Source of the DNA: a virus
Direction: 5' to 3' (one strand)
DNA length: 58,438 nt
Virus record (IMG/VR): IMGVR_UViG_3300034031_000030
Location: 1-58,438 of that record
A model generated the notes under the pieces. The model was given only the letters and a program-made list of their open reading frames with translations, made no database searches and had not been told where the DNA came from. A program made the position numbers and the translations under genes. Shown one piece after another: positions 1-58,438 of the stretch. The first letter of the stretch is position 1; each line of letters opens with the position of its first letter.

Positions 1-127
1 CTTTGTGGGTTACGACGCTTGAAACCACGGGAGGTGGGGGCGGCGGTGGAGGCGAGGAAATCACAGCGCCGACCGCTCCCGCCGCGCCGCTGGTCACAAA
101 GAACTGCGCCGGTTCAACGCTGGTTGT
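1..127. repeat. Terminal overlap: bases 1-127 are identical to 58312-58438, indicating closure of a circular sequence
   Basis: Base-by-base comparison of both window ends; all 127 positions match. The unique length is therefore 58311 bp. Confidence 0.97.
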
Positions 128-2069
128 CTCCAATCCAGCATGGGACACCAACGAAGCACATCCGACGAGTACGCTCGAAATCGAGCGCAGTGACGATGGT
201 GGCGCGACATGGACGCCGGTTCATACATTCACCGTCGCAGGCGGCACCTGGGTAGATGCGAGCGCCCTGAAATATATCGCCTACGAATACCGGGCGCGCG
301 GGGTAAACAGCGAGGGAGAGAGCGCGTGGAGCGCCATCACAACCATCACGCTGCAAAGTGCGACGTTGGCCATCGTGATCCTCGCGCCGGTCAATGCGGC
401 CACGCTGGCCGGTGAGCAGCTTCTGCGCTTCTCTCTGGCCGATGCCGGTGCACCAGGCGTCCTGACACCTGACATCGAGGTGAGCATCAACGGCAAACCC
501 TACAACGTCGCGCCCACGATCGAAACACCGAACGCCTGTATCGCTGACAACATCGAAGCCTTCAATACGATCTACGTGCTCCCGTTCGACACGCGCGACT
601 GGAACAATGGCGCGAAGTCGATTCGCGTGGAAGCCAAAGGCACCGACGGTTGCCGCGCGAAAGCGGATCGCGCCGTCACGTTCAACAACACGCTGAAGAC
701 GCAGATTTTCTTCCGTGATTTTCTGGCCAGTGCGGCGATGACTGGCCACGTCATCGGTTCGGCCTCGATCGGTGTCGAGCTGCGCGCGCGAGCTGCGGGC
801 CTGACACTGCTCGAAGCGAATGCGCGCCGGCGTTATTTCATGGAGACAGGCACACGCAATGGTACAGCGCTCGACGACGATTTCACCGATGAGGCGTGGA
901 ATGCGCATTCGCCGGTCGTGTGGACGCGTGGGGCGGGGTGGGACGAAGAAGGCACACGCCTCGCGCGCCTTCAACTCTTTGCCCGCGTCTTCTATGCTTC
1001 GCCGCTTTCGGCCCATGTGCGCACGCGCGAAAAGTGGACGCCGGAATTCGACCTGTCGCTGTGGGAAACGGCTGGTTTGCCGGTTGTAAAGGTACGGTCG
1101 ATTGCGACCGGAAAACATCTGGTTTTCGTGCGCAACAACGTGGACGCAAAGGTGTTTCGCTACACCGAAGACGGTCTGGCCGAAATCGTTCTCTCGCCGA
1201 CGTGCCCTGATGCGCGCGATGCGATTGAAAGCGGCGGCAAAATCTACATTGTGCGCGCGACCGGCGCTGTGCGCTGTTACGACGCCGATTCCGGTGAAGC
1301 GACCTTTAGGGACGTGTCTCCCGCAGGGGAAACGCGCGTTGCGAAGTTCATTGAGGTTGTCGGCGGTAAAGTTCTCTTGCTTTGCACCGATGTCAACTCC
1401 ACGCGCTGCTATGACCTGTCGTTCGCTGCACCGAAGCTGCTGTGGACGTTGGCGGCGGTCGCTACATTCGCCGTCAGCAACGACGGCAAACTGTGGCTCG
1501 CGGCAGGCGCCGCGCTTTACGGCAGCGATGCTGGCACCGCTGCTCCCACGTTGGTCAAAGCCTTCGCATCAAACGTCGTGTCCTTCTGGCGCCCTGACTG
1601 CGGCCTTGCTGATGGCACCGTGATGCGACACGACGGCGTGGGTGCGGGCGGCAATGGCTGGAGTCAGGTGGCCGATATCGGCGCTTTCGCCCACGTCGCT
1701 CGATGGACTGGCGGCATTCCCGGCGAAAGCATTGAGGACGATGCACGCGGTGTTGCTGGCGGCCTTGACACATGGCTCACCGGCGAAATGCAGAACGGCT
1801 CATGGCTCGACGAACGTGAGCTAATGGTTCCCGCTGAAGTTGAAGCGGAAGTCACGAAAACAACCGCGCTCGATGTCTTCTCGGTCGAGACGGGAGCGGC
1901 CTCGGAAACCCAGCCCGCGCAGCGTGATGAGCGACTGCTGATCGGCACCGACGCGGGACTCTTCGTTTACACACGCAGCGTGATTACCGAGGCGCAGGGC
2001 GCCGTCCGGCTCTCCCACGACACATTGCAGCGAATCACGCCTTATCCACAACCCGCGCCAGTCGCATAG
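3..2069 (+). CDS. C-terminal 688 aa of the same tail fibre / host-recognition protein
   Basis: The frame is open from the window start and in phase with 56997.. It contains a second FN3-like segment (LEIERSDDGGATWTPV...YEYRARGVNSEGESAWS). It sits at the end of the tail module. Confidence 0.8.
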   Translation: MWVTTLETTGGGGGGGGEEITAPTAPAAPLVTKNCAGSTLVVSNPAWDTNEAHPTSTLEIERSDDGGATWTPVHTFTVAGGTWVDASALKYIAYEYRARGVNSEGESAWSAITTITLQSATLAIVILAPVNAATLAGEQLLRFSLADAGAPGVLTPDIEVSINGKPYNVAPTIETPNACIADNIEAFNTIYVLPFDTRDWNNGAKSIRVEAKGTDGCRAKADRAVTFNNTLKTQIFFRDFLASAAMTGHVIGSASIGVELRARAAGLTLLEANARRRYFMETGTRNGTALDDDFTDEAWNAHSPVVWTRGAGWDEEGTRLARLQLFARVFYASPLSAHVRTREKWTPEFDLSLWETAGLPVVKVRSIATGKHLVFVRNNVDAKVFRYTEDGLAEIVLSPTCPDARDAIESGGKIYIVRATGAVRCYDADSGEATFRDVSPAGETRVAKFIEVVGGKVLLLCTDVNSTRCYDLSFAAPKLLWTLAAVATFAVSNDGKLWLAAGAALYGSDAGTAAPTLVKAFASNVVSFWRPDCGLADGTVMRHDGVGAGGNGWSQVADIGAFAHVARWTGGIPGESIEDDARGVAGGLDTWLTGEMQNGSWLDERELMVPAEVEAEVTKTTALDVFSVETGAASETQPAQRDERLLIGTDAGLFVYTRSVITEAQGAVRLSHDTLQRITPYPQPAPVA

Positions 2070-2112
2070 GAATAGCGCTGGCCTTCTTATTTATTTAGCC
2101 CTACCGACCATC

Positions 2113-2412
2113 ATGAAAATCAAACTTCCTACGACGTATGCAGTTTTGTCGTTTCTTTCAATTTGCGCAGCGGCGTGGGAAGGGTACACCCTCGTAAATC
2201 GCAAGCGCGGCGATACCTTCAGCGCAACGACACACAAGCTCGGAGAGGAACAGCCATTCATACCACTGGCTTGCGGGATGTTAAGCAAGCACCTCTGGGG
2301 CAAGAATCCAAGAACGCGCGCGGCCTTTGAAATGGGCTACGTCGCAGGTGAGTTTTGGCCTTTGATCGACAAGGAAGAGGCTAGCGAACTGATTACAGGA
2401 GAAAAAGAATGA
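2113..2412 (+). CDS. Hypothetical small membrane protein
   Basis: Hydrophobic N-terminus (YAVLSFLSICAAAW). ATGA overlap with the next ORF. Confidence 0.5.
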   Translation: MKIKLPTTYAVLSFLSICAAAWEGYTLVNRKRGDTFSATTHKLGEEQPFIPLACGMLSKHLWGKNPRTRAAFEMGYVAGEFWPLIDKEEASELITGEKE

Positions 2413-2960
2413 TTACGAACTATCCAGCACTTTACACCGAACTCTCGAAGCCCGAATATGCGGGTTTGTCCTCGGAAGCAGCGTTACTCTTGCTTCTCGA
2501 TGCCCGCTTCCCGAATCCAGAACCGGCGCAAGAAGTCGCGCGCCCGATTCGCAAGAATGAGGTTCTGGGACTGCTTGCTCCAGCCTCGATGGTGGCGCTG
2601 TTGTCCTATACGAACCTTGCGCTGGTGTTTGAGTCCTTCGATAAAGGCGACCGGCCTTCGTGCGTCGCGTGGGCTTATGCGCTGCGAGCCGCGAATGTGC
2701 TGACAACTGATGCTGACGTGGCTGCCGTTGTCGGTTACGTTGGCAGCACTGTTCCTGATCCCGTTTACAAACCGCTGCTGACATGGCCCGAACTCACCGG
2801 CGAAAGCAGCCTCGCCGAACTCGATATTGCAGTTGCTCGATTGCAGCCGAAGGCCGAAGCTGTGATGCAGCAGCGAACCGCGTTGCTTTCACAATTATCC
2901 GCGCTCGATTTCCTCTCGATGCAGTTGAGTCAGGGTGTCGATGTGGAGTTACCCGAATGA
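2409..2960 (+). CDS. Hypothetical protein in the tail-fibre block
   Basis: Translationally coupled on both sides (ATGA at 2409 and at 2957). Confidence 0.6.
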   Translation: MITNYPALYTELSKPEYAGLSSEAALLLLLDARFPNPEPAQEVARPIRKNEVLGLLAPASMVALLSYTNLALVFESFDKGDRPSCVAWAYALRAANVLTTDADVAAVVGYVGSTVPDPVYKPLLTWPELTGESSLAELDIAVARLQPKAEAVMQQRTALLSQLSALDFLSMQLSQGVDVELPE

Positions 2961-5392
2961 ATGTTTTAGCGCGGCAGATCAGCGCACTGGGGCGCGCGTT
3001 CGGCATCGGCTCACGGAGTTACCGCGACTTGATTCTGTCGCATAGCCCTGTCGCGTATTGGCGCTTAGGCGAGACAAGTGGCACGGTCGGCGCTGATGAG
3101 ACGGGCACTCACAACGGCACCTTTCAGGGCGCTGTCACGTTAGGGCAAACGGGTGCGATTACTGGTGATAGTGACACCGGAGTCCTGTTGGCGGGCGGCG
3201 TAACGTCCTTTCCTCTGAATGGCGTGCCAAATGGCTTGCCAATTGGCAATGCCGCCCGCACGATTGAATTGTGGTTCAAAACATCAAGCGTGGCTGGCGC
3301 ACAGGTGTTAATGGGCTACGGCGCCGCTGGAGTTGACAAAGGATTTGGATTATTTTTAGTCGGTGGCCAAGTCTATATTTGGTTCTACCAACACGATACA
3401 AATACAAACTTTACCTACCCTCTGAATGAGTGGGTTCACATTGCTCTCACTTGGGACGGCTCCCGCGCCCGATTTTACGCCAACGGCGTCAATGTGTTTT
3501 CTCAGAATTTTTCCGCGATAGACACCATCCCCACTGATGGCGCACTTGGTGGCGACCGCCTCTCGTTCGGTGGTGATGATTACGGAAACACACTTTTCGG
3601 CAGCATAGACGAAGCCGCTATCTACAACCGCGTCCTTTCCCACGACGAAGTTTTTGCGCATTACATCAAGGGTGTCGCGGACGGAAAACTTTCGTACATT
3701 CTGCGCGATGATTTCACGACGGCGCAGGCGACACCGCTGCCCGAAACGCGCGCGTGTGAGCCGACCGGCTCTTTAACGGTGTATGACCCCGACAACCGCG
3801 TGAGTATTAGCGGCGGGAAACTTGTGCTTATTGGCAATCAGGACGTTTCAAAGCCAATAGTTCGCACGACGAATCGTTTCGCGCGTGCTATTGGTCGAAC
3901 CGTCGTTTTTCATGAGAGCGCGACGATTAACGCAGAAATGCTTGTATCTCACGATATCGACTGGGATCAGGGATACGAAGTCAGGCGCAATCAAGACCGA
4001 ATCCGCTACTACTCGGGCGGTTTAGACAGCTTCCAAAACCAAGTTGGTTTAAGTGCCTATTCACGGTTTGCCTTCGTTCTACAAAACACCGGCGCTACTT
4101 TTCTCGGATGGAACGGCACTACATGGGTTTATATTTGGAGAGAACCGCGCGGCGGTGATACACCTCTACACGCTGGCGTCATCTGCCATGACGGAACGCA
4201 GACGCTGGACGCTTTAAGCATCCTCGACCTTGCTCCCATCGACTCGCGCTTTGCATCTGACTATGGCCTCGCAACCTCACGGATTGAAGCACCGGCAGAG
4301 GGTGCGTCTTTTACGCACGAGGCAGATTTCGTGATGGAGTGGACGCAGACAGCCCTCCCCACAGCTTTCGGATATCAAATAAATATCCATTTTCGGAAGC
4401 AGGATTCGAGTAATTATTGGTGGCTATTTATTACTTATGATGGTGTCATTTATCTGTGCGAGGTTGTTGCGGGAAATGTCACAGTTCGTGGGACGTATGG
4501 CGCTGGAACTGCAATTCAGGGAAGGCGATTTGTTATCGTCGTAGAAGGTAAAAACATCCGTATCTACGCTCATCACGAATTGTTGCTGTGGTATAGCGAG
4601 GCGACGAATTTTCAAACTTCTACAAGCGGTCAAGTCGCATCACTTGGCAACGATGGCGTAATTTCCAACCTTGTCACATACCCCCGAAACATTACGGTGC
4701 CAGCGCTTACCTACGAAGAGCCGCGCCGATATGGAGCGCAGCTAAGCCCGACAACTGGCAGTCTTGAATCATCTTCGACTGCCGATTTCTCCGCTCTGGT
4801 CACGCCTGCTGCCGACTTTATGTACTCGACGTGGTTGAACATTGATGGAAGTGTTGGGCCGTACTCGCCTTTCTTTTCGGTGCATTATTTTTCCGGTCGG
4901 ACTTTCGTAAATGGTGGTATGTGGTTTCTTCACTATTTACAAACTGGTGCGGAAAACAATCTGTATGCTTCGCAGGGATATATGCCGCTGCCCGCTGATT
5001 ACTGCCGTGACAAATGGGCATTTATCGTTGCAGGGCGCAAGGACGGACGCCCTGTTTTCAGTCTGAACGGTTCGGAGTTTTACACTTACCCTGTATTCGA
5101 CCTAACGACGGCGGGCCACGTCGGCGCCGGGCCAAGAGTTCATAATTTTCATCCGTGGTCGGTTTCCCGTATGTCGTTTCATTCGGTCACGCCAACAGCC
5201 GAAGCCGTTGCTGAACTCTACAACGGCGGCAGGGGACAGACCTACGAAACACTGAGCGCGGGCTTAAAAACGGGCTTAAAGGCTTTCTGGAATTTTGAGG
5301 AAGCGACCGGGACTCGGTTCGACAGCCACGGCGAAAATCATTTATTGGAGATAGGCGGCGCAGTCGGTCGTGTCGCATTCCCAGAGGTTTAA
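2957..5392 (+). CDS. Tail fibre / receptor-binding protein with concanavalin-A-like (LamG-type) lectin domains
   Basis: LamG_3-like pattern: YWRLGETSGTVGADETGTHNGTF...IELWFKTSS...WVHIALTWDG...IDEAAIYNRVLSHDEV. A second similar C-terminal segment reads AELYNGG...KAFWNFEEATGTRFDSHGENH. Start chosen at the ATG coupled to the upstream stop. Confidence 0.75.
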   Translation: MNVLARQISALGRAFGIGSRSYRDLILSHSPVAYWRLGETSGTVGADETGTHNGTFQGAVTLGQTGAITGDSDTGVLLAGGVTSFPLNGVPNGLPIGNAARTIELWFKTSSVAGAQVLMGYGAAGVDKGFGLFLVGGQVYIWFYQHDTNTNFTYPLNEWVHIALTWDGSRARFYANGVNVFSQNFSAIDTIPTDGALGGDRLSFGGDDYGNTLFGSIDEAAIYNRVLSHDEVFAHYIKGVADGKLSYILRDDFTTAQATPLPETRACEPTGSLTVYDPDNRVSISGGKLVLIGNQDVSKPIVRTTNRFARAIGRTVVFHESATINAEMLVSHDIDWDQGYEVRRNQDRIRYYSGGLDSFQNQVGLSAYSRFAFVLQNTGATFLGWNGTTWVYIWREPRGGDTPLHAGVICHDGTQTLDALSILDLAPIDSRFASDYGLATSRIEAPAEGASFTHEADFVMEWTQTALPTAFGYQINIHFRKQDSSNYWWLFITYDGVIYLCEVVAGNVTVRGTYGAGTAIQGRRFVIVVEGKNIRIYAHHELLLWYSEATNFQTSTSGQVASLGNDGVISNLVTYPRNITVPALTYEEPRRYGAQLSPTTGSLESSSTADFSALVTPAADFMYSTWLNIDGSVGPYSPFFSVHYFSGRTFVNGGMWFLHYLQTGAENNLYASQGYMPLPADYCRDKWAFIVAGRKDGRPVFSLNGSEFYTYPVFDLTTAGHVGAGPRVHNFHPWSVSRMSFHSVTPTAEAVAELYNGGRGQTYETLSAGLKTGLKAFWNFEEATGTRFDSHGENHLLEIGGAVGRVAFPEV

Positions 5393-5393
5393 T

Positions 5394-6323
5394 ATGCTCT
5401 CTTTATACGGACACTTCACGGCCTCTAAAGCAGGCATCTCGACACTGGACGATGTGAAAATAGATATCGACCGAGTGAACAAGGCGACTGGAGAAGTTGT
5501 CGCTTTCGTGAGCAACGCGGTAGTCACGTCCCCAGGTTCGCTCTCACCGCTCCGCAACGGGCTGTACCGATACGCAATCGCAAACCCTGACGTTCGTGCC
5601 TATGACTATCTGGGCACATTCAAAACAGCCAGCGCGAGTGTCGATTTGAAACACGTTCCAAGTTTGCGTCAGGAATATGTCGATTCGCTGACCGTTACGA
5701 ATGGCAACGTGAGTGTTGGCACCAACAATGACAAAACGGGCTACGCTCTGGCGACGCCACCCGCGACGCCGGACGATGTTGCTGAGGCAGCAACGGTCAT
5801 CGTCGGCGCGGTCGAGACGCGGGCCGCGCCTAGCGATGTGCAGGAAATCGTTGATGGTATCGAATTCCCCGCGCTTGATCTGGGCGCTCGCGGCGAGAAG
5901 ATCGACAACATCCTCGCCAAGCTGCAAGCGGCTGCGCCCGGTAATGCGCCTGTCCTCGCGGTCCCCAATTCCGGGACTCCTGGCATGGTCAATCTTGCGG
6001 TTTCACTCAGGCATGGCAAAGTGCCAGTCAGGAACGCACTTGTCACGGTATCGATGGTGGAAGAAGGCTTAGTGGCTGTTGATGGAGCCTACGAGGTCGA
6101 GAAATCCTACACGGGCATGACAAAAGATCACACGATCGACGGCGTTGTGCACAAGGGGCTGGCGCTTATCGAAGTGTTTTCCTCGGTCAAGTTGAAGAAT
6201 GCCGGCTACGAAGGCTTGTACACGGTCGGCGCCATCGGGGTGGAGCGCAATGTCTGGGTTCCCGAGGGCGGCGGCGCTTTGACCCTATTGGGCGAAGTAG
6301 ATCCCACGCCACCCGCTCCCTAG
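5394..6323 (+). CDS. Hypothetical tail-fibre-associated protein
   Basis: ATG lies 2 nt after the upstream TAA. It is the last gene of the plus-strand late block and is followed by a perfect 38-bp palindrome. Confidence 0.6.
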   Translation: MLSLYGHFTASKAGISTLDDVKIDIDRVNKATGEVVAFVSNAVVTSPGSLSPLRNGLYRYAIANPDVRAYDYLGTFKTASASVDLKHVPSLRQEYVDSLTVTNGNVSVGTNNDKTGYALATPPATPDDVAEAATVIVGAVETRAAPSDVQEIVDGIEFPALDLGARGEKIDNILAKLQAAAPGNAPVLAVPNSGTPGMVNLAVSLRHGKVPVRNALVTVSMVEEGLVAVDGAYEVEKSYTGMTKDHTIDGVVHKGLALIEVFSSVKLKNAGYEGLYTVGAIGVERNVWVPEGGGALTLLGEVDPTPPAP

Positions 6324-6360
6324 CAAAAGCGTACGGTCGAATTCGACCGTACGCTTTTGC
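6323..6360. terminator. Class I palindromic element; candidate bidirectional intrinsic terminator
   Basis: Perfect 38-bp palindrome GCAAAAGCGTACGGTCGAATTCGACCGTACGCTTTTGC lying between convergent genes. Confidence 0.65.
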
Positions 6361-6363
6361 TTT

Positions 6364-6423
6364 CCGGCAAGTAGCGGCAAGTTACCGGCAGAAATACCGG
6401 CAATTCCGGCAATTATTGCCAAA
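6364..6423. repeat. Phased array of five or six CCGGCA(A/G) heptamers at about 10-11 bp spacing
   Basis: Copies start at 6364, 6375 (CGGCAAG), 6385, 6397 and 6406, with a partial copy at 6417. The reverse complement TTGCCGG shares the TGCCG core with the iterons at 25811 and 37636. Confidence 0.8.
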
Positions 6424-6449
6424 GAGTGACTCAAAACTGCAGGAGTTGC

Positions 6450-6986
6450 TCAATCACACCAGCTGCGCGTTTCCCAGCACCCCGGCTTCTGATCGCAGTC
6501 GGCGTGTGGGCAGGCGAGGACACACGCAGCTCGATGCGCAGCGTAGTGAACCTTGAACTCTTCAGGATTATGGCTACCATGGCCGTGATCCATGGATTTG
6601 CAGAATTCGATAAGCCGATCGATGTCAGCGTTGGCCTGTTCTTGGACATCGCTTTCCGGCTGGCGCGTCTTCAGGGCGACGAGCGCTGTCGCAGTTTGGT
6701 CCCACTGCCCGAGAATGATGCGCATGGCCAGTTCCGTGTCGTCGCGCAGCGCACGCGCGGCGGCCTTGGTTTCGACCTTCCCGAAAACGCTGTCTCCCAG
6801 CCGGTCGAGGACTTTGAGCGCCTTGCCAACGCGGTGATCCACCAGGCGTGTCGGCTCGACATTCAGCGCAGCGAGCCTTTCCCTGAAGCGCTCCGCTACA
6901 GCCGGGCTCATCCCGGACTCACGCGCCGCATCAAGAATGGCATCGACGTTGACGACGACAGTGTTGGAGTGCATAAGAAATTCCAT
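6450..6986 (-). CDS. Hypothetical protein with a C-terminal His/Cys cluster
   Basis: The minus-strand ORF has helical-protein-like composition and ends with HGHGSH...ACPHADCDQKPGC. A mirror ORF on the plus strand (6426..6989) cannot be excluded. Confidence 0.45.
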   Translation of the reverse strand: MEFLMHSNTVVVNVDAILDAARESGMSPAVAERFRERLAALNVEPTRLVDHRVGKALKVLDRLGDSVFGKVETKAAARALRDDTELAMRIILGQWDQTATALVALKTRQPESDVQEQANADIDRLIEFCKSMDHGHGSHNPEEFKVHYAAHRAACVLACPHADCDQKPGCWETRSWCD

Positions 6987-7061
6987 TGAACCAATAACAA
7001 AAGCAGGTTCAATAACGCCGGTCCAATAGAATCGGCCCTGCGCTGCTACACTTGGCGAAAA

Positions 7062-8240
7062 TTGGACGGGGCTGCACTGCTACCAACAGCCAGCCCCCGA
7101 TCAACTCTGTTACGGAGAGCTGACGTGGATAATTTAACCCTGCAGGCAGCCCACGGCCATAGTTTGCTGCCCGATAATCAGCTGGCGCTGCCTGATTTTC
7201 CTCATCTGGAGCTGGTGCAGCCGGGCGACTCCGGGAAGCGCACTTACAGCGATTACACCCTGTTACCGACGGATCATCATCCCGTCGCGTTTTATCTGGC
7301 CAGTCTGGCCAAAGGCTCTCACCGAACGATGCTCACCGCGCTGGAGCAGATCGCGGCGATCATCACGCAAGGCTCGATGTCGGCGATGCAATTTCCCTGG
7401 GGCAACCTGCGCGCGCCGCACGTTATGCGCGTGCGCGGCATCATCGTCGAGCGTTATGCTCCATCGACCGCCAAGCGGATGATAAGCGCGCTTAAAGGAG
7501 TGCTGAAAGCCGCTTGGCGTCTCAAGCTAATGCCGAACAAGGCATATTTGCGCGCAATCGATATCCCTCCGGTCCGTGGCCAGAGTGTCATGCGCGGCCG
7601 TGCGCTCACCGTGAAAGAGATCGAGGCGCTATTTACTGCTTGTGCACATCTTCCCGAGGTGGAACAGGGCAGGGGAGTCAGCGCAAAGGGAGCTGCTATC
7701 CTCGCGCACGCAGCGCGCATCCACAGCGCGCGAGACACCGCGCTTCTGGCAGTGCTGGTGGGTGTTGGCCAGCGAAGGCGCGAAGCCGTTCACCTAATGC
7801 TCGATGACTACGACCGGGAAAGTGGCTCCATCACCACGGAGCGGGGCAAAGGAAATGTTTCACGAATTGGTTACGCCGGCGCCGGAGTCCGGGCCGCGCT
7901 CGATGCCTGGCTCGAATTGCGCGGAACAGAGCCGGGGCCGCTGTTTCTGCCGCTTACGCGCTCGGGGCGCATTCTCTGGCGCGCGATGAATGACCAGGCC
8001 GTGATGGACATCCTCATCAAGCGCGCGCGCGAAGCCGGGCTCTCGGATCGCGTGTCGCCCCACGATCTTCGCCGCACCTTCGCCACCAACCTCCAGATCG
8101 AGGGCGTGGACATGGCCACCATCTCCCGGATGATGGGACACAAGAACATTGCGACAACGATGCGCTACGACTTGCGCGATGAGACAGCGAAAAAGAAGGC
8201 TGCAGAAACGCTGCGTATTCCTCTCCGAGCAGCTTCCTAA
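7062..8240 (+). CDS. int: Tyrosine site-specific recombinase / integrase (XerC/D-like with SAM-like N-domain)
   Basis: The C-terminal catalytic region has HDLRRTFATN and GHKNIATTMRYD (His-x-x-Arg and catalytic Tyr context). The exact start is uncertain (TTG at 7062). Confidence 0.9.
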   Translation: MDGAALLPTASPRSTLLRRADVDNLTLQAAHGHSLLPDNQLALPDFPHLELVQPGDSGKRTYSDYTLLPTDHHPVAFYLASLAKGSHRTMLTALEQIAAIITQGSMSAMQFPWGNLRAPHVMRVRGIIVERYAPSTAKRMISALKGVLKAAWRLKLMPNKAYLRAIDIPPVRGQSVMRGRALTVKEIEALFTACAHLPEVEQGRGVSAKGAAILAHAARIHSARDTALLAVLVGVGQRRREAVHLMLDDYDRESGSITTERGKGNVSRIGYAGAGVRAALDAWLELRGTEPGPLFLPLTRSGRILWRAMNDQAVMDILIKRAREAGLSDRVSPHDLRRTFATNLQIEGVDMATISRMMGHKNIATTMRYDLRDETAKKKAAETLRIPLRAAS

Positions 8241-8244
8241 CATT

Positions 8245-8733
8245 ATGGCCACCAAGACTTTTTACGAACTTCTCGAAATCTCTCCGTCAGCTTCCCAGGA
8301 CGAAATCAAGGAAAGCTATCGTTTTCTGACAGCCGCATTTCACCCCGACAAGCATACCGAAGCAAACAGGCAGCGGGCCGAATCGATAATGAAGTCCTTG
8401 AACGAAGCCTACTCCGTCCTTTCCGACGCTGATAAGCGGCGCGTGTATGATGCAAGCCAGAAGACTTCCACTCAATCCAGTGATCCATTGTCGAACCTAT
8501 ACCGAACGGATTTTCCTGATTCGAAGGTAGATGCGAATGAAATGCTCGACGTTGAGGGAACGACCCTACAGGTTCGGGGCAGCGTGTATTACGCTGCGTG
8601 CCGCCTGGTGCTCAACAACCAGATAGTCGCTGCCACGAAGCACATTTACGACCACGTACCCGGCATACGGCTCGTGGAAGCGAGAGATGTGGTCCATGCC
8701 ATTCAAGAGGAAATACGGAAGAAGAAACGATGA
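8245..8733 (+). CDS. J-domain (DnaJ-like) protein
   Basis: FYELLEISPSASQDEIKESYRFLTAAFHPDKH...NEAYSVLSDADKRRVYD contains the HPD tripeptide. The C-terminal tail IVAATKHIYDHVPGIRLVEARDVVHAI resembles the L7/L12 C-terminal motif (weak). Confidence 0.85.
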   Translation: MATKTFYELLEISPSASQDEIKESYRFLTAAFHPDKHTEANRQRAESIMKSLNEAYSVLSDADKRRVYDASQKTSTQSSDPLSNLYRTDFPDSKVDANEMLDVEGTTLQVRGSVYYAACRLVLNNQIVAATKHIYDHVPGIRLVEARDVVHAIQEEIRKKKR

Positions 8734-8745
8734 ACCTGGCTCACA
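8731..8745. repeat. Class II palindrome, degenerate copy (TGAACCTGGCTCACA) overlapping the J-domain gene stop codon
   Basis: One mismatch to the TGAACCTGGTTCACA core. Confidence 0.6.
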
Positions 8746-8762
8746 AAATCCCGCTATATTTT

Positions 8763-8792
8763 TTTACAGAAATTTGTGAAATCGAATATAAT
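8763..8792 (+). promoter_or_regulatory. Sigma70-like promoter candidate (TTTACA-N18-TATAAT)
   Basis: The hexamers were read directly. It lies about 40 nt upstream of the 8833 start. The host sigma specificity is unknown. Confidence 0.4.
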
Positions 8793-8832
8793 GCCAGTAC
8801 CGAATCCAGCAAACAGTTATTGAGGAATTCCG

Positions 8833-9564
8833 ATGCCCGAGATGCAGCCCCTACTTTTTCCTGAAGTCCCCCAGCCCGAAGAGCTGATCGATGCTCTTTA
8901 CGACGACGCCGAGTTTCGAGAGTGCGCTATCCAGGCCGCGCGCGACGGCGAGGTGGATGGCTACAACGACCTGATCGGCGGATTCCGCCGCAAGAGCCAT
9001 CGCGGCAGCCGGGCTGAAGAGCAAACGCTGCAGTACCTTGGACAGCGTTTGACGCCGATTGGCTTTGAGTGGGAAGAAGTGACCAACCAGGCACGCTTTC
9101 TTTGCGCGGATCGCTTTGGCAACCCGGTGCGTCTCATCCATTGCCGCGGTGAAATGCTTCTTGGAGTCGATGATAAGCCGTTTTTTCGCATCGGCAAAAA
9201 AGGGGAGCGTACCGAAGAACTGGTCGATGAAAACCAGAGCCAGTTGGAACTGTTTCAACATCTGGCCACCACGGTCGGAACGCTGCAGGAGCCGATCGAG
9301 GATCTCGTTTATAACGTATGGCTGATCGTCGATGCCAACGTTAAAGGCCAGATTTCTATTTACCTGGCTCACGCCACGGAACTGCACAGCAATTGGCGGC
9401 AGGGTGGGGCAGACAAGTACAAGATGAATTTGATTTGCCCGCACGTCCGTCTCCTCTGGGCAGGCTCGCTGCTTGAGCAGAAACCGAAGGTCGATGATCG
9501 ACCGGAAGCTGCACCGACCGAAGAGCAATTCCTGGAAGAACGTTCCGAAGAATCGGCTGCTTAA
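8833..9564 (+). CDS. Hypothetical acidic protein, the upstream partner of the HTH-ImmA gene
   Basis: GAGGA RBS then ATG. No recognisable motif. Confidence 0.55.
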   Translation: MPEMQPLLFPEVPQPEELIDALYDDAEFRECAIQAARDGEVDGYNDLIGGFRRKSHRGSRAEEQTLQYLGQRLTPIGFEWEEVTNQARFLCADRFGNPVRLIHCRGEMLLGVDDKPFFRIGKKGERTEELVDENQSQLELFQHLATTVGTLQEPIEDLVYNVWLIVDANVKGQISIYLAHATELHSNWRQGGADKYKMNLICPHVRLLWAGSLLEQKPKVDDRPEAAPTEEQFLEERSEESAA

Positions 9565-9659
9565 ATGTAGCGGCTTCTCAAAAACGATTGCTCAAAGGCA
9601 TCGGCTGCGAAACAGCGAGTGCCTGAACACGATTTCTATCCCATGCCAAGAAAGGCGCT

Positions 9660-10844
9660 ATGAGCGTAATTTCTGACCGACAACGCAAAAAGGGTTCTCC
9701 GCGCCATTTTTCGCCAACGCGGTTGACTGTGGCGCGTGAGCGGCGCGGCCTGAACAAGAAGACTCTGGCCGATCTTGTGGGCCTGACGCCAGACGCTATC
9801 ACGAAATTTGAGGCCGATCAGTGCCAACCGCTGCCCGAAACACTGCAGCGCTTTAGTTTTGCGCTGCAGTTTCCGCTCGGCTGGTTCAGCGCCAGCGAGA
9901 TCGATTTGCTCGACCCGAAGAGTCTGAGCTTCCGCTCCCGGAGGTCGATGACAGCGGAGATCCGGGGCAAGGCAACGCGGGCAGGGGATATCGCCGTCAG
10001 TGTCATCACGCCCGAGCTGCACCGGCGCTTCGTTCTGCCCGATCCCGCGGTTCCTGACTTGTCCGACTTCGGACCGGAGCACGCCGCTGAGTTATTGCGC
10101 CGCGAGTGGAAGCTGGGAGCCGGTCCCATCGAAAACATGGTTCACCTGCTCGAAGCTAAAGGCGTTCATACCTACTGGATGCGCGAAGAATCTCCGTTGC
10201 TTAATGCCTGGTCGATGTGGCACGGAGAGCGGCCCTTCGTGATGCTCAACATCTTCAACAACGCCGGCTGCCGGGCTCGCTTCGACGCCGCGCATGAACT
10301 CGCACATCTCGTGCTACACCGCGACTCTGTTGTGGAAGGTTTGCAGATGGAAAACGAGGCGAATCTCTTTGCAGCTGCTTTTCTTCTTCCTGAAGATCAG
10401 TTCCGCTATGAATGCCCGAAATACCCGATCCTGCACGCCTTCTATCCACTTAAAGGCCGCTGGGGCGTTTCGATCCAGGCGATGATTATGCGCTGCAAGT
10501 CGCTGGGTATCTTCAGCGATTGGGACACGCGCCGCGCGTTTCAGGAAATCACCTCCCGTGGCTGGAAGAAAGCAGAGCCAAAAGAACTGGCGATCAAGCG
10601 CGAAGAATCCCGTTTGCAAAAAATGATTGCGACCAGGCTCGAAGCGAAAAACATCAATGCTTCAGGACTGGCCAAAGAGCTTCACATTACTTCTGCCGAT
10701 TTGCTCGACCAAATGCCGTTTCTCGAACCATACGTTGAGCCGCAGCAAAAAGAAGTGACCAAAAGCGAAGGCAGTGAAGATCATGCAATCCAGCAGACTG
10801 AGGAGAAGCGTTCAAAGGCCACCCATTTGCGTCTACTTGCCTGA
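9660..10844 (+). CDS. Fused XRE-family HTH / ImmA-IrrE (M78, COG2856) zinc metallopeptidase
   Basis: N-terminal HTH (LTVARERRGLNKKTLADLVGLTPDAITKFE). HEXXH motif in FDAAHELAHLVLH. An additional ~110-aa C-terminal region follows. Confidence 0.85.
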   Translation: MSVISDRQRKKGSPRHFSPTRLTVARERRGLNKKTLADLVGLTPDAITKFEADQCQPLPETLQRFSFALQFPLGWFSASEIDLLDPKSLSFRSRRSMTAEIRGKATRAGDIAVSVITPELHRRFVLPDPAVPDLSDFGPEHAAELLRREWKLGAGPIENMVHLLEAKGVHTYWMREESPLLNAWSMWHGERPFVMLNIFNNAGCRARFDAAHELAHLVLHRDSVVEGLQMENEANLFAAAFLLPEDQFRYECPKYPILHAFYPLKGRWGVSIQAMIMRCKSLGIFSDWDTRRAFQEITSRGWKKAEPKELAIKREESRLQKMIATRLEAKNINASGLAKELHITSADLLDQMPFLEPYVEPQQKEVTKSEGSEDHAIQQTEEKRSKATHLRLLA

Positions 10845-10874
10845 GAGATGTCTGGTTTAATTGAACGCGAAAAA

Positions 10875-10915
10875 GAGTACGGTCGAATTCGACTCATCGA
10901 CGATCGACCGTACTC
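10875..10915. terminator. Class I palindromic element with an expanded loop
   Basis: GAGTACGGTCGAATTCGA-ctcatcgacga-TCGACCGTACTC, flanked by an A-run and followed by a T-run. Confidence 0.55.
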
Positions 10916-10971
10916 CCGCAGTTTTTTATTCCCGCAGTTCTGAGTCGATTTTTCTTAAATATCGATGATTG

Positions 10972-11002
10972 TGTTACATACGATAATACACATTATGTAA
11001 CA
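10972..11002. promoter_or_regulatory. Inverted repeat TGTTACATA-N13-TATGTAACA in an AT-rich intergenic region (operator candidate)
   Basis: 9-bp perfect arms read directly, upstream of the 11192 gene. Confidence 0.35.
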
Positions 11003-11191
11003 AACAACTGTAATTCTGGCAATAAGTTAGCGATTAAATAAAAAGGGAGCCAGCCCCCTGGGCCGACCCCCTCGCAACTGAGGTGCAAGCATACCACTCC
11101 CCGTTTCACAGCAGGGACAATAATTTAGCAAATAGATGGAATGGCTTCGGCTATATCTATAGTTATGACACTAACTTAGCAAGGAGTTGCA

Positions 11192-11635
11192 ATGTCGGAT
11201 TGGAAAGAACGATTGAACGGATTTATGCAAGAGACGGAACAGGCCAAGGCTGCTAAGCAGGAGAAAGTTGCAGCAGCCGAACGCTCCATAGCCGTATTTG
11301 TCGATCGGACCGCTGTTCCCGCTTTGGCAGCCTTCAGGGACGAACTGGAACGACATGGACGCGAATCAGTGGTCTTCGCAGAGCGTGGTCGGCCACGCAT
11401 CGAGGTCAAGAAAGATGGAAGGCTGGAGTTTGAGGCGAGAATTGAGTGCTATGTGGTCGATACAGACGCTCGGATCAGCCTCAAAGTGAGCCGGGGCAAA
11501 AGCCCTGGCTATAACGAGAAAACCACAGACCTTCGGGAGCATAATTCTCAGGGCGGCTCGCTGGAAGAATTCCCCATCGATGACGTGCTCAATGCGCTTC
11601 TCGAAGCCTACATCTCGACGGCGCCCAAGCAATAA
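11192..11635 (+). CDS. Hypothetical protein (moron-like, with its own upstream AT-rich region and terminator)
   Basis: AAGGAG RBS 6 nt before the ATG. Followed by a class I hairpin. Confidence 0.6.
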   Translation: MSDWKERLNGFMQETEQAKAAKQEKVAAAERSIAVFVDRTAVPALAAFRDELERHGRESVVFAERGRPRIEVKKDGRLEFEARIECYVVDTDARISLKVSRGKSPGYNEKTTDLREHNSQGGSLEEFPIDDVLNALLEAYISTAPKQ

Positions 11636-11640
11636 CACCT

Positions 11641-11675
11641 AAAAGAGTACGGTCGAATCCGACCGTACTCTTTTT
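11641..11675. terminator. Class I palindromic element; bidirectional terminator candidate
   Basis: AAAAGAGTACGGTCGAATCCGACCGTACTCTTTTT lies between convergent genes. Confidence 0.7.
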
Positions 11676-11711
11676 ATTTCGGTTTCGGGATGACGAAAGG
11701 TGCGTTAGCGA

Positions 11712-11903
11712 TTAAATGACTTTGGGCGTGATCCAGCCCGGCTGCTGTCGCACCTCAAGGATTTGCTCGAATGTAGGATCTTCCATATTCCACCCGCGCT
11801 CTTCAAAGTAGGCGCGTGTGAACGCGTCGCGTGCTTTGACTACAACAGCGATATCGGGAGTGGACTGAGCAATGAGCGCGTCTCTGATTTGTTCTGTTGT
11901 CAT
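11712..11903 (-). CDS. Hypothetical small protein
   Basis: ATG at 11903 is preceded by AGGAA. Last gene of the minus-strand small-gene operon. Confidence 0.5.
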   Translation of the reverse strand: MTTEQIRDALIAQSTPDIAVVVKARDAFTRAYFEERGWNMEDPTFEQILEVRQQPGWITPKVI

Positions 11904-11946
11904 CGATATTCCTGTTTCGCCGGTTTTTATTCCAAAATGGCGATTT

Positions 11947-12177
11947 TTATTCACCTTCTGGCACGACCGTCACGAAAACCTCCAAGTAGTTTCCATTGGG
12001 GCCTATGACGACCGCGTACTCAACATTTCGGACTCGATACGATCGCCGGGCGTAAGACGTTGTTGTGACGAAGTGCCTCTCTGGTATCGTCACCGTCTCG
12101 CAGATTCGCGGCACGGCGTCTGAATGGACACGAATTAGCGTGTCCCCTAATTCGTTGACGAAATAAATCGAGTTCAC
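11947..12177 (-). CDS. Hypothetical small protein
   Basis: GTG at 12177 overlaps the upstream stop (GTGA). The upstream extension of the ORF looks non-coding (Arg/His/Cys-rich). Confidence 0.45.
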   Translation of the reverse strand: MNSIYFVNELGDTLIRVHSDAVPRICETVTIPERHFVTTTSYARRSYRVRNVEYAVVIGPNGNYLEVFVTVVPEGE

Positions 12178-12386
12178 TGGCCACTCCCGTCGGTTCGGTT
12201 GCGGAGCTGCTTCATCACCCGATCGACGTAGCGATGGGCGAGAAGTGTCCCGCCGCCCTGGATGCCGATGATGCACAGAAAAACGATGATGCCCGCAGCC
12301 GCACCGTTCTCGATGACATTTAGCACGCCGGCTAAGACTGCAGAGAACACGGTGCCTATGCCCGCTTGTCTGTATAGTGAGTTCAT
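12174..12386 (-). CDS. Small membrane protein
   Basis: ATGA coupling. Hydrophobic stretches GIGTVFSAVLAGVL and AAAGIIVFLCIIGI. Confidence 0.55.
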   Translation of the reverse strand: MNSLYRQAGIGTVFSAVLAGVLNVIENGAAAGIIVFLCIIGIQGGGTLLAHRYVDRVMKQLRNRTDGSGQ

Positions 12387-12583
12387 CGTCCATCCTTTGG
12401 TGGAATTGGGCTGAAGAAATTTCCGATCAAAACGAGTGCGGGCCACATCAAAGCAGCAGTAACGAATTGCCACCATCCCCATCCATGCACATAAACGGCA
12501 TACAGGTTTATGAGGGTGAAGAAACATACCGCGTGAACCTGAACGTCATTGGTTTGAAGCATGGCTCGCAGCTTGTCTCTCAT
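12383..12583 (-). CDS. Small membrane protein
   Basis: ATGA coupling on both sides. Hydrophobic stretches VCFFTLINLYAVYV and FVTAALMWPALVLIGNFF. Confidence 0.55.
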   Translation of the reverse strand: MRDKLRAMLQTNDVQVHAVCFFTLINLYAVYVHGWGWWQFVTAALMWPALVLIGNFFSPIPPKDGR

Positions 12584-12816
12584 GCAGGTGTCCGCTTCGC
12601 AACGACCTTCGTAGGTGTCAGCGTCATTATCGTATCGTCGTCGCGCGTTGGGTCTTGGATCTCGCCGCTTTCGATCCGTTCGGCCAATAACGTTCTCACG
12701 ATATTTTCTTCGTCGAGCCACAGCTCGACACCGTGGCTGCGCAGCACAGCTTTCACGGCGCCGTAATCCATCCTGGCCACTCTGGCCTTCATATCTACAA
12801 ATTCACCGTTCGACAT
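12580..12816 (-). CDS. Hypothetical small protein
   Basis: GGAGA RBS before the ATG at 12816. Confidence 0.5.
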   Translation of the reverse strand: MSNGEFVDMKARVARMDYGAVKAVLRSHGVELWLDEENIVRTLLAERIESGEIQDPTRDDDTIMTLTPTKVVAKRTPA

Positions 12817-12833
12817 TAGATTTCTCCATCGGG

Positions 12834-13034
12834 CTATAAGGTGTCTTCTGCATTCCCTTTTCTCAGCAACAGCATGATGGCGTGAAGAGAGTGCGCAATG
12901 CTTATTTGTGCGGCGGCACAAAGCTGTGGAGAGTTGTGACTATAATTGTCAGAATTTTTTCTGATCCGATGATTTAAGTCTTTCATCGCTTCATCCGCCT
13001 TCTCTACAGCTTCCTTTGTTCCGATGTACGGCAT
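12834..13034 (-). CDS. Hypothetical small protein
   Basis: GGGGAGAG RBS before the ATG at 13034. Confidence 0.5.
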   Translation of the reverse strand: MPYIGTKEAVEKADEAMKDLNHRIRKNSDNYSHNSPQLCAAAQISIAHSLHAIMLLLRKGNAEDTL

Positions 13035-13046
13035 CTCAACTCTCCC

Positions 13047-13457
13047 CTAGTCGCCGCCGGCGACTTTTTCCTCGATGGAAATTCCCAGGAAACTCTCGGG
13101 CCCACGCAACGCGCTTTGTGCTGGCCACTGATAGGAGCCGCCAAGTTTCTTCTCGATCTCGCCGATCATGTAATCCCAACCAGGCCGCTCGTGCTTCAAT
13201 TTCCAGAGTGCGAGAGAAATCACCTGCCGGTCTGATTCGTCGAGAACCACACCAGTGTGAGCAGCATGGCTCCAGGTGGCCGTTGCCAAGTAATCGAATG
13301 TCCGTGGAACAACATCGACTTGAACCTCGATGCCGTCGGCGACACCAGATTCCTGCAGCATTGGCATTAAGGCGGCGGCTGCCGCTGCCTCTTGGCCACG
13401 GAGGAGCACGTCGGCGATTGAAACGGAAGTGGAGATTGAGGATTTGACATCGATCAT
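13047..13457 (-). CDS. Hypothetical protein, first gene of the minus-strand small-gene operon
   Basis: ORF with plausible composition. A divergent control region lies upstream. Confidence 0.6.
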   Translation of the reverse strand: MIDVKSSISTSVSIADVLLRGQEAAAAAALMPMLQESGVADGIEVQVDVVPRTFDYLATATWSHAAHTGVVLDESDRQVISLALWKLKHERPGWDYMIGEIEKKLGGSYQWPAQSALRGPESFLGISIEEKVAGGD

Positions 13458-13563
13458 GGGTGCCTTCTGTTGTTGATGAATAACATTACTTGGGTACGTA
13501 CTTGATGTATGTACTTGATTGTTTGCTGTTTTAGAAAAGCCCCTTTTCGTTTTAGAACGATCC

Positions 13564-13601
13564 TTTTTCGATTCAGAAAAGGGGCTTGCTGAATCGAAAA
13601 A
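13564..13601. promoter_or_regulatory. 13-bp-stem hairpin TTTTTCGATTCAG / CTGAATCGAAAAA nested with alternative pairings
   Basis: Read directly. Its loop AAAAGGGGCTT can instead pair with 13536-13547 or 13598-13609. Confidence 0.5.
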
Positions 13602-13669
13602 GCCCGTTTCGATTTAAATCACATTGAATTCTGCGAAAACAACCATTCTCATAGATTTCGATTACCTCG

Positions 13670-13695
13670 AAGTACGGTCGAAATCGACCGCACTT
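13670..13695. terminator. Class I palindromic element
   Basis: AAGTACGGTCGAAATCGACCGCACTT followed by TTTGC. Confidence 0.5.
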
Positions 13696-13728
13696 TTGCT
13701 GCTGCACCAAGATCGTCATAATTGGCTC

Positions 13729-14103
13729 ATGGCTAATTATGGACAGTGCAATAAGTGTGGCGAAAGTAACCCTTATACGGCGGTTATTTGTAAAGGATGC
13801 AATTCGCGTCTTCCATGGGCACAAGCAGCTAAAACCGCACAACAGATCGGGAATGCCCCGACGCGCCCGTTGCCCCCAACACAGCCGACCGCTCCCCTTC
13901 CATCACAACCTCCAGTTTCTGTCCCGTCAATTTTTGCGTCACGCGCTCATAAATCGGAGGAAAGAACGCCCGTTGTCGTTCAGCAAGGAGGCTGTCTTTC
14001 CGGGCTAGGTATGGGTATGGGAGCTGGCGTCGGCTGCTGCTGCCTCGCGCCGATCCTGCTCTTCGTCTCATTCGTCCTTCTTGCAGCTATTGGTGCCCGA
14101 TGA
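13729..14103 (+). CDS. Zinc-ribbon protein with a Pro-rich linker and a C-terminal transmembrane anchor
   Basis: CNKCG...CKGCN. PTRPLPPTQPTAPLPSQPP linker. C-terminal GVGCCCLAPILLFVSFVLLAAIG. Confidence 0.6.
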   Translation: MANYGQCNKCGESNPYTAVICKGCNSRLPWAQAAKTAQQIGNAPTRPLPPTQPTAPLPSQPPVSVPSIFASRAHKSEERTPVVVQQGGCLSGLGMGMGAGVGCCCLAPILLFVSFVLLAAIGAR

Positions 14104-14130
14104 AAGTACGGTCGAAATCGACCGTACTTT
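14103..14130. terminator. Class I palindromic element
   Basis: AAAGTACGGTCGAAATCGACCGTACTTT overlaps the stop codon of 13729..14103, between convergent genes. Confidence 0.65.
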
Positions 14131-14158
14131 CGGTCTGTGCGTCTATTTAGCAGCCACT

Positions 14159-14518
14159 TCATTCACCGCACATTTGATGCAAAATGGTGGCATAGTCACC
14201 TTGGTCCCCACTTGCTGCACCGACAAGCGGCAATAATTGGTTGAGCAGCCTGAGAAGACTTGGCAGCGTTTTGACCGTCATCGGTGGGAGAGCTGTACCA
14301 GCGCCTTTACAAAGAACAAGGTAGTTCGCCCGTCCCACAAGTTCGGGAACCGTGCCGTCTTCCGGTTTGCGTAAGTAAACCTCGATAACCACTCCCATCT
14401 GTGAGCCAAACGTAAAGCTAGGCTTCTCTTCGATTCCCTGAAACTCAACAGCTTGCTTCAGGTTTGTCTTCTTTGTTCGGTAGGCAACTGGAACTTTTTC
14501 GAAATCGTAATAGAGCAT
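14159..14518 (-). CDS. Hypothetical protein, last gene of the maintenance operon
   Basis: ORF lies 19 nt downstream of the rep-like gene. Confidence 0.6.
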   Translation of the reverse strand: MLYYDFEKVPVAYRTKKTNLKQAVEFQGIEEKPSFTFGSQMGVVIEVYLRKPEDGTVPELVGRANYLVLCKGAGTALPPMTVKTLPSLLRLLNQLLPLVGAASGDQGDYATILHQMCGE

Positions 14519-14537
14519 TCGTCTCCTTTTTATTTTG

Positions 14538-16520
14538 TTAGGCTACGCGTCGTGCTGCACCAGTTTCATTTTCGAGTGCAGCCATTTCTGCAATTCGCTG
14601 GTCGATCGCTGCCGGGTCTTCCTCGTAGGCGATAGCACGCATTTCTTCGCGCGTCTTCTTTTCAACGGCTTCGCTGTCTGGATTGCGACGGACACGATCG
14701 CGCCAGAAGTCATCTGCAGTCATTCGCGCGAGAGCATCGCATTCGTAAGTCTCGCGCTCATCTTCGCTGAGATTAGCGATATACCAGTCACACGCGGTAT
14801 CCATACGCTTTTGATCGAGGCTGATTGCAGCATCTCCCAGGCGTGCTGATTCAGTCTTAGGCTGTGCCTGTTTGCGCTGTAAGGCCTGCTGTGCCGCTTT
14901 TTCCCGTTCTTCCTCTGGTTGGTTCAGGTAAGCCTCTCGCTGCACGTCCGCGACGATTTCTCGTACCCAGGTGTCTGGAGGCTCTTGTTGGTGCAGTATG
15001 CGAGTGATGAGTGCCCCGGCCGGTGTGAGGTTTTTCTCGCTTGGATCACGACGGCGATTGTACTCGTCGCAGTACTCCTGTTTGGATTCTGGCCAGTGGT
15101 GCCAGAAAACCAATTGCCATCGCGCGTTCATCGCATACCCTTCGACGATCTGTTTCATTTTTGCCGACTGGCGCCCGATGCCAAGTCGGCCCAGCCGCGC
15201 ACGGAGCGCCTGGTCAGACAATCCCGCCTCGCTCCAGGTAGCAGCGCGCCGCCGGGCCATTTCTAGTGTGAGAACTTCAGGCGCTAGCTCATAAAGTCGA
15301 GTGGCGAGAAATTCTATTGTCGGTGACGTTTCACCTGGATCACTTGTAATTACCGCAGGCAAGGCGCCTTCGTCTTCTTCATATCGAGGTGGGCGCGGTG
15401 AACGTGGTTCATGTGACGATTGTGGAAAGGGTGGTAGGGTTGCGCTATCAGGCGTGGATACAGATTCATTAGAATCCACAACAACAGCAAGGGGGGCCTG
15501 GTGTTGTTTATGAGAAACTTCGTTTTCTGTACCACTCTTTTGTACAGATGATAATGAGGTCAAATCTACCCCACATACGAGGTCATTTTGACCCTGTATG
15601 TCAGGGATGACTGCCCCCACCCCCTGTAAATCTGCCCCCACCTCCGGTTCTCCAGTTCCTTGAAATACCGGGGCGGGGGAAATTTGACCCCGCCCCCGTT
15701 CTATGGCCCGCCGCACGTCAGATTTTTCGTAATGTTTGCGCCCTGGAATCCACCCGTCTTCGGTTAATTCTTTGATTTTCTGAGCATGACGTTGCTGATA
15801 CTCCTCCAGCAATTCCTGCTCGCGCGCATCACCGAGGGCATTGCCAGAAAGGCGTGCTTCCCAGCGCTCGTTTTGCACCTGGTCGAGCGCTTCCTGATAG
15901 AGCCCCGTCAATGGATCGAGCACTTCGCTAACGACGTGATACCAATTGACGTTATCGCCCTTTTCAGTGTTAAGGTCTGCCGTCCAGATCACACCTTGCT
16001 TCCGGCAGCTCCCCAACTTCTTCTTGTAGGTTTCCCGATGAATGTGCCGCAGCTTTCCTGACCACGGATTGAACATCAAGCCTGGTGGAATTCGGACGTA
16101 AAGCCGATCTTCAAATTTTTTAAATTTGAATTCAAGATCTAACAACAGGTCGCGGTAAGGATGGTTGCGCCAATAAACAATCTGCTGAATGATGTCTGCT
16201 TCGTCATCACCGAAGACTGCCTTTAGCCCCGGCTGGACTTGCATAAAAGGTTCGTTTAGCACCAGGCTATTTTGAGAATTATTGAACTGCCTTTCCCGTG
16301 GATGTGGAATCGGTGTCATGCCGTCCCCTTTGTTCCGATCACTTTGATACTGTTTAAAAAATGGCCGTTCAAGATCCCGTGTAGGGCCACTGAAACTTGG
16401 GGTGCCAACAGAATCAGAAGGGATGCCAGAAATGGCCGGCGTGAGGCCCGACCGCCCATGTTGGAAGAGCGATGCGCAAGCAGCAGCAACGACGCGAAGC
16501 GACGACGCGAAAGAAAACAT
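14538..16520 (-). CDS. Large hypothetical protein; candidate replication initiator by position only
   Basis: A 660-codon ORF downstream of parAB. It has two structured halves joined by a low-complexity linker whose DNA (15555-15700) is dense in short repeats. The start is uncertain (alternative Met at residue 67). Confidence 0.4.
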   Translation of the reverse strand: MFSFASSLRVVAAACASLFQHGRSGLTPAISGIPSDSVGTPSFSGPTRDLERPFFKQYQSDRNKGDGMTPIPHPRERQFNNSQNSLVLNEPFMQVQPGLKAVFGDDEADIIQQIVYWRNHPYRDLLLDLEFKFKKFEDRLYVRIPPGLMFNPWSGKLRHIHRETYKKKLGSCRKQGVIWTADLNTEKGDNVNWYHVVSEVLDPLTGLYQEALDQVQNERWEARLSGNALGDAREQELLEEYQQRHAQKIKELTEDGWIPGRKHYEKSDVRRAIERGRGQISPAPVFQGTGEPEVGADLQGVGAVIPDIQGQNDLVCGVDLTSLSSVQKSGTENEVSHKQHQAPLAVVVDSNESVSTPDSATLPPFPQSSHEPRSPRPPRYEEDEGALPAVITSDPGETSPTIEFLATRLYELAPEVLTLEMARRRAATWSEAGLSDQALRARLGRLGIGRQSAKMKQIVEGYAMNARWQLVFWHHWPESKQEYCDEYNRRRDPSEKNLTPAGALITRILHQQEPPDTWVREIVADVQREAYLNQPEEEREKAAQQALQRKQAQPKTESARLGDAAISLDQKRMDTACDWYIANLSEDERETYECDALARMTADDFWRDRVRRNPDSEAVEKKTREEMRAIAYEEDPAAIDQRIAEMAALENETGAARRVA

Positions 16521-16711
16521 GGCCTATGGAATACAGGTTTGCCCTTGTTGAATTGTAAATTTATTGCTGAAATCATATTGAATTCCCTGCTGGATTCGAT
16601 AAAAAGCCGCGCAACCGCCTTCTCGAAAATTGTGGATGCGTGGCTTTTTATTTTATCGACCAATTTCCCTTTGTACAGACACCCTTTGAAAATGCAAAGT
16701 ACTTAACAGTT

Positions 16712-17986
16712 TTAAAGTGCTTTCATCGCTGATGTCCAGCTTTTAATGTGCGACTGCATTTGCAACTTCAGAGCTTCTCGTTCCGTTTCGGTCATGGACT
16801 TAGCCGAACTTGTAACGAGACTGCAAACGTAATTTACGTTCGGGTCGATCGCTTTCAGTTGCTTGGCAGCCTTCACGAAAACCTTACTTCCACCCACACC
16901 TTTCGTGCCTGACCCGGAAGCCCCCCCCGCACGTTTCTTCTGGCCCTGTGTATCTCCACCGCCCGTGTCGCTCGATGTGCCGCTGGCAGGTGCAGCGGAT
17001 TCGGATGTTCCCTCCCCGGTCGCCGGCACCAGCGAGAGATGAGTCCCCTGCCCTGCTGCAACGGCTGAACGGTTCGCATCGATCGCGGCCTGGCTGCTGG
17101 CAGCCTGCGCGGCCTTCTGAGATTCCTGAGCTACAACATCATCGAGGGTCGGCTGATTTTGCCGCAACTTATCGCGGTAGAACAAAGCGTGCTTCATCGA
17201 CTCGTTGCCGCTCCAGCCTTCTTGGACGATTTGATGGAAGAACTTTCGTTGTTCATCCGGGTAATCTTTCAGTTCCAGCAGGGCACGCCCGTGCCGTTCG
17301 TTCAGGCTCGGGGGATTGCCGGCACCGTCAGACTCCATTTCTTCGCGGATGTATTCGGGCAGTTCGAGCAAATCCACGAGCTGCTTTAGGCGCCGGTAGC
17401 TCAGGCCGCCGATACGCTTGGAAACCTCTTGCCATGTCGGTGGTTTTTCTCCGATGTCACGGGCAACTTTCTTCAGCTCGTTGTAAAGCGCTAAAAACGC
17501 TCGCGCGCGGTCAAGAATCGGCGGATCGACGCGGTTCTCGTTTTCTTCGAGCGCGAGAATGCGCATTTCCAAATCGGACAATGGCTCGACAAGGGTAAGT
17601 AATTTCCCGTGGTAATTCTCTGGATTTTGACGATTGCTACCAGCGTTGCCACCAGCGAGAACCGTGTACTTTCGCCGGTGGCCAAAGGCGCACTGATAAC
17701 GCCCGGCGAGTTCCGGGTCTTTGGCCACCGCATCCTCGGCGTACGGTCGAACCTTCGCCGGCTCTTGCTGGCCATGCTCATTAAACGAAGCGACCATGCT
17801 TTCAATGTCGAACGGATTGTAGTTCGTCCGGTATTGATACGGATTGTCATCAATCCGGGCCACGTCAATCCACACGGCTTCAACTGCAGGAGTTGGCGAA
17901 GGTGGGGTTCTAAGGGGAAACAATTTATTGAGCCGCGACTCACGCTCGGCTGCTGGCGTGATGGACTTCACTGCTTTTAATTTCAT
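16712..17986 (-). CDS. parB: ParB-family partition protein
   Basis: ParB/Srx N-domain with the GHRR motif (YQCAFGHRRKYTVLAG). ATGA overlap with parA. Ser/Gly-rich low-complexity C-terminal half. Confidence 0.85.
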   Translation of the reverse strand: MKLKAVKSITPAAERESRLNKLFPLRTPPSPTPAVEAVWIDVARIDDNPYQYRTNYNPFDIESMVASFNEHGQQEPAKVRPYAEDAVAKDPELAGRYQCAFGHRRKYTVLAGGNAGSNRQNPENYHGKLLTLVEPLSDLEMRILALEENENRVDPPILDRARAFLALYNELKKVARDIGEKPPTWQEVSKRIGGLSYRRLKQLVDLLELPEYIREEMESDGAGNPPSLNERHGRALLELKDYPDEQRKFFHQIVQEGWSGNESMKHALFYRDKLRQNQPTLDDVVAQESQKAAQAASSQAAIDANRSAVAAGQGTHLSLVPATGEGTSESAAPASGTSSDTGGGDTQGQKKRAGGASGSGTKGVGGSKVFVKAAKQLKAIDPNVNYVCSLVTSSAKSMTETEREALKLQMQSHIKSWTSAMKAL

Positions 17987-18627
17987 GCGTCACTCCAACC
18001 ATTCACCAGTTCACGCGCCAGGGTGCGATACGCGCGCGCCGGATGGATGCGTGGTGCAGTCTGCAGAATCGTGCGTCCTTCGGCGGCGGCTGACTCGATC
18101 CCTGAATGTCGTTTGATGGTGACACTGAGAACGCGGTCGCCCAGGCTTTCGCGCAAGCGCTGCTCGATGGTAAACGCGTCTGGGTTGCCGGTATCGAAAA
18201 GCGTGAGTAGCAAATGCCAGGAGAGATTTGGGTTTCCGCCTTTGCGCTCGGGATCGCGCGCGAAGTCGAGTGTCTTCATCAATCGCTCCAGGCCGATGAG
18301 TGAGGGCGCGGCGGGCATTGTTGGCACCAGCGCGACATCGGCCAGGGAGAGCGCTTTTGCTACATCCGGCCCCAGTGCCGGCGGGCAGTCAATCAGTACA
18401 AAGTCTGCCTTGCGGTCGATGGTGCGTTTGAGAGTGCCGGTGGTGGCATCGGCAAAGACGAGGTTCTCGCTGCTCATTTCTTCCGAAAACAAAAGCGTCA
18501 GGTCCCGTTGAGGATCGACGCCAATGAGCTGCACTCGCTTACCCAGTTCCACCAGCGCGGAGCCAAGAGTGACGGTTGTAGTGGTTTTCCCTACTCCACC
18601 CTTTTCGTTGAGGACAGCGACAATCAT
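17983..18627 (-). CDS. parA: ParA/Soj-type partition ATPase
   Basis: Deviant Walker A in MIVAVLNEKGGVGKTTTTVTLG. 214 aa. Confidence 0.93.
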   Translation of the reverse strand: MIVAVLNEKGGVGKTTTTVTLGSALVELGKRVQLIGVDPQRDLTLLFSEEMSSENLVFADATTGTLKRTIDRKADFVLIDCPPALGPDVAKALSLADVALVPTMPAAPSLIGLERLMKTLDFARDPERKGGNPNLSWHLLLTLFDTGNPDAFTIEQRLRESLGDRVLSVTIKRHSGIESAAAEGRTILQTAPRIHPARAYRTLARELVNGWSDA

Positions 18628-18842
18628 GCGCTCACCTCGTCGAGCGATATCCCAGCGCGTTTGGCGAGTTGCTCGAAATTCGCACGCGTCGCGTGTGTGC
18701 GTGGCATCCGCGCCTGCGCTTCACATTTTGTGACCGTAGAAAGCGAGCTGCAAAGCTGGCGCGCGAATTCCTCCTGCGTCAAGCCTAAAGCGGTGCGAAC
18801 TTCTTTCATGAAATTTCGAGGCGAATCTACAGACTTTTTCAT
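18624..18842 (-). CDS. XRE-family HTH regulator, first gene of the parAB operon
   Basis: LGLTQEEFARQLCSSLSTVTKCE helix-turn-helix. ATGA overlap with parA. Confidence 0.8.
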   Translation of the reverse strand: MKKSVDSPRNFMKEVRTALGLTQEEFARQLCSSLSTVTKCEAQARMPRTHATRANFEQLAKRAGISLDEVSA

Positions 18843-18849
18843 GACCGCA

Positions 18850-18855
18850 ATTATA
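18850..18855 (-). promoter_or_regulatory. TATAAT box 7 nt upstream of the HTH gene ATG (possible leaderless transcript)
   Basis: The minus strand reads TATAATtgcggtcATG. The palindrome TACTAGTA (18874-18881) lies in the -35 area. Confidence 0.35.
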
Positions 18856-18900
18856 CATGGCGCCCGAAATAAATACTAGTAAAAAAACTTGTCTGGTTAC

Positions 18901-18929
18901 TTGAATGACCCTAACGAAAGTAGTAAGAT
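18901..18929 (+). promoter_or_regulatory. Sigma70-like promoter candidate TTGAAT-N17-TAAGAT for the early plus-strand operon
   Basis: Hexamers read directly. The -10 is overlapped by the inverted repeat AGTAGTAA-GA-TTACTACT (18919-18936). Confidence 0.4.
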
Positions 18930-19017
18930 TACTACTAGAGCAAAAGAGAAGAGTCGCCCCGACCCTGCAAAAGTAGGACGACTCTTCAATCCCCAAAGCC
19001 TCTAAAGGAATTTGGTT

Positions 19018-19419
19018 ATGCAGCATCTTACCATTGTGATTCGAGCCAATGAAGCGCTACTGGAGCGCATCTTGGACGGGCGTGCAGAAAGCGCCCTGAC
19101 TTACGACGACGCGCGAACCGTAGCCGCTACCTATGCCGCGGTCGATGCGCTGACCGGCGAAAAGGTCAGCTCTTCCAGCCGGGCTTACAAGGTTGACTAT
19201 CGACAATGCTGGAATCGCCTGCGTGCCGCTCAAACGCTCGATGTGCGCCGCCGGTGGGACGATGAGGAAATGCGCCGCACGCACGAGTTCGTCGCCACAG
19301 CACCCGCCCGTAAGCTCACCTATGCACAGCAGCTCGAAGCGCAGTACGGCAAAGCCCCGCTTCAACGCCATCGCCGGCGCAACGCCGGATACAGCCGACC
19401 ACGCCACGCTTGTTGTTAG
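19018..19419 (+). CDS. Hypothetical early protein
   Basis: AAGGA RBS then ATG. First gene of the early operon. Confidence 0.55.
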   Translation: MQHLTIVIRANEALLERILDGRAESALTYDDARTVAATYAAVDALTGEKVSSSSRAYKVDYRQCWNRLRAAQTLDVRRRWDDEEMRRTHEFVATAPARKLTYAQQLEAQYGKAPLQRHRRRNAGYSRPRHACC

Positions 19420-19435
19420 TAACCATCACAATTAA

Positions 19436-19461
19436 GAGTACGGTCGAACTCGGCCGCGCTC
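19436..19461. repeat. Class I palindromic element, degenerate copy
   Basis: GAGTACGGTCGAACTCGGCCGCGCTC has three stem mismatches. Confidence 0.5.
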
Positions 19462-19471
19462 TGGAGATTCT

Positions 19472-19801
19472 ATGAAAGCAGAACGTATCCAGGTCATCGT
19501 CAAACAACCGCTGGAAGCGCCCGAGCTGCGCGAAATCGATAACACGCTCGAAGCCATGCGCGAAATCGTTGGGGGTTCGATCGAGATCGTCCGCTTCGAT
19601 CCGCTGGGCCGCGTCGAACTGGTTTGCAATGACGATTTTCTTGCATTGAAGATGACGCCCAACGTGTACCTTCCCGAAATTGAATCGGGTATTTTCGGGC
19701 CGCTGTTTATTGCTGCGCCTCAAATGACGCCCGACGGTGTTGAGTTTCGTTCGCTCACCAACTCCGAAGCTGCTCTGTGGATGAGCATCTTTGCGATCTA
19801 G
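19472..19801 (+). CDS. Hypothetical protein (DUF3846-like by eye)
   Basis: The pattern LEAMREIVGGSIEIV...CNDDFLALKMTPN...IFGPLFI resembles the DUF3846 family. Not verified. Confidence 0.55.
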   Translation: MKAERIQVIVKQPLEAPELREIDNTLEAMREIVGGSIEIVRFDPLGRVELVCNDDFLALKMTPNVYLPEIESGIFGPLFIAAPQMTPDGVEFRSLTNSEAALWMSIFAI

Positions 19802-19805
19802 CCGA

Positions 19806-20096
19806 ATGGATTACTTCCAACTGACCGAGGAAGCACGTGTTCTCTGGAAGCGCATCATCCAGACCGCACACATGGAAACGGCGGCAGGCGATTACCTGAC
19901 CGCGAGAAGATACCACGCTGCAGCACGCCAAGCCTGGCAGCGCTACCTTCGCCGTATCGCCCTTCGAGGCCGCGAGGGTGCAGGAGATTATCACGATGAA
20001 TTCACCCCGCGACGCCGCACTTACAGCAGCTCACGACCACCGCGCCGGGCTGGCAGCCGCGCTGACACGCCTAGTCGAAAAGATGGAATGCGCTGA
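19806..20096 (+). CDS. Hypothetical protein (3' extent doubtful)
   Basis: ATG at 19806. The Arg-rich C-terminal third overlaps a better-looking frame that starts at 19996. Confidence 0.35.
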   Translation: MDYFQLTEEARVLWKRIIQTAHMETAAGDYLTARRYHAAARQAWQRYLRRIALRGREGAGDYHDEFTPRRRTYSSSRPPRRAGSRADTPSRKDGMR

Positions 20097-20190
20097 GTCT
20101 GCAAATGTGCAGGCTGGAGACGAGATCTCCCGGTGTGAAGCCGTGGCCGAATCGCGCGAAACGCTCGCGCGGACAAAGGACAATACCTAA
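19996..20190 (+). CDS. Hypothetical small protein
   Basis: AGGAG RBS 10 nt before the ATG. Confidence 0.5.
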   Translation: MNSPRDAALTAAHDHRAGLAAALTRLVEKMECAESANVQAGDEISRCEAVAESRETLARTKDNT

Positions 20191-20531
20191 TGAAAAGTAC
20201 GGTCGAATTCAACCAGGCCATCTTGTTGGCCGAACATACGGCGCGCGTCGCCATTCTCTTCTGGTTCCTAGTAAGATTCGTCATTATCGGCGGATTGCTC
20301 TGGGCTACTGTGCGCTTTGGCCCGACGCTGCGGTGTCAGATTTCTGACACCGCAGCGTTGATCGAGCGGCTGTTTGAACGGCGTCTGGCCACTCGCCATG
20401 CCCGGCTGCAAGATGCGTCGAAAGAGCGGTCTCAAGCGCACACGCAGCGTTTGAGCAACGACGTGATGGATGAGACGCACCGGCTTTATGTCGAGGGCAT
20501 GAAGAAGGAGAGGTTCCGTGTCGCGCGGTAA
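20190..20531 (+). CDS. Hypothetical membrane protein; its N-terminus is encoded by a class I half-copy (MKSTVEF)
   Basis: TAATGA coupling. Hydrophobic stretch VAILFWFLVRFVIIGGLLWATV. Confidence 0.55.
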   Translation: MKSTVEFNQAILLAEHTARVAILFWFLVRFVIIGGLLWATVRFGPTLRCQISDTAALIERLFERRLATRHARLQDASKERSQAHTQRLSNDVMDETHRLYVEGMKKERFRVAR

Positions 20532-20985
20532 CACCGTGGGCGGCTGGCGCCTCCGCAACAGACTCAAGCAGCGATGCCCGCACTGCGGCGCTGTCATTTG
20601 TCTGGTGCAGGCCACGGACAAGGAAAGCCCGCCGCGAGACACACCGATGGTTTATGTCACCGTTCCCGCGCGCGATCCGACAGTGCCTCTGATGGACGTG
20701 CGTGGGCCGGTGCATCCCTGCCCGGTGGTGCCCGAAAACGCTGTGCCGTACGTCTGGGCCTCGCAGTTGTACAGTCGGCTTTATCTTTATGTTCCTCACG
20801 AAACACCTGCGGACGAAGAAGAGGGCAAAGAGCTATCTACCGAAGTTACGAAGACCGAAGGCACAAAGAGTACGGTCGAAAGCGACCGTACTCAAGCGCA
20901 GCCGATTCAGGAAAAGCATGAAATACAAAGTCACCACGATGCGCACCGATGGCAAGGAGAGCAAAGAGTTCGTCGATACGCCTGA
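20518..20985 (+). CDS. Hypothetical zinc-ribbon protein
   Basis: AGGAGAGG RBS then GTG. It contains CPHCG. A class I element (20868-20893) is read in frame as KSTVESDRT. Confidence 0.5.
   Translation: MSRGNTVGGWRLRNRLKQRCPHCGAVICLVQATDKESPPRDTPMVYVTVPARDPTVPLMDVRGPVHPCPVVPENAVPYVWASQLYSRLYLYVPHETPADEEEGKELSTEVTKTEGTKSTVESDRTQAQPIQEKHEIQSHHDAHRWQGEQRVRRYA
20868..20893. repeat. Class I palindromic element inside a coding frame
   Basis: GAGTACGGTCGAAAGCGACCGTACTC. Confidence 0.9.
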
Positions 20986-21136
20986 AGCCGTGGTGAATAT
21001 GGTTTCCGCTCATTTGCTGGCTGCTCTGCGTTGTGGCTTTCCTCTTTCCATCGCCTGCGAGCGCGTGAGGATGGGCAAGGCGCTCGATGTCAAAGTTTTG
21101 CCGACCGCCCGGGAGGATGAATGCCAGACGAAATAG
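20918..21136 (+). CDS. Hypothetical small protein
   Basis: ATG at 20918 (MKYKVTTMRTDGKESKEF...). Confidence 0.45.
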   Translation: MKYKVTTMRTDGKESKEFVDTPEAVVNMVSAHLLAALRCGFPLSIACERVRMGKALDVKVLPTAREDECQTK

Positions 21137-21465
21137 CCGGCTGCGAAAGGGCCAAGCTCCACACCAGCGAGAAGCTCCGCGCGCGGCAACTGGCGGGCAG
21201 CATCGAGAGCGACATCCTAGCGGCGATAACAGCCGCATCCCGACCGATGACCTTCCGCGCAATCCAGTCCACCAGCGAGTTACTCAAAACAACCGACGAC
21301 AGAAAGCTGCAATACGCGCTGAGGAAGTTGCGCCACTCAAGCCAGATCGAGCGCTACGGCACCGGGCGTGGCGTGACCTATGGGACACATGAAACGGCCC
21401 GCAATGCCCGCCGTGGCAGCGAACTGACAGCGAAAACACACCCATTAAAAACAGAGAACTTATGA
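21121..21465 (+). CDS. Hypothetical protein, possible winged-helix DNA binder
   Basis: ILAAITAASRPMTFRAIQSTSELLKTTDDRKLQYALRKLRHSSQIERYGTGRGVTY resembles a wHTH (weak). Confidence 0.5.
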   Translation: MPDEIAGCERAKLHTSEKLRARQLAGSIESDILAAITAASRPMTFRAIQSTSELLKTTDDRKLQYALRKLRHSSQIERYGTGRGVTYGTHETARNARRGSELTAKTHPLKTENL

Positions 21466-21998
21466 GAATTTCAGACAAGCCGATTTCCCTTTCTTTTGAG
21501 GAAGCGAACCAGTTGAATCTTGCAATCCGCAACGCGATCCGCAATGCGGCAGACCACACCGGCATCAACGGCAATCCCGTGAGCAAGGAGGAACTGATCG
21601 ACCGCGACATGGCTTCCATCACCGAACTGATGGAAGTGCAGGATCTGCTTTCGCGCGCCGCCCTGGATGCGGGCCGCAGTGCTGGCCAGACCATCATCGA
21701 CGTAATTTCCGAAGCCGAGCATTTAATGCACGTCGCTGAAAAACTCAAGCCGCGCACTTTGCCCGACGGTCGGGAGCTGCACGTCCTTCCCCTACTCTTT
21801 GGCCGCGGTCGTTTGGGCATTACAAAACCGGTCGGAATGACGGACTCGATTGACGATGACAGCTTCGGTGATGTGTGGGAATTCCCAACGCTCGATGCGG
21901 CGCTTGCTGCACAGCGCTACTGGAATCCACAGGAGCAAATAGAGCCGGTTGGCTGGGATCGGCACCCGAAGAGCGGACGCCGGGCTGCAAAGGACTGA
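21462..21998 (+). CDS. Hypothetical protein
   Basis: ATGA coupling. Its stop TGA is the first triplet of a class II palindrome. Confidence 0.6.
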   Translation: MRISDKPISLSFEEANQLNLAIRNAIRNAADHTGINGNPVSKEELIDRDMASITELMEVQDLLSRAALDAGRSAGQTIIDVISEAEHLMHVAEKLKPRTLPDGRELHVLPLLFGRGRLGITKPVGMTDSIDDDSFGDVWEFPTLDAALAAQRYWNPQEQIEPVGWDRHPKSGRRAAKD

Positions 21999-22011
21999 AC
22001 CTGGTTCATAT
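21993..22011. repeat. Class II palindrome (core TGAACCTGGTTCA)
   Basis: gacTGAACCTGGTTCAtat, immediately followed by a class I hairpin. Confidence 0.8.
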
Positions 22012-22013
22012 TT

Positions 22014-22040
22014 GAGTTACGGTCGAATTCGACCGTACTC
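22014..22040. terminator. Class I palindromic element
   Basis: GAGTTACGGTCGAATTCGACCGTACTC. Confidence 0.55.
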
Positions 22041-22050
22041 CCGGAGATAA

Positions 22051-22260
22051 ATGAGAATTCCAACCGCAAAGAGGTTTCGGCTCGATGTGTTCGGTGTGCA
22101 GTGCCCGCGGTGCGATCATTTGCTGCCTACTCCGTCCGGCACGTTCCAGTGGGAAGCAAAAGATTTCGAGCAGCAGTCAGGCACAGCCGATTGCAAGGGT
22201 TGCGGGCAAACCTTGTGGATTACAGGGCCGCGCCCGAAAAAGGGCAACGCAAAATTATGA
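22051..22260 (+). CDS. Hypothetical zinc-ribbon protein
   Basis: GGAGA RBS. Contains CPRC...CKGC. Confidence 0.5.
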   Translation: MRIPTAKRFRLDVFGVQCPRCDHLLPTPSGTFQWEAKDFEQQSGTADCKGCGQTLWITGPRPKKGNAKL

Positions 22261-22481
22261 ACAGGGCCGAGCATTTACAATGGGCGAAAGACCGGGCGCT
22301 GGAGTACGTTGGCCTCGGAGATCTAATGGAAGCCTTCCAATCGATGCTGTCTGACTTGAGCAAGCATCCCGAGTTGGAGAACGCTGCTGCGGTCTGCGGA
22401 GAGTTGGGTATGAAACTTTTGCTCAATGGCCATCTGAGCACAGCGGAACAAATGCGCGATTGGATCAACGGCGTCAACTGA
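22257..22481 (+). CDS. Hypothetical small protein
   Basis: ATGA coupling with 22051..22260. Confidence 0.55.
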   Translation: MNRAEHLQWAKDRALEYVGLGDLMEAFQSMLSDLSKHPELENAAAVCGELGMKLLLNGHLSTAEQMRDWINGVN

Positions 22482-22487
22482 AAGATT

Positions 22488-22513
22488 AAGTACGGTCGAA
22501 TTCGACCGTACTT
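22488..22513. terminator. Class I palindromic element
   Basis: AAGTACGGTCGAATTCGACCGTACTT followed by TTGG. Confidence 0.6.
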
Positions 22514-22560
22514 TTGGAGTTTTGAACGGTCGAATTCGACCGTACTTTTGGAGTTTTGAA
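22493..22560 (+). repeat. Exact 34-bp tandem duplication (CGGTCGAATTCGACCGTACTTTTGGAGTTTTGAA x2)
   Basis: 22493-22526 is identical to 22527-22560. Confidence 0.95.
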
Positions 22561-22675
22561 ATGAGAGCGAATTGCAAAGCGCAGGGGCACGCGCTTCTTA
22601 TCGCCGTTAAGGGGCAACGTGTCTGTGCGCTGTGTCACCAAACGGAAGGCGAGATTAAAAACCAGGAGAAACCAA

Positions 22676-23236
22676 ATGGCTTACGGAACAAAACCAACAT
22701 CGCTGCCGCCCGGTGATTACCAGCGGGGTTACAGTAAAGGTTATAGCGCTGGCTTCCGCGCGACATGGCCGGAGCATAGGCCACCGCTGCCGCCTCACAC
22801 GGAATTGCAGACGTTTGTCTCAGCCGCGCGTCAATTGCGTGACGCTACAGACAGTATTTGCGCCCAAATGGACGAGGGTGACGAGTGGGCCGGATTGCTT
22901 GCACCCAGGATTGATGCACTAGATAAAGCAATGGCTGCGTGGACTGAGTGGATGCAGGGTGTGGAGCCATTCACCTTGCGATCTCTCGACGAACTCTTGA
23001 AGCAGGCTGACGCATTATGGCCAGATCCAACACCGACGGGCTCTTACAACTACGGGCTGGGCCGGTTTCCCCAGGGTTGGGGCTTGTACGTTTGCAATTC
23101 CTGGGAAAAATGGATGCGCGCCGGGCTGCGACACGATTTCCGCATTTACTCCACGCCCGAGGCCGCTGTCCAGGCATTTCTGGATTACGTCAAAGAGAAT
23201 AAGGTTGATGTGGCCGCCCTAGGGCAGGAGGCTTGA
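22676..23236 (+). CDS. Hypothetical protein
   Basis: AGGAGA RBS before the ATG at 22676. Confidence 0.65.
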   Translation: MAYGTKPTSLPPGDYQRGYSKGYSAGFRATWPEHRPPLPPHTELQTFVSAARQLRDATDSICAQMDEGDEWAGLLAPRIDALDKAMAAWTEWMQGVEPFTLRSLDELLKQADALWPDPTPTGSYNYGLGRFPQGWGLYVCNSWEKWMRAGLRHDFRIYSTPEAAVQAFLDYVKENKVDVAALGQEA

Positions 23237-23394
23237 TGAGTGGGATAAGCAACATCGAAGAGGAGATGTGGGACCTCGAAGGCAAGCTGCATGAGAAAGA
23301 CTTGAAAGCCTGCCTGTTACAAGTGGAACGGGTCAAAGTGGCAATTCAGGAAGCTATCGAGTCCCAGGAGGACGACGAAGCAGAAGACGATTAG
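23236..23394 (+). CDS. Hypothetical 52-aa acidic protein (below the ORF-track cutoff)
   Basis: TGATG coupling. MSGISNIEEEMWDLEGKLHEKDLKA...EDDEAEDD. Confidence 0.4.
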   Translation: MSGISNIEEEMWDLEGKLHEKDLKACLLQVERVKVAIQEAIESQEDDEAEDD

Positions 23395-23404
23395 CCGGGG
23401 AAAC

Positions 23405-23435
23405 GAGTGACCCTGTGAAATTCACAGGGTCACTC
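23405..23435. terminator. Unique perfect 31-bp palindrome GAGTGACCCTGTGAA-A-TTCACAGGGTCACTC
   Basis: 15-bp arms read directly. Its centre TGTGAA/TTCACA matches the outer half-sites of class II. Confidence 0.6.
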
Positions 23436-23445
23436 TGTGATGAAA

Positions 23446-23465
23446 GTACGGTCGAGATCGACCGC
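23446..23465. repeat. Class I palindromic element (variant loop GAGATC)
   Basis: GTACGGTCGAGATCGACCGC. Confidence 0.7.
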
Positions 23466-23480
23466 ATCGAGGAGGATTGT

Positions 23481-24020
23481 ATGAGCCAAGAAACGCAGCA
23501 AGATTCAGTCGCATCCGGAGGGTGGCCAGAAAGGCCAACGTGCCACGAGAAAGACTACATGGCTGAGAAGTTCGCGCCACACGTATGGAATGCGCCGCGC
23601 GGCCATCTCGACAACGGCCCTTATGATTACCAGTATCGGACGTGTTCCTTCTGTGGGAGCATTCACCCGGAGGACCTGCTCAACGCGCTGGAAGCGGGAG
23701 CATCGGTAGAGGAGGCTGACAGAAAGTACGGTTATCCGCACAAGTTCTATATCGACCTTCCCAACTCAATCGCCGGACAAGAGGTTGAAGTCGGCTCCGT
23801 CAGTGATGCCAGTGGACGCAGGCCGACGATGGGGACTGCACCCGCGAAAGTTCCCGCCAAGTTCTACAGCGTCCATATTTTCGACGATGGCGTGTCTCCC
23901 GAGAACCTGCAGAGGATTCTTGACTTGCTGCACAAAGCCACTGGAGTCCGTATGGAGATTGCTGACTTCGAAAAAATGCAGATGAATTGGCGAATGGAAA
24001 CGGCATCAATGCAGCTGTAG
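23481..24020 (+). CDS. Hypothetical protein
   Basis: GAGGAGG RBS before the ATG at 23481. Confidence 0.65.
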   Translation: MSQETQQDSVASGGWPERPTCHEKDYMAEKFAPHVWNAPRGHLDNGPYDYQYRTCSFCGSIHPEDLLNALEAGASVEEADRKYGYPHKFYIDLPNSIAGQEVEVGSVSDASGRRPTMGTAPAKVPAKFYSVHIFDDGVSPENLQRILDLLHKATGVRMEIADFEKMQMNWRMETASMQL

Positions 24021-24030
24021 CATCGATGCA

Positions 24031-24068
24031 AAAGAAGAGGACGGTCGATTTCGACCGTACTCTTCTTT
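24031..24068. terminator. Class I palindromic element with long A/T-rich flanking arms; bidirectional terminator candidate
   Basis: AAAGAAGAGGACGGTCGATTTCGACCGTACTCTTCTTT lies between convergent genes. Confidence 0.65.
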
Positions 24069-24080
24069 TGCTTTCTATCC

Positions 24081-24863
24081 CTACCCTGCCAATGTTTCGA
24101 TGTAGCGCGTGGCCAGCAGCCGGGCGACGGTCGCCGCTTCCCAAGCTCCGCCGCGCTTGGTTTTATGACCATTGGCCGTCAAATGCGCGGCGATACGCCG
24201 CAGAGAAAGCCCGCCTTCGTGCAGCTCGCGCACGAGGTTGACGGTTTTCATTTCGTCTTCATCCTCGACGAGCATCTTCACGCCGTCGGCACCTTCGATG
24301 GTTTTGTATCCAAGCGGTGTTGTCCCCAGTCGCTCCTTGCGCGCTTTCTTCTGGCCAAGCGCGGCGGCGGTGCGTTCGGCGATGATGCCGCGCTCCCATT
24401 CCGCGATGGTAGCGATGAAGGTGCGCATCATGCGGCCTGTCGCCGTGCTGGTGTCGATGTGTTCCGCGATCGTCGCCCATTCGCCGCCGGTGTCTGCTAC
24501 CAGCGCATCGAGCGTGTACAGATCGGGCACAGAGCGCGTGAAACGGTCCAGCTTGAGCGCGAGAAGAACGCGGCCGGGTTGCATCGCGCGAAGGGCTCGA
24601 CGAAGAGCCGGGCGCTCTAAATTCTTGGCACTGACACCGGCATCTTCAAATACCTCGAGTAACTCCCAGCCATTCGCCGCACATTGCGCCTGGATGCGCG
24701 CGCGCTGGTTATCAAGGGATAGACCGGAATCCGCCTGTTCGTCGCTAGAAACGCGAATATAGCCCAAACAAAGCGATACTTTGACCGCCTGTTTCGGTCG
24801 TTTTTTTGTGCTTATTTTTTTGTGCGTTTTTGCGCCGTTTTTGGGTGCATATTTCGTGAGCAT
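24081..24863 (-). CDS. Small serine recombinase (resolvase/invertase family)
   Basis: GYIRVSSDEQADSGLSLDNQ (catalytic Ser region), with a C-terminal HTH-like LSLRRIAAHLTANGHKTKRGG. The annotated ATG gives an unusual ~30-aa Lys-rich leader; TTG just before GYIRV is an alternative start. Confidence 0.9.
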   Translation of the reverse strand: MLTKYAPKNGAKTHKKISTKKRPKQAVKVSLCLGYIRVSSDEQADSGLSLDNQRARIQAQCAANGWELLEVFEDAGVSAKNLERPALRRALRAMQPGRVLLALKLDRFTRSVPDLYTLDALVADTGGEWATIAEHIDTSTATGRMMRTFIATIAEWERGIIAERTAAALGQKKARKERLGTTPLGYKTIEGADGVKMLVEDEDEMKTVNLVRELHEGGLSLRRIAAHLTANGHKTKRGGAWEAATVARLLATRYIETLAG

Positions 24864-24913
24864 TTTTGGCCGGTTTTACGAGTGATTTGCGCGTTTTGGA
24901 CACAGCGCGCAAA

Positions 24914-24974
24914 GGGTGTAAACAAAGGTCGAATCCGAGGGTGTAACGAATAAGGACTGATTGTTTACAAACCC
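24914..24974. promoter_or_regulatory. Three related 12-14-bp sites (GGGTGTAAACAA, GGGTGTAACGAA, inverted TTGTTTACAAACCC) upstream of the serine recombinase; res-like candidate
   Basis: Sites at 24914-24925, 24939-24950 and 24961-24974, read directly. Confidence 0.35.
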
Positions 24975-25223
24975 TCGCCCATGGGTTTATGTCCCCGGAT
25001 GCTCATCTGGCGCGTCTCGGCAATGCCATGGCAGTAGCGCGGCAGTCCAATAGATTGCAGAAAAAGGCCGCGTGACACGGCCAATATCGTTCCGAATTCA
25101 GCTGGAAACGGAGTTTTTTGTTGCTTCCATTGCCGTGAGAGTGCCGTGACGCTGCCGAGCTAAAAGTGCGATGTCTGATAGAAGTTGTTTCATGTCAGAA
25201 TAAGCGTGCTTTTAACAGCCCCT

Positions 25224-25577
25224 ATGAGCGTATCTCTCTCCATTTCGCAACCGGTATCGTCGCCGTTTTCGACGATCGAAAGAATGACACATTCGCTTTC
25301 AGGCGCTTGCTCCAAGCGCATCACCAATCAGGTCACGGATCACGAAGCTGCCAAACAGCGCATCATTGACCGGCTGCCCGTGCGTGACGAAGATGAGTGG
25401 TACACGCCGGAAGATATTGCGCCTCTTCTTGGAGTCAAAGTCCGCCAGGTGCGGTACTACTGTCACGCCATCTGGAAGAACCACGATCCGAAGTCTCAAT
25501 GGCGTCTGCGTCGCGCCGAAGCGGAGCGCCTTATCCGCAAAGCCTATTTCTCTGGCTCCAAGATCCCGCGGGTCTAG
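25224..25577 (+). CDS. Putative DNA-binding regulator, paralogue of 37055..37564
   Basis: WYTPEDIAPLLGVKVRQVRYYCHAIW...WRL aligns with FYQCPDFAEILGIRAATFRHHCRAVM...FRL in the other copy. The start is uncertain (25185, 25224 or 25284). Confidence 0.5.
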   Translation: MSVSLSISQPVSSPFSTIERMTHSLSGACSKRITNQVTDHEAAKQRIIDRLPVRDEDEWYTPEDIAPLLGVKVRQVRYYCHAIWKNHDPKSQWRLRRAEAERLIRKAYFSGSKIPRV

Positions 25578-25591
25578 TCTCACTTCTCCCC

Positions 25592-25789
25592 ATGCGCCTG
25601 CTGTTGCTTGAAACCGCTCAGTTCATCGTACTTTTGTTGTTATGCGTTCATCTCGCCCTCGTCGTTGGATCTCTTTGCTTTCTCCCCCACGCCACCACGC
25701 ACGAGCAGTTTCTACTTGCCGTCCTTTTTGCCATTTTCAACGCATGGCACTGTGACTTGAACTTGCGCCGTCTATCGTCTCTCTTCTGA
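25592..25789 (+). CDS. Possible small hydrophobic protein
   Basis: MRLLLLETAQFIVLLLLCVHLALVVGSLCF... No clear RBS. Confidence 0.3.
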   Translation: MRLLLLETAQFIVLLLLCVHLALVVGSLCFLPHATTHEQFLLAVLFAIFNAWHCDLNLRRLSSLF

Positions 25790-25810
25790 TTTTGCGACGG
25801 TGATTTCGCG

Positions 25811-25849
25811 GAATTGCCGCGCGACTGCCGCGCCGTTGCCGCGCCGTGA
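25811..25849 (+). repeat. Iteron block A: 39 bp identical to 37636-37674 (TGCCGCGCGAC, TGCCGCGCCGT, TGCCGCGCCGT at 11-bp period)
   Basis: GAATTGCCGCGCGACTGCCGCGCCGTTGCCGCGCCGTGA was compared directly. Looser similarity extends over 25803-25862. Confidence 0.95.
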
Positions 25850-25984
25850 ATGCTGCCTGTTTCACGCGTAAACCCCTGTTCGTTAGCGTTCGCTGCATTT
25901 GTCCGCATCACCGGCCACTCGCCGATTTATTAGCTTTGCGCGCCACAAATGTAGCGAACCAATTTTTGAACTGATGGGGTCGGT

Positions 25985-26308
25985 ATGAAATCGAGCAGCC
26001 GCGCGGCAAAGAGCCTGAGCGCAATCCTGGTGACTTTGGCAGCCATATTCGGTGCTCTGGTGGTGGATGCCACCTTTCGCGCATCTATCCCGCCTCTGGC
26101 CTTCACGATCGTCGCCGCGCTCGGTGCCGGCATCATCGCACTCCGCAAATTCCTGGTCAAAGACACGCCAAGGCGCAAAGCGCGGCGACGGCGCACTGCA
26201 GCCAAGAAAGCCGCTGCAGCTGCCGCCGCTGATTCTCCTCTCAACCCTGAAATTGCCACAACCCCCGAATCGAAGGAACACAATGAAGAGTCGAATACCG
26301 CTGGTTGA
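25985..26308 (+). CDS. Holin-like protein (two transmembrane segments and a basic C-terminal tail)
   Basis: LSAILVTLAAIFGALVV and PPLAFTIVAALGAGIIAL, then RRKARRRR. Immediately upstream of, and overlapping, the endolysin gene. Confidence 0.6.
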   Translation: MKSSSRAAKSLSAILVTLAAIFGALVVDATFRASIPPLAFTIVAALGAGIIALRKFLVKDTPRRKARRRRTAAKKAAAAAAADSPLNPEIATTPESKEHNEESNTAG

Positions 26309-26861
26309 TCTCGACCGCCTGGAACATGTTATCGCGCAGATGGAGCGGCGCGGCGTGAAGTACGGTCTGGGTGCTAAAGCTGAAGGCGGGAAGCACCCGG
26401 AAACTGGCAGGCGCTTTAACCCGCGCAGTAACGGCACCATTTCAACACCGGTCAGCAGCATCGATAACATCGACTGTTCCGGTCTTGTCCGCTACGCCCT
26501 GCACTACGCCACCAAGGGCGCCCTCCGCATCCCCGATGGCAGCCAACGCCAGCGCGAGTGGTGCGAGGACATGGCACGGCTGGGTTTGTTGCATCCCGTT
26601 GGCCGCTATGCCGATGCCGCTAAGCACATGACGGGCAAGCGCCTTTTTATCTGCTTCATCAAGCCGTTCACCAATGGCTGTGGCCCCGTCGGCCATGTCT
26701 GGCTTTTGAGCCAGTACGACGATGGAGATAATGGCACTCCTGCCGGAACTCTGGAGTCCCACGGCGGCGTTGGCGTGAACAGCCGCGCCTGGAACTCGCG
26801 CACGCTCGTTCGCGAGTTTTATTCGTGCTACGAGCTGCTGACTGTCCAGGGAGCGGCGTAA
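26283..26861 (+). CDS. Endolysin, NlpC/P60-type cysteine peptidase
   Basis: NIDCSGLVRYALH (catalytic Cys context) and GHVWLL (His). Confidence 0.8.
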   Translation: MKSRIPLVDLDRLEHVIAQMERRGVKYGLGAKAEGGKHPETGRRFNPRSNGTISTPVSSIDNIDCSGLVRYALHYATKGALRIPDGSQRQREWCEDMARLGLLHPVGRYADAAKHMTGKRLFICFIKPFTNGCGPVGHVWLLSQYDDGDNGTPAGTLESHGGVGVNSRAWNSRTLVREFYSCYELLTVQGAA

Positions 26862-27142
26862 TGACGCTCCCTTTCACTCTTGAGCAGGGCATGGGCTTTT
26901 TGCTTTTCCTCGGTGCCATTATCGGCGCCGGGGCCTTTGTCGCCGCACACATCACCCGTGCTGCGCTCGAAGCGTGGAAGGGACTAGCGGAAGCGCGTGG
27001 CCAGGAGAACGAGCAGCTGAAGGCGAAAGTGACCCGATTGGAAAACCGCGTTCTTACGCTCGAAGAACAAATCGAGGCCCTGCTCAAGCAGATCACCCCC
27101 GGACGTATCGGCAAGAAGCCCACCATTCCCGCCGACCTTTGA
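26861..27142 (+). CDS. Spanin-like protein (N-terminal transmembrane segment plus coiled coil)
   Basis: TAATG coupling. GFLLFLGAIIGAGAFVAAHI followed by the heptad-like LKAKVTRLENRVLTLEEQIEALLKQI. Confidence 0.5.
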   Translation: MTLPFTLEQGMGFLLFLGAIIGAGAFVAAHITRAALEAWKGLAEARGQENEQLKAKVTRLENRVLTLEEQIEALLKQITPGRIGKKPTIPADL

Positions 27143-27160
27143 CACCGCACGGAATCCATT

Positions 27161-27568
27161 ATGAATTCAACCCCCCACAAACCGCGCCTGCTGATTGCGG
27201 AAGACAACGGCTCGATCCGTGACGTTCTCGCCATTCTTTTGGCCGTAGAAGGCTTTGATGCTGTTTTCGCCATCAACGGCGCTCAGGCCCTGAAAGCGTT
27301 TCAGGATGCTGAGAGCGCAGGACGTGCGTTCGACCTCTGCATCTTCGACCGTCAGATGCCAGTTTTGGGCGGCTTTGAAGCCGCTTGTCTGGTGCGTTGC
27401 GAGAGCGCGCACGTCCCCATCGTTTTCTTGACGGCCGCGCCCCACGAAGTCACGCCCGAGATGATGCAGGAAGTTGGTGCCGTAGCCCTGTGGGCCAAGC
27501 CCAACGACGTTGTTGGCATGGCGGTCCTGATTCGGGAGGTGCTGGCCAGTGCCGAAAAAGATTCCTGA
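27161..27568 (+). CDS. Stand-alone response-regulator receiver (CheY-like) domain protein
   Basis: LLIAEDN (acidic pair), CIFDRQMPVLGG (phospho-acceptor Asp context), VFLTA (Thr), WAKP (Lys-Pro). Confidence 0.85.
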   Translation: MNSTPHKPRLLIAEDNGSIRDVLAILLAVEGFDAVFAINGAQALKAFQDAESAGRAFDLCIFDRQMPVLGGFEAACLVRCESAHVPIVFLTAAPHEVTPEMMQEVGAVALWAKPNDVVGMAVLIREVLASAEKDS

Positions 27569-28274
27569 TAAAAAGGGCGGCTATGTCTTTGAAGAAGATG
27601 TCGTCGGTTACGTCCTCAACGAAATAATCGAGGATGGAAATACATCGTCAGCCGCGCCCAAACCGGGTGCGGCTGTCGTCGATGATGAAACCTCTGCCGA
27701 AGCCGTTGATGAAAGCGGCCTGACCTACAAGTTGCGGATGTTTGTCGATCACTTTCTAATTTGCGGCAACGCCTCGCGTGCCGCGCGACTCGCCGGGTAT
27801 TCGGAGAGATCTGCGGGCAGCATCGGCTCCGAAAACCTGAAGAAACCTGAAGTTAAAGCCCTTATCGAGGCGAAAATGGCCGAAGTGGCCATGAGCCGGA
27901 ATGAGGTTTTGATGCGCCTGTCACAGTTCGGTCGTGGCTCGATCGTTCCGTTTCTGAACCCGGAAGGTCATGTCGATCTCACCACGGATGATGCGAAGGA
28001 ACACCTCCATCTCGTGAAGAAAGTGAAGGTCAAAAAGCGTGTCGGCGGGCCGGAAGAGGACCCATACACCGAAACCGACACGGAAATCGAACTCCACGAT
28101 CCGCAATCTTCCCTGGTCCAAATGGGCCGCCACCACAAGCTCTTCACCGACAAGGTAGATGTCGAGCACGCCAACCCAATTAAAAAAGAAGATGTCACAG
28201 ACTACGACAACCTGGAACCCGGAGAGCTTAATAGCCGAATCGAAGCGGCGCTTAAAGATGCTCCACGCGGCTAA
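27549..28274 (+). CDS. terS: Terminase small subunit
   Basis: GNASRAARLAGYSERSAGSIGSENLKKPEVKALIE matches the Terminase_2-type HTH pattern. It lies directly upstream of terL. Confidence 0.85.
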   Translation: MPKKIPDKKGGYVFEEDVVGYVLNEIIEDGNTSSAAPKPGAAVVDDETSAEAVDESGLTYKLRMFVDHFLICGNASRAARLAGYSERSAGSIGSENLKKPEVKALIEAKMAEVAMSRNEVLMRLSQFGRGSIVPFLNPEGHVDLTTDDAKEHLHLVKKVKVKKRVGGPEEDPYTETDTEIELHDPQSSLVQMGRHHKLFTDKVDVEHANPIKKEDVTDYDNLEPGELNSRIEAALKDAPRG

Positions 28275-29958
28275 CGCCGATCGGGATTTGCAAAAGCTGC
28301 TGTATGCGCAATGCCAGAACGACATCTTGTTCTGGTTCGATAACTTCGTCTGGGCCACTGATCCGCGCGAAATCACGGCGAAAATGCCGATGATCCTGTT
28401 TCCGCGTCAGCGGGAAATGGTATTGTGGCTGCAGGAGCGCGAGGCGAACCGCGAAGGCGGCCTAGTTGAGAAATCGCGCGACTTTGGCGCGACCGTGATT
28501 TGCTCCGGCTACGCGATTCACGGCTGGTTGTTCCGCGAGGGCTTTCGCGCCGGCTTTGGCTCGCGCAAGCTGGAATACGTCGATAACAGCGAAGATGACA
28601 AAACCATCTTCGCTAAATTGCGTTTTACGCTCGATAACTTGCCGTGGTGGATGAAGCCCGCGCCGGCGAATTACCTTTCCAAATACTGCCTGCTCAAGAA
28701 TTTCGACCGCGACAACTCGATCAGCGGCGAAGGCGGCGCCTCGATCGGGCGCGGCGACCGTACTTCGCTTTATTTCGTCGATGAAGCAGCGTTCCTCGAG
28801 CGCCCGCACCTGGTCGATGCAGCCCTGTCTCAAACAACGAACACGCGTTTCGATATCTCCACGCCCAATGGCCTGGGCAACTCGTTTTATAAAAAGCGCC
28901 ATGGCGGAAAAACGCCCGTTTTCTCCTGCCACTGGAAACAGGACTCGCGCAAAAATCACTGGCTTATCGAGGATGCGGACAAAAACGTGATTGCGCGTGG
29001 CAATGGTGACATCGATGTTGCCGTTCCCGAAGGTTGTCGCGCTTATTACCCGTGGTACGAAAAGCAAGTTAACGAGCTGAACGATCCCGTCGTCATCGCC
29101 CAAGAAATCGACATCGATTACGCGGCGTCGGTTGAAGGCATTTGCATTCCAGCGGCGCACGTCCGCGCTGCAGTCAATCTCCACCTCCGAATCGAAATAC
29201 CGCAAAACGGAGCCCTCCGCGCGAGTGCCGACCTTGCAGGCGGCGGCGCTAACCAGAACGTCGTGGGCTTTATGCGCGGGCTTGTTCTCCAAGATGATAT
29301 CGAAGCCTGGCGCAATCCATCCTCGAATTACAACGCCACCAAAATCAAGAATCTTTGCGAGGCGCGCGAGGCGGCCAGTCTTTGCTACGACGCCGGCGGC
29401 GGCTATGGCGCTGCTGTGGCCGACATGGCGCGTGATGCCGACAACCCGCCCCGATTCAAGGTGCGTGCGCTGCACGGTAACGATTCACCTTCCCTGACCG
29501 AATGGCCCGAGAAGGGCGACAACGGCCACCGCAAAACCAGCCGCGATAAGTTCGTCAACGGACGCGCAGAGCGCTGGTGGATGCTGCGCGAACGTTTCCG
29601 TAAAGCCTGGGAAACCGTCGAGGGACACAAGGAATATCCGCTCGACGAACTGATCTCGATTCCCAACCACGCGGAACTGATCGCTGACCTTTCCAAACCG
29701 CTGGTCGTGAGCAGCGGCACGACGGGAAAGCTCGGCATCGAATCGAAAGAAAAGATGAAAGAGCGCGGCGTTGAGTCTCCCGACTTCGGCGATATGCTCG
29801 CGCAGTTAATGGCCCCCAAGTCCGCTGACGAAGCGCTTGACGATCTTCGTGATCGATTGAAGGCACAGGCCGCAAAGAACACCGCCCCAAAATCCGTCGA
29901 TGAGGCACTTAACGGACTCCGTGAGCGAGTCCGCGCGCTGAACACACCGAAGTCGTAA
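28258..29958 (+). CDS. terL: Terminase large subunit
   Basis: GATVICSGYAIHGW and Walker-B-like SLYFVDEAAF, with appropriate length and position. Alternative starts at 28159 or 28192. Confidence 0.88.
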   Translation: MLHAANADRDLQKLLYAQCQNDILFWFDNFVWATDPREITAKMPMILFPRQREMVLWLQEREANREGGLVEKSRDFGATVICSGYAIHGWLFREGFRAGFGSRKLEYVDNSEDDKTIFAKLRFTLDNLPWWMKPAPANYLSKYCLLKNFDRDNSISGEGGASIGRGDRTSLYFVDEAAFLERPHLVDAALSQTTNTRFDISTPNGLGNSFYKKRHGGKTPVFSCHWKQDSRKNHWLIEDADKNVIARGNGDIDVAVPEGCRAYYPWYEKQVNELNDPVVIAQEIDIDYAASVEGICIPAAHVRAAVNLHLRIEIPQNGALRASADLAGGGANQNVVGFMRGLVLQDDIEAWRNPSSNYNATKIKNLCEAREAASLCYDAGGGYGAAVADMARDADNPPRFKVRALHGNDSPSLTEWPEKGDNGHRKTSRDKFVNGRAERWWMLRERFRKAWETVEGHKEYPLDELISIPNHAELIADLSKPLVVSSGTTGKLGIESKEKMKERGVESPDFGDMLAQLMAPKSADEALDDLRDRLKAQAAKNTAPKSVDEALNGLRERVRALNTPKS

Positions 29959-29975
29959 TCACCCACTGAGGCAAC

Positions 29976-31560
29976 ATGGCAATTAAGAAATTCTGGAACT
30001 GGAACAAGGACAAGCAGAACGCAATCGTGAGTACGGTCGATCCCGCGCCGATCGCAGACTCAATCGCTGTCGAGCCGCCCGTAGAGACGGCTCTAGCCAC
30101 CGTCGGCGTCAGCCCTGAACAGTCTGCGGAAGTAAAGCGCTTGTTCGCTGATCTCACTGCGGAAATTCAGCGTGCTGAAGAAAGCGGCCGCGATGCGCAC
30201 CAGTTGCGCCAGGCGTTCGCGTATCTCACCAACGATCCGCTTCGTTTCCAGACACCGCACGATCCGCGTTTTCGACCCTACACTCCGTTGTCAGTCGATG
30301 CCTTGCGCATCATCGCGCGTTCGGTCGATGTTTCTGCCGACTGCATCGCTTACATCAAGCGCGAAGTCACCAAAGTGCCTCTGGCCGTTGTTCCACGCGA
30401 TTCCGCCGACACCAGCAAAGCGACTCTGAAAGCGAAAGAAGAGGCCGAGGAATGGATGTCAGAATCCGGCGGCCTTGGCGGCTACGGCATCGAGCGCAGC
30501 GTATTTGAGGGCCAGATCATCGACGACCTGCTCATTGTCGGTGCAGCGGCTATTCTCTACGAGTTTGAAACCGTCGGTGAAATGCACGACAACAGCCCGA
30601 GTCAGGTTCGTGCCATCGATGGCGGAACGATTCGCCCCCTGGTGACGGCACAGGGATTCCCGATCGGATACGACGGCGAGGCTTTTGAACAATGGATTCA
30701 GGGCGTGCCTTGCGCGCGGTTTACGCGCGACGAGCTGGCATACATCAGCCTGCCTAGCTTCAGCCGCACCGACAGTGTGTACCCGATGTCGCCCACGGAG
30801 AACGCGGCGCTCCAGCTCTATACGCTGATGAAGATCGATGAGTGGAACCGCACATGGTTGACCGACGGCAGCGGCTACCGCCGCTGGATGAAGCTCAATC
30901 CTGATGTCACTCCAGAGCAGGCCAGCGCATGGATTGACATCATCAATCTGCAAACCCAGGGTATCGCTGCAGAGCGTCAGAAAATGGGCGTTCTACCGGG
31001 GGAAATGACCGGTGAAGAATCACGAAAGGATCAGGACTTCGAGGGCTTCGAACACACTCGCATCAATCGCATTTGCAAAAGTTACGGCGTTAATCCCGCG
31101 TCGGTGGGACAGCACTCGCAGCAATACAAAGACTCGCAGGATGCCGCGATGGATTCGTCGCGCGAAGGTCCAGTTGCGGAAATTCTCACCTTGCGCGAAC
31201 TGCTTTATAACGCGCTCCTCAAACGTAAGGGCTGGGGCTGCCTGAAGGTTACGGAAGATATTCCAGCACCGAATGAAACGCCGACGGAAAAAGCCGCGCG
31301 ACTCAAAACGCTCATCGAGAGTGGCCAGATCACAGTCAACGGCGCCTTATCCGAATACGACCTCGATCCGGTCGATGGCGGCGATCAGATTCTCGTTAGC
31401 AGCACGGTCATTCCTCTTTCCAGGCTGTTGGCTGCACCGGCCCCAGGTGAAACACCTCCAGGTGATGAACCGACCGGAGACGACGATAAAGGCGGCGGGC
31501 CAGATGACGATAAGCCTGGTGGCGGCACTCCAACGCCAAAAGGCGGCAAAGAAGTTTCTC
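29976..31560 (+). other. Portal-like region of the giant ORF
   Basis: Synteny (terL, portal, protease-scaffold, MCP) and size (~520 aa). No motif-level proof. Confidence 0.6.
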
Positions 31561-34500
31561 GCGCGGAAGAGAGTACGGTCGAATTCGAGCCATCGAGACT
31601 CGACCGTACTCCATTGCCGGAACCCTCAGGCTCGCTTGCAGATGAAATAGCCGAGACAAAGCACACATACAGCTGCGCGATGCTTGTCCTCGACGATGGC
31701 TCGGCCGAGAGGGCGCGTGCATTCGCGTCTGCGCTTATCGATCCGGCTCATCTTGCCGGTGATGGGCTCGTCAAAGAATCCCACGTCACCGTGCTTTACG
31801 GGCTGGAAACGGACGTGGCTGCCGAGTTGGCCGCGCTGATCGATTCGGCGAATATCGGTCCGATAACCGTGGAGATCCTCGGGGTTTCCATCTTCGGAGA
31901 CAGCGTGCAGAACGATGGAACAACTTACGACGTTGTAAAGCTCGATGTCGCACCGTCGGGCGAATTGCTTCGCTTGCGCGAGTTGCTGAAGCAGCTTCCC
32001 TATCACGAAACATTTGGCGACTTCAAACCACACATCACGCTCGCTTACGTCAAGCCCGGCGCGGGTGCTGACTATCTGGCGAATGTTTGCTCCCTGACCG
32101 GGACCGTCCTGAGCTTTGACGCGCTCAGTTTTTCCAACCGTTATGATGAGCAAACTTCGATTGCTCTCAAGTCCGGGGACGCGCAAGCTGTTGCGCGTGC
32201 TTTAGGCCAGTGGGAGCGCAAGGCGTTGAATCGTGTTGCGCGCGGTCAAAGTCCCGTTTGCGAGTTTGACTCTGATGTGCTCGATGATGAGATGTGCTCG
32301 AACGTCCTGTCGCGTCTGGAAGGCGCCACCGGTAAGGAGAGCATTCGCGCAGCGTTCGCGGTTTGCCGCGTCCTCGATGCGAATGGCCACTCCCATGGAA
32401 AAGACGGAAAGTTCGACGGTGGCTTAGGCATTGCCGGGCTGTCGCAGGCGCCACAGCATCACGACATCACAACGGTTGACGCGGCGACGGGCGCAAAAAA
32501 AAACACGCAGCTGACGACTCACGGTGACTCGGTAACACCCGAGCAGGCGGTCGAATGGGCGGAGCACATCGGGATTCCCGATCATGCAGCCAAAGCGATC
32601 GGAGACATGGTGAAAGGCGGCCAGATCTCCGACGATCACGGTCTTGTCGATGCCATCAAGAAAGCAGCCGAACCTGGACACGCCTCGATAAACGTGGTCG
32701 GGCCTCAGCCGGGACCGGATGCAACCGCACCGGCCACACCTGATCCGGCCAGCGGCCCTGCGGCTCACTCCTTCCTGATTCACGAATGGCTTCAGCCCCA
32801 AAAAACCGGTGTCTGGATGTCGAAGAAGGGGACAGTCTCGATCCCGAGCTATGGCGATGCGGTAACACCAGAATCGGCCGAAGACTGGGCAAAGCACGTT
32901 GGCTTCCCTCCACAGACAGTGGACGCAATTAAAGATGCTGTCTCGCTTGGCCTCATCACCGACGATCACCAGCTCGCCAAGGCGTTGGGCGATATCTCCA
33001 AAGTCGTCCACGTCGGCGGACTGACTCACAAAACTGCAGCGAAAGAAATCCTAAGCGGCCAGCCCGTTGACCAGGTTCTCGCCACCGCGCAACAGGCGAA
33101 AGAAGCACTTCAAGCAGCCACGGCCATTGGCATGGCTGGTGTTACGCCCCCGGCACCGACACCCGCTGCACCGCCCGCTCCCGTCGTTGCTACGCCTCCC
33201 ACGGCCCTACCCGTCGCTACGCCGGAAGACTGGGATGCGTTCGCACAGCATTTCGGCATTAACGGCGGACTCTCGACGAATGCCAACAATGCCATAGTCG
33301 AGAGCGCAGCTGCGGGGGAGATTGAGGCTAAACACGTTTCACCGGTTTTGAGCGTGGCCACTCAAATGGCGCTCGACGAAGGCAAGCCGTATGTCAACAC
33401 CGGCCACGTCAAGAAGTCAATCTGGATGCTGAAGAACGGGCATCTCGGCACAGATGGCGTTAACGCCAAACTTCCCGATCCGGCAGGTCCGGCGATCGTC
33501 GTTCCGTCCGGCCCTGCCGCTGCTTCGACGCTGACTTCGCCGAAGGAATGGCAGAAGCACGTCAAGTCACTTGGCTCCGGCTTTCCACCGGTTTCCTCCG
33601 CGGTTTTAGACCAGGCTATCAAGCAGGGCAAGGTCGCACCCGAGGAGATTGAAGAGGTCCTCAACCTGGCTACCGGTTACGCCCAGCAGACGGGCTGGAA
33701 AGCCGTTAAGCCGCAACACCTCACCAAAGCCATCGGAAGCGTCGCCGCCTCCAAAATTTCGGCACCACCCTCATCTGCAGTAGCGCCTGAAGACTATGTG
33801 TCTTTCGTTCAGTCCGTCAACGTCGGTATTTCGGACGTGCCGCCAAAAATCGCGGACATCATCCAGGCTCACCTCAACGACGGCACGTTGCACCCCACGC
33901 AGGTCGGGGACGTGCTGACACACATGGTTGCCCACGCGCTCGCCGATAACTCAACGCAGATCTTCCCGGACCACGCCCACAAGGCGATCGGGGAAGTCAA
34001 GAATGGCCTGTCGCCTCAAGTGGCTCTGCCCACGGCCGCGCCTGCATCCCCTGCAGTTCCGCCAGTTTTGAGTCCGGCAGTTGTGAGCCCGCCGGCTGCA
34101 CCAGCGGCAGCCGGAGCTCCGACCGCTGTAGCTCCGGCTGCTGCGCCAGGTTCGACCGTACTCGATCCTCACGCCGTCGCCGCTGGAACGCCCGCACTCA
34201 AAACTGTGGGAAAGCTTGACGATGCGCACTTCCAGAGCATTCCCGACAAGACGCTTTCCGAACCCGCTTTACCGCCGCTCAAACCGGGCCAAAAGCGCGC
34301 GACTGGCATCATCGTCGTCGAGCCCGACGGCAAAGTGTGGATCTACGAGCCGAAAGGTCATTACGCCGGCTACGAGCACACCTTCAGCAAAGGCGGACAT
34401 GAAGACGGCCTGACGCTGCAGCAGAACGCCCACAAAGAGCTTTACGAAGAGCTTGGGCTTACCGCGAACATTCTTTCGTGTTTGGGCGATTTCGAGACGA

Positions 34501-36686
34501 GCGGCACCAACACGCGTTATTACATCGGAGTACGGTCGGGCGGAGATCCCAAAGATGCTGAGAAGGGACTGACCCAGAAGTCGCAAGAAACCGAGAAGGT
34601 AAAGCTCGTTTCGTTCGATGAGGCCGGGAAGCTGCTCAACAGTCCGCGCGATCAAAAAGTGCTCGCCGCGCTCAAGGCGCATTTAGGTGAACCGGCCGTT
34701 GCAGCTGCAATCACGCCGTCTGGCCATGTCACGGTGCAGGGACATAAGCTCGATGTCGATCACTCGAAACCGGTGTCAGTCACCGACGTGGACGACTTCA
34801 AGGCGCAGGGCATTAAGTTCTCGACCAATGGCGAAACCTCGGTCAAGAAAGCGATCACCGACGGCACGATCAAGTCGCATGGCCACCTGGTTGAATTGAT
34901 GGCCATGACGCAGGCCGCGTCCAAGGCCCACGGTCATACCAGCGTCAACAACACGGGCTTCCAGCAGGCAGTCAAACACGCCGGCGTCGAAGCCGCGCTC
35001 GACGCAGCTCATCAAGGCGACGCCGACGCAAAAGCATTCAGCGCACATCTGGAAGCGCATTCCTATCACTCGCTTCTGGCGCAGGCCGAAGCCGCCAAGG
35101 CTGCTAAAGCGCAGGCCGACGCAGCGCGTTACCAAAACCAGATTCCCGTGTTCCACGCGGCTTCTCCAGCGGAACATAAGCACAAGCAGATTCCGCTTGG
35201 AAAAGCGGTCAAGAAGGGCTACAACGACGGCGCGCTGTACGAAATGCCCGACGGCCAGCAGAACTACATCAAGACGCCGAAGAAGCCAGAGGTCGCACAT
35301 AACGAGCATCTCGCCAACGCGATTTATAAAGCGCTTGGCATCTCGGCGCCCGAGTCGAAGGTGTTCACCGATGGCGGCAAAACGCAGTACGCCTCGAAGC
35401 TCATCCCGAACCGGGGCGAGTTAGGCGACCACGGCATCGATGCCCATATCGCGCAGGACATCCTCAAGGGCTTTGCTGCCGACGTGCTGCTCGGGAACCA
35501 CGATGTTTTAGGAAACGGCGACCGCCCGCTCTCCAACGTCGTTGTGGGGCATGGCGCCAACGGAAAGACGACCGCGCACCGCATCGATAACGGCGGCGCG
35601 ATTCTCTTCACCGGAACCGGCAGCAAGAAGCCCGAGTCCGTCAAGAAGAGCCTGACCGAGTGGACGAAGTTTCCCACGTCGAACCCCAACTACGCGAAGG
35701 TGTTTGCTGCGGCCGGTCATACCCGTTCCGAGCAGGTGCCAGGCATCGGTTTGCAAATCAAAGCGGTTGTCTCGCTACGCGATTCGCATGGCGGCTGGGA
35801 CAAATTCATCGAGCAGGCCGCGCCTGGGATGCCGGCAGCGCAGAGAGCGCAGACGGCGGAGATTCTCGAAACCCGCACGAAGCTGCTCGAAGACAAACTC
35901 AAGTCTCTGCCGGGCGCGAACTCGCTCGTTGGCCAGCGCAATTTCGTTTACGCGCCGAACTCGAAGCAGGAACACGCAATCATCGCCAAGCAGAAGGGCT
36001 TGCAACTCACGAAAGACGAGCGCGATGCCGTAAGAACGCACAAAAGCTCGCCGGTTTATAATAGTGGTTTGCTGGGCAATGCCGCTTTGAGCGCAAGCAG
36101 CCAGCAGAAAGCACAGCACCTCGATTCGGCGATAAAAAAGGCGGGCGCAATCGGCGTGGATTCGGTTCTCTCTCGCAACCTCACACTGGCACCTCACGAA
36201 GTGGCCGCGTTCAAGCTAATGCAAAAAGGTGACATTATCGCGGCGACGCCGACACACAACAGCACCTCCGACACCAGCGGCACGTTCGCTGGACGAAACG
36301 TGCAGTACTGCATTCTGGCTCCTGCTGAAACACCAGGCATCGCGGCGCGGCCAATCACCGGTCTGCACGCGGGAGAAACGGAAATCATTCTGCCTCGCGG
36401 CTTGAGCTATCGCGTCGTCGCGGTAACGGAACCAGGCCATCCCGACGCACCGGAAACGCCGCAGGGCTGGACTTGGAACAGTTCGGCGCAAGTCCGATTG
36501 ATCTTGGAACCGATCATCCCCGGCGTCAACGATTATGAGGGACATGGAAAGGCGCACTATACCAGCGAGCAGTCCATCAAAGATAAGGTGACTCAGGGAG
36601 GTGTCAAGATTGCGAACGCGCTGCAGCCGCCGAACCTGAGCAACCTACCGGATCATATCCACAATCACCTTTATCACTCACCGTAA
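29976..36686 (+). CDS. Giant portal-fusion polyvalent protein (portal-like N-terminus, then 2H phosphoesterase, repeats, Nudix, kinase-like and ADP-ribosyltransferase regions)
   Basis: An uninterrupted 2236-codon ORF with a GAGG RBS. It is the only portal candidate between terL and the protease/MCP. Domain motifs are listed in the sub-features. Confidence 0.9.
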   Translation: MAIKKFWNWNKDKQNAIVSTVDPAPIADSIAVEPPVETALATVGVSPEQSAEVKRLFADLTAEIQRAEESGRDAHQLRQAFAYLTNDPLRFQTPHDPRFRPYTPLSVDALRIIARSVDVSADCIAYIKREVTKVPLAVVPRDSADTSKATLKAKEEAEEWMSESGGLGGYGIERSVFEGQIIDDLLIVGAAAILYEFETVGEMHDNSPSQVRAIDGGTIRPLVTAQGFPIGYDGEAFEQWIQGVPCARFTRDELAYISLPSFSRTDSVYPMSPTENAALQLYTLMKIDEWNRTWLTDGSGYRRWMKLNPDVTPEQASAWIDIINLQTQGIAAERQKMGVLPGEMTGEESRKDQDFEGFEHTRINRICKSYGVNPASVGQHSQQYKDSQDAAMDSSREGPVAEILTLRELLYNALLKRKGWGCLKVTEDIPAPNETPTEKAARLKTLIESGQITVNGALSEYDLDPVDGGDQILVSSTVIPLSRLLAAPAPGETPPGDEPTGDDDKGGGPDDDKPGGGTPTPKGGKEVSRAEESTVEFEPSRLDRTPLPEPSGSLADEIAETKHTYSCAMLVLDDGSAERARAFASALIDPAHLAGDGLVKESHVTVLYGLETDVAAELAALIDSANIGPITVEILGVSIFGDSVQNDGTTYDVVKLDVAPSGELLRLRELLKQLPYHETFGDFKPHITLAYVKPGAGADYLANVCSLTGTVLSFDALSFSNRYDEQTSIALKSGDAQAVARALGQWERKALNRVARGQSPVCEFDSDVLDDEMCSNVLSRLEGATGKESIRAAFAVCRVLDANGHSHGKDGKFDGGLGIAGLSQAPQHHDITTVDAATGAKKNTQLTTHGDSVTPEQAVEWAEHIGIPDHAAKAIGDMVKGGQISDDHGLVDAIKKAAEPGHASINVVGPQPGPDATAPATPDPASGPAAHSFLIHEWLQPQKTGVWMSKKGTVSIPSYGDAVTPESAEDWAKHVGFPPQTVDAIKDAVSLGLITDDHQLAKALGDISKVVHVGGLTHKTAAKEILSGQPVDQVLATAQQAKEALQAATAIGMAGVTPPAPTPAAPPAPVVATPPTALPVATPEDWDAFAQHFGINGGLSTNANNAIVESAAAGEIEAKHVSPVLSVATQMALDEGKPYVNTGHVKKSIWMLKNGHLGTDGVNAKLPDPAGPAIVVPSGPAAASTLTSPKEWQKHVKSLGSGFPPVSSAVLDQAIKQGKVAPEEIEEVLNLATGYAQQTGWKAVKPQHLTKAIGSVAASKISAPPSSAVAPEDYVSFVQSVNVGISDVPPKIADIIQAHLNDGTLHPTQVGDVLTHMVAHALADNSTQIFPDHAHKAIGEVKNGLSPQVALPTAAPASPAVPPVLSPAVVSPPAAPAAAGAPTAVAPAAAPGSTVLDPHAVAAGTPALKTVGKLDDAHFQSIPDKTLSEPALPPLKPGQKRATGIIVVEPDGKVWIYEPKGHYAGYEHTFSKGGHEDGLTLQQNAHKELYEELGLTANILSCLGDFETSGTNTRYYIGVRSGGDPKDAEKGLTQKSQETEKVKLVSFDEAGKLLNSPRDQKVLAALKAHLGEPAVAAAITPSGHVTVQGHKLDVDHSKPVSVTDVDDFKAQGIKFSTNGETSVKKAITDGTIKSHGHLVELMAMTQAASKAHGHTSVNNTGFQQAVKHAGVEAALDAAHQGDADAKAFSAHLEAHSYHSLLAQAEAAKAAKAQADAARYQNQIPVFHAASPAEHKHKQIPLGKAVKKGYNDGALYEMPDGQQNYIKTPKKPEVAHNEHLANAIYKALGISAPESKVFTDGGKTQYASKLIPNRGELGDHGIDAHIAQDILKGFAADVLLGNHDVLGNGDRPLSNVVVGHGANGKTTAHRIDNGGAILFTGTGSKKPESVKKSLTEWTKFPTSNPNYAKVFAAAGHTRSEQVPGIGLQIKAVVSLRDSHGGWDKFIEQAAPGMPAAQRAQTAEILETRTKLLEDKLKSLPGANSLVGQRNFVYAPNSKQEHAIIAKQKGLQLTKDERDAVRTHKSSPVYNSGLLGNAALSASSQQKAQHLDSAIKKAGAIGVDSVLSRNLTLAPHEVAAFKLMQKGDIIAATPTHNSTSDTSGTFAGRNVQYCILAPAETPGIAARPITGLHAGETEIILPRGLSYRVVAVTEPGHPDAPETPQGWTWNSSAQVRLILEPIIPGVNDYEGHGKAHYTSEQSIKDKVTQGGVKIANALQPPNLSNLPDHIHNHLYHSP
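31571..31611. repeat. Class I palindromic element (expanded loop) in frame at the portal/extension boundary
   Basis: GAGTACGGTCGAATTCGA-gccatcgaga-CTCGACCGTACTC is translated as ESTVEFEPSRLDRT. Confidence 0.9.
31640..32110 (+). other. 2H phosphoesterase (LigT-like) domain signature
   Basis: Two H-x-T-x motifs, HVTV (31781-31792) and HITL (32031-42), about 83 residues apart. Confidence 0.65.
32531..33940 (+). repeat. Five tandem degenerate ~50-aa repeats in protein (a sixth lies at 34775-34925)
   Basis: TPEQAVEWAEHIGIPDHAAKAIGDMVKGGQISDDHGLVDAI / TPESAEDWAKHVGFPPQTVDAIKDAVSLGLITDDHQLAKAL / TPEDWDAFAQHFGINGG... / SPKEWQKHVKSLGSGFPPVSSAVLDQAIKQGKV... / APEDYVSFVQSVNVGISDVPPKIADIIQAHLNDGTL... 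Confidence 0.7.
34290..34690 (+). other. Nudix-like hydrolase domain
   Basis: GIIVVEPDGKVWIY... and a Nudix-box variant GGHEDGLTLQQNAHKELYEELGL (KELYEELGL in place of REUxEExGU; the first Glu of the box is not conserved). Confidence 0.6.
35200..35650 (+). other. Protein-kinase-like (HipA / PI3-4K-like) segment
   Basis: NYIKTPKK, EHLANAIYKALGI, LLGNHDVLGNGDRPLSNVVV and RIDNGGA resemble the Lys, alphaC, catalytic-loop and DFG-like elements. Speculative. Confidence 0.35.
36000..36480 (+). other. R-S-E type ADP-ribosyltransferase domain (C3/VIP2/Alt-like)
   Basis: LTKDERDAVRTHKSSPVYNSGL, VLSRNL (Arg), HNSTSDTS (S-T-S) and HAGETEIILPRG (E-x-E) occur in the canonical order and spacing. Confidence 0.7.
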
Positions 36687-36762
36687 GTCGAATCATCTGC
36701 AAAGAAAAGGTGGTAAAATTAGAGAAGAGAACGAGCTTGGAAACGAGCCGGGGGAGGCTTCC

Positions 36763-36960
36763 ATGACTAGCGAAGAGAACGTCAAAACGCAGAGCGACAG
36801 CGCCGAAATCCAGGCGACAACATTTGTCGTCAATGGACAGCCGATGACTCTGGCCGAACTCGCAGAAACACGGAAGAAGCAACAGCCGGAAGACGACACC
36901 GCTTCGGACGACTACGACGAGATGATTCGTCAGGAAGCTGCCGAGCGCGCTGCAGGCTAA
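36763..36960 (+). CDS. Hypothetical small acidic protein
   Basis: GGGGGAGG RBS. 65 aa. Confidence 0.5.
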   Translation: MTSEENVKTQSDSAEIQATTFVVNGQPMTLAELAETRKKQQPEDDTASDDYDEMIRQEAAERAAG

Positions 36961-36978
36961 CACCGATCAATAAATATG

Positions 36979-37003
36979 CGGCATCACAAAAAAGTGATGC
37001 CGC
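36979..37003. terminator. Hairpin GCGGCATCAC-AAAAA-GTGATGCCGC
   Basis: A 10-bp perfect stem lying 19 nt after the stop codon. Confidence 0.55.
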
Positions 37004-37012
37004 CACTAATAC

Positions 37013-37044
37013 AAAGAGTACGGTCGAAATCGACCGTACTCTTT
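37013..37044. terminator. Class I palindromic element
   Basis: AAAGAGTACGGTCGAAATCGACCGTACTCTTT followed by TT. Confidence 0.65.
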
Positions 37045-37054
37045 TTCGTAAAAG

Positions 37055-37564
37055 ATGAAAAGCACGTTGACCGTATGGCAAAGCGGTGAATACAAAGTGT
37101 GGGGATCTCGGGATGCTATTAACGCTTCTTCCGACCCGGACTTTGTGGTTAATATCGCGCTCGATGAAATAGACTGCTTGGCTCAGGCTGAGACGAATGA
37201 ACTGGATCGTTTGGTGGATGTTGTATTCGCACGATTGCCTGCAGGTCAAATCTTTTATCAGTGCCCCGATTTCGCAGAGATACTAGGAATTCGCGCAGCG
37301 ACTTTTCGGCATCATTGCCGCGCTGTGATGCCGAATAACGGGGATGATTATCGTTTTCGCCTTGACTGCGAAAAGCATATTCATGGACTCCGCCGTGTCC
37401 TACAGAAGATCATTCTCACGGGGCGCAAAACTCACCCAGAGTTTCAGCTATCGCATCGCTACAGAAGCCAGCGGCAAAAAGCATTTTCGACTCAAAACTG
37501 TGGGAGTAAATTAAAAAGCCGCCCAAATGCAAAAGCAAAGGGCGGGAATTACTGGAAATTATAA
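37055..37564 (+). CDS. Putative DNA-binding regulator, paralogue of 25224..25577
   Basis: Shared motif block (see 25224). Followed by a class II palindrome, a class I element and iteron block B. Confidence 0.5.
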   Translation: MKSTLTVWQSGEYKVWGSRDAINASSDPDFVVNIALDEIDCLAQAETNELDRLVDVVFARLPAGQIFYQCPDFAEILGIRAATFRHHCRAVMPNNGDDYRFRLDCEKHIHGLRRVLQKIILTGRKTHPEFQLSHRYRSQRQKAFSTQNCGSKLKSRPNAKAKGGNYWKL

Positions 37565-37570
37565 CCCGAG

Positions 37571-37591
37571 GATGTGAACCAGGTTCACATC
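37571..37591. repeat. Class II palindrome, perfect 21 bp (GATGTGAACCAGGTTCACATC)
   Basis: Read directly. Confidence 0.95.
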
Positions 37592-37619
37592 GGAGTACGG
37601 TCGAATTCGACCGTACTCC
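37592..37619. terminator. Class I palindromic element
   Basis: GGAGTACGGTCGAATTCGACCGTACTCC, a perfect 28 bp. Confidence 0.6.
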
Positions 37620-37635
37620 TCGCTGTATTTCGGTC

Positions 37636-37674
37636 GAATTGCCGCGCGACTGCCGCGCCGTTGCCGCGCCGTGA
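37636..37674 (+). repeat. Iteron block B: 39 bp identical to 25811-25849
   Basis: Direct comparison. It lies 56 nt upstream of the protease/scaffold start. Confidence 0.95.
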
Positions 37675-37729
37675 TGCCGCCCTGCCCTGTTGTCAATCTT
37701 GTCCTCGAAGCCTTGATGTTTCGAGAACA

Positions 37730-39931
37730 ATGAGCAACGCAACCAATTCCTCGCCCGCCCCAAAATCTGAAAACTTTTTCATTCCGTTCGCGCCTCTGTC
37801 CCGTGGCGACCGCGATAACCGCATCGTGCGTGGCTATTGCTACACCACGGCGCGCGTGCGTGGCGACCGCTACAACCTGAAGCGCTCCGCTTTGGAGCGT
37901 TCGGCCAAGCGTTACATGGAAATGCCGTGCATCCGTGCGATGCACCAGCAGATCGCAGCCGGCAAAGCTCTCAGCGTTTCTTTCGATGACAAGGGCTGTT
38001 TTATCGAAGCCTTCATCAGCGACGATAAGGAATGGCAGAAGTGCGTTGATGGCGTGTATCGCGGCTTTTCGGTTTATGGCCATCCCCTCATCGCACGCGG
38101 AATGGACATCGAGGAGTTCGACTGGATTGAAACCAGCCTCGTCGATCGTCCCAAAGACGCCGGCTCTCTCTTTTCCGTCGGGCGCGTTGAAGGTACGGTC
38201 GAATCCGTCACCACCATCGAGCTTCCCGAAGATGCGACCGATGAGCAGGTCGAACTCGCCCGGTGCGAAGTCTCTTCATCTTACGTTGTCCCCTCAGAAG
38301 AAAGTGAGGGAGACATCGACGAATCGACCGTATCTCTTGGCCCGGTCGAGCGCGGCTACAACCCTGCCCAACCACGGGACGGCGAAGGCAAATGGACCAT
38401 CGTGCGCGGTCATCGCGTGAGCACAACCGGTGCGGCCATTACCCACGACCACATCCATCATGCCGTTGCCAAATTCGGACTTGGCGACTTAGCCCAGAAG
38501 AAACTGCTGCAGGCCCACGCCGACGGCAAGCTCACGAACGACCATCACCTGTACCGCGCCATCGCTCACGCGACGGATGCGCATGATACAGCGAGTGGCG
38601 TGACAACGGGCTCCCACAATCCCGGACCGTGGCACTGGGACGAAGCCATCAAGGCTCATGGCCACGGCGGAACCCACGAAGAAAAGCGCACCTGGGGCGC
38701 ACCTCACGCTGACGACTACAAGCACCTTACCGACAAGGAGCTGGCGACTCACCTCACCGAGAAGATCGCAGAAGCTCCGGTCAAGGCTCACAAGGATCTC
38801 GTCAAAGGCGACCGCGTGCTGCACGGCGGTCGATTGGTCGAGATCACCCACGTTAAGCAGCGCAAGGACAAGCCCAATACGGTTAAGGCACACGTCGTTC
38901 ATCCCGACTCCGGGAAGTTGGAAGAAGGCTCTCTGCACTCCGTTTCGCACTCCAGCGATTCATTCAGCGGCGCTAACCCTTCGACCTTCCACATCCCCAC
39001 CAGCCTCGTCATGGGCGCTGCTGCCGAGTTGCGTCGTCGCAAAGGTTTGTCACCTGTGAAACGCGGGGAAGAATCTGAACCTGGTTCACAAATCGACGGC
39101 GAAGGCGTTGGTGAAGCCAGCGCCGAAGCTGCAGGCGATGCTGTCGAGCGCGCTATCACTTCCGAGACTCCGGGCTTACCAGTCCGTGAAAACCTTGAAG
39201 GTGAAATCGTTCGCGGTGACTATGACACCGAATCGGTTGAAGCCGAGATCGACGGGTTGATCGAAGCCCTGTGGGATGCCTACGACGGTGAAGAAAGCGA
39301 ACCCCTTGTTCGCCGCGCTGTTGCGGCCGCTCTCGCGGTTCTTAATGGCGATTCCGCATCCGCATCGAGCGTTGCCCGCTCTGAAGGCGAAGCCATCGGC
39401 GACAACGCTCCTAACATTGAAACCACTTGCTCGGTTGTTGATAACGGCATCAGCAACGACATCGAGCCTAACCCGGACATTGTTCAACTGGTTGCACGCG
39501 CCGAAAGCGCTGAATCCGAACTTGAATCCGTCCGCCGTCTCGCAGACGAATCATTGTCCACAGTCCGCGCCTCCGAAGAATCGGCCTTGAGCCGGTTGGA
39601 AGCTGCAGAAGCGACAGTGACCGAGCTTGCAGACGCGCTCAAGAAACAAGAAGAGGAAATCGCAAGCCTTCGCGCCGTTCCCCTGAACGCCAGTCCTGTC
39701 CGCCGTAGTGAATCCTCTGAATCGACCCAGACCGGGGCAGTCGCAGCTCCGCGCGCGTTTGCGGCTAACGCAATGCTGGACACGACCCAGAGCAACGCGG
39801 CCCGACGCACAGCGCTGCAGACCGAATTTCAAGAGCTTCAGCGCTCTCTGCACACCGAACCCAGCACCGCCAAGCGCGACGCTGGAGCATCTCGCCTCAT
39901 CGTCATCCAAGACGAATTGACGCGGCTGTAA
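37730..39931 (+). CDS. Prohead protease fused to a scaffold-like C-terminal region
   Basis: The N-terminal ~170 aa resemble HK97-family prohead proteases (FFIPFAPLSRGDRDNRIVRGY...AMHQ...GFSVYG...ETSLVDRPKDAGS). The C-terminus is acidic and coiled-coil (SELESVRRLADESL...VTELADALKKQEEEIASLRA). It lies directly upstream of the MCP. Confidence 0.7.
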   Translation: MSNATNSSPAPKSENFFIPFAPLSRGDRDNRIVRGYCYTTARVRGDRYNLKRSALERSAKRYMEMPCIRAMHQQIAAGKALSVSFDDKGCFIEAFISDDKEWQKCVDGVYRGFSVYGHPLIARGMDIEEFDWIETSLVDRPKDAGSLFSVGRVEGTVESVTTIELPEDATDEQVELARCEVSSSYVVPSEESEGDIDESTVSLGPVERGYNPAQPRDGEGKWTIVRGHRVSTTGAAITHDHIHHAVAKFGLGDLAQKKLLQAHADGKLTNDHHLYRAIAHATDAHDTASGVTTGSHNPGPWHWDEAIKAHGHGGTHEEKRTWGAPHADDYKHLTDKELATHLTEKIAEAPVKAHKDLVKGDRVLHGGRLVEITHVKQRKDKPNTVKAHVVHPDSGKLEEGSLHSVSHSSDSFSGANPSTFHIPTSLVMGAAAELRRRKGLSPVKRGEESEPGSQIDGEGVGEASAEAAGDAVERAITSETPGLPVRENLEGEIVRGDYDTESVEAEIDGLIEALWDAYDGEESEPLVRRAVAAALAVLNGDSASASSVARSEGEAIGDNAPNIETTCSVVDNGISNDIEPNPDIVQLVARAESAESELESVRRLADESLSTVRASEESALSRLEAAEATVTELADALKKQEEEIASLRAVPLNASPVRRSESSESTQTGAVAAPRAFAANAMLDTTQSNAARRTALQTEFQELQRSLHTEPSTAKRDAGASRLIVIQDELTRL
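39073..39091. repeat. Class II palindrome copy inside the protease/scaffold CDS (reads EPGSQ)
   Basis: atcTGAACCTGGTTCACAa. Confidence 0.75.
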
Positions 39932-39960
39932 CCCATCAAATTTAGTTGGAGAAATTTAGA

Positions 39961-41304
39961 ATGAACGTTCCTTTTGTTGGTAGTCTGGCCGTCGGTGGCG
40001 CCTTCCTGGCAGCCGGCTTTATGGCTCCTAAAACCGTCAACGCTGGCGGCATCATGGTGCCCACGCACATCGTGCAGGCTGACGCAGCACAACGCGCTGC
40101 CGTCAACACCCCACCGGTCATTCGTGGCGAGTTGTCGCCCGAATTGCGCGCCGATCTCGACCGTGTATCGCGCGGCGAATTCGGTGGCGACCTCAGCGGT
40201 TTTGCCGCAAACATGGCCGCTGAAATCGACAGCTTGCGCCAAGAAGTTTCTCGCGCGATCACGTCCTCGACGGCAAACCTGCCGATCCGCGAAAACCTCG
40301 AAGCGCCGGCGATTGTCCTCGTGCCCGAAGACACGCCGTTCCGCAATACCCTGCCCCGCGTTCCGGGCAGCGGCCTCGCAGCGGTCTGGAAACAGATCGT
40401 CACCCTCGGCGGCGGCTGGGGCACTGATGTTGACCAGCCCGGCGGCGGTGCGAAGGTCCGCCAGTTCTACACCGAAAGCACAGCGCCGGTGACTCAGAGC
40501 ACCACCTACGCCACGAAAATGGCGCAGTACAAGCTGATGGGCGCCTATGGCAGCGTCACCACCTTCGCAGCTTCGGCCGGTGCTAATTACTCCGACCTTC
40601 GCGCGGAAGAGCGCCGTAACGCTCTGGCCAACTTCTTCCTCAACGAAGAGAACGCCCTCATCAACGGTTCCAGCACCTCGACGGCTGCGCCGTGGGGCGA
40701 TGGCGCTACTGCAATGGCGTATGATGGCATCCTCTCGCTGACGGCGACCGCCAACGGAACACCTGCGGCCCAGGTGCAGACGGCTGTTGGCCCGTTGACG
40801 CTCGACCACTACAACGCGCAGTTGCGTCGTTTGTGGAACTACGGTGGCCGTGATCTCTTCATTCTCCAGAGCGCGGATGTGACGTTGTGGCTGCAAAAGT
40901 TGTTGCGTGATGCAGGCGAACCCTATCGCCTCGATGTCAAAGACCAGGCGAATGCAACAATGGGCTTCCACGTTGCGGTTTACATCTCGCCGGTTAACGG
41001 ACAGCGCGTGACGATCATGACCTCGCGCTTCATGCCTGCCGGCACCATCGAGTTCGGCTCGTTCCTCACCGACACCGGGCGGAATGCGTTTGAAATCGAT
41101 GTTCTGCCACAGGCTCCTCTCCCTGCCGACGTGCAGCGCCCGGATGGCTCCAAGCAGTTGATCCAGGGCTACTACGTCACGGAGTTGGCTCGCCAGGCGG
41201 ACAACCCTGAAGAAGAGTTGTTCATGGTGAATTGCTACAGCGTGCCGAAGATGAAAGACGCACGCTTGTTCGCCAAGTCCACCGGTGTCACCGAACCGGC
41301 GTAA
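39961..41304 (+). CDS. Major capsid protein (putative HK97-fold)
   Basis: GGAGA RBS. ~447 aa. Positioned after the protease/scaffold and followed by a very strong hairpin. Confidence 0.7.
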   Translation: MNVPFVGSLAVGGAFLAAGFMAPKTVNAGGIMVPTHIVQADAAQRAAVNTPPVIRGELSPELRADLDRVSRGEFGGDLSGFAANMAAEIDSLRQEVSRAITSSTANLPIRENLEAPAIVLVPEDTPFRNTLPRVPGSGLAAVWKQIVTLGGGWGTDVDQPGGGAKVRQFYTESTAPVTQSTTYATKMAQYKLMGAYGSVTTFAASAGANYSDLRAEERRNALANFFLNEENALINGSSTSTAAPWGDGATAMAYDGILSLTATANGTPAAQVQTAVGPLTLDHYNAQLRRLWNYGGRDLFILQSADVTLWLQKLLRDAGEPYRLDVKDQANATMGFHVAVYISPVNGQRVTIMTSRFMPAGTIEFGSFLTDTGRNAFEIDVLPQAPLPADVQRPDGSKQLIQGYYVTELARQADNPEEELFMVNCYSVPKMKDARLFAKSTGVTEPA

Positions 41305-41311
41305 GCCAGAA

Positions 41312-41352
41312 GCATAGGGGCATGAGGGGTATCACCCCTCATGCCCCTATGC
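41312..41352. terminator. Unique 19-bp-stem hairpin after the capsid gene
   Basis: GCATAGGGGCATGAGGGGT-atc-ACCCCTCATGCCCCTATGC. Confidence 0.7.
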
Positions 41353-41390
41353 CACGTCGTGCCAACCCCTCTATTTTTCAATAGGAAATC

Positions 41391-41987
41391 ATGTCAAATT
41401 TTCGCGGGATCGCATCCCCTAACACCCTGACGAGCCAGGAAACGCTCGACAAAAGCACGCGCGAAGTCACCGGCGACGGTGGCGCTTTCTTGAAGTTGAA
41501 GAATTGCATCCGCGTTCTCGCCGTCTTCATGTCCACGGCCAGTGGCCGCATGGAAATCCCGATGAAGGAAGAGCGTCAGGTGATGGTTTCCAACACCGAT
41601 AACGCTCCTCTCGAAACCCAGGTGGAAGATCTCGTCCACCTCGTCACCGAAGGCTACGATATGCCTGTCTTGCTGCGTTCGGAACTCTCCAACAACGGCA
41701 AGTGGCAGAAAGGCGTGACCTTCATCATCGCCGGCGAATGGGCCGATGATGATGCCGCATCGAGTACGGTCGAACCCGATCCCAACGCGGGCGGCGAGAA
41801 CGGCGGCTCGAACAGCGATGACAAGGAAGATGTCGGCCTCGCGCCGGAGCTTCTCGAAAAGATCATCGAACTCGGCGGCCCTGAAAAGGCCATCGAGGCG
41901 ACGAACGAGCAGTTCAACGCGGTCGGTATTACCGGCCCGGCCATCACCAAAGTCCGCAACGCACTCAAGAAGATCGTCGGCGCGTAA
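41391..41987 (+). CDS. Hypothetical head-associated protein
   Basis: AGGAA RBS. Contains a class I half-copy read as SSTVEP. The function is inferred from position only. Confidence 0.55.
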   Translation: MSNFRGIASPNTLTSQETLDKSTREVTGDGGAFLKLKNCIRVLAVFMSTASGRMEIPMKEERQVMVSNTDNAPLETQVEDLVHLVTEGYDMPVLLRSELSNNGKWQKGVTFIIAGEWADDDAASSTVEPDPNAGGENGGSNSDDKEDVGLAPELLEKIIELGGPEKAIEATNEQFNAVGITGPAITKVRNALKKIVGA

Positions 41988-42020
41988 GCCCGGCAACATC
42001 TCCATCCGAGACAAATCAAT

Positions 42021-42049
42021 CACGAATATGAACCAGGTTCATATTCGTG
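42021..42049. repeat. Class II palindrome, extended perfect 29 bp (CACGAATATGAACCAGGTTCATATTCGTG)
   Basis: Read directly. Followed by TTTTTAGAA. Confidence 0.95.
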
Positions 42050-42077
42050 ATTTTTAGAAATTTCCGGGAGAACCCCA

Positions 42078-42386
42078 GTGAAAAAATTAAAAAAGCGATT
42101 GACGGGGCTCATGTCCCTCCTCCTGGCTGCAGTTGCCCTGCTTCCGGGCTTATTTCTTTGTGCTGTCCTCTGCGCCATGCCCGGCTCACAGGTCAAAGCA
42201 TACGGCCTGATGCCTGACTATCGGGCGACCTGCACGTCGTCTACCGGCGATGAATGCGCGGTGCGCGAAATCAACATCACGACGCGATGGTGCAATGTTC
42301 GGTTTGTGCTTCCTCGAATTGGTTTTTCTTTGTGGAACGGAAGCGGGCACCAGATAGCGCGACATAACTACCCGGCCACCGGCTAA
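42078..42386 (+). CDS. Secreted or lipoprotein-like small protein
   Basis: GGGAGA RBS then GTG. Signal-like MKKLKKRLTGLMSLLLAAVALLPGLFLCAV. Confidence 0.5.
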   Translation: MKKLKKRLTGLMSLLLAAVALLPGLFLCAVLCAMPGSQVKAYGLMPDYRATCTSSTGDECAVREINITTRWCNVRFVLPRIGFSLWNGSGHQIARHNYPATG

Positions 42387-42445
42387 TACCCCGGTGGCTT
42401 TCGTCGAGTCTCCTCCTCTTTTCAGCTGACCCTGTTTTTCATTCC

Positions 42446-43129
42446 ATGATCGACCTTACACAAGACCCTTCCGGCGCCTCGGTCGAAATTCTCCTCAAGA
42501 GCGCTTCTGTCTGGCCTGAAGGCGCGAACGATTCGCCTAAAGTCCTGTTTGCCCGTGAGCAGGCCGACATCGCAGCGGCCGCAGCCGTCAGTGAACTTGA
42601 GCGACGCACGGGTTGGTCGAAGTTCGTCGCCACGGCCGCAACAGAGCCGCACGAGCGCACTTTTCACGTCAACGCCGTCCAGTTCCAGCGTTCACGCCTA
42701 GTCTCGATCGATGATGGTTTGCAGCGCCTCGACAGCGTTCGTCTGCAAAACGCTGCCGTTCAGTTGTCCACGGTCGTTCCCAAGCCCGACAACGCACTCG
42801 TAAAGAATCTGGCCATCACTCACCTGCACTTCGCCTATATGCGGCCCCGGCCAATCGTCAACGCGATGTGGCCGATTGTGGTTGATGTGGCCGGAATCTG
42901 GGGCGCCTTCACCGACTGGCCGGCGGACGCCTGGGAACAGGTCAATCAGTACGCCGCGCTTCTGACCCTGACGCAGATCGAGAACCTGCAGAACATCGCA
43001 TCGCTTTCGCAGGACGGATTCAGCAAGGCGTACGACATCGTGGGCGTCATCCAGCAAAAAGACCTGGTGAACATCTGGGGCAAGGACTGGGAGAAAGTTA
43101 TTAAGCGTTACGCGAGGTTGATTGCCTGA
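42446..43129 (+). CDS. Hypothetical head-completion / connector candidate
   Basis: Position between the capsid and tail genes only. Confidence 0.5.
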   Translation: MIDLTQDPSGASVEILLKSASVWPEGANDSPKVLFAREQADIAAAAAVSELERRTGWSKFVATAATEPHERTFHVNAVQFQRSRLVSIDDGLQRLDSVRLQNAAVQLSTVVPKPDNALVKNLAITHLHFAYMRPRPIVNAMWPIVVDVAGIWGAFTDWPADAWEQVNQYAALLTLTQIENLQNIASLSQDGFSKAYDIVGVIQQKDLVNIWGKDWEKVIKRYARLIA

Positions 43130-43800
43130 TGACGCTGGAGCAACTGCAAAACCTCGATTATTCAGTCAACCCGTTTTCGAAAGGGATGATCGCTGACGAC
43201 TATCGCAAAGAATATGCGAAGCACGGCGAGCGTGTGCGCTGGTGGAAAGGTTACACGGCCGAAGACGGAATCGTGGGCCCTAACGGAGAAACCGTGGGGC
43301 GCAGCGGCCATTTGCACATCGAACAAAAACTTGCGCCTGAAGTGCGCGCGATATTTACGCAAACGAAGCGCGAGATCCTCGACACACAGTTTGGAACTCT
43401 TCCCAAAGGCAGCACGCAGATCAGCGTTATTCCCGACGAGATTTTCGCGGCCCGCGGCGACTGGTTTCTGGCCGAAGACAAAGAGCAAATCGGACGATAT
43501 TGGGTCGAGCCAACAGGAGATATCACGGACATCCCGTTCCGCTTTGTGAAACGGATCATCGCCGCCTACACCGAAGACGGTCCGCTTTCAGAAGCGAGCT
43601 ATGAGGTTTCCGCGCACAGTTCGATCCGCTATGGCAACGCGGTTTCATGGCTACAGGGCGTGCCTGCCACCCCGGTCGCTATTGAGGTTGTTTACGCGCC
43701 GCTCTTCATATTCCTCGATGTCTCCGACCGTCTGCCGTTTCGCGGACCGGACGATAAGTTCCTGCCGCAAATCGGCGTGTTGACACAAGAGCGCCTTTAA
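43129..43800 (+). CDS. Hypothetical head-tail joining candidate
   Basis: TGATGA coupling with the upstream gene. Confidence 0.5.
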   Translation: MTLEQLQNLDYSVNPFSKGMIADDYRKEYAKHGERVRWWKGYTAEDGIVGPNGETVGRSGHLHIEQKLAPEVRAIFTQTKREILDTQFGTLPKGSTQISVIPDEIFAARGDWFLAEDKEQIGRYWVEPTGDITDIPFRFVKRIIAAYTEDGPLSEASYEVSAHSSIRYGNAVSWLQGVPATPVAIEVVYAPLFIFLDVSDRLPFRGPDDKFLPQIGVLTQERL

Positions 43801-43813
43801 CGGCGCCGCTAGG

Positions 43814-43832
43814 AAATGAACTTGGTTCACAT
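43814..43832. repeat. Class II palindrome, degenerate (aaATGAACTTGGTTCACAT)
   Basis: The right arm is perfect; the left arm has mismatches. Followed by TTTAGAA. Confidence 0.6.
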
Positions 43833-43846
43833 TTTAGAAGGACATT

Positions 43847-44023
43847 ATGGCTATTGAAAAACGCACTGTTGACGGGAATGAAATCGAGTGGGACATCGAG
43901 CTTAACGGCGCGGCAATCCGCATCGAGCAGGACAACGACCGCAAGCCCAAAGCGCCGGCTGGAGAGAAACCGGCCGAAGGTTCCGCGCCTGTGAAGGCCA
44001 CGAAGAAATCCAATGGAAGCTGA
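43847..44023 (+). CDS. Hypothetical 58-aa protein (below the ORF-track cutoff)
   Basis: ATG follows GAAGGA. Overlaps the next start by 11 nt. Confidence 0.4.
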   Translation: MAIEKRTVDGNEIEWDIELNGAAIRIEQDNDRKPKAPAGEKPAEGSAPVKATKKSNGS

Positions 44024-44555
44024 GACTCCCAACCCGACGCTCGAAGAACTGCGTCTCGCTGGAGCCATTGTAAATGGCAATCTCGCCGCGGCCGAGGAAG
44101 AGATGGTGCGCCGTCTCAAAGCCTTGCTTCCGGCGGCGATCGTCGATTACAACGCGGAGAAAGGCTTGACGGGCAACCACGCCGTGCCGCCGATCACCGG
44201 CGTGGATATCTCGCCCACAGTATTGGTCGATGGCCACATTGGAAAAGTGCTCATTAAAACGAGTCTCACAACCGAAACCAGTGGCGGCGGCACTTTTAAG
44301 AACTCGGTTAACGTCGAGATTTTTTGGGTCAACGAACGCATCACACGCTCCAAGCAATCAACAACCGCTTGGCATCAGGCCGAGGTTATTGCCCGTTGCC
44401 TGTATTGGTTTCTCAACGGCGTTGTCAACGCGAATGGTGTGAAAGCCTGGCGCCAACTTATCCCAAATGGCTTCTCGCGCATGGAAGGAGAATGGGCCAA
44501 GGACTTCTCCGGGACCAACACCAAATTTTTCATGGTTCTAGCGCGCGGGCAGTAA
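44013..44555 (+). CDS. Hypothetical neck / tail-terminator candidate
   Basis: Position only. Confidence 0.5.
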   Translation: MEAETPNPTLEELRLAGAIVNGNLAAAEEEMVRRLKALLPAAIVDYNAEKGLTGNHAVPPITGVDISPTVLVDGHIGKVLIKTSLTTETSGGGTFKNSVNVEIFWVNERITRSKQSTTAWHQAEVIARCLYWFLNGVVNANGVKAWRQLIPNGFSRMEGEWAKDFSGTNTKFFMVLARGQ

Positions 44556-44579
44556 ACAGCGCATAAAAGCTCGATGGCG

Positions 44580-44620
44580 GAGTACGGTCGAAATCGAGCA
44601 TTCCAAATCCGACCGTACTT
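44580..44620. terminator. Class I palindromic element with an expanded loop
   Basis: GAGTACGGTCGAAATCGA-gcattccaaa-TCCGACCGTACTT followed by TTATTTT. Confidence 0.6.
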
Positions 44621-44630
44621 TTATTTTGAA

Positions 44631-44649
44631 ATGTGAACCTGGTTCAGAT
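44631..44649. repeat. Class II palindrome (ATGTGAACCTGGTTCAGAT)
   Basis: One mismatch. Confidence 0.85.
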
Positions 44650-44673
44650 CCGGTTTGCAGTGGGATATGAATT

Positions 44674-45654
44674 ATGGATTTTGAAAGCTCAACAGATGCC
44701 TTCGTCGGATTCGCCGTCGAAAGCGGCCCGATCGTCGAAAGTGCCGATGGAATGACGCCGGCCACTTTGCCTGCCCTGCCCGGCTCGCTGACTCTTTGCG
44801 GCATTACGCCGATCCCCGAGCGCCGCCGTGGACTCAACAACTCCTACGGCTTCACGACCGGCCAAGCCGCCGGCGCTTACGCCAAATGGGGTACGCAGAC
44901 GCCCGGACTCACCATCGTGATCCGTGGCGGCGGCGCATTGTCGCTTCTCGAAAAAGCGAATCGAGTCAGCGGCGAACTGCCGAACCTGATTTTCTTTGTC
45001 GGCGTGCCCGGCGTCTGGACCGAAGTTTTTCGCTTCTCGAAAATCAACATTATCGCTTTCAACCTGCGGGAGTCTCCCCAGGGTGAAGCGGCAGAGATTG
45101 AGATCACGCTCACGATCGAATCGTTGGCGTTTGAGGTTCTCAGCGTCCCGCTCAACCCCTCTCTTCCGACGTTGATCGCGGCTCTGTCCGCGCCGATGTT
45201 CTGGCATGATGTTCGGAGCTTCACCATCGCCAACAGCGCCGGTGTCGTGACCGACTTCCGCCAACGTGCGTTGATGGGCGCAACCGCGCAGGCGTCACAC
45301 AGCCTGGAGCGCAAGGGTGAGCGCAACGATTGGGGGCATGATGAGCCTCTTTCGCGCACGAACTTCGAGCTGCTCGAACATAACATCGTCGTGACTGGAA
45401 ATCTGCAGCTTCACACTCGAATTGCAGAAGCCTTTCTCTCGACGGGTAAGAAGTCTCAGAAATGGGGCAACGCGGCGTTTATGATTTCGGATGCTCCGGC
45501 TCTCGACGCTGGCGGAAACCAGATCCTCGTCACGCTTCTCAAGGCGATTCCCCAGGATGTCACCGGCGCGGCCACAGAGCCGGGCGCGCAGCTTTCCCAC
45601 GCAATTCCGTTCCTCGCGTCTAATTTCACCGTCGCTGCGGGCGCTGCCGCGTAG
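44674..45654 (+). CDS. Putative major tail tube protein
   Basis: A 326-aa ORF immediately upstream of the chaperone and tape-measure genes. No sheath-sized gene is present. Confidence 0.5.
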   Translation: MDFESSTDAFVGFAVESGPIVESADGMTPATLPALPGSLTLCGITPIPERRRGLNNSYGFTTGQAAGAYAKWGTQTPGLTIVIRGGGALSLLEKANRVSGELPNLIFFVGVPGVWTEVFRFSKINIIAFNLRESPQGEAAEIEITLTIESLAFEVLSVPLNPSLPTLIAALSAPMFWHDVRSFTIANSAGVVTDFRQRALMGATAQASHSLERKGERNDWGHDEPLSRTNFELLEHNIVVTGNLQLHTRIAEAFLSTGKKSQKWGNAAFMISDAPALDAGGNQILVTLLKAIPQDVTGAATEPGAQLSHAIPFLASNFTVAAGAAA

Positions 45655-45666
45655 TCGTTCTTATCC

Positions 45667-45698
45667 GAGGAGTACGGTCGAATTCGACCGTACTCCTC
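45667..45698. terminator. Class I palindromic element, perfect 32 bp
   Basis: GAGGAGTACGGTCGAATTCGACCGTACTCCTC. Confidence 0.6.
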
Positions 45699-45716
45699 CT
45701 GTCGAAGTAAACGCAG

Positions 45717-45735
45717 ATATGAACCTGGTTCACAT
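45717..45735. repeat. Class II palindrome (ATATGAACCTGGTTCACAT)
   Basis: One mismatch. TTTAGAA lies 7 nt downstream. Confidence 0.85.
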
Positions 45736-45770
45736 CTCAAATTTAGAAACGAAGTTTTCCCTGGAGAAAT

Positions 45771-46298
45771 ATGGAAGCGACGACGCTTAGCATCAACCCT
45801 TTGACCAAGCAGTATGAAGAAAGCGCTGCGCCGAATGCTGAAGGCATCGTCTGGCGCAAATCCGCGTTTCGTGACGAGCGCGGCCCCGGCATCTATCACC
45901 TCGATATTCCTGTAGCCGGCGGAACCCTTTACGCCGTCGAACTCAATGACGATGAATTTGAAGAGTATCTGGCGATCGCCAAGCATCTCGGCGAATCGAC
46001 CCGCAAAATGATTGCGGTCGAAGCCCAAGCGAAGGATCTCGAAGAAGCGGACAAGCATAAAGAAGCCCAAGACCTTCGCGCGTCGGTCGATAGCGAAGCA
46101 ACTGCTTGCATCCAGGGCGAACGCGACATCAAGAACTGGCTTTTTGAAAAAACGCTTGTCGGCTGGAGCTTCAAACGTCCTTTCTCCTTGAAAGCATTTT
46201 GCGGTCTGTCGAGTAGCGAACAAAGCAAGGCGTCGCAGAAAATCGCTGATGCCTGTAACGTCGGACGCGAAACGGATTTTTTAGCCGCCGTTTCCTGA
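45771..46298 (+). CDS. Tail assembly chaperone (lambda G-like, zero-frame product)
   Basis: Position directly upstream of the tape measure. It ends just after the slippery heptamer T_TTT_TTA. Confidence 0.7.
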   Translation: MEATTLSINPLTKQYEESAAPNAEGIVWRKSAFRDERGPGIYHLDIPVAGGTLYAVELNDDEFEEYLAIAKHLGESTRKMIAVEAQAKDLEEADKHKEAQDLRASVDSEATACIQGERDIKNWLFEKTLVGWSFKRPFSLKAFCGLSSSEQSKASQKIADACNVGRETDFLAAVS

Positions 46299-46522
46299 AG
46301 ACGCTCGAAGGCCAAAGCGGCCCGACAGGCACGCCCGATCAGGAGCGTTTTTTCGAGAAGCTATGGAAAGACTTCTGGCTTCTTGAAGGCGCGCCGAACG
46401 CGATTTCAGGAATAGGGAAAAGCCGCCGCTGGCAGGAAGGTATCAGCGTTTTTGCTTTCACCCTTAAGCGGCACGAGCTGTCGCTTCAACAACGTCTGCT
46501 CGATGCGTGGACGAAAAAATGA
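45771..46522 (+). CDS. Tail assembly chaperone -1 frameshift product (lambda GT-like)
   Basis: Heptamer T_TTT_TTA at 46277-46283 in the zero-frame register GAT TTT TTA. The -1 frame is open for 79 further sense codons up to the TGA at 46520-46522, and there is no ATG in that frame. Confidence 0.65.
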
Positions 46523-46523
46523 G

Positions 46524-46588
46524 TGCGGTCGAATATCAACTATCTATCAATTCGAAAAAAACTGATAGATAGTTGATATTCGACCGCA
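46524..46588. terminator. Class I-related long hairpin (26-bp perfect stem)
   Basis: TGCGGTCGAATATCAACTATCTATCA - 13-nt loop - TGATAGATAGTTGATATTCGACCGCA. Confidence 0.65.
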
Positions 46589-46600
46589 TACCGATTTCAG

Positions 46601-46619
46601 ATGTGAACCAGGTTCACAT
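46601..46619. repeat. Class II palindrome, perfect (ATGTGAACCAGGTTCACAT)
   Basis: Read directly. Confidence 0.95.
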
Positions 46620-46757
46620 TCTTGGTGCGAGAGCCTCACGGTGCAGCAGCGCCCCAGAACCAGAGGGCACCGACGACCAGCAAAGCCACACTCAAGAACG
46701 TGCCCGCAAACGCGCCAAAAACAAACTGTTTCATGGCGATGAAAAGGGGCTATTGCA

Positions 46758-48899
46758 ATGCCAAATACTCCCATTCCCGCCAATGCTTCTGCCGCCGCAC
46801 TCCCGACGCCGACACAACCAGCGGCGCTCACGATGCTGGCGAACGTGCTTGAACGCAGCCTTACCAAAGCCTTTGTTTCGAAAGCATTCTCCAACGCGGT
46901 AAATCCCGGACGATCCGTTTCGTCTGTTGGCACGAGTCCACTCGGCCAATTTTTGTCGCAGATTCAGTCCCGTGCCTCCCAGCCTTTAGTCCAACTCGGG
47001 CAACAGCGTGCCGGTATCAGTCGCTCCGTCAAGACGCTTTTCAGCGCGCCACCTTCTACACACTCTGTGGTTTCCGTGGGCAGCACAGTGCTGAATCGTT
47101 TTCTGACGCAAACCCAGGCCCGCACGTCACAACCAGTGACCCAAGTCACGCAAAGCCACGCGCAGTTGCTCACAGGCATCAATCGCTCCGTGCAGGCCTT
47201 AAATGACCGCTGGCGCCTCGCAGGGCAGGGCAGGGACGCAATGGGGCGAGTCACCGGAATAAACAGCCCGGTTGGGCGCGTTGCACAAACCGTGGGGCTG
47301 GGACCGGCTTATCGCACGGGCCGCACGGCGCTGCAGCAGCACGTCACGCCTCACCTCACCTCTGGCTCGGCTCATCTGTCCAGCTTGTTTGCCGGTGCGC
47401 GCAGTTCGCTTCAAAACATCGGCACCCGCTGGAACCAGAGCGGGCAGCAGCGTGATGCTCAGGGCCGTTTTCTGGGTAATCAGCCGAACTTCGGTTCGCG
47501 CGTGTTTCAGACGATGGGCCTCGGCGATTTATATAACGCCGGGCGCAGTGCCTCTGGAACCGGTGGTGGTGCAGTGGCAGCCGGTGGAGCCGCTCTCAGC
47601 TTCTTGACCAATCGAAGCGGTGGCGGCGGGCTCCTCGGTTTAATTCTCGCGCCGGTAAAAATCGCTGCCGGCATTTTTGCCGGTGCGCTTGCCGTCGGCT
47701 CGGGCGCCCTGTTTTTGTTCGTTCGAAGCGTCCAGGGGATGACGCGAGAGATGGTCCAGGTCGCACGCGAAATCACAGCGATCCGTAACAACACCGGGCG
47801 TGGCATCGGCGACTCGATGAAGGGCTACTTCGGCCTTCGTGCTGCGGGATTCTCCGGCGCGTCTGCGTCGGGCTTTCTGTCGCAGGCCGGACCGCTCGGT
47901 GACGCACGATCGCGCGCCTGGAACCTGCCATCGATGACCGATCCGGGCTTCGCGCTGCGCCTGGCCGAAAAGAGCCAGGGCATGAGCTTTTTTGGCCGTA
48001 AAGCGATGCTGGAAAGCATCAGCGGCGGTCAGGCTTCGCCCGAATTGCTCCAGCTCGCCAACTCGCGTCCCGAGTCCATCAAGCGTGAACAGGGATTTCT
48101 TGCGCGGACGCAGAATGCGCTCGGCGTCACGCCGGAAGCGATTCGTCGTTTGTCCGACGAGTGGCCGCTCTTTCAGAACCGCGTATCGATGTTCACCGAA
48201 ACCGTAAAGATGCGTTTCATCTCCTCGATGCTTCCTTTGATGGAGCAGGGGATGGACCGTCTTTCGGTTGTCCTCGAAAGCAACTCCGGGCGCATCAGCA
48301 AAGCGATCGAAAATGGCACGCGCTGGCTTTACGTTGATTTGCCCGGTCATCTGGTGACGGGCGCCCGCGTCGGGCTAAATGCCATCGAGATGATTTCGGA
48401 AGGCTTCTTCAATTTTGCGGACGGCCTTGCCGGTTTCTTGCGCGCGATCGGGGAAGGGCAGAGCGGGCTGTTTTCTTTCTTCGAGTTCATCGGCAGCGTC
48501 ATCGACTCGATGATGGCCAGTGCAAAGTTCTTGGGCTTGACCGACAAACAGACCGACATCGCCGGCGATATGCAGAACTGGCGGAACTCCGGCACTCCTG
48601 AAAACTTGGCGAAGAACATCGAAGCCTTCACCCAGTCCGGGCGCGATAAGACGGGCAGCGCCCTCGATTGGGCGCGCGGCGTTCTAGACGAAACGGATAA
48701 GTTCCTTGGCTCACGCGATCAGCGCGACGCTGATTTCTCATCGAGTCTGAAGGAATTGACGGCTGCCACAAAAGATGGTCATGCAAAAATCGTCGGCGCG
48801 ATCGAGAAAACCAATGAAAGTGGACAGGGCACCGACAGCGTTTTGCAGGCTCTCAAAGGCCACATTGGAAAGGAATCGTTTATTGTGGCTTCTCGCTAG
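46758..48899 (+). CDS. Tail tape measure protein
   Basis: 713 aa, positioned after the chaperone frameshift pair. It has internal sequence repeats and a central hydrophobic Gly-rich block (GGGLLGLILAPVKIAAGIFAGALAVGSGALFLF). Confidence 0.85.
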   Translation: MPNTPIPANASAAALPTPTQPAALTMLANVLERSLTKAFVSKAFSNAVNPGRSVSSVGTSPLGQFLSQIQSRASQPLVQLGQQRAGISRSVKTLFSAPPSTHSVVSVGSTVLNRFLTQTQARTSQPVTQVTQSHAQLLTGINRSVQALNDRWRLAGQGRDAMGRVTGINSPVGRVAQTVGLGPAYRTGRTALQQHVTPHLTSGSAHLSSLFAGARSSLQNIGTRWNQSGQQRDAQGRFLGNQPNFGSRVFQTMGLGDLYNAGRSASGTGGGAVAAGGAALSFLTNRSGGGGLLGLILAPVKIAAGIFAGALAVGSGALFLFVRSVQGMTREMVQVAREITAIRNNTGRGIGDSMKGYFGLRAAGFSGASASGFLSQAGPLGDARSRAWNLPSMTDPGFALRLAEKSQGMSFFGRKAMLESISGGQASPELLQLANSRPESIKREQGFLARTQNALGVTPEAIRRLSDEWPLFQNRVSMFTETVKMRFISSMLPLMEQGMDRLSVVLESNSGRISKAIENGTRWLYVDLPGHLVTGARVGLNAIEMISEGFFNFADGLAGFLRAIGEGQSGLFSFFEFIGSVIDSMMASAKFLGLTDKQTDIAGDMQNWRNSGTPENLAKNIEAFTQSGRDKTGSALDWARGVLDETDKFLGSRDQRDADFSSSLKELTAATKDGHAKIVGAIEKTNESGQGTDSVLQALKGHIGKESFIVASR

Positions 48900-48925
48900 A
48901 GTACGGTCAAAATCGACCGTACTCT
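48898..48925. terminator. Class I palindromic element
   Basis: AGAGTACGGTCAAAATCGACCGTACTCT overlaps the tape-measure stop codon. Confidence 0.6.
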
Positions 48926-48933
48926 GTCTCCAA

Positions 48934-48952
48934 TTATGAACCTGGTTCACAT
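48934..48952. repeat. Class II palindrome (TTATGAACCTGGTTCACAT)
   Basis: The right arm is perfect. Directly followed by TTAGAAG. Confidence 0.85.
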
Positions 48953-48970
48953 TTAGAAGACCCGAACGAA

Positions 48971-50344
48971 ATGGCATACACAACATTTGAATCTATCGGT
49001 GGCGGTGAGAATGGCACAGAAATCGGCGAATTGCCGATCGAAGATATCGCCGAAGCTCTGGCCTACCGCAAAGCCCTCGAAGTGCAGGTGTTTCTCGATC
49101 CGGGCGACTTTGGCGTGTCCTTCAAGGATCTCACCGGCCGCTGGCGCGTGCGCGTTCGCCTCAACGGAAACCGCGACTCAACCGGCGCTTACACCGCTCC
49201 AATCATCTTCGAGCAGACAATCGAATGGACCGCGCGCGTCTTCGCCCTGGCCTTAGGCGGCGGCCTCACTCTCGTTACCTGGCAGCCGCTCGGTGACGGT
49301 GGATCAGGAAAGCAACAAACCTCGATTGTCGCCGGGCAGGCTTGCGCTGTCGTCGATGATGTCAATGACCTGGCGCAAATGGCGGCCTATGGCGCGACCG
49401 GCGCCTGGCGTTTTCTCGACACGGTTTCGTTTCTCCCGACCGCAACGCCGCGCCACAAATTCGACGCGGAAAAGGGCTTCACTATTTTTACGGCCGAAGG
49501 CGCGGCTACGGTCGGCGGCTACAGCTTTCACGCGGTTTATCAAAGCCCTTATTACCGCTACGAAGCCCCGAATAGGAGCATCCTCGAAACGGTTTTCGAC
49601 AACTGGCAAAGCTCCCTCCTCACCGAAGCGCGCTACACCGTTTCACAGCGCAAAGGCGCAAGCGGCGAGGCGTTGCTCTTCGACGAGCGCACCGGCGCGC
49701 ACTGGAGATTATTCGTAGATCGGCTTGTTGGCACCAGCCGCCTGCAGATCATCCGGTCACGCCAGGTGCGCGGCGTGCTGGAACGAACCGACACCCAGTT
49801 CGGGCAGGGGATAAGCCTCGAAACAGAAAAACTCGATGACGGCGATAACGGTGTGCTCGAAACCGACACCCGGCTGCGCGGCATTCAACTCAAGCGGTTG
49901 CCCGGAGGCGCGATGATCGCCGTCGGCGCGACTGGCGGGCAGGGTTCCCTGCTCCGGGCATTTGTGACAACCGACGAAGGCGAAAACTGGGAGCGAGTGA
50001 TGAATCAACTATTAAACATTAACCCTCTGGCAATGTGCGTTTTGAAAGACGCCGCGCGAATGCTGGTTTACGGCACGAACGAGCAGGGCAATGCCGCCTA
50101 CTCGCTTTTGTCATTTGGCAAAGTAACGCTCGACGATGGCAGCGAAGACAACGGCTGGCGCGCGGTCGAGGGTGGCACCGTGACCGGGCCTGCGGGTGTC
50201 ACAATGCCGACACGAAATGTGAGCCTCACGATTGGTGATGGTGGTGTGGTGCGCCTACTTTCGCGCGATGCAACGGCGGGCACGTTGTTGACCTTGATCT
50301 CGCGTGACAGCGGAAAGAGTTACGAAAAAGAGGCAACCTCCTGA
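48971..50344 (+). CDS. Distal tail protein candidate with BNR/Asp-box-like motifs
   Basis: TTDEGENWERV and SRDSGKSYEK fit S/T-x-D-x-G-x-x-W/Y. Positioned after the tape measure. Confidence 0.55.
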   Translation: MAYTTFESIGGGENGTEIGELPIEDIAEALAYRKALEVQVFLDPGDFGVSFKDLTGRWRVRVRLNGNRDSTGAYTAPIIFEQTIEWTARVFALALGGGLTLVTWQPLGDGGSGKQQTSIVAGQACAVVDDVNDLAQMAAYGATGAWRFLDTVSFLPTATPRHKFDAEKGFTIFTAEGAATVGGYSFHAVYQSPYYRYEAPNRSILETVFDNWQSSLLTEARYTVSQRKGASGEALLFDERTGAHWRLFVDRLVGTSRLQIIRSRQVRGVLERTDTQFGQGISLETEKLDDGDNGVLETDTRLRGIQLKRLPGGAMIAVGATGGQGSLLRAFVTTDEGENWERVMNQLLNINPLAMCVLKDAARMLVYGTNEQGNAAYSLLSFGKVTLDDGSEDNGWRAVEGGTVTGPAGVTMPTRNVSLTIGDGGVVRLLSRDATAGTLLTLISRDSGKSYEKEATS

Positions 50345-52878
50345 TGAATCCAGTTCTCGAAGCTCAACATGGCAATCTGCGCGTCCTGATCTGGCCGGTT
50401 GACCCTGATGCCGCGTTTCGCCGTCCCTGCGCCCTGTTAGAGAATTACGCCGGCTTTTTGCTGCCTGACCGCGGCGAATCTCAGGGCGATGCTCTGGGAC
50501 TGCCGGACTCGTTTACTTCACTGGAGTGGCAGGGGCAGCAATATCTCGAAGAAGTGACCGGACCGCTCGAATGGGTTCGCTTCGCGCCTGGTGGCGTTCT
50601 CGAAAAAGGTGTTCGCCGCGCCGCTATTTCGAAGCCGCAAAACGAGCTGTGTGGCTGGACGGTGCGACCGCTGTTGACGCGTTTGCATTCACGGATCACC
50701 AACGAAGCAGCGCCGTTGCCTGGCTCTCCTAACTACGATCTACGCCCGCGTCTTCCGGCGGGTGAAGTCGTCGATTGGAAAGGCGTGCAGGGCGAGTCGT
50801 GGGAAAGCCTGTTGCCCGCAACGCATCCGTTGTGGGGTGGAATCCGTCATCGAGAGGCGCCTGCGAATCGCACTGTCAAAGCGGCCACTGAAAAGCCGTG
50901 GCTCAAAGATGCGGCGATCGCCGTCGAGTTCGATTTCGACGGCGTTGCCTGGGGTCACGAAGGAGATCCGGCCCTGCGTTTCGAGTGGGGCGGCAACTAT
51001 TCGTTTCTTTTGCGCGGGCTGGGTGCGCGTGCCAGGCCCGTTGTCGAGCGCCGGGCCGCTGGGCCAAGTGGCAAGCTCGATTGGCGTCCGTGGCGCACGC
51101 TCGACGACGCAGCTCCCCTGGATGCAAAATTCTGGTCGAGCCGCCACGTCGTTCTGATTTACCGGCTCGCCGGATGGCTGGTGGTAGAAATCGATGGCAC
51201 GGCAGTCTGGATCGGTGATGTCAAAGATGGCGGCTTCAAGCCCGTCCAATGGAAGGCCGCTCCGCTTCGCTTATCGGTCGTCGGCGTCGATGTGAGCCTG
51301 CGCCTCGCGGAACTCGATTGCAGCCGTCCTGCCGGCTTCAAAAGAGAGGCGTCGGTATCAAGCGCACCTTCATTTCCGCAAAACCTGATTGTTCGTGGAA
51401 CCCGCGTTCTGCGCAAAGGCGCCGGAGCGCTACAGACACGGGCCGCCATGCACGGTACCAATTTGGAGAAAACCAAGATCGTGGCCGACTGGATCAACGC
51501 CGGTGGCGAAGGTCGTGTCGATTACGAAGCGACGCTTCAGGGCACTAAATCTTCGCCGCCGTTGCTGTGCTCCTTTGCGGCCCAGTTCCCACCTACCGCG
51601 CCCTCTGAGCCGCTGCCACCCGTGGATATACGACCGGCTCTTGAATCGGTGTCTGTCGAAACTGGCGACGCCGAAACCCTGCCCAGTGCCGAAGCCCGGA
51701 TGCAGATCTCTATCGCCATGCTGGAGCGCCATGTTCCCGGATGGCAGTCCGCCGTCCTTCCGTTTCGACCGGTTCTGATTCAGAGTGACGAACAGAAGAC
51801 CGGCCAATGGAAAGACGAATTCTTTGGCTATCTATTGCCCGATGGCGCCGCAGCCAGTGGATTCAACGACGCCAGTATCAGTTGCATCGCGCGTGACCCC
51901 AAACTCAAGGTGCGCGAACCGGCGGCCCTGGTAGATGGACGCTTTGCCCCTCTCGACCTGCATCTTGATGATGATGGGGGAGATATCTACGGCTGCCAGT
52001 GCGCGCAGAAGCTGCTCGGGCTGGAACTCGGGCCGGAAGTCGTGACGACATTCAACGGCAACGGCGATCCTTTTCGTTATCTACAGCCTGGACATTACCC
52101 GCTGCAAAGTTCTTCAGGCGTGGATTATTTCACCGCAACTGAGGTTCCGTCTCAAGGCGGATTTCGACTCCCTCCTCCTTTTGGAGAGGATATCGAAAAG
52201 TGGATAAAACGGCTGGAAGGTTTCGACCACGCCGTATGCTTTCACGATGTCGCCGAAGGCCCAGACAACGGAAGCGATGACCTCGGAAGCAGCCGGATGA
52301 GAGGAGCTTTTATTTACGGCCACGTTGAGATGCTCTTTGCAGCGCGCGACGCCATTTACGAGCTGCACTCATCGACTGCCGGCGCAAATATGGGAGATAG
52401 CCTCAACGTATGGCCACTGCTGTCCCGGATGAGCGCGCAAGGTCTGTTAGAAAGCGCTTTCACTCGCGTGCAAGTATGGGGTGTGGCGTCCGAAGCCGAC
52501 GCGCAATTTGTTCCTTCGCTGTTTGTCGGTTCCTACAAACCCCGCAACGACCTTTCTTCTCTCGACCCACTTTCCGAAGTCCAGTCGTGGCCGCGCACCT
52601 TTCTGCTTCGCCAAGAGTTCATCGGGCGCTCGACCGCGCTACAGGATTACGCTGACGCCCTGGCCTTTTCGATCTGGAGTGAGTTCGGAGGACGTGCTCC
52701 TGAGCGCTGGGAGTTCACGCTCGAAGATCAAATTCTGCCGGCGCGCTGGGGCGAAAAGCTGCTCTTCGCCGACAAAGAGTTGCGCGTGGTTCACGTTCGA
52801 AAGTCTTGGACATTCGGCGTGGGATCGAAGCGTTCAACATCGATCACCGCGCGATCACTATCCGCGCGAGGTCTGTAG
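50344..52878 (+). CDS. Large tail tip / hub candidate
   Basis: 844 aa, TGATGA-coupled to the preceding gene. Function inferred from position only. Confidence 0.55.
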   Translation: MNPVLEAQHGNLRVLIWPVDPDAAFRRPCALLENYAGFLLPDRGESQGDALGLPDSFTSLEWQGQQYLEEVTGPLEWVRFAPGGVLEKGVRRAAISKPQNELCGWTVRPLLTRLHSRITNEAAPLPGSPNYDLRPRLPAGEVVDWKGVQGESWESLLPATHPLWGGIRHREAPANRTVKAATEKPWLKDAAIAVEFDFDGVAWGHEGDPALRFEWGGNYSFLLRGLGARARPVVERRAAGPSGKLDWRPWRTLDDAAPLDAKFWSSRHVVLIYRLAGWLVVEIDGTAVWIGDVKDGGFKPVQWKAAPLRLSVVGVDVSLRLAELDCSRPAGFKREASVSSAPSFPQNLIVRGTRVLRKGAGALQTRAAMHGTNLEKTKIVADWINAGGEGRVDYEATLQGTKSSPPLLCSFAAQFPPTAPSEPLPPVDIRPALESVSVETGDAETLPSAEARMQISIAMLERHVPGWQSAVLPFRPVLIQSDEQKTGQWKDEFFGYLLPDGAAASGFNDASISCIARDPKLKVREPAALVDGRFAPLDLHLDDDGGDIYGCQCAQKLLGLELGPEVVTTFNGNGDPFRYLQPGHYPLQSSSGVDYFTATEVPSQGGFRLPPPFGEDIEKWIKRLEGFDHAVCFHDVAEGPDNGSDDLGSSRMRGAFIYGHVEMLFAARDAIYELHSSTAGANMGDSLNVWPLLSRMSAQGLLESAFTRVQVWGVASEADAQFVPSLFVGSYKPRNDLSSLDPLSEVQSWPRTFLLRQEFIGRSTALQDYADALAFSIWSEFGGRAPERWEFTLEDQILPARWGEKLLFADKELRVVHVRKSWTFGVGSKRSTSITARSLSARGL

Positions 52879-52963
52879 CCGGGAGAGCCGCTAAAAACTC
52901 AGATTGCCGTGCGCGATTTTCAGGTGTCTCGCCGTGACACAATGAATGGGACAATTTTTCAGA

Positions 52964-52982
52964 ATGTGAACCAGGTTCACAT
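52964..52982. repeat. Class II palindrome, perfect, plus an extra half-site GTTCACAT at 52987-52994
   Basis: ATGTGAACCAGGTTCACATtttcGTTCACAT. Confidence 0.95.
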
Positions 52983-52999
52983 TTTCGTTCACATTTCCC

Positions 53000-53221
53000 A
53001 TGGATTTACGTCACAGCCAAAACGCGGTCGTGGCGCGGGCCGTCTCCCAGGCGGCGACCGCCAATCACACCCGCTCCCGCGTCTCCAGCGCTGCTTCACA
53101 TAGCGGAGCCATCAACACCCTGCGAAACCCTGATTCCATCGTTGAAGAGGAACTGGGTGCGCCTGCCGAAGCCTTGCGCTGTGGCGTGCAGGCGATTGAA
53201 GACGCGGTGCTCGGGCCGTGA
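53000..53221 (+). CDS. Hypothetical small protein
   Basis: ATG directly after the class II site. Weak RBS. Confidence 0.35.
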   Translation: MDLRHSQNAVVARAVSQAATANHTRSRVSSAASHSGAINTLRNPDSIVEEELGAPAEALRCGVQAIEDAVLGP

Positions 53222-53245
53222 GGCCCTGTCATCCAGGAGTTCCCC

Positions 53246-53506
53246 ATGACGCTCAGAGATTACTATCTGTGGGAAGCAGAAGGACGCCCGCTTCCGCAGG
53301 CCAACTATCCCCACTGGGTCTGCCTCGATTGCGCTCTGGCCGCCGGTGGACGTGCGCCGACGCTGGCGACATTTCACAACGATCAGTGCGACGTTTGCAA
53401 ACAGGAAAAAGCAGTTTCACAGCCGCGCGATTTCGGCTACCCGCAATTTGAAATTTCGGCTGAATGCTCGGTCGAAGAATCCAAACTTTCTCCTACAACA
53501 CCATGA
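53246..53506 (+). CDS. Hypothetical small Cys-containing protein
   Basis: AGGAG RBS. Contains CLDCA...CDVCK. Confidence 0.55.
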   Translation: MTLRDYYLWEAEGRPLPQANYPHWVCLDCALAAGGRAPTLATFHNDQCDVCKQEKAVSQPRDFGYPQFEISAECSVEESKLSPTTP

Positions 53507-54453
53507 GCTACGGCATAAAAACAAATTACCTTCTGTCCACGCCTGTCTCCCCTGTGGACCTGAACCGACGTGGCGATGTGCTGCAGGCGCAGCTGCCCGG
53601 TGCTTTGCGTGCGGCCGGCGGCCGTCCGGGCGTCTTGCCTCCTGTCGATTACGACTTCTCTGCAGCTCCGCCGATTCTGGACCTGACCGTTGATGACGAC
53701 ACAGTGACCGCCGGCGCTGCACTCATCAACAGCGAAACAGCCGGCGCATTCATCTTCGTGTCCGTGCCTGAACCGGGTTTGCTTATCCCTGATCGCGGCG
53801 ATGGATTGTATCTGCATCTCGCATTGCGCCTGGTGGCCGATGGCTCGATCGGCGGTCCTAGCGATACCAAGGGAACGGATTCCAGGCGCGGAGCCGTGCC
53901 CGTTCTGCTGATTTCAGAGGATGCGGACGAAACCGACGCTCTGCTTCTGGCTGCGTGGAACGACGTGGACGAAAAGTGGGATGATGCGCGCGAGTTCGTC
54001 TCCGTTGCGGCTCTCGCTCTTGCCCTGACGCAGATTCAAAGCGACCTCGGATATGACGAAGACCAACGCGCCAAAGGCACTGTGGCCGCGCGGCTCGACG
54101 GTCTAGAAGACACAGGTACTGAACCGGGCGGAGACGATGTGAGCCTCCAGATTCAGGTCAATGCCCTGAAACTCACAGTGAATGACCTACTCAGGCGCGT
54201 CGGCATTCTTGAAGCGGCGTCTGGAGAAGGGGCTGAATTATTTCCCCAACCGTTCGACACCCTCTCCGACAACTTGATGCTTGTCGCAGCAACCACCTTC
54301 GAGCTAAGCCCGCACGGCGTCGAGCGCCCACAAATGGCGATCGTGGGTCAGAATTTTGGCCATGCACAGAACAGCACTCCAGACTTTACGCCCGATACGG
54401 GCGACGTTCGTGAGCTGCCGTTTGACCCTGCGACGGGATTGTTCGGCACCTAA
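53503..54453 (+). CDS. Hypothetical tail fibre-associated protein
   Basis: ATGA coupling. Coiled-coil-like LQIQVNALKLTVNDLLRRVGILE. Confidence 0.55.
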   Translation: MSYGIKTNYLLSTPVSPVDLNRRGDVLQAQLPGALRAAGGRPGVLPPVDYDFSAAPPILDLTVDDDTVTAGAALINSETAGAFIFVSVPEPGLLIPDRGDGLYLHLALRLVADGSIGGPSDTKGTDSRRGAVPVLLISEDADETDALLLAAWNDVDEKWDDAREFVSVAALALALTQIQSDLGYDEDQRAKGTVAARLDGLEDTGTEPGGDDVSLQIQVNALKLTVNDLLRRVGILEAASGEGAELFPQPFDTLSDNLMLVAATTFELSPHGVERPQMAIVGQNFGHAQNSTPDFTPDTGDVRELPFDPATGLFGT

Positions 54454-54458
54454 TCAAC

Positions 54459-54481
54459 AGCGGTCGAATTCGACCGGACTC
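54459..54481. terminator. Class I palindromic element (variant arms)
   Basis: AGCGGTCGAATTCGACCGGACTC followed by TTTTCCC. Confidence 0.55.
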
Positions 54482-54488
54482 TTTTCCC

Positions 54489-56969
54489 ATGGCAAAACCC
54501 GTCATTCCCTTCACTCCGCATCTTCGCTTTGACACCACGCTCGATCTTTTCGTGCGCGAGAGCTTCACGCGCTTCGATCGTGTTTACGCGGGTGTGCAGT
54601 GGACTTCATGGCAATCTGACGAGCGAATGTGGTCCGAGGAGTACGGAAAATTCAGAGGACCGATCAGCAGTCGCGCTGTGCCTGACAATCTCACGATAGC
54701 AGGTGCCACGCTCGAAACCGACGCCGCAGGGGACCCTGTGTTGCGCGTCGCCTCGGGCGCAAACATCACAGCCAGTTGCGGCATCATTTACAACAACTAT
54801 CAGATATCGAACACGATTGAATTCCGTCTTTACAATGCCTCGACAGGTGCGCTGGCAGCGACGGGAGCTGCACTGGGAATTCGCGCAGATGGTTCGTATG
54901 CGCTTTGGGCACGCGTTGAGAACATCGCTCAGCGAGCCGTCACTCCAGCCGAATATGAGACGCTCACCGGCGTCGCAGTCGCGCCGCAGTTCTACTACTA
55001 CGAAACCGTGGGCCCCATCGAGCAGCGATTCTTCTGGGACTGGCGACGCAACATCGGACGGCTGCCGACCGATACAACAAATCCGATGTATGTCGAACGC
55101 GAGTTGCTTCTCGCTCGCAATGAGCAGCTCGACGATCCGCACCTTGCCGACTTTCTAGTTTCTGGGGCTGAGCAGAGCGGGGAGTGGAGCGGCATCAAGG
55201 TCGTCATCGGAGCGGGAGACTGGGAATGTGCCGACGGCGTTGCCCCGTCTCCGGGCTGCCCGATGTACAGCAAGGCTCGCGGTGATGCCGAGCTTCTCAT
55301 CACGGCAGTCAATGAACCGGCGGCGCGTGTGGCCTTTGACCCGTTGGCCCGCGCTGTCACCGCTTCGTGTGTGACGCGCAAAATTATTCGCAATCGAGCC
55401 GGCGAAATCGACATTCCTGCCGGTTCGCAAATCATCGCCGGTTTACGAGCGAGTCGCAGCGGCCCGCAGGCAGGCGTCTGGATTCTTCACGAGGATGGAA
55501 CAGCGCGACTCCTGGGAACAAATGAAGCGTTCTCGACCGGCGCGTGCGAATGTGGCAAAGCGGCGCACCACGCCTCGGATGTGGCACAGGGGCCAGATGG
55601 CCGGCTGTATTTGCTCAACGAATGTGGCCTCCACGTTTACGACCCAGACGCATCTTCCATTGGCGAAGCGCTTCCTGGTGAGCCACGCGCGACAAGCGGC
55701 CATCCCGGCGGCCAGTGTCTTCGCTGGGTTGGAAATGACCGGCTGTTTTTCACCGAACTACTTTCCTCAGAAACCGATTCAACCGATCCCTACTATTACA
55801 ATCGCCTGGTGCGCCGCGTTGGTGGGCGTGACATCGTGGGTCCGGGGAGCGTGTGGCATGGCCCCAACTGCGCCGAGGTTTATCAGGGACGTTTGTTCTC
55901 GATCCGTCAAAAGTTGCCCTTTATCAATCCGAAGTCAAAGCAGACGCTCGACTGGTTGCAGAACGGTCGCTGGAGCGGCAACAACCGCCTCGCGCGGCTC
56001 GCTTCGACAACGCGCTGGCAACGACTCAGGAAGCGCGGCAAATATCTTTTCGTGTTCGGCTTCGCGCCGGGCTTAGATGATTCGCCCGATGTGCCGATCT
56101 GCGCCAACAGCGACGGCAAGTTCTTCCGCGACGTGGCGTTTCCATTTTTCGTGCGACGCGCGACAACGTGCGCCCTCGATGATGGGAGTGAGACGTTGCT
56201 CGTCACGGCGCGCAGCCAGTCCGAGGGCATCGGGCGAGCGCTGCGTGTCGTTGAACTCCCGCCGCCGTCCGGCGGAGGTGGGAAAGGCGGCGGCGCGGAA
56301 GTCTGCACCTTTTGGAATGCCGTTGCGCGTGCGTTTCGCATGACACGCGCTTCGTGGGTTGATGCCGGTGGCAACGTCGCAAAGCTCCCGCCGTTTCTCG
56401 CGTGGAAAGCGCGCGCAGGAACCAACGGCGGCGGCGTGTGGCGCGCGGCAACGGTACAGCCGGTTTCGGGCGTGTGGCTCGAATTGCAGACGACAGAAAC
56501 CCTCGTCAGCTATGCGCTGCCTGTTGGCCAGACGCTGCCCTTCGATCCCGAAGTCTGGAATCGCATCTGTTTCACCGTTCATGACGATGGCGGGCCGGGA
56601 GACGGACCGTGGATCATCAAGCCGAAATGCGACCATGCCGGATGCTCGATTATCGTGATGCCTCCGGGCACGGGCTTTCGACACATCCGGCTTGACGTTT
56701 CGGATGACGCGGCACCGCTTTCCTCGTATCTCGTGACCGATAAAAACGCCGACCGGCGATTGCGCGAGTTGCGCGATATTTACCCGATGTTGTGGGCGCG
56801 CCGCGACAGCGCGGCGGCTTTCAATGACCTCACAACCTACACCGAGCTTGTTAGTTTTGGCGAGATGATCGTGCCCGATGGCGACAGCGAAAGTACGGTC
56901 GATGTCGTTGTGCTCGTGCCGCCTGAAGCACAGCCGACTGAACTTCATGCGCTGCAGCGCCGCAGCTAA
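54489..56969 (+). CDS. Large tail / baseplate-like protein
   Basis: 826-aa ORF in the distal tail block. No motif recognised. Confidence 0.6.
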   Translation: MAKPVIPFTPHLRFDTTLDLFVRESFTRFDRVYAGVQWTSWQSDERMWSEEYGKFRGPISSRAVPDNLTIAGATLETDAAGDPVLRVASGANITASCGIIYNNYQISNTIEFRLYNASTGALAATGAALGIRADGSYALWARVENIAQRAVTPAEYETLTGVAVAPQFYYYETVGPIEQRFFWDWRRNIGRLPTDTTNPMYVERELLLARNEQLDDPHLADFLVSGAEQSGEWSGIKVVIGAGDWECADGVAPSPGCPMYSKARGDAELLITAVNEPAARVAFDPLARAVTASCVTRKIIRNRAGEIDIPAGSQIIAGLRASRSGPQAGVWILHEDGTARLLGTNEAFSTGACECGKAAHHASDVAQGPDGRLYLLNECGLHVYDPDASSIGEALPGEPRATSGHPGGQCLRWVGNDRLFFTELLSSETDSTDPYYYNRLVRRVGGRDIVGPGSVWHGPNCAEVYQGRLFSIRQKLPFINPKSKQTLDWLQNGRWSGNNRLARLASTTRWQRLRKRGKYLFVFGFAPGLDDSPDVPICANSDGKFFRDVAFPFFVRRATTCALDDGSETLLVTARSQSEGIGRALRVVELPPPSGGGGKGGGAEVCTFWNAVARAFRMTRASWVDAGGNVAKLPPFLAWKARAGTNGGGVWRAATVQPVSGVWLELQTTETLVSYALPVGQTLPFDPEVWNRICFTVHDDGGPGDGPWIIKPKCDHAGCSIIVMPPGTGFRHIRLDVSDDAAPLSSYLVTDKNADRRLRELRDIYPMLWARRDSAAAFNDLTTYTELVSFGEMIVPDGDSESTVDVVVLVPPEAQPTELHALQRRS

Positions 56970-56996
56970 ATCGATCGGACTTAACGAGGAAAAATA

Positions 56997-58438
56997 GTGG
57001 CTATTATTACAGTTGCAGATTCAGGTACACCGGCGGTCAATACAACATATAACCCTGATGCAGCCGCAATCGCGGCGGCACAGTTAGAGACAGCGCTTTA
57101 CATCGCGGGAAACGGCGCGAACTTTTTCATCCGTGAAAGTGGCCTCGGCGGAAGTTTCGTCTGGGTCATCGCCAGTGGTTCCAACACTTTTAACACGGCG
57201 GAATACCAGCAAAGTTTCGATACAGGTTATGCAAGCATCGCTGCTGCGATCGCCGCTGGCCCTGCGGCTAAATCCTTCGATGGAAGCGGAAATGTGTTTG
57301 CCACCCTGCCATACCCGACGGTCACCAGTGACGCTGCTGCTGCTCCTGGAATCACTTCATTTACTCCGTCGAGTGGTGTTGAGGGTAGTGAAGTTGTTCT
57401 TACGGGTTCTGGTTTCACAGGCGCACTGCAAGTCTGTTTTCGAGGCGTAAATAATCCGGCATCGAGCTTTACGGTCGATTCGAACACTCAGATAACAGCC
57501 GTCGTTCCTCCACTTTTTTACTCGATTCCGACAAACGAGATTTCGGTCCAGTTGGCCGATGCAACATGGGTGGAAAGCGCCGATTCGTTTACAACCGAGC
57601 CGGGTGGGATTTCTGCAATCGCACCGCCGTCTGATATCGAAATCTGTGAGGGAGTTTCTGGAAACCGTTTTACATGGGAGCCTCTTGATCCGCCCGCCCG
57701 CTACGTCGTATTTGGCGGGGAGACCTCTGACGGGCCGTGGTATCCATACAATGATATCAACCCCCTTTTTGAAGATGATATTTTTTCGGTTCCGCATTAT
57801 CCAAACCCGTACTATCGTATCGCCCGCATGGATGATGACGATGTACTCGGCTTAACAAGCGCCGTCATTGCCCGCGCGGGGGCACCGGCCTGTGGTGGAG
57901 GAGATGATGGCGGGGGAGAAGTCGTCTGCCCTCTCGGTTCTCACAATAATGGTGAAGGCGTGTGTATCCCCGACGACAGCCTGGAGCCTTGTGCAGACGG
58001 CTATCACCTGGAAAATGGAGTCTGTGTTCCCGATGAAGGCAGCGCAGTGCCTTCCGCGCCGGGCGAAATGCGTTTTGTCAGTCGCAACGCATCGGGCACG
58101 CAGGCGACAGTGCGGATGCCCGCGCTTCCAACGGGAGCGACCTCGCTCAGAATCAAGGCGAAGTTACACGGTGCAGCAACCTACTCGAACACCAACGTCA
58201 GCGGAATTCTGGGCGGCGTCAATGCGACCGTTACGGGTCTGAGTGTTCCCGCTGATTACGACCTTGTGGCTGTTGCAGTCAACGACGTGGGTGATTCGCT
58301 CGATGGCCCGCCTTTGTGGGTTACGACGCTTGAAACCACGGGAGGTGGGGGCGGCGGTGGAGGCGAGGAAATCACAGCGCCGACCGCTCCCGCCGCGCCG
58401 CTGGTCACAAAGAACTGCGCCGGTTCAACGCTGGTTGT
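56997..58438 (+). CDS. N-terminal part of a ~1128-aa tail fibre / host-recognition protein; continues as 3..2069 across the junction
   Basis: GTG at 56997 follows GAGGA and an in-frame TAA at 56982. The frame is open to the window end and in phase with 3..2069 through the overlap. It contains an IPT/TIG-like segment (ITSFTPSSGVEGSEVVLTGSGFTGALQVCFRG...VDSNTQITAVVPP), a Cys-rich EGF-like stretch (VCPLGSHNNGEGVCIPDDSLEPCADGYHLENGVCVPD), an FN3-like segment and a Gly8 linker. Confidence 0.8.
   Translation, partial: MAIITVADSGTPAVNTTYNPDAAAIAAAQLETALYIAGNGANFFIRESGLGGSFVWVIASGSNTFNTAEYQQSFDTGYASIAAAIAAGPAAKSFDGSGNVFATLPYPTVTSDAAAAPGITSFTPSSGVEGSEVVLTGSGFTGALQVCFRGVNNPASSFTVDSNTQITAVVPPLFYSIPTNEISVQLADATWVESADSFTTEPGGISAIAPPSDIEICEGVSGNRFTWEPLDPPARYVVFGGETSDGPWYPYNDINPLFEDDIFSVPHYPNPYYRIARMDDDDVLGLTSAVIARAGAPACGGGDDGGGEVVCPLGSHNNGEGVCIPDDSLEPCADGYHLENGVCVPDEGSAVPSAPGEMRFVSRNASGTQATVRMPALPTGATSLRIKAKLHGAATYSNTNVSGILGGVNATVTGLSVPADYDLVAVAVNDVGDSLDGPPLWVTTLETTGGGGGGGGEEITAPTAPAAPLVTKNCAGSTLV
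58312..58438. repeat. Second copy of the 127-bp terminal overlap
   Basis: Identical to 1-127. Confidence 0.97.

Follow-up and report, generated by a model that had tools for sequence, protein, structure and literature searches.

Helically phased repeat arrays before the lysis/packaging and head genes of a temperate phage, with a small winged-helix-like protein family as their candidate partner

Protomers of Xis, Cox and Apl bind DNA head to tail at repeats that lie one helical turn apart, and Apl requires three adjacent operators for efficient binding; in phage 186 it has seven sites at promoters and five at att (PMC7498355). The sites of Apl and Cox are direct repeats one turn apart that occur at several distant loci (PMC7498355, PMC3936717). 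For the AlpA element of Pseudomonas aeruginosa, a single 6-bp site between −35 and −10 is bound by one monomer, and a terminator lies downstream (PMC9371919). The window (the whole stretch of phage DNA analysed here, 58,438 bp) shares much of this design: as with Apl of 186 and Cox of P2 and HP1, a gene for a small protein of predicted HTH/wHTH type (gene A) lies beside a recombinase gene at the head of a lytic operon; its arrays are direct repeats one helical turn apart at several distant loci; and its triple arrays and one five-unit array parallel the three-operator minimum and the five att repeats of Apl. However, no relation in sequence between the A family and Apl or Cox is detectable, the family lacks a Pfam model, the neighbouring recombinase is of the serine type in two of the three phages compared, and the arrays precede lysis/packaging and head genes, unlike those of Apl and Cox, which belong to a lysis-lysogeny switch. 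As with P. aeruginosa AlpA and lambdoid Q, a small HTH protein (here putatively A) would turn on lysis genes just downstream; unlike AlpA, the window presents three phased 8-bp units, and its terminator-like hairpins lie upstream of the array.

Control of several dispersed operons, including lysis and head genes, by one small phage protein is familiar from C and Mor of phage Mu and from CII of lambda, and the CII sites are direct TTGC repeats (TTGC-N6-TTGC) on one helix face. The role proposed for A, one small protein acting at several dispersed operons, is of the same kind, although no sequence relation to Mu C/Mor or lambda CII was found; unlike the window arrays, the sites of Mu C and Mor have dyad symmetry, and with CII the −35 region is straddled by a pair of repeats at 10 bp. 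The protein family is new and the regulatory design is of a kind already known, and the arrays do not indicate a new mechanism. What the comparison would add is a testable function and a predicted DNA target for the A family, likely points of late-operon control in a phage group that had no known promoters, and a further case of one-site-per-turn arrays tying a small excisionase-like protein to the expression of structural genes.

Phased arrays and the genes around them

The source is a complete IMG/VR virus record with a GC content of 56.7%, the ends of which are identical 127-bp copies, and the virus is a temperate tailed phage. A first-pass annotation had described a duplicated cassette, in which each of two paralogous regulator genes is followed by an identical 39-bp block, one copy standing before a lysis module and the other before a head module. 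The features concerned are these:

6363..6416, minus strand: five-unit array of TTGCCGG-type units, spacing 10, 12, 11, 10
7125..8240, plus strand: tyrosine integrase gene close to the five-unit array (PF00589, E 6.7e-26)
24081..24863, minus strand: serine recombinase gene, 260 aa, divergent from gene A (PF00239, E 6.9e-36; phrog_95, E 1.5e-62)
25131..25163, plus strand: degenerate triple array TGCCGTGA, TGCCGTGA, TGCCGAGC, exact 11-bp spacing
25224..25577, plus strand: gene A, 117 aa, start uncertain (alternative 25284), member of a small winged-helix-like family
25592..25789, plus strand: possible 65-codon hydrophobic (membrane) ORF in the interval between gene A and block A, read from sequence
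25811..25849, plus strand: block A, three TGCCGCGC units at exact 11-bp spacing, 135 nt 5' of the holin-like ATG (25985)
25985..26308, plus strand: holin-like ORF, first gene past block A, with two hydrophobic segments and a basic tail, so named from sequence only
37016..37044, plus strand: class I hairpin with T-run, terminator-like, ending the packaging/portal operon just 5' of gene B
37055..37564, plus strand: gene B, 169 aa, divergent paralogue of A (by hhalign and BLASTP) in a hairpin-bracketed low-GC insert
37572..37621, plus strand: class II palindrome ATGTGAACCAGGTTCACAT, then class I hairpin GGAGTACGGTCGAATTCGACCGTACTCC, directly 5' of block B
37636..37674, plus strand: block B, triple array identical to block A, 55 nt 5' of the protease/scaffold ATG (37730)
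37730..39931, plus strand: protease/scaffold-type head gene, first past block B (phrog_21715, E 1.9e-10)

In plus-strand order, the serine recombinase gene (itself on the minus strand) is followed by gene A, the 65-codon hydrophobic ORF, block A and the holin-like ORF; then come two ORFs without family match, a gene for a receiver-domain protein that has no DNA-binding domain, the small and large terminase subunits, a 2236-codon ORF, a small ORF and the class I hairpin at 37016-37044. Gene B follows, and after it the class II palindrome, the second class I hairpin, block B just downstream of the two, the protease/scaffold-type gene (whose product also matches phrog_9427, head maturation protease, at E 0.0011) and, after that, an SU10-type major capsid gene. 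The blocks do stand, as annotated, where the lysis/packaging genes and the head genes begin, and their distances to the two start codons agree with those given before. The label of lysis module has as its sole basis a membrane-protein-like sequence, and neither ORF 25985..26308 nor ORF 26283..26861 matches any Pfam or PHROG family.

The 39-mer is an exact match at both sites and is the genome's longest exact repeat apart from the hairpin family. A looser similarity around it is present over a shorter extent than first described, covering 25803-25857 against 37627-37681 (56 aligned columns, 51 identical), and the flanks have diverged while the 39-bp cores are identical. The three TGCCGCGC units start exactly 11 bp apart in both blocks, as had been seen (25815/25826/25837 in block A; 37640/37651/37662 in block B), and TRF returns a period of 11 with 3.1 copies for block A; the geometry is one of 8-bp units with 3-bp spacers, all on one helix face. 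The fourth unit that had been added to these three (TGCTGCC or TGCCGCC) is present but out of phase, 14 or 13 bp past the third.

Two further phased arrays had been missed. That at 25131-25163 (plus strand) lies 61 nt before the ATG of gene A, within the spacer between that gene and the divergent serine recombinase gene. That at 6363-6416 (minus strand) sits between the stop of the minus-strand ORF 6450..6986 and a bidirectional hairpin (6329-6357), ~700 bp from the tyrosine integrase gene; no gene follows it in its own orientation, and its apparent kinship with the other arrays comes only from the TGCCG core and the phasing. Exact 11-bp TGCCG triples number three in the window against none in 300 dinucleotide-preserving shuffles, and when spacings of 10-12 bp are allowed five are observed against a shuffle mean of 0.01. 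A phased TGCCG chain at 47666, with 12-bp spacing, lies within a coding region and is taken to be codon periodicity.

An RNA element was considered and rejected: folding was run on all four arrays, the z scores near 0 being those of the two blocks (+0.3 for block A, −0.4 for block B), and there was no Rfam match. No sigma-70-type promoter was found at either block, with a sigma-70 pattern that may not be that of the host, and a terminator scan of both blocks gave nothing usable, with no terminator-like site from block A to the next gene. A phage sigma factor was rejected as the possible reader of the arrays, since none is detectable in the window; relatives carry ECF-type sigma factors. A/T-rich hexamers, chosen by eye and post hoc, occur ~20 nt past the arrays.

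A small protein family with a predicted winged-helix-like fold

The similarity that had been noticed between the products of genes A and B is found by BLASTP (E 5e-6, 29% identity over 49 residues) and is considered real because both proteins match a family profile made with A and B left out, A with an hhalign probability of 99% (E 2e-18) and B with one of 88% (E 2.9e-6, 80 columns). HMMER, run in full against 1.84 billion representative proteins, yielded 19 relatives of A, and a profile search brought together 37 family proteins, A and B included, all of them unnamed and none with a precomputed Pfam domain on record; exact-word protein searches with A and with B each found only its query. The ~40 members of the family all come from phages and phage-plasmids of metagenomic origin. 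Their conserved features are LP..D..EWY...(D/E)IAPLLG, H.RDLWP and G(H/Y)(W/Y)RL, after which come a basic helix and G(R/K)K.

The AlphaFold model of A, prepared with the family alignment as input, has a pLDDT of 78.6 and four helices at 35-109; the N-terminus is disordered, and the four-helix core (residues 45-110) reaches a pLDDT of ~90. Foldseek with this model returned nothing significant (top matches at E 0.07-1), the weak top matches being almost without exception wHTH regulators (Rex, ArsR/SmtB, MntR) and phage proteins called HTH, excisionase or MerR-like. By sequence, A scores 16.9 bits against PF12728 HTH_17, below the 27-bit cut-off; this model is touched by 2 of the 37 family members, both sub-threshold. 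A matches phrog_66 (excisionase and transcriptional regulator) at E 0.0026 only, and the sub-threshold Pfam matches of the family also include the RNase R winged helix. PF05930 Phage_AlpA is absent from the family's Pfam matches at E <= 0.1, and A has no PDB sequence match. The model together with these matches makes A a likely DNA-binding protein of wHTH-like fold.

Gene B lies in a trough of ~48% GC bracketed by the two class I hairpins (37016-37044 and 37593-37621), and its codon use is atypical for the phage; because low GC, hairpin flanks and atypical codon use are typical of acquired inserts, gene B is regarded as one. A gene acquired in this way does not fit the duplication of a cassette, and neither does a head-proximal array without a B-like neighbour in a related phage (described below). 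Moreover, contrary to what had been supposed, block A does not adjoin gene A: 233 nt lie between them, including the possible 65-codon ORF, which is in frame with ORF 25397..25789 and whose translation has no Pfam or PHROG match; and at the DNA level the two loci share just the 56-column block. A third family member is not seen at the five-unit array, as the translation of ORF 6450..6986 contains, by eye, no family motifs. What can be kept of the original proposal is the pairing of a regulator with sites, in the sense that the arrays are non-random, non-coding, helically phased and linked to an HTH-like family; the duplicated cassette cannot be kept.

Array layout in related phages

The array layout of the window is known from two relatives only, one of which (L126) is a 3.1-kb assembled contig, the other (G001, or L208) being a 62.6-kb provirus record. 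In L126, an A homologue that is 48% identical is divergent from a 259-aa serine recombinase, 60% identical to that of the window. Two TGCCGCTTT units 11 bp apart (1529, 1540) lie ~150 nt 5' of the homologue, and a downstream array beginning 12 nt past its stop reads TGCCGCTTTGG, TGCCGCCTTGG, CGCCGCAAAGT (units at 2016 and 2027, then CGCCGC); the two arrays have a 20-mer in common at 19 of 20 positions. Of the genes that come after the downstream array, one encodes a small membrane protein and another a protein with weak similarity to endolysins.

In G001 the A homologue, again 48% identical, is divergent from a tyrosine integrase gene. The whole 62.6 kb contains exactly three phased 11-bp GCC[GA][TC] triples, all on the strand of the A gene, and strict GCCG triples occur twice against a shuffle mean of 0.045 and maximum of 1. 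The first array is upstream of the A homologue; the second lies ~8 nt past its stop, and 112 nt separate it from the next gene, which is weakly NlpC/P60-like (23.1 bits, the cut-off being 23); and the third, 9.9 kb further downstream, immediately follows a strong terminator hairpin and closely precedes the GTG with which a head-scaffold gene starts (phrog_4866, E 3e-13), with no B-like gene adjoining. The second and third arrays are alike in that they start CCCCGCCGTTT, finish GCCGTTTCTCGC and continue with GGCCATA(T/G)CG. The pairing of gene and array, which was to be looked for in related phages, is found for A, whose homologue is flanked by arrays in both L126 and G001, and is not found for B, which is missing beside the head array of G001.

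No BLASTP similarity was found between the late proteins of G001 and those of the window; the two phages therefore share the regulator gene and the placement of the arrays, and not the flanking genes. The unit is common within each phage and differs between them (TGCCGCGC in the window, TGCCGCTTT in L126, CCGCCGTTT in G001), and a layout that is kept while the unit sequence is phage-specific is the pattern expected of a phage-encoded protein co-evolving with its operators. The arrays are real and conserved, and are probably functional.

In all three phages the A-type gene is divergent from a recombinase gene, of the serine type in the window and L126 and of the tyrosine type in G001. This adjacency is not kept in the wider family (L098-L104), which consists of phage-plasmid-like contigs of 40-52 kb that carry ParA/ParB, a rep-like gene, an ECF-type sigma factor and often an S24 peptidase-type (LexA/CI-like) gene; there the A-type gene comes after a ~200-bp spacer, and in several contigs a DNA methylase gene that follows overlaps or abuts it. 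No array was found downstream of the A-type gene in L098-L104, the upstream spacer alone holding a phased element, which is conserved and T-rich (for example TTGACGTTTTGATGCCGTTTCTCGCC) and is readable as 2-3 TG(A/C)CGTTT units 11-12 bp apart; this element fits autoregulation, although it was read by eye and carries little weight.

The closest phage by terminase (L006; 68% identical, among viral and metagenome contigs) has no arrays, none before the head gene included, no hairpins and no B homologue. The phage database holds no close relative by DNA or by capsid protein, and none of 80 recombinase loci found with the recombinase as query has an A-family gene nearby. A scan of viral contigs for the triple-unit pattern gave one match, the unrelated contig L001, in which a near-identical octamer forms 11-bp arrays around AT-rich DNA beside a D5-type primase-helicase gene, so that to judge from the sequence these arrays look like an origin. 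The same pattern matched 79 times in bacterial genomes, always in unrelated, perfect 11-bp microsatellites.

Candidate functions of the arrays

Because L126 and G001 repeat the array layout around the A homologue, the arrays are read here as operator arrays, placed where late operons begin, to which the A-type protein would bind cooperatively, a reading to which we give an even chance of being correct. A cooperative operator of this kind would consist of three neighbouring sites that recur with each helical turn and face the same side of the DNA; the binder would most likely be the phage's own winged-helix-like protein A, with its protomers arranged head to tail, and B may bind these arrays as well. 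Cooperative binding by A is proposed because adjacent 8-bp units on one face are the architecture used by proteins that bind head to tail. The control points, in the relatives as in the window, would be the region of the gene A promoter, the beginning of the lysis/packaging operon and a post-terminator restart before the head genes. Block B and the head array of G001 lie past terminator-like hairpins, 30-55 nt before the first head gene, a position more in keeping with a new promoter than with a site where an antiterminator is loaded; since these arrays are past terminators and near the head gene, and since neither block A nor block B has a sigma-70 −35/−10 pair, activation of a restart promoter is favoured. 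The action of A would then most likely be activation of promoters that have no recognisable −35 element, with the outcome that lysis/packaging and head expression are coupled to the level of A. We infer that A binds the arrays, that all three units are needed and that the effect is positive; the main alternative for the sign of the effect would be that these arrays serve to repress transcription or to act as a roadblock, as those of Apl and Cox do.

Two functions suggested earlier for the blocks fare less well than operators of A. An antiterminator loading site, and with it a site of the Q/AlpA type, is unlikely, as the hairpins precede block B and the G001 head array and do not follow them. 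Nothing in the analysis supports replication- or packaging-related iterons: unlike arrays of an iteron-type origin or copy-control region, the blocks have a high GC content and are distant from the rep-like gene (14538..16520), which has short repeats of its own at 15578-15700, and the rep-like homologues of relatives carry internal repeats that differ from the blocks.

A bolder form of the operator reading, which we regard as doubtful, makes the A family an unrecognised class of phage master regulators whose triple phased operators switch on their own gene and the lysis/packaging and head operons; A would possibly also be a directionality factor for serine and tyrosine recombinases alike, and B an acquired competitor or co-regulator. 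Under this bolder form B would bind the same array, and could serve for example as an anti-activator or as a means of cross-talk among co-resident phages.

The rival explanation that survives best, though it is itself unlikely, makes A a dual protein like Apl and Cox, mainly a recombination directionality factor and repressor, so that the arrays bend DNA for recombinases and repress or block at promoters, and the five-unit array is an att-arm. The divergent arrangement of A-type and recombinase genes in all three phages speaks for it, as do the weak matches of A to phrog_66 and HTH_17; and the five repeats at 10-12 bp near the integrase gene parallel the five Apl repeats at the 186 att, so that the array could be att-arm-like, which would fit an Apl-like second function. 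On the other hand, G001 is integrated and its int and A genes are still adjacent, so that the spacer between them is not attP; there is no further array elsewhere in the G001 record, no tRNA gene was found in the window, and the directionality factors of serine recombinases are not known to be array binders of the Xis type.

Ranked next, and given a low probability, is a different binder to which the adjacency of gene A is incidental, either a host response regulator of the OmpR/PhoB type or replication/partition proteins of the phage-plasmid (with the arrays as iterons in copy control or handcuffing, or as centromere-like sites). Three 8-bp units with 3-bp spacers are the architecture of response-regulator boxes too, relatives carry ParA and ParB, and the origin-like arrays of L001 have almost the same octamer. 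Yet the unit sequence varies between related phages around a constant layout at the A gene, which points to a co-evolving phage-encoded partner; the rep-like genes of the relatives and of the window hold different repeats of their own; and the one receiver-domain protein of the phage is without a DNA-binding domain.

It is improbable that the repeats are core promoter or UP-like elements (for example TTGCCG hexamers resembling −35) read by the host RNA polymerase holoenzyme with no dedicated regulator. Each unit does begin with TTGCCG or CTGCCG, which resemble TTGACA, and the arrays are located where promoters are expected, but none of the units has a −10 element at a usable distance, three helically phased copies are needless for a promoter, and the unit sequence differs between relatives, though their hosts may differ as well. 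Very improbable is that the blocks are functionless, an 11-bp slippage repeat copied between loci by recent gene conversion or recombination: the perfect 11-bp TGCCGCGCNNN microsatellites at 79 loci in GC-rich bacterial genomes show that such repeats can arise by slippage, but the relatives have arrays of different unit sequence at equivalent positions, the flanks have diverged around an identical core, and all arrays are intergenic and on the sense strand.

The serine recombinase and its candidate site

Features are listed for the window and for L126, a 3.1-kb contig that carries a homologue of gene A:
window 24081-24863, (-) strand: serine recombinase, 260 aa
L126 464-1243, (-) strand: serine recombinase, 259 aa
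window 24817-24843: T-rich 11-bp repeat TTTTTGCGCCG, 2.5 copies, overlapping the recombinase ORF at its 5' end as annotated
window 24914-24975: inverted repeat on TGTAAACAA / TTGTTTACA, in the spacer that separates gene A from the serine recombinase gene

In both sequences the recombinase comprises a resolvase domain and the first half only of the 'Recombinase' domain. With this domain make-up and near-equal length in the two phages, the protein is a conserved short form of the enzyme rather than a truncated pseudogene. The arms of the inverted repeat in the window are GGGTGTAAACAA ... TTGTTTACAAACCC, with a partial third copy at 24939-24949, and at the equivalent position in L126 (1280-1358), beside its 60%-identical recombinase, the corresponding sequences are CTGTAAACAAAA / TTTTGTTTACAG; the inverted repeat is a candidate recombinase site. 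The T-rich repeat is similar to the conserved element that precedes A-family genes in the phage-plasmid relatives.

Gene B and its surroundings

In gene B, the part that codes for the putative recognition helix of the protein includes a stretch (GGAATTCGCGCAGCGACTTTTCGGCATCATTGCCGCGCTGTGA, window 37286-37328) with 74% identity to the 39-mer block, a similarity of marginal significance (E 0.006 when only two sequences are searched). The packaging/portal operon ends in a tandem pair of unlike hairpins (window 36978-37044), first GCGGCATCAC...GTGATGCCGC and then the class I hairpin with a T-run; only ~10 nt separate the T-run from the gene B ATG, which has no obvious ribosome-binding site.

Repeats in relatives and in unrelated genomes

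Palindromes of the form TGT...CC(A/C)GG...ACA, such as TTGTGTCCCAGGGACACA and TGTTGCCCAGGGCAACA, are dispersed in the relatives:
L098 (phage-plasmid-like): 796, 4236, 4654
L101 (phage-plasmid-like): 3207, 9498
L208 (62.6-kb provirus): ~4615

They resemble the class II TGTGAACCWGGTTCACA family of the window, and a conserved protein acting as a dimer may recognise them, such as the ParB-type protein of these phage-plasmids. In the phage-plasmid relatives, arrays of direct repeats lie inside the rep-like genes (GGGTCAC spaced at 12 bp; 42-bp and 21-bp repeats) and look like intragenic origins:
L098: 3096-3217
L099: 7863-7946
L104: 7530-7635

At the corresponding place (15578-15700) the window's 660-codon rep-like gene has short repeats only. 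In L001, a viral contig of 82 kb that is unrelated to the window (IMGVR_UViG_3300017963_000029), (G/T)TGCCGCG units spaced at 10-11 bp occur on both strands around AT-rich DNA at 6890-7240; because this array sits immediately 3' of a D5-type primase-helicase gene, it is probably a replication origin. Perfect TGCCGCGCNNN 11-bp microsatellites are present at 79 loci on genome contigs of GC-rich bacteria (L019-L097), and identical copies recur across several contigs within a single Methylobacterium assembly, as they do within a single Planctomycetota MAG.

A conserved receiver-domain protein

The window, its closest phage by terminase (L006) and the phage-plasmid-like L102 all encode a conserved stand-alone receiver-domain protein, a response regulator that lacks an output domain:
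window: 27161-27568
L006: 1021-1389
L102: 16863-17327

The small terminase gene lies directly downstream of the receiver-domain gene in the window and L006; in L102 the receiver-domain gene is two genes ahead of the terminase region.

Follow-up and report, generated by a model that had tools for sequence, protein, structure and literature searches.

A phage portal gene that continues in one reading frame into 2H, Nudix, kinase-like and ADP-ribosyltransferase domains

The window analyzed here, 58,438 nucleotides of IMG/VR record IMGVR_UViG_3300034031_000030, holds a complete, circular phage genome of 58.3 kb, as indicated by an overlap of 127 bp between its ends and by a second assembly in permuted form. 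The genome carries temperate features including an integrase, an ImmA/IrrE-type regulator, and ParAB, and no near-identical DNA was found among GenBank phages. Its head genes run in the order small terminase, large terminase, portal-effector fusion gene, scaffold, and major capsid protein, and all features described below lie on the plus strand. The small terminase (27549-28274) matches PHROG 51 (E 1e-29), the large terminase (terL; 28159-29958) is 62% identical to the terL of L003, the scaffold-like protein (37574-39931) matches PHROG 9427 (E 9.5e-4) and is syntenic in L003, and the major capsid protein (39946-41304) is of the SU10 type (Pfam PF17236, E 5e-15). Small, variable, and non-conserved ORFs are found 3′ of the fusion gene.

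The fusion gene (29976-36686) is a single uninterrupted ORF that encodes a protein of 2236 aa and 236.5 kDa. The terL stop codon is at 29956-29958, the ATG of the fusion gene follows 18 nt downstream, and a GAGG ribosome-binding site can be read from the sequence at 29968-29971, 4 nt 5′ of the ATG. The single ORF 18 nt after terL, described in an earlier sequence-only reading of the same DNA, was confirmed in the JGI, ENA, and Logan assemblies, all three of which show zero DNA differences within the ORF. By our own estimate, 2236 codons would stay free of stops by chance, given this base composition, with a probability of about 4e-35. Profile matches and coding signal are spread over the full length of the ORF, and each of the four enzyme domains, namely 2H, Nudix, kinase-like, and ADP-ribosyltransferase (ART), has its catalytic residues. 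No slippery heptamer or homopolymer was found at the portal/linker junction, and no sign of a programmed frameshift or a homopolymer error was found at that site. The same reading had called the portal, 2H, repeat, Nudix, kinase-like, and ART segments of this protein; all of these calls were upheld, and the predicted folds were recovered in profile and structure searches (Pfam, PHROG, and, for the kinase-like domain, AF2 with Foldseek).

The N-terminal part of the protein is a portal domain of the HK97/Phage_portal type (30153-31475, aa ~60-500). PHROG 2662 matches aa 90-502 with an E value of 1.5e-27, PHROG 12 matches with an E value of 1.4e-14, and Pfam Phage_portal (PF04860) matches aa 123-455 with an E value of 7e-7 and 29.2 bits, below its gathering score of 39.1. 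A profile made from four sequences of the clade matches the solved portal 8q7d_p (E 3.3e-11), and an AF2 monomer of the portal part, modeled from a four-sequence alignment, had a pLDDT of 36. Located directly 3′ of terL, the fusion ORF is the only recognizable portal among the large ORFs of the complete genome, as had been supposed when it was singled out as the sole portal candidate. Solved portal structures have their C-terminus in the crown, where it faces the capsid interior; the crown position of the portal C-terminus in the present protein is taken from these other portals. The portal domain is followed by an acidic G/P/D-rich linker (31434-31652, aa 487-559, pI ~4.1), which was recognized by its composition and is a candidate release site. 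Between the portal and the downstream domains, MuF (PF04233) gave no Pfam match, and a jackhmmer search with the MuF region of the kinase-like family failed to reach the fusion protein.

The portal clade of the fusion protein is rare. No close portal relatives were found in IMG/VR contigs or in GTDB genomes, a single locus was found in JGI metagenome contigs, and the last protein-index search for portal relatives returned P0154 and P0155 only. Given this rarity, the searches led to no host assignment. The portal part of P0002, a protein of 2025 aa encoded on a separate and unrelated 76-kb contig, is 55% identical to that of the fusion protein, and in both P0002 and P0155 the portal leads into a corresponding linker of low complexity.

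The 2H phosphoesterase domain (31653-32195, aa 560-740), assigned from PF13563, PHROG 755, and its motifs, comes next. Pfam 2_5_RNA_ligase2 (PF13563) matches aa 602-703 with an E value of 8.5e-8 and 32.8 bits, above the gathering score of 27, and both H-x-T motifs of the proposed 2H/LigT signature are present where they had been claimed, HVTV at 603-606 (H603-x-T605) and HITL at 686-689 (H686-x-T688), with a spacing of 83 aa. Homologues of this domain were found in huge uncultured phages. The Acb1 model (PF23474) gave no match to the fusion protein at E<=1, and a search of the 2H segment against PDB sequences gave no 2H-family match. The domain is followed by a conserved module (32196-32420, aa 741-815) with the pattern 'ALGQWERKALNR ... 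HxxxxGKF', which is common to P0002 (aa 515-592) and P0009 (aa 104-205). The region at aa 741-830, the 'WERKALNR' module, was considered as a diverged MuF and rejected (hhalign probability 0.4%).

The protein contains five diverged repeats of ~55 aa with P/A-rich spacers between them (32520-33950), at aa 849-900, 959-1010, 1077-1136, 1183-1240, and 1265-1325, and a sixth repeat further downstream (34761-34934, aa 1596-1653). Ten further proteins of the family, P0002 among them, keep this sixth copy 5′ of their kinase-like domain. DNA likeness among the six copies is about 70% at most, and P0002 holds three independent copies (E 4e-7 to 8e-4). The six repeats of ~50 aa that had been reported are real though diverged, with a length closer to 55 aa. 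Recurrence of the repeat in the downstream 785-aa scaffold-like protein ('LTNDHHLYRAI' compared with 'ITDDHQLAKAL') was rejected, with an HMM E value of 2.6 and BLASTP E values of at least 0.4. A long P/A-rich spacer is found at 34008-34175 (aa 1345-1400).

The Nudix hydrolase domain (34287-34685, aa 1438-1570) is matched by Pfam NUDIX (PF00293) at aa 1440-1565 with an E value of 6e-11 and 42.9 bits, compared to a gathering score of 21.1, and it was aligned to MTH1, NudE, and RppH. Its Nudix box, correctly suspected to be a variant, lies at 1473-1495 and reads G1473-x5-L-x7-K-E-L-x-E-E-x-G-L against the consensus GX5EX7REUXEEXGU. The box retains E1488, E1491, and E1492, whereas its first Glu is replaced by Leu and its Arg by Lys, and this variant box is also kept in P0002. 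At the C-terminal end lies an R-S-ExE ART domain (35943-36545, aa 1990-2190), assigned from PF03496 and its motifs. Pfam ADPrib_exo_Tox (PF03496) matches aa 2006-2152 with an E value of 2.5e-6 when the whole protein is searched and of 3e-8 when the segment is searched by itself, the latter at 33.7 bits compared to a gathering score of 23.4. The R-S-E signature occurs in the order previously given (R2067, S2096-T-S2098, and E2134-x-E2136). In a search of PDB sequences, the ExE/QxE loop gave a weak C3-like alignment to the solved staphylococcal ADP-ribosyltransferase 1ojq (E 0.3).

Between the sixth repeat and the ART lies a protein-kinase-like domain (35178-35930, aa 1735-1985), which was identified from its AF2 fold, Foldseek matches, and invariant columns. 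No Pfam, NCBIfam, or PHROG model matches this domain, and searches of Pfam and PDB sequences with the segment alone and with a 29-sequence profile gave only a marginal HipA_C match and a spurious beta-propeller match. Membership in the HipA family (PF07804) was rejected, as HipA_C scored 12 bits (E 0.14), short of its gathering score of 30.5. The AF2 model, in turn, has a pLDDT of 93.2 and is matched by CtkA, HipA, CK1, and Vps34 in Foldseek, with CtkA and HipA as the nearest structures (E 6e-7 to 5e-5, TM about 0.5). There were 366 PDB structure matches at E<=1e-3, and all among the 50 matches listed are kinases. K1766, E1777, N1841, D1843, N1854, and D1871 are invariant in 29 sequences, so that the Lys, Glu, Asp, Asn, and Asp positions of an active bilobal kinase are conserved, with the ATP-binding Lys/Glu, the catalytic Asp...Asn loop, and the metal-binding Asp. 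The suggestion of a kinase-like segment is therefore borne out by fold, without support from library profiles, and the domain may work like a HipA/CtkA-type kinase though it lies outside the HipA family.

The kinase-like domain belongs to a large family. An exhaustive HMMER search collected 2,522 cluster representatives (50% identity clusters) at E<=1e-3. Among the 153 best members of the family, with three relatives included, a homologous ART is present in 86, nearly always directly after the kinase-like domain, and a homologous Nudix domain in 28, where it is upstream in 27. Homologues of the MuF region were found in 71 of 155 retrieved proteins, and MuF fusions of ~1,050 aa with the order MuF, kinase-like, ART make up about half of the retrieved kinase-like proteins. 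A Pfam scan of 36 members detected Phage_Mu_F in 11, Portal_Mu in 4, and Acb1 in 1. The family is present in cultured phages of Yersinia, Aeromonas, Pseudomonas, Gordonia, and Mycobacterium. In Yersinia phage fHe-Yen8-01, both gp129, which is labeled an ART toxin and has a homologous kinase-like domain, and gp131, with a homologous Nudix domain, are annotated as particle-associated. Literature searches gave nothing specific on fHe-Yen8-01, on CtkA- or HipA-like kinases in phages, or on packaged Nudix anti-defense enzymes.

Related proteins also carry the fusion itself. P0002 is 48-55% identical to the fusion protein, lies in a syntenic head module, and shows the same continuous fusion, with the order portal, linker, unknown module, repeats, Nudix, repeat, kinase-like, and ART; PBECR1 is found in the place that 2H takes in the fusion protein. 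P0155, a more distant portal relative, has another C-terminal domain after a similar linker. The exchange of PBECR1 and 2H in P0002 and the other domain of P0155 show that cargo is swapped, as in polyvalent and polymorphic proteins. With a different type of portal, the metagenomic Portal_Mu proteins P0012, P0015, and P0028 carry the Nudix, kinase-like, and ART train in the same order, P0012 consisting of Portal_Mu, Nudix, kinase-like, and ART, and one Mu-type portal with this train is 2509 aa long.

Collectively, domain content and gene context make it probable, with moderate confidence, that the protein is a portal subunit with a C-terminal train of polyvalent effectors, which would be stored in the head, cut in a linker, ejected with the DNA, and active early on the host. 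The evidence, including the particle-associated annotations of gp129 and gp131, agrees with the earlier proposal of a 'polyvalent' effector that combines several enzymes and is associated with the head. The cargo would form a chain of beads on a string, with acidic or P/A-rich linkers between its domains, in the order 2H, unknown module, five helical repeats, Nudix, sixth repeat, kinase-like, and ART. The chain is predicted to be held within the head, detached from the portal by a cut within a linker as maturation proceeds, and released through the portal and tail channel together with the DNA, so that the enzymes would be active at the first moments of infection. P1 Dar proteins have been reported as processed. 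With NAD+ as donor, the ART may then ADP-ribosylate proteins of the host; the kinase-like domain may phosphorylate host targets, most likely proteins, in the manner of CtkA, HipA, and T7 gp0.7; the Nudix domain may hydrolyze ADP-ribose, NDP-X compounds, or RNA 5′ ends; and the 2H domain may cleave cyclic or 2′-5′-linked (oligo)nucleotides or RNA ends. The cargo is possibly aimed at CBASS, Thoeris, or NAD-based immunity. As a continuation of the portal polypeptide, the cargo would be loaded at up to 12 copies per head without a separate adaptor of the MuF type.

Two physical aspects of this model were considered. The sequence-only reading held that twelve such appendages would be sterically extreme, which is overstated. 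Twelve extensions of 181.5 kDa amount to ~2.2 MDa or ~2,600 nm3, which by our own estimate corresponds to about 2% of the space that the packaged 58.3-kb DNA takes up, and the T7 core and the N4 vRNAP are internal cargoes of the same order of size. The adjacent prohead protease that had been invoked as the cleaving enzyme is a weak candidate. The downstream ORF (37574-39931) has one PHROG match (E 9.5e-4), Pfam and PDB give nothing, and its assignment as a prohead protease was rejected. No peptidase domain was found within the fusion ORF either, and these negatives weigh against the proposed release step.

The Nudix, kinase-like, and ART domains could further be imagined as a functionally coupled relay built around an apparently never-described kinase-like family, though this is clearly unlikely. 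In such a relay, the ART would add ADP-ribose to a host target and the Nudix domain would trim it to a phosphoribosyl mark that resists host ADP-ribosyl-hydrolases, while the kinase-like domain would prime the target or regulate the ART. The kinase-fold protein SidJ of Legionella, which acts on SidE ARTs, is a loose precedent. If the relay existed, anchoring to the portal would provide a fixed dose of 12 copies of the machine per infection.

Other explanations of the same gene were weighed against delivery from the head. The position of the fusion gene within a late head operon and the long acidic linker immediately after the portal would also suit enzymes that work in the cytoplasm of the producing cell, for example by blunting late abortive-infection signaling, and that are trimmed off before or during assembly to leave a virion with a plain portal. 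This is unlikely, if the least unlikely of the alternatives: in a cultured phage, homologues bearing the Nudix and kinase-like domains carry particle-associated annotations, MuF, which resides inside the head, is a habitual fusion partner of these domains, and a low-abundance structural fusion would be a poor means of delivering cytoplasmic enzymes. A quite improbable view is that the extension stays tethered to the portal, either as a structural core, DNA-spooling element, or ejection conduit, or with its ~900-aa linker-and-repeat region threading the tail channel, so that the C-terminal enzymes would enter the cell and yet remain anchored. The five repeats with their P/A spacers (aa ~815-1430) do resemble a long extensible spacer, the enzymes of most conserved order are at the far C-terminal end, and neither a protease nor a cleavage site has been identified. 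However, a channel for one duplex cannot take twelve chains plus DNA, and most relatives carry the train on MuF or as a free protein, so that function does not depend on a tether to the portal.

MuF toxins have been proposed as polymorphic toxins in the sense of bacterial competition or lysogen benefit by Jamet et al. 2017 (PMC5576092), and a phage-borne toxin for these purposes, and not for takeover of its own host, would be in keeping with the integrase, ImmA/IrrE-type regulator, and ParAB of this genome, with the exchange of cargo between relatives, and with the small variable ORFs 3′ of the gene, which could include immunity genes. Such a toxin is very improbable here, as no immunity gene was identified and four enzymes in a fixed order are a better fit for a multi-target tool of early infection than for a single killing toxin. 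It is extremely improbable that an error in assembly or sequencing merged at least two genes. All data come from metagenomes and the three assemblies may derive from shared reads, but the ORF is identical in all of them, the portal/linker junction is free of homopolymers and slippery sites, an independent relative at 48-55% identity has the same continuous fusion, Portal_Mu proteins share the C-terminal train, and coding signal extends over the full length.

Read as a head-delivered effector train, the gene provides a clean case, in a complete genome, of a portal subunit that would bear the injected arsenal of its phage. It raises the structural questions of how a ring of 236-kDa subunits nucleates a procapsid and where the cargo is cut. 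It also points to a large kinase-like family without a library model that is tied to ART, and often to Nudix, on MuF or portal anchors. The cultured phages with members of this family are tractable systems for studying how the kinase-like and ART domains affect the host within a minute of the start of infection.

Compared to known enzymes and phages, the individual domains show both likenesses and differences. By structure, the kinase-like model is best matched by the atypical Ser/Thr kinases CtkA (H. pylori) and HipA, but the domain has no significant sequence match to them (a profile search of PDB gave nothing), none of its close relatives is characterized, and its C-terminal part is small and helical. 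Acb1 and the present 2H domain are both phage-encoded enzymes of the 2H fold, and a true Acb1 domain occurs in one protein of the kinase-like family; the 2H domain here, however, matches PF13563 and not PF23474. Kinase-like and Nudix domains homologous to those of the fusion protein (31-37% identity) are found in fHe-Yen8-01 (gp129 and gp131) and its ~90-kb phage relatives, Aeromonas ST4, Escherichia ECML-606-1, and Pseudomonas Jeremy and Dolphis. In this group, the domains are on separate genes and are not fused to the portal, with the Nudix gene downstream of the ART/kinase gene. T4 Alt is packaged, processed at maturation by the prohead protease, and injected with the DNA, and modifies host RNA polymerase and other proteins. 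Both T4 Alt and the fusion protein are R-S-E ARTs linked to the head, but T4 Alt is a separate single-enzyme protein that is targeted to the capsid, outside the portal polypeptide.

Portal-MuF fusions of Microbacterium and Arthrobacter phages and MuF-VIP2 proteins of cultured Microbacterium phages have been described (PMC5576092, PMC7302621). Like the fusion protein, MuF-ART toxins combine a head-internal anchor and a VIP2/C3-type ART in one gene. Compared to them, the anchor here is the portal, no MuF is detectable, the length is about twice as great, and 2H and Nudix are additional.

In the available text of Iyer et al. 2017 (PMC5512222), which treats polyvalent proteins of phages and conjugative elements, and 2022 (PMC9503650), an NAD/ADPr survey, 2H, Nudix, PBECR, InPase, and ART domains are described as fused to portal or MuF proteins, and these portal- and MuF-fused effectors are predicted to be packaged in the head and injected. 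The claim that the direct fusion matches nothing described is thus not sustained, as such portal fusions are covered in that text and Portal_Mu relatives carry Nudix, kinase-like, and ART domains. The particular order of portal, 2H, repeats, Nudix, kinase-like, and ART is not among the fusions described in the available text of the two papers. The kinase domain reported in PMC5512222, as far as that text describes it, is without the C-terminal subdomain, carries an insert that separates the conserved His from the Asp, is found mainly in Verrucomicrobia-Chlamydia and Bacteroidetes, and shows by description no obvious fit to the N-[WH]-D ... DN ... RIDNGG domain of the fusion protein. According to the available text of both papers, polyvalent proteins are, like the fusion protein, giant multi-enzyme chains encoded among the head genes of terminase-portal phages. 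Of the features that define them, the present protein has at least two effector or enzyme domains (2H, Nudix, kinase-like, and ART), a setting among head genes, and fusion to the portal. It is a long, real example of the known polyvalent proteins and no new kind of system, and the kinase-like domain is its less-described part.

The portal fusion occupies a single stop-free ORF of 2236 codons at 29976-36686 (+), as the sequence-only reading had proposed. Its ATG lies 18 nt past the terL stop and is preceded at a distance of 4 nt by GAGG, and at this base composition so long a frame would escape stop codons by chance with an estimated probability of about 4e-35. The first and last 127 bp of the window are identical (positions 1-127 and 58312-58438), which shows it to be a circular assembly whose unit measures 58,311 bp. 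The same genome, circularly permuted and almost equally long, is present as an ENA contig that begins at window position 26895. The genome carries a temperate or phage-plasmid-like gene set, comprising a tyrosine integrase (7062-8237, +), an HTH and ImmA/IrrE (M78) regulator (9660-10841, +), a DnaD-like helicase loader (14538-16517, -), a ParB-HTH protein (16712-17983, -) and a ParA ATPase (17983-18624, -). An 869-aa protein with a Laminin_G_3/concanavalin-like lectin domain (2783-5392, +), which also matches virion structural PHROGs, probably serves as a tail fibre or in receptor binding.

Library profiles backed four of the five domains proposed for the fusion ORF. The portal matched PHROG 2662 (aa 90-502, E 1.5e-27); the Pfam Phage_portal match fell under the gathering score, and a profile from the four available portal relatives matched the solved portal 8q7d chain p (E 3.3e-11). 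The 2H phosphoesterase matched PF13563 over the gathering score (aa 602-703), the Nudix domain matched PF00293 (aa 1440-1565), and the C3/VIP2/Alt-type ADP-ribosyltransferase (ART) matched PF03496 at 33.7 bits when its segment was searched alone. The motifs were found in their expected places: H603xT, H686xT, the Nudix box at 1473-1495, R2067, S2096-T-S2098 and E2134-x-E2136. The Nudix box retains its E..EE core, with the first Glu replaced by Leu and Arg by Lys. The catalytic centres of all four enzyme domains look intact. The six repeats are likewise real, forming units of ~55 aa at aa 849-900, 959-1010, 1077-1136, 1183-1240, 1265-1325 and 1596-1653, and they are old duplications, as their DNA has diverged to at most ~70 % likeness. 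The spacers between domains are acidic and G/P/D-rich or P/A-rich. A further conserved module, 'ALGQWERKALNR ... H-x4-G-K-F' (32196-32420; aa 741-815), is also present in the relative P0002, where it directly follows the portal linker, and in the protein P0009, where it lies near the N-terminus. Comparison with MuF led to its rejection as a MuF domain; a role in anchoring or processing is possible.

Neither library profiles nor a PDB sequence search identified aa 1735-1985, the kinase-like domain. An exhaustive HMMER search gathered 2,522 cluster representatives of its family at E<=1e-3, of which 193 also pass E<=1e-30; almost without exception the matches fall within proteins of 500-3,400 aa. 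The family conserves the motifs GSNxGG..Y..DG..YVK, E(HLAN), GFAADVL..NWD..G...DN and RIDNGG, and the window protein retains all of the invariant K1766, E1777, N1841, D1843, N1854 and D1871. The AF2 model, built on 29 aligned sequences, is confident (pLDDT 93.2, pTM 0.91). Among solved structures it best matches CtkA (E 6e-7, TM ~0.5) and HipA, both atypical Ser/Thr kinases; CK1 and Vps34 rank next. The earlier guess of a HipA or PI3-4K likeness is thus right at the level of the fold; the domain falls outside the HipA Pfam family. Matching predicted viral structures included a 1,201-aa uncultured-phage 'HK97 portal protein', uncharacterised proteins of Gordonia phages Sixama and GodonK, and a Mycobacterium phage Onyinye protein annotated as an ART.

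Of the 153 best members of the kinase-like family, 86 have a homologous ART, which in almost every case comes straight after the kinase-like domain, and 28 have a homologous Nudix, upstream of that domain in all but one. One protein of 3416 aa (P0132) holds the kinase-like/ART didomain five times. A MuF-region homologue occurs in about half of the retrieved proteins (71/155), typically in the order MuF, kinase-like, ART over ~1,050 aa. A Pfam scan of 36 family members found a Mu-type portal in four and an Acb1 domain in one; P0012 (2509 aa) runs Portal_Mu, Nudix, repeat, kinase-like, ART, and P0015 and P0028 run Portal_Mu, kinase-like, ART. This family, which lacks a library model and is coupled in a fixed way to ART and Nudix, is the part most worth follow-up.

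The closest relative of the fusion ORF is P0002 (2025 aa, on a 76-kb JGI contig), with 55 % identity across the portal and 48 % across aa 1406-2224, in a syntenic module of terS, terL, fusion, scaffold and SU10-type capsid genes. It carries PBECR1 in place of the 2H domain. In P0155 (774 aa; probably encoded on locus L006), a 35 % identical portal is followed by a G/P/D-rich low-complexity linker and a different C-terminal domain of ~180 aa. Cargo is thus swapped while the portal is conserved. By eye, '...VDVMV...HGIELK...' in the latter domain resembles a PD-(D/E)xK nuclease motif.

The stretch from the fusion gene to the scaffold gene (36690-37570) contains two ORFs, of 65 aa (36763-36960) and 169 aa (37055-37564), with no family matches. 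They are not conserved in the syntenic locus L003, which has eight different small ORFs there, and are candidates for an immunity or moron function. A scaffold-like protein of 785 aa with a coiled-coil C-terminus (37574-39931, +) directly precedes the SU10-type major capsid gene (39946-41304, +; PF17236); SU10 is a prolate-headed podophage. This neighbour, which had been taken for an adjacent prohead protease, bears just a marginal likeness to proteases. Immediately 5' of the small terminase, a 135-aa response-regulator receiver ORF (PF00072; 27161-27568, +) is listed for the ENA and Logan contigs in their gene table; its presence beside a packaging module is unusual.

The fusion ORF product is best read as cargo anchored to the portal. 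Solved portals place their C-terminus in the crown, which puts it inside the capsid; the 181.5-kDa extension would therefore sit in the head. Twelve extensions would amount to ~2.2 MDa and ~2,600 nm3, by estimate ~2 % of the packaged-DNA volume. The objection that such an appendage is sterically extreme carries little weight. Only on reaching a cytoplasm, with its NAD+ and ATP, would the enzymes be of use. The most economical path there would be cleavage in a linker during maturation, after which the freed cargo may leave by way of the portal and tail channel. A search of the fusion ORF for peptidase domains found none.

An unlikely alternative is action of the enzymes inside the producer cell, with packaging of the portal in trimmed form. 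Somewhat less probable is an extension that remains tethered to the portal, either structural or threading down the tail, and a polymorphic toxin for bacterial competition is more doubtful still. Least credible is an artefact. The ENA contig agrees with the window at every base over 19.8 kb and the Logan contig over 11.2 kb, with the entire fusion ORF included in both, and the portal/linker junction contains no slippery heptamer or homopolymer. The fusion ORF is hence no accident of assembly, even though the three assemblies may share reads.

Portal-anchored cargo has published counterparts. Iyer et al. (2017; PMC5512222) gave the name polyvalent proteins to giant polypeptides of terminase-portal phages that combine several enzymes, and predicted that these are packaged and injected; fusions of PBECR, 2H and InPase to MuF or portal are reported there explicitly. 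A 2022 survey of NAD/ADP-ribose systems (PMC9503650) added Nudix and ART fused to head and portal proteins, and portal-MuF and MuF-VIP2 fusions were described in cultured Microbacterium phages (PMC7302621). The sequence-only interpretation was thus partly supported: its domain calls hold, its steric objection is weak, and its claim that nothing comparable had been described is wrong at the level of kind, because such portal and MuF fusions are published (PMC5512222, PMC9503650). The exact domain train was not seen in these two papers, and the kinase described by Iyer et al. (2017) is no obvious match to the kinase-like domain. Unlike the fusion ORF, cultured phages of ~90 kb split kinase-like and Nudix domains over separate proteins. 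One is Yersinia phage fHe-Yen8-01: its gp129, of 2146 aa and annotated as an 'ADP-ribosyltransferase toxin', has the kinase-like domain at aa 1578-1796, its gp131 bears the Nudix, and both carry the annotation phage-particle-associated.
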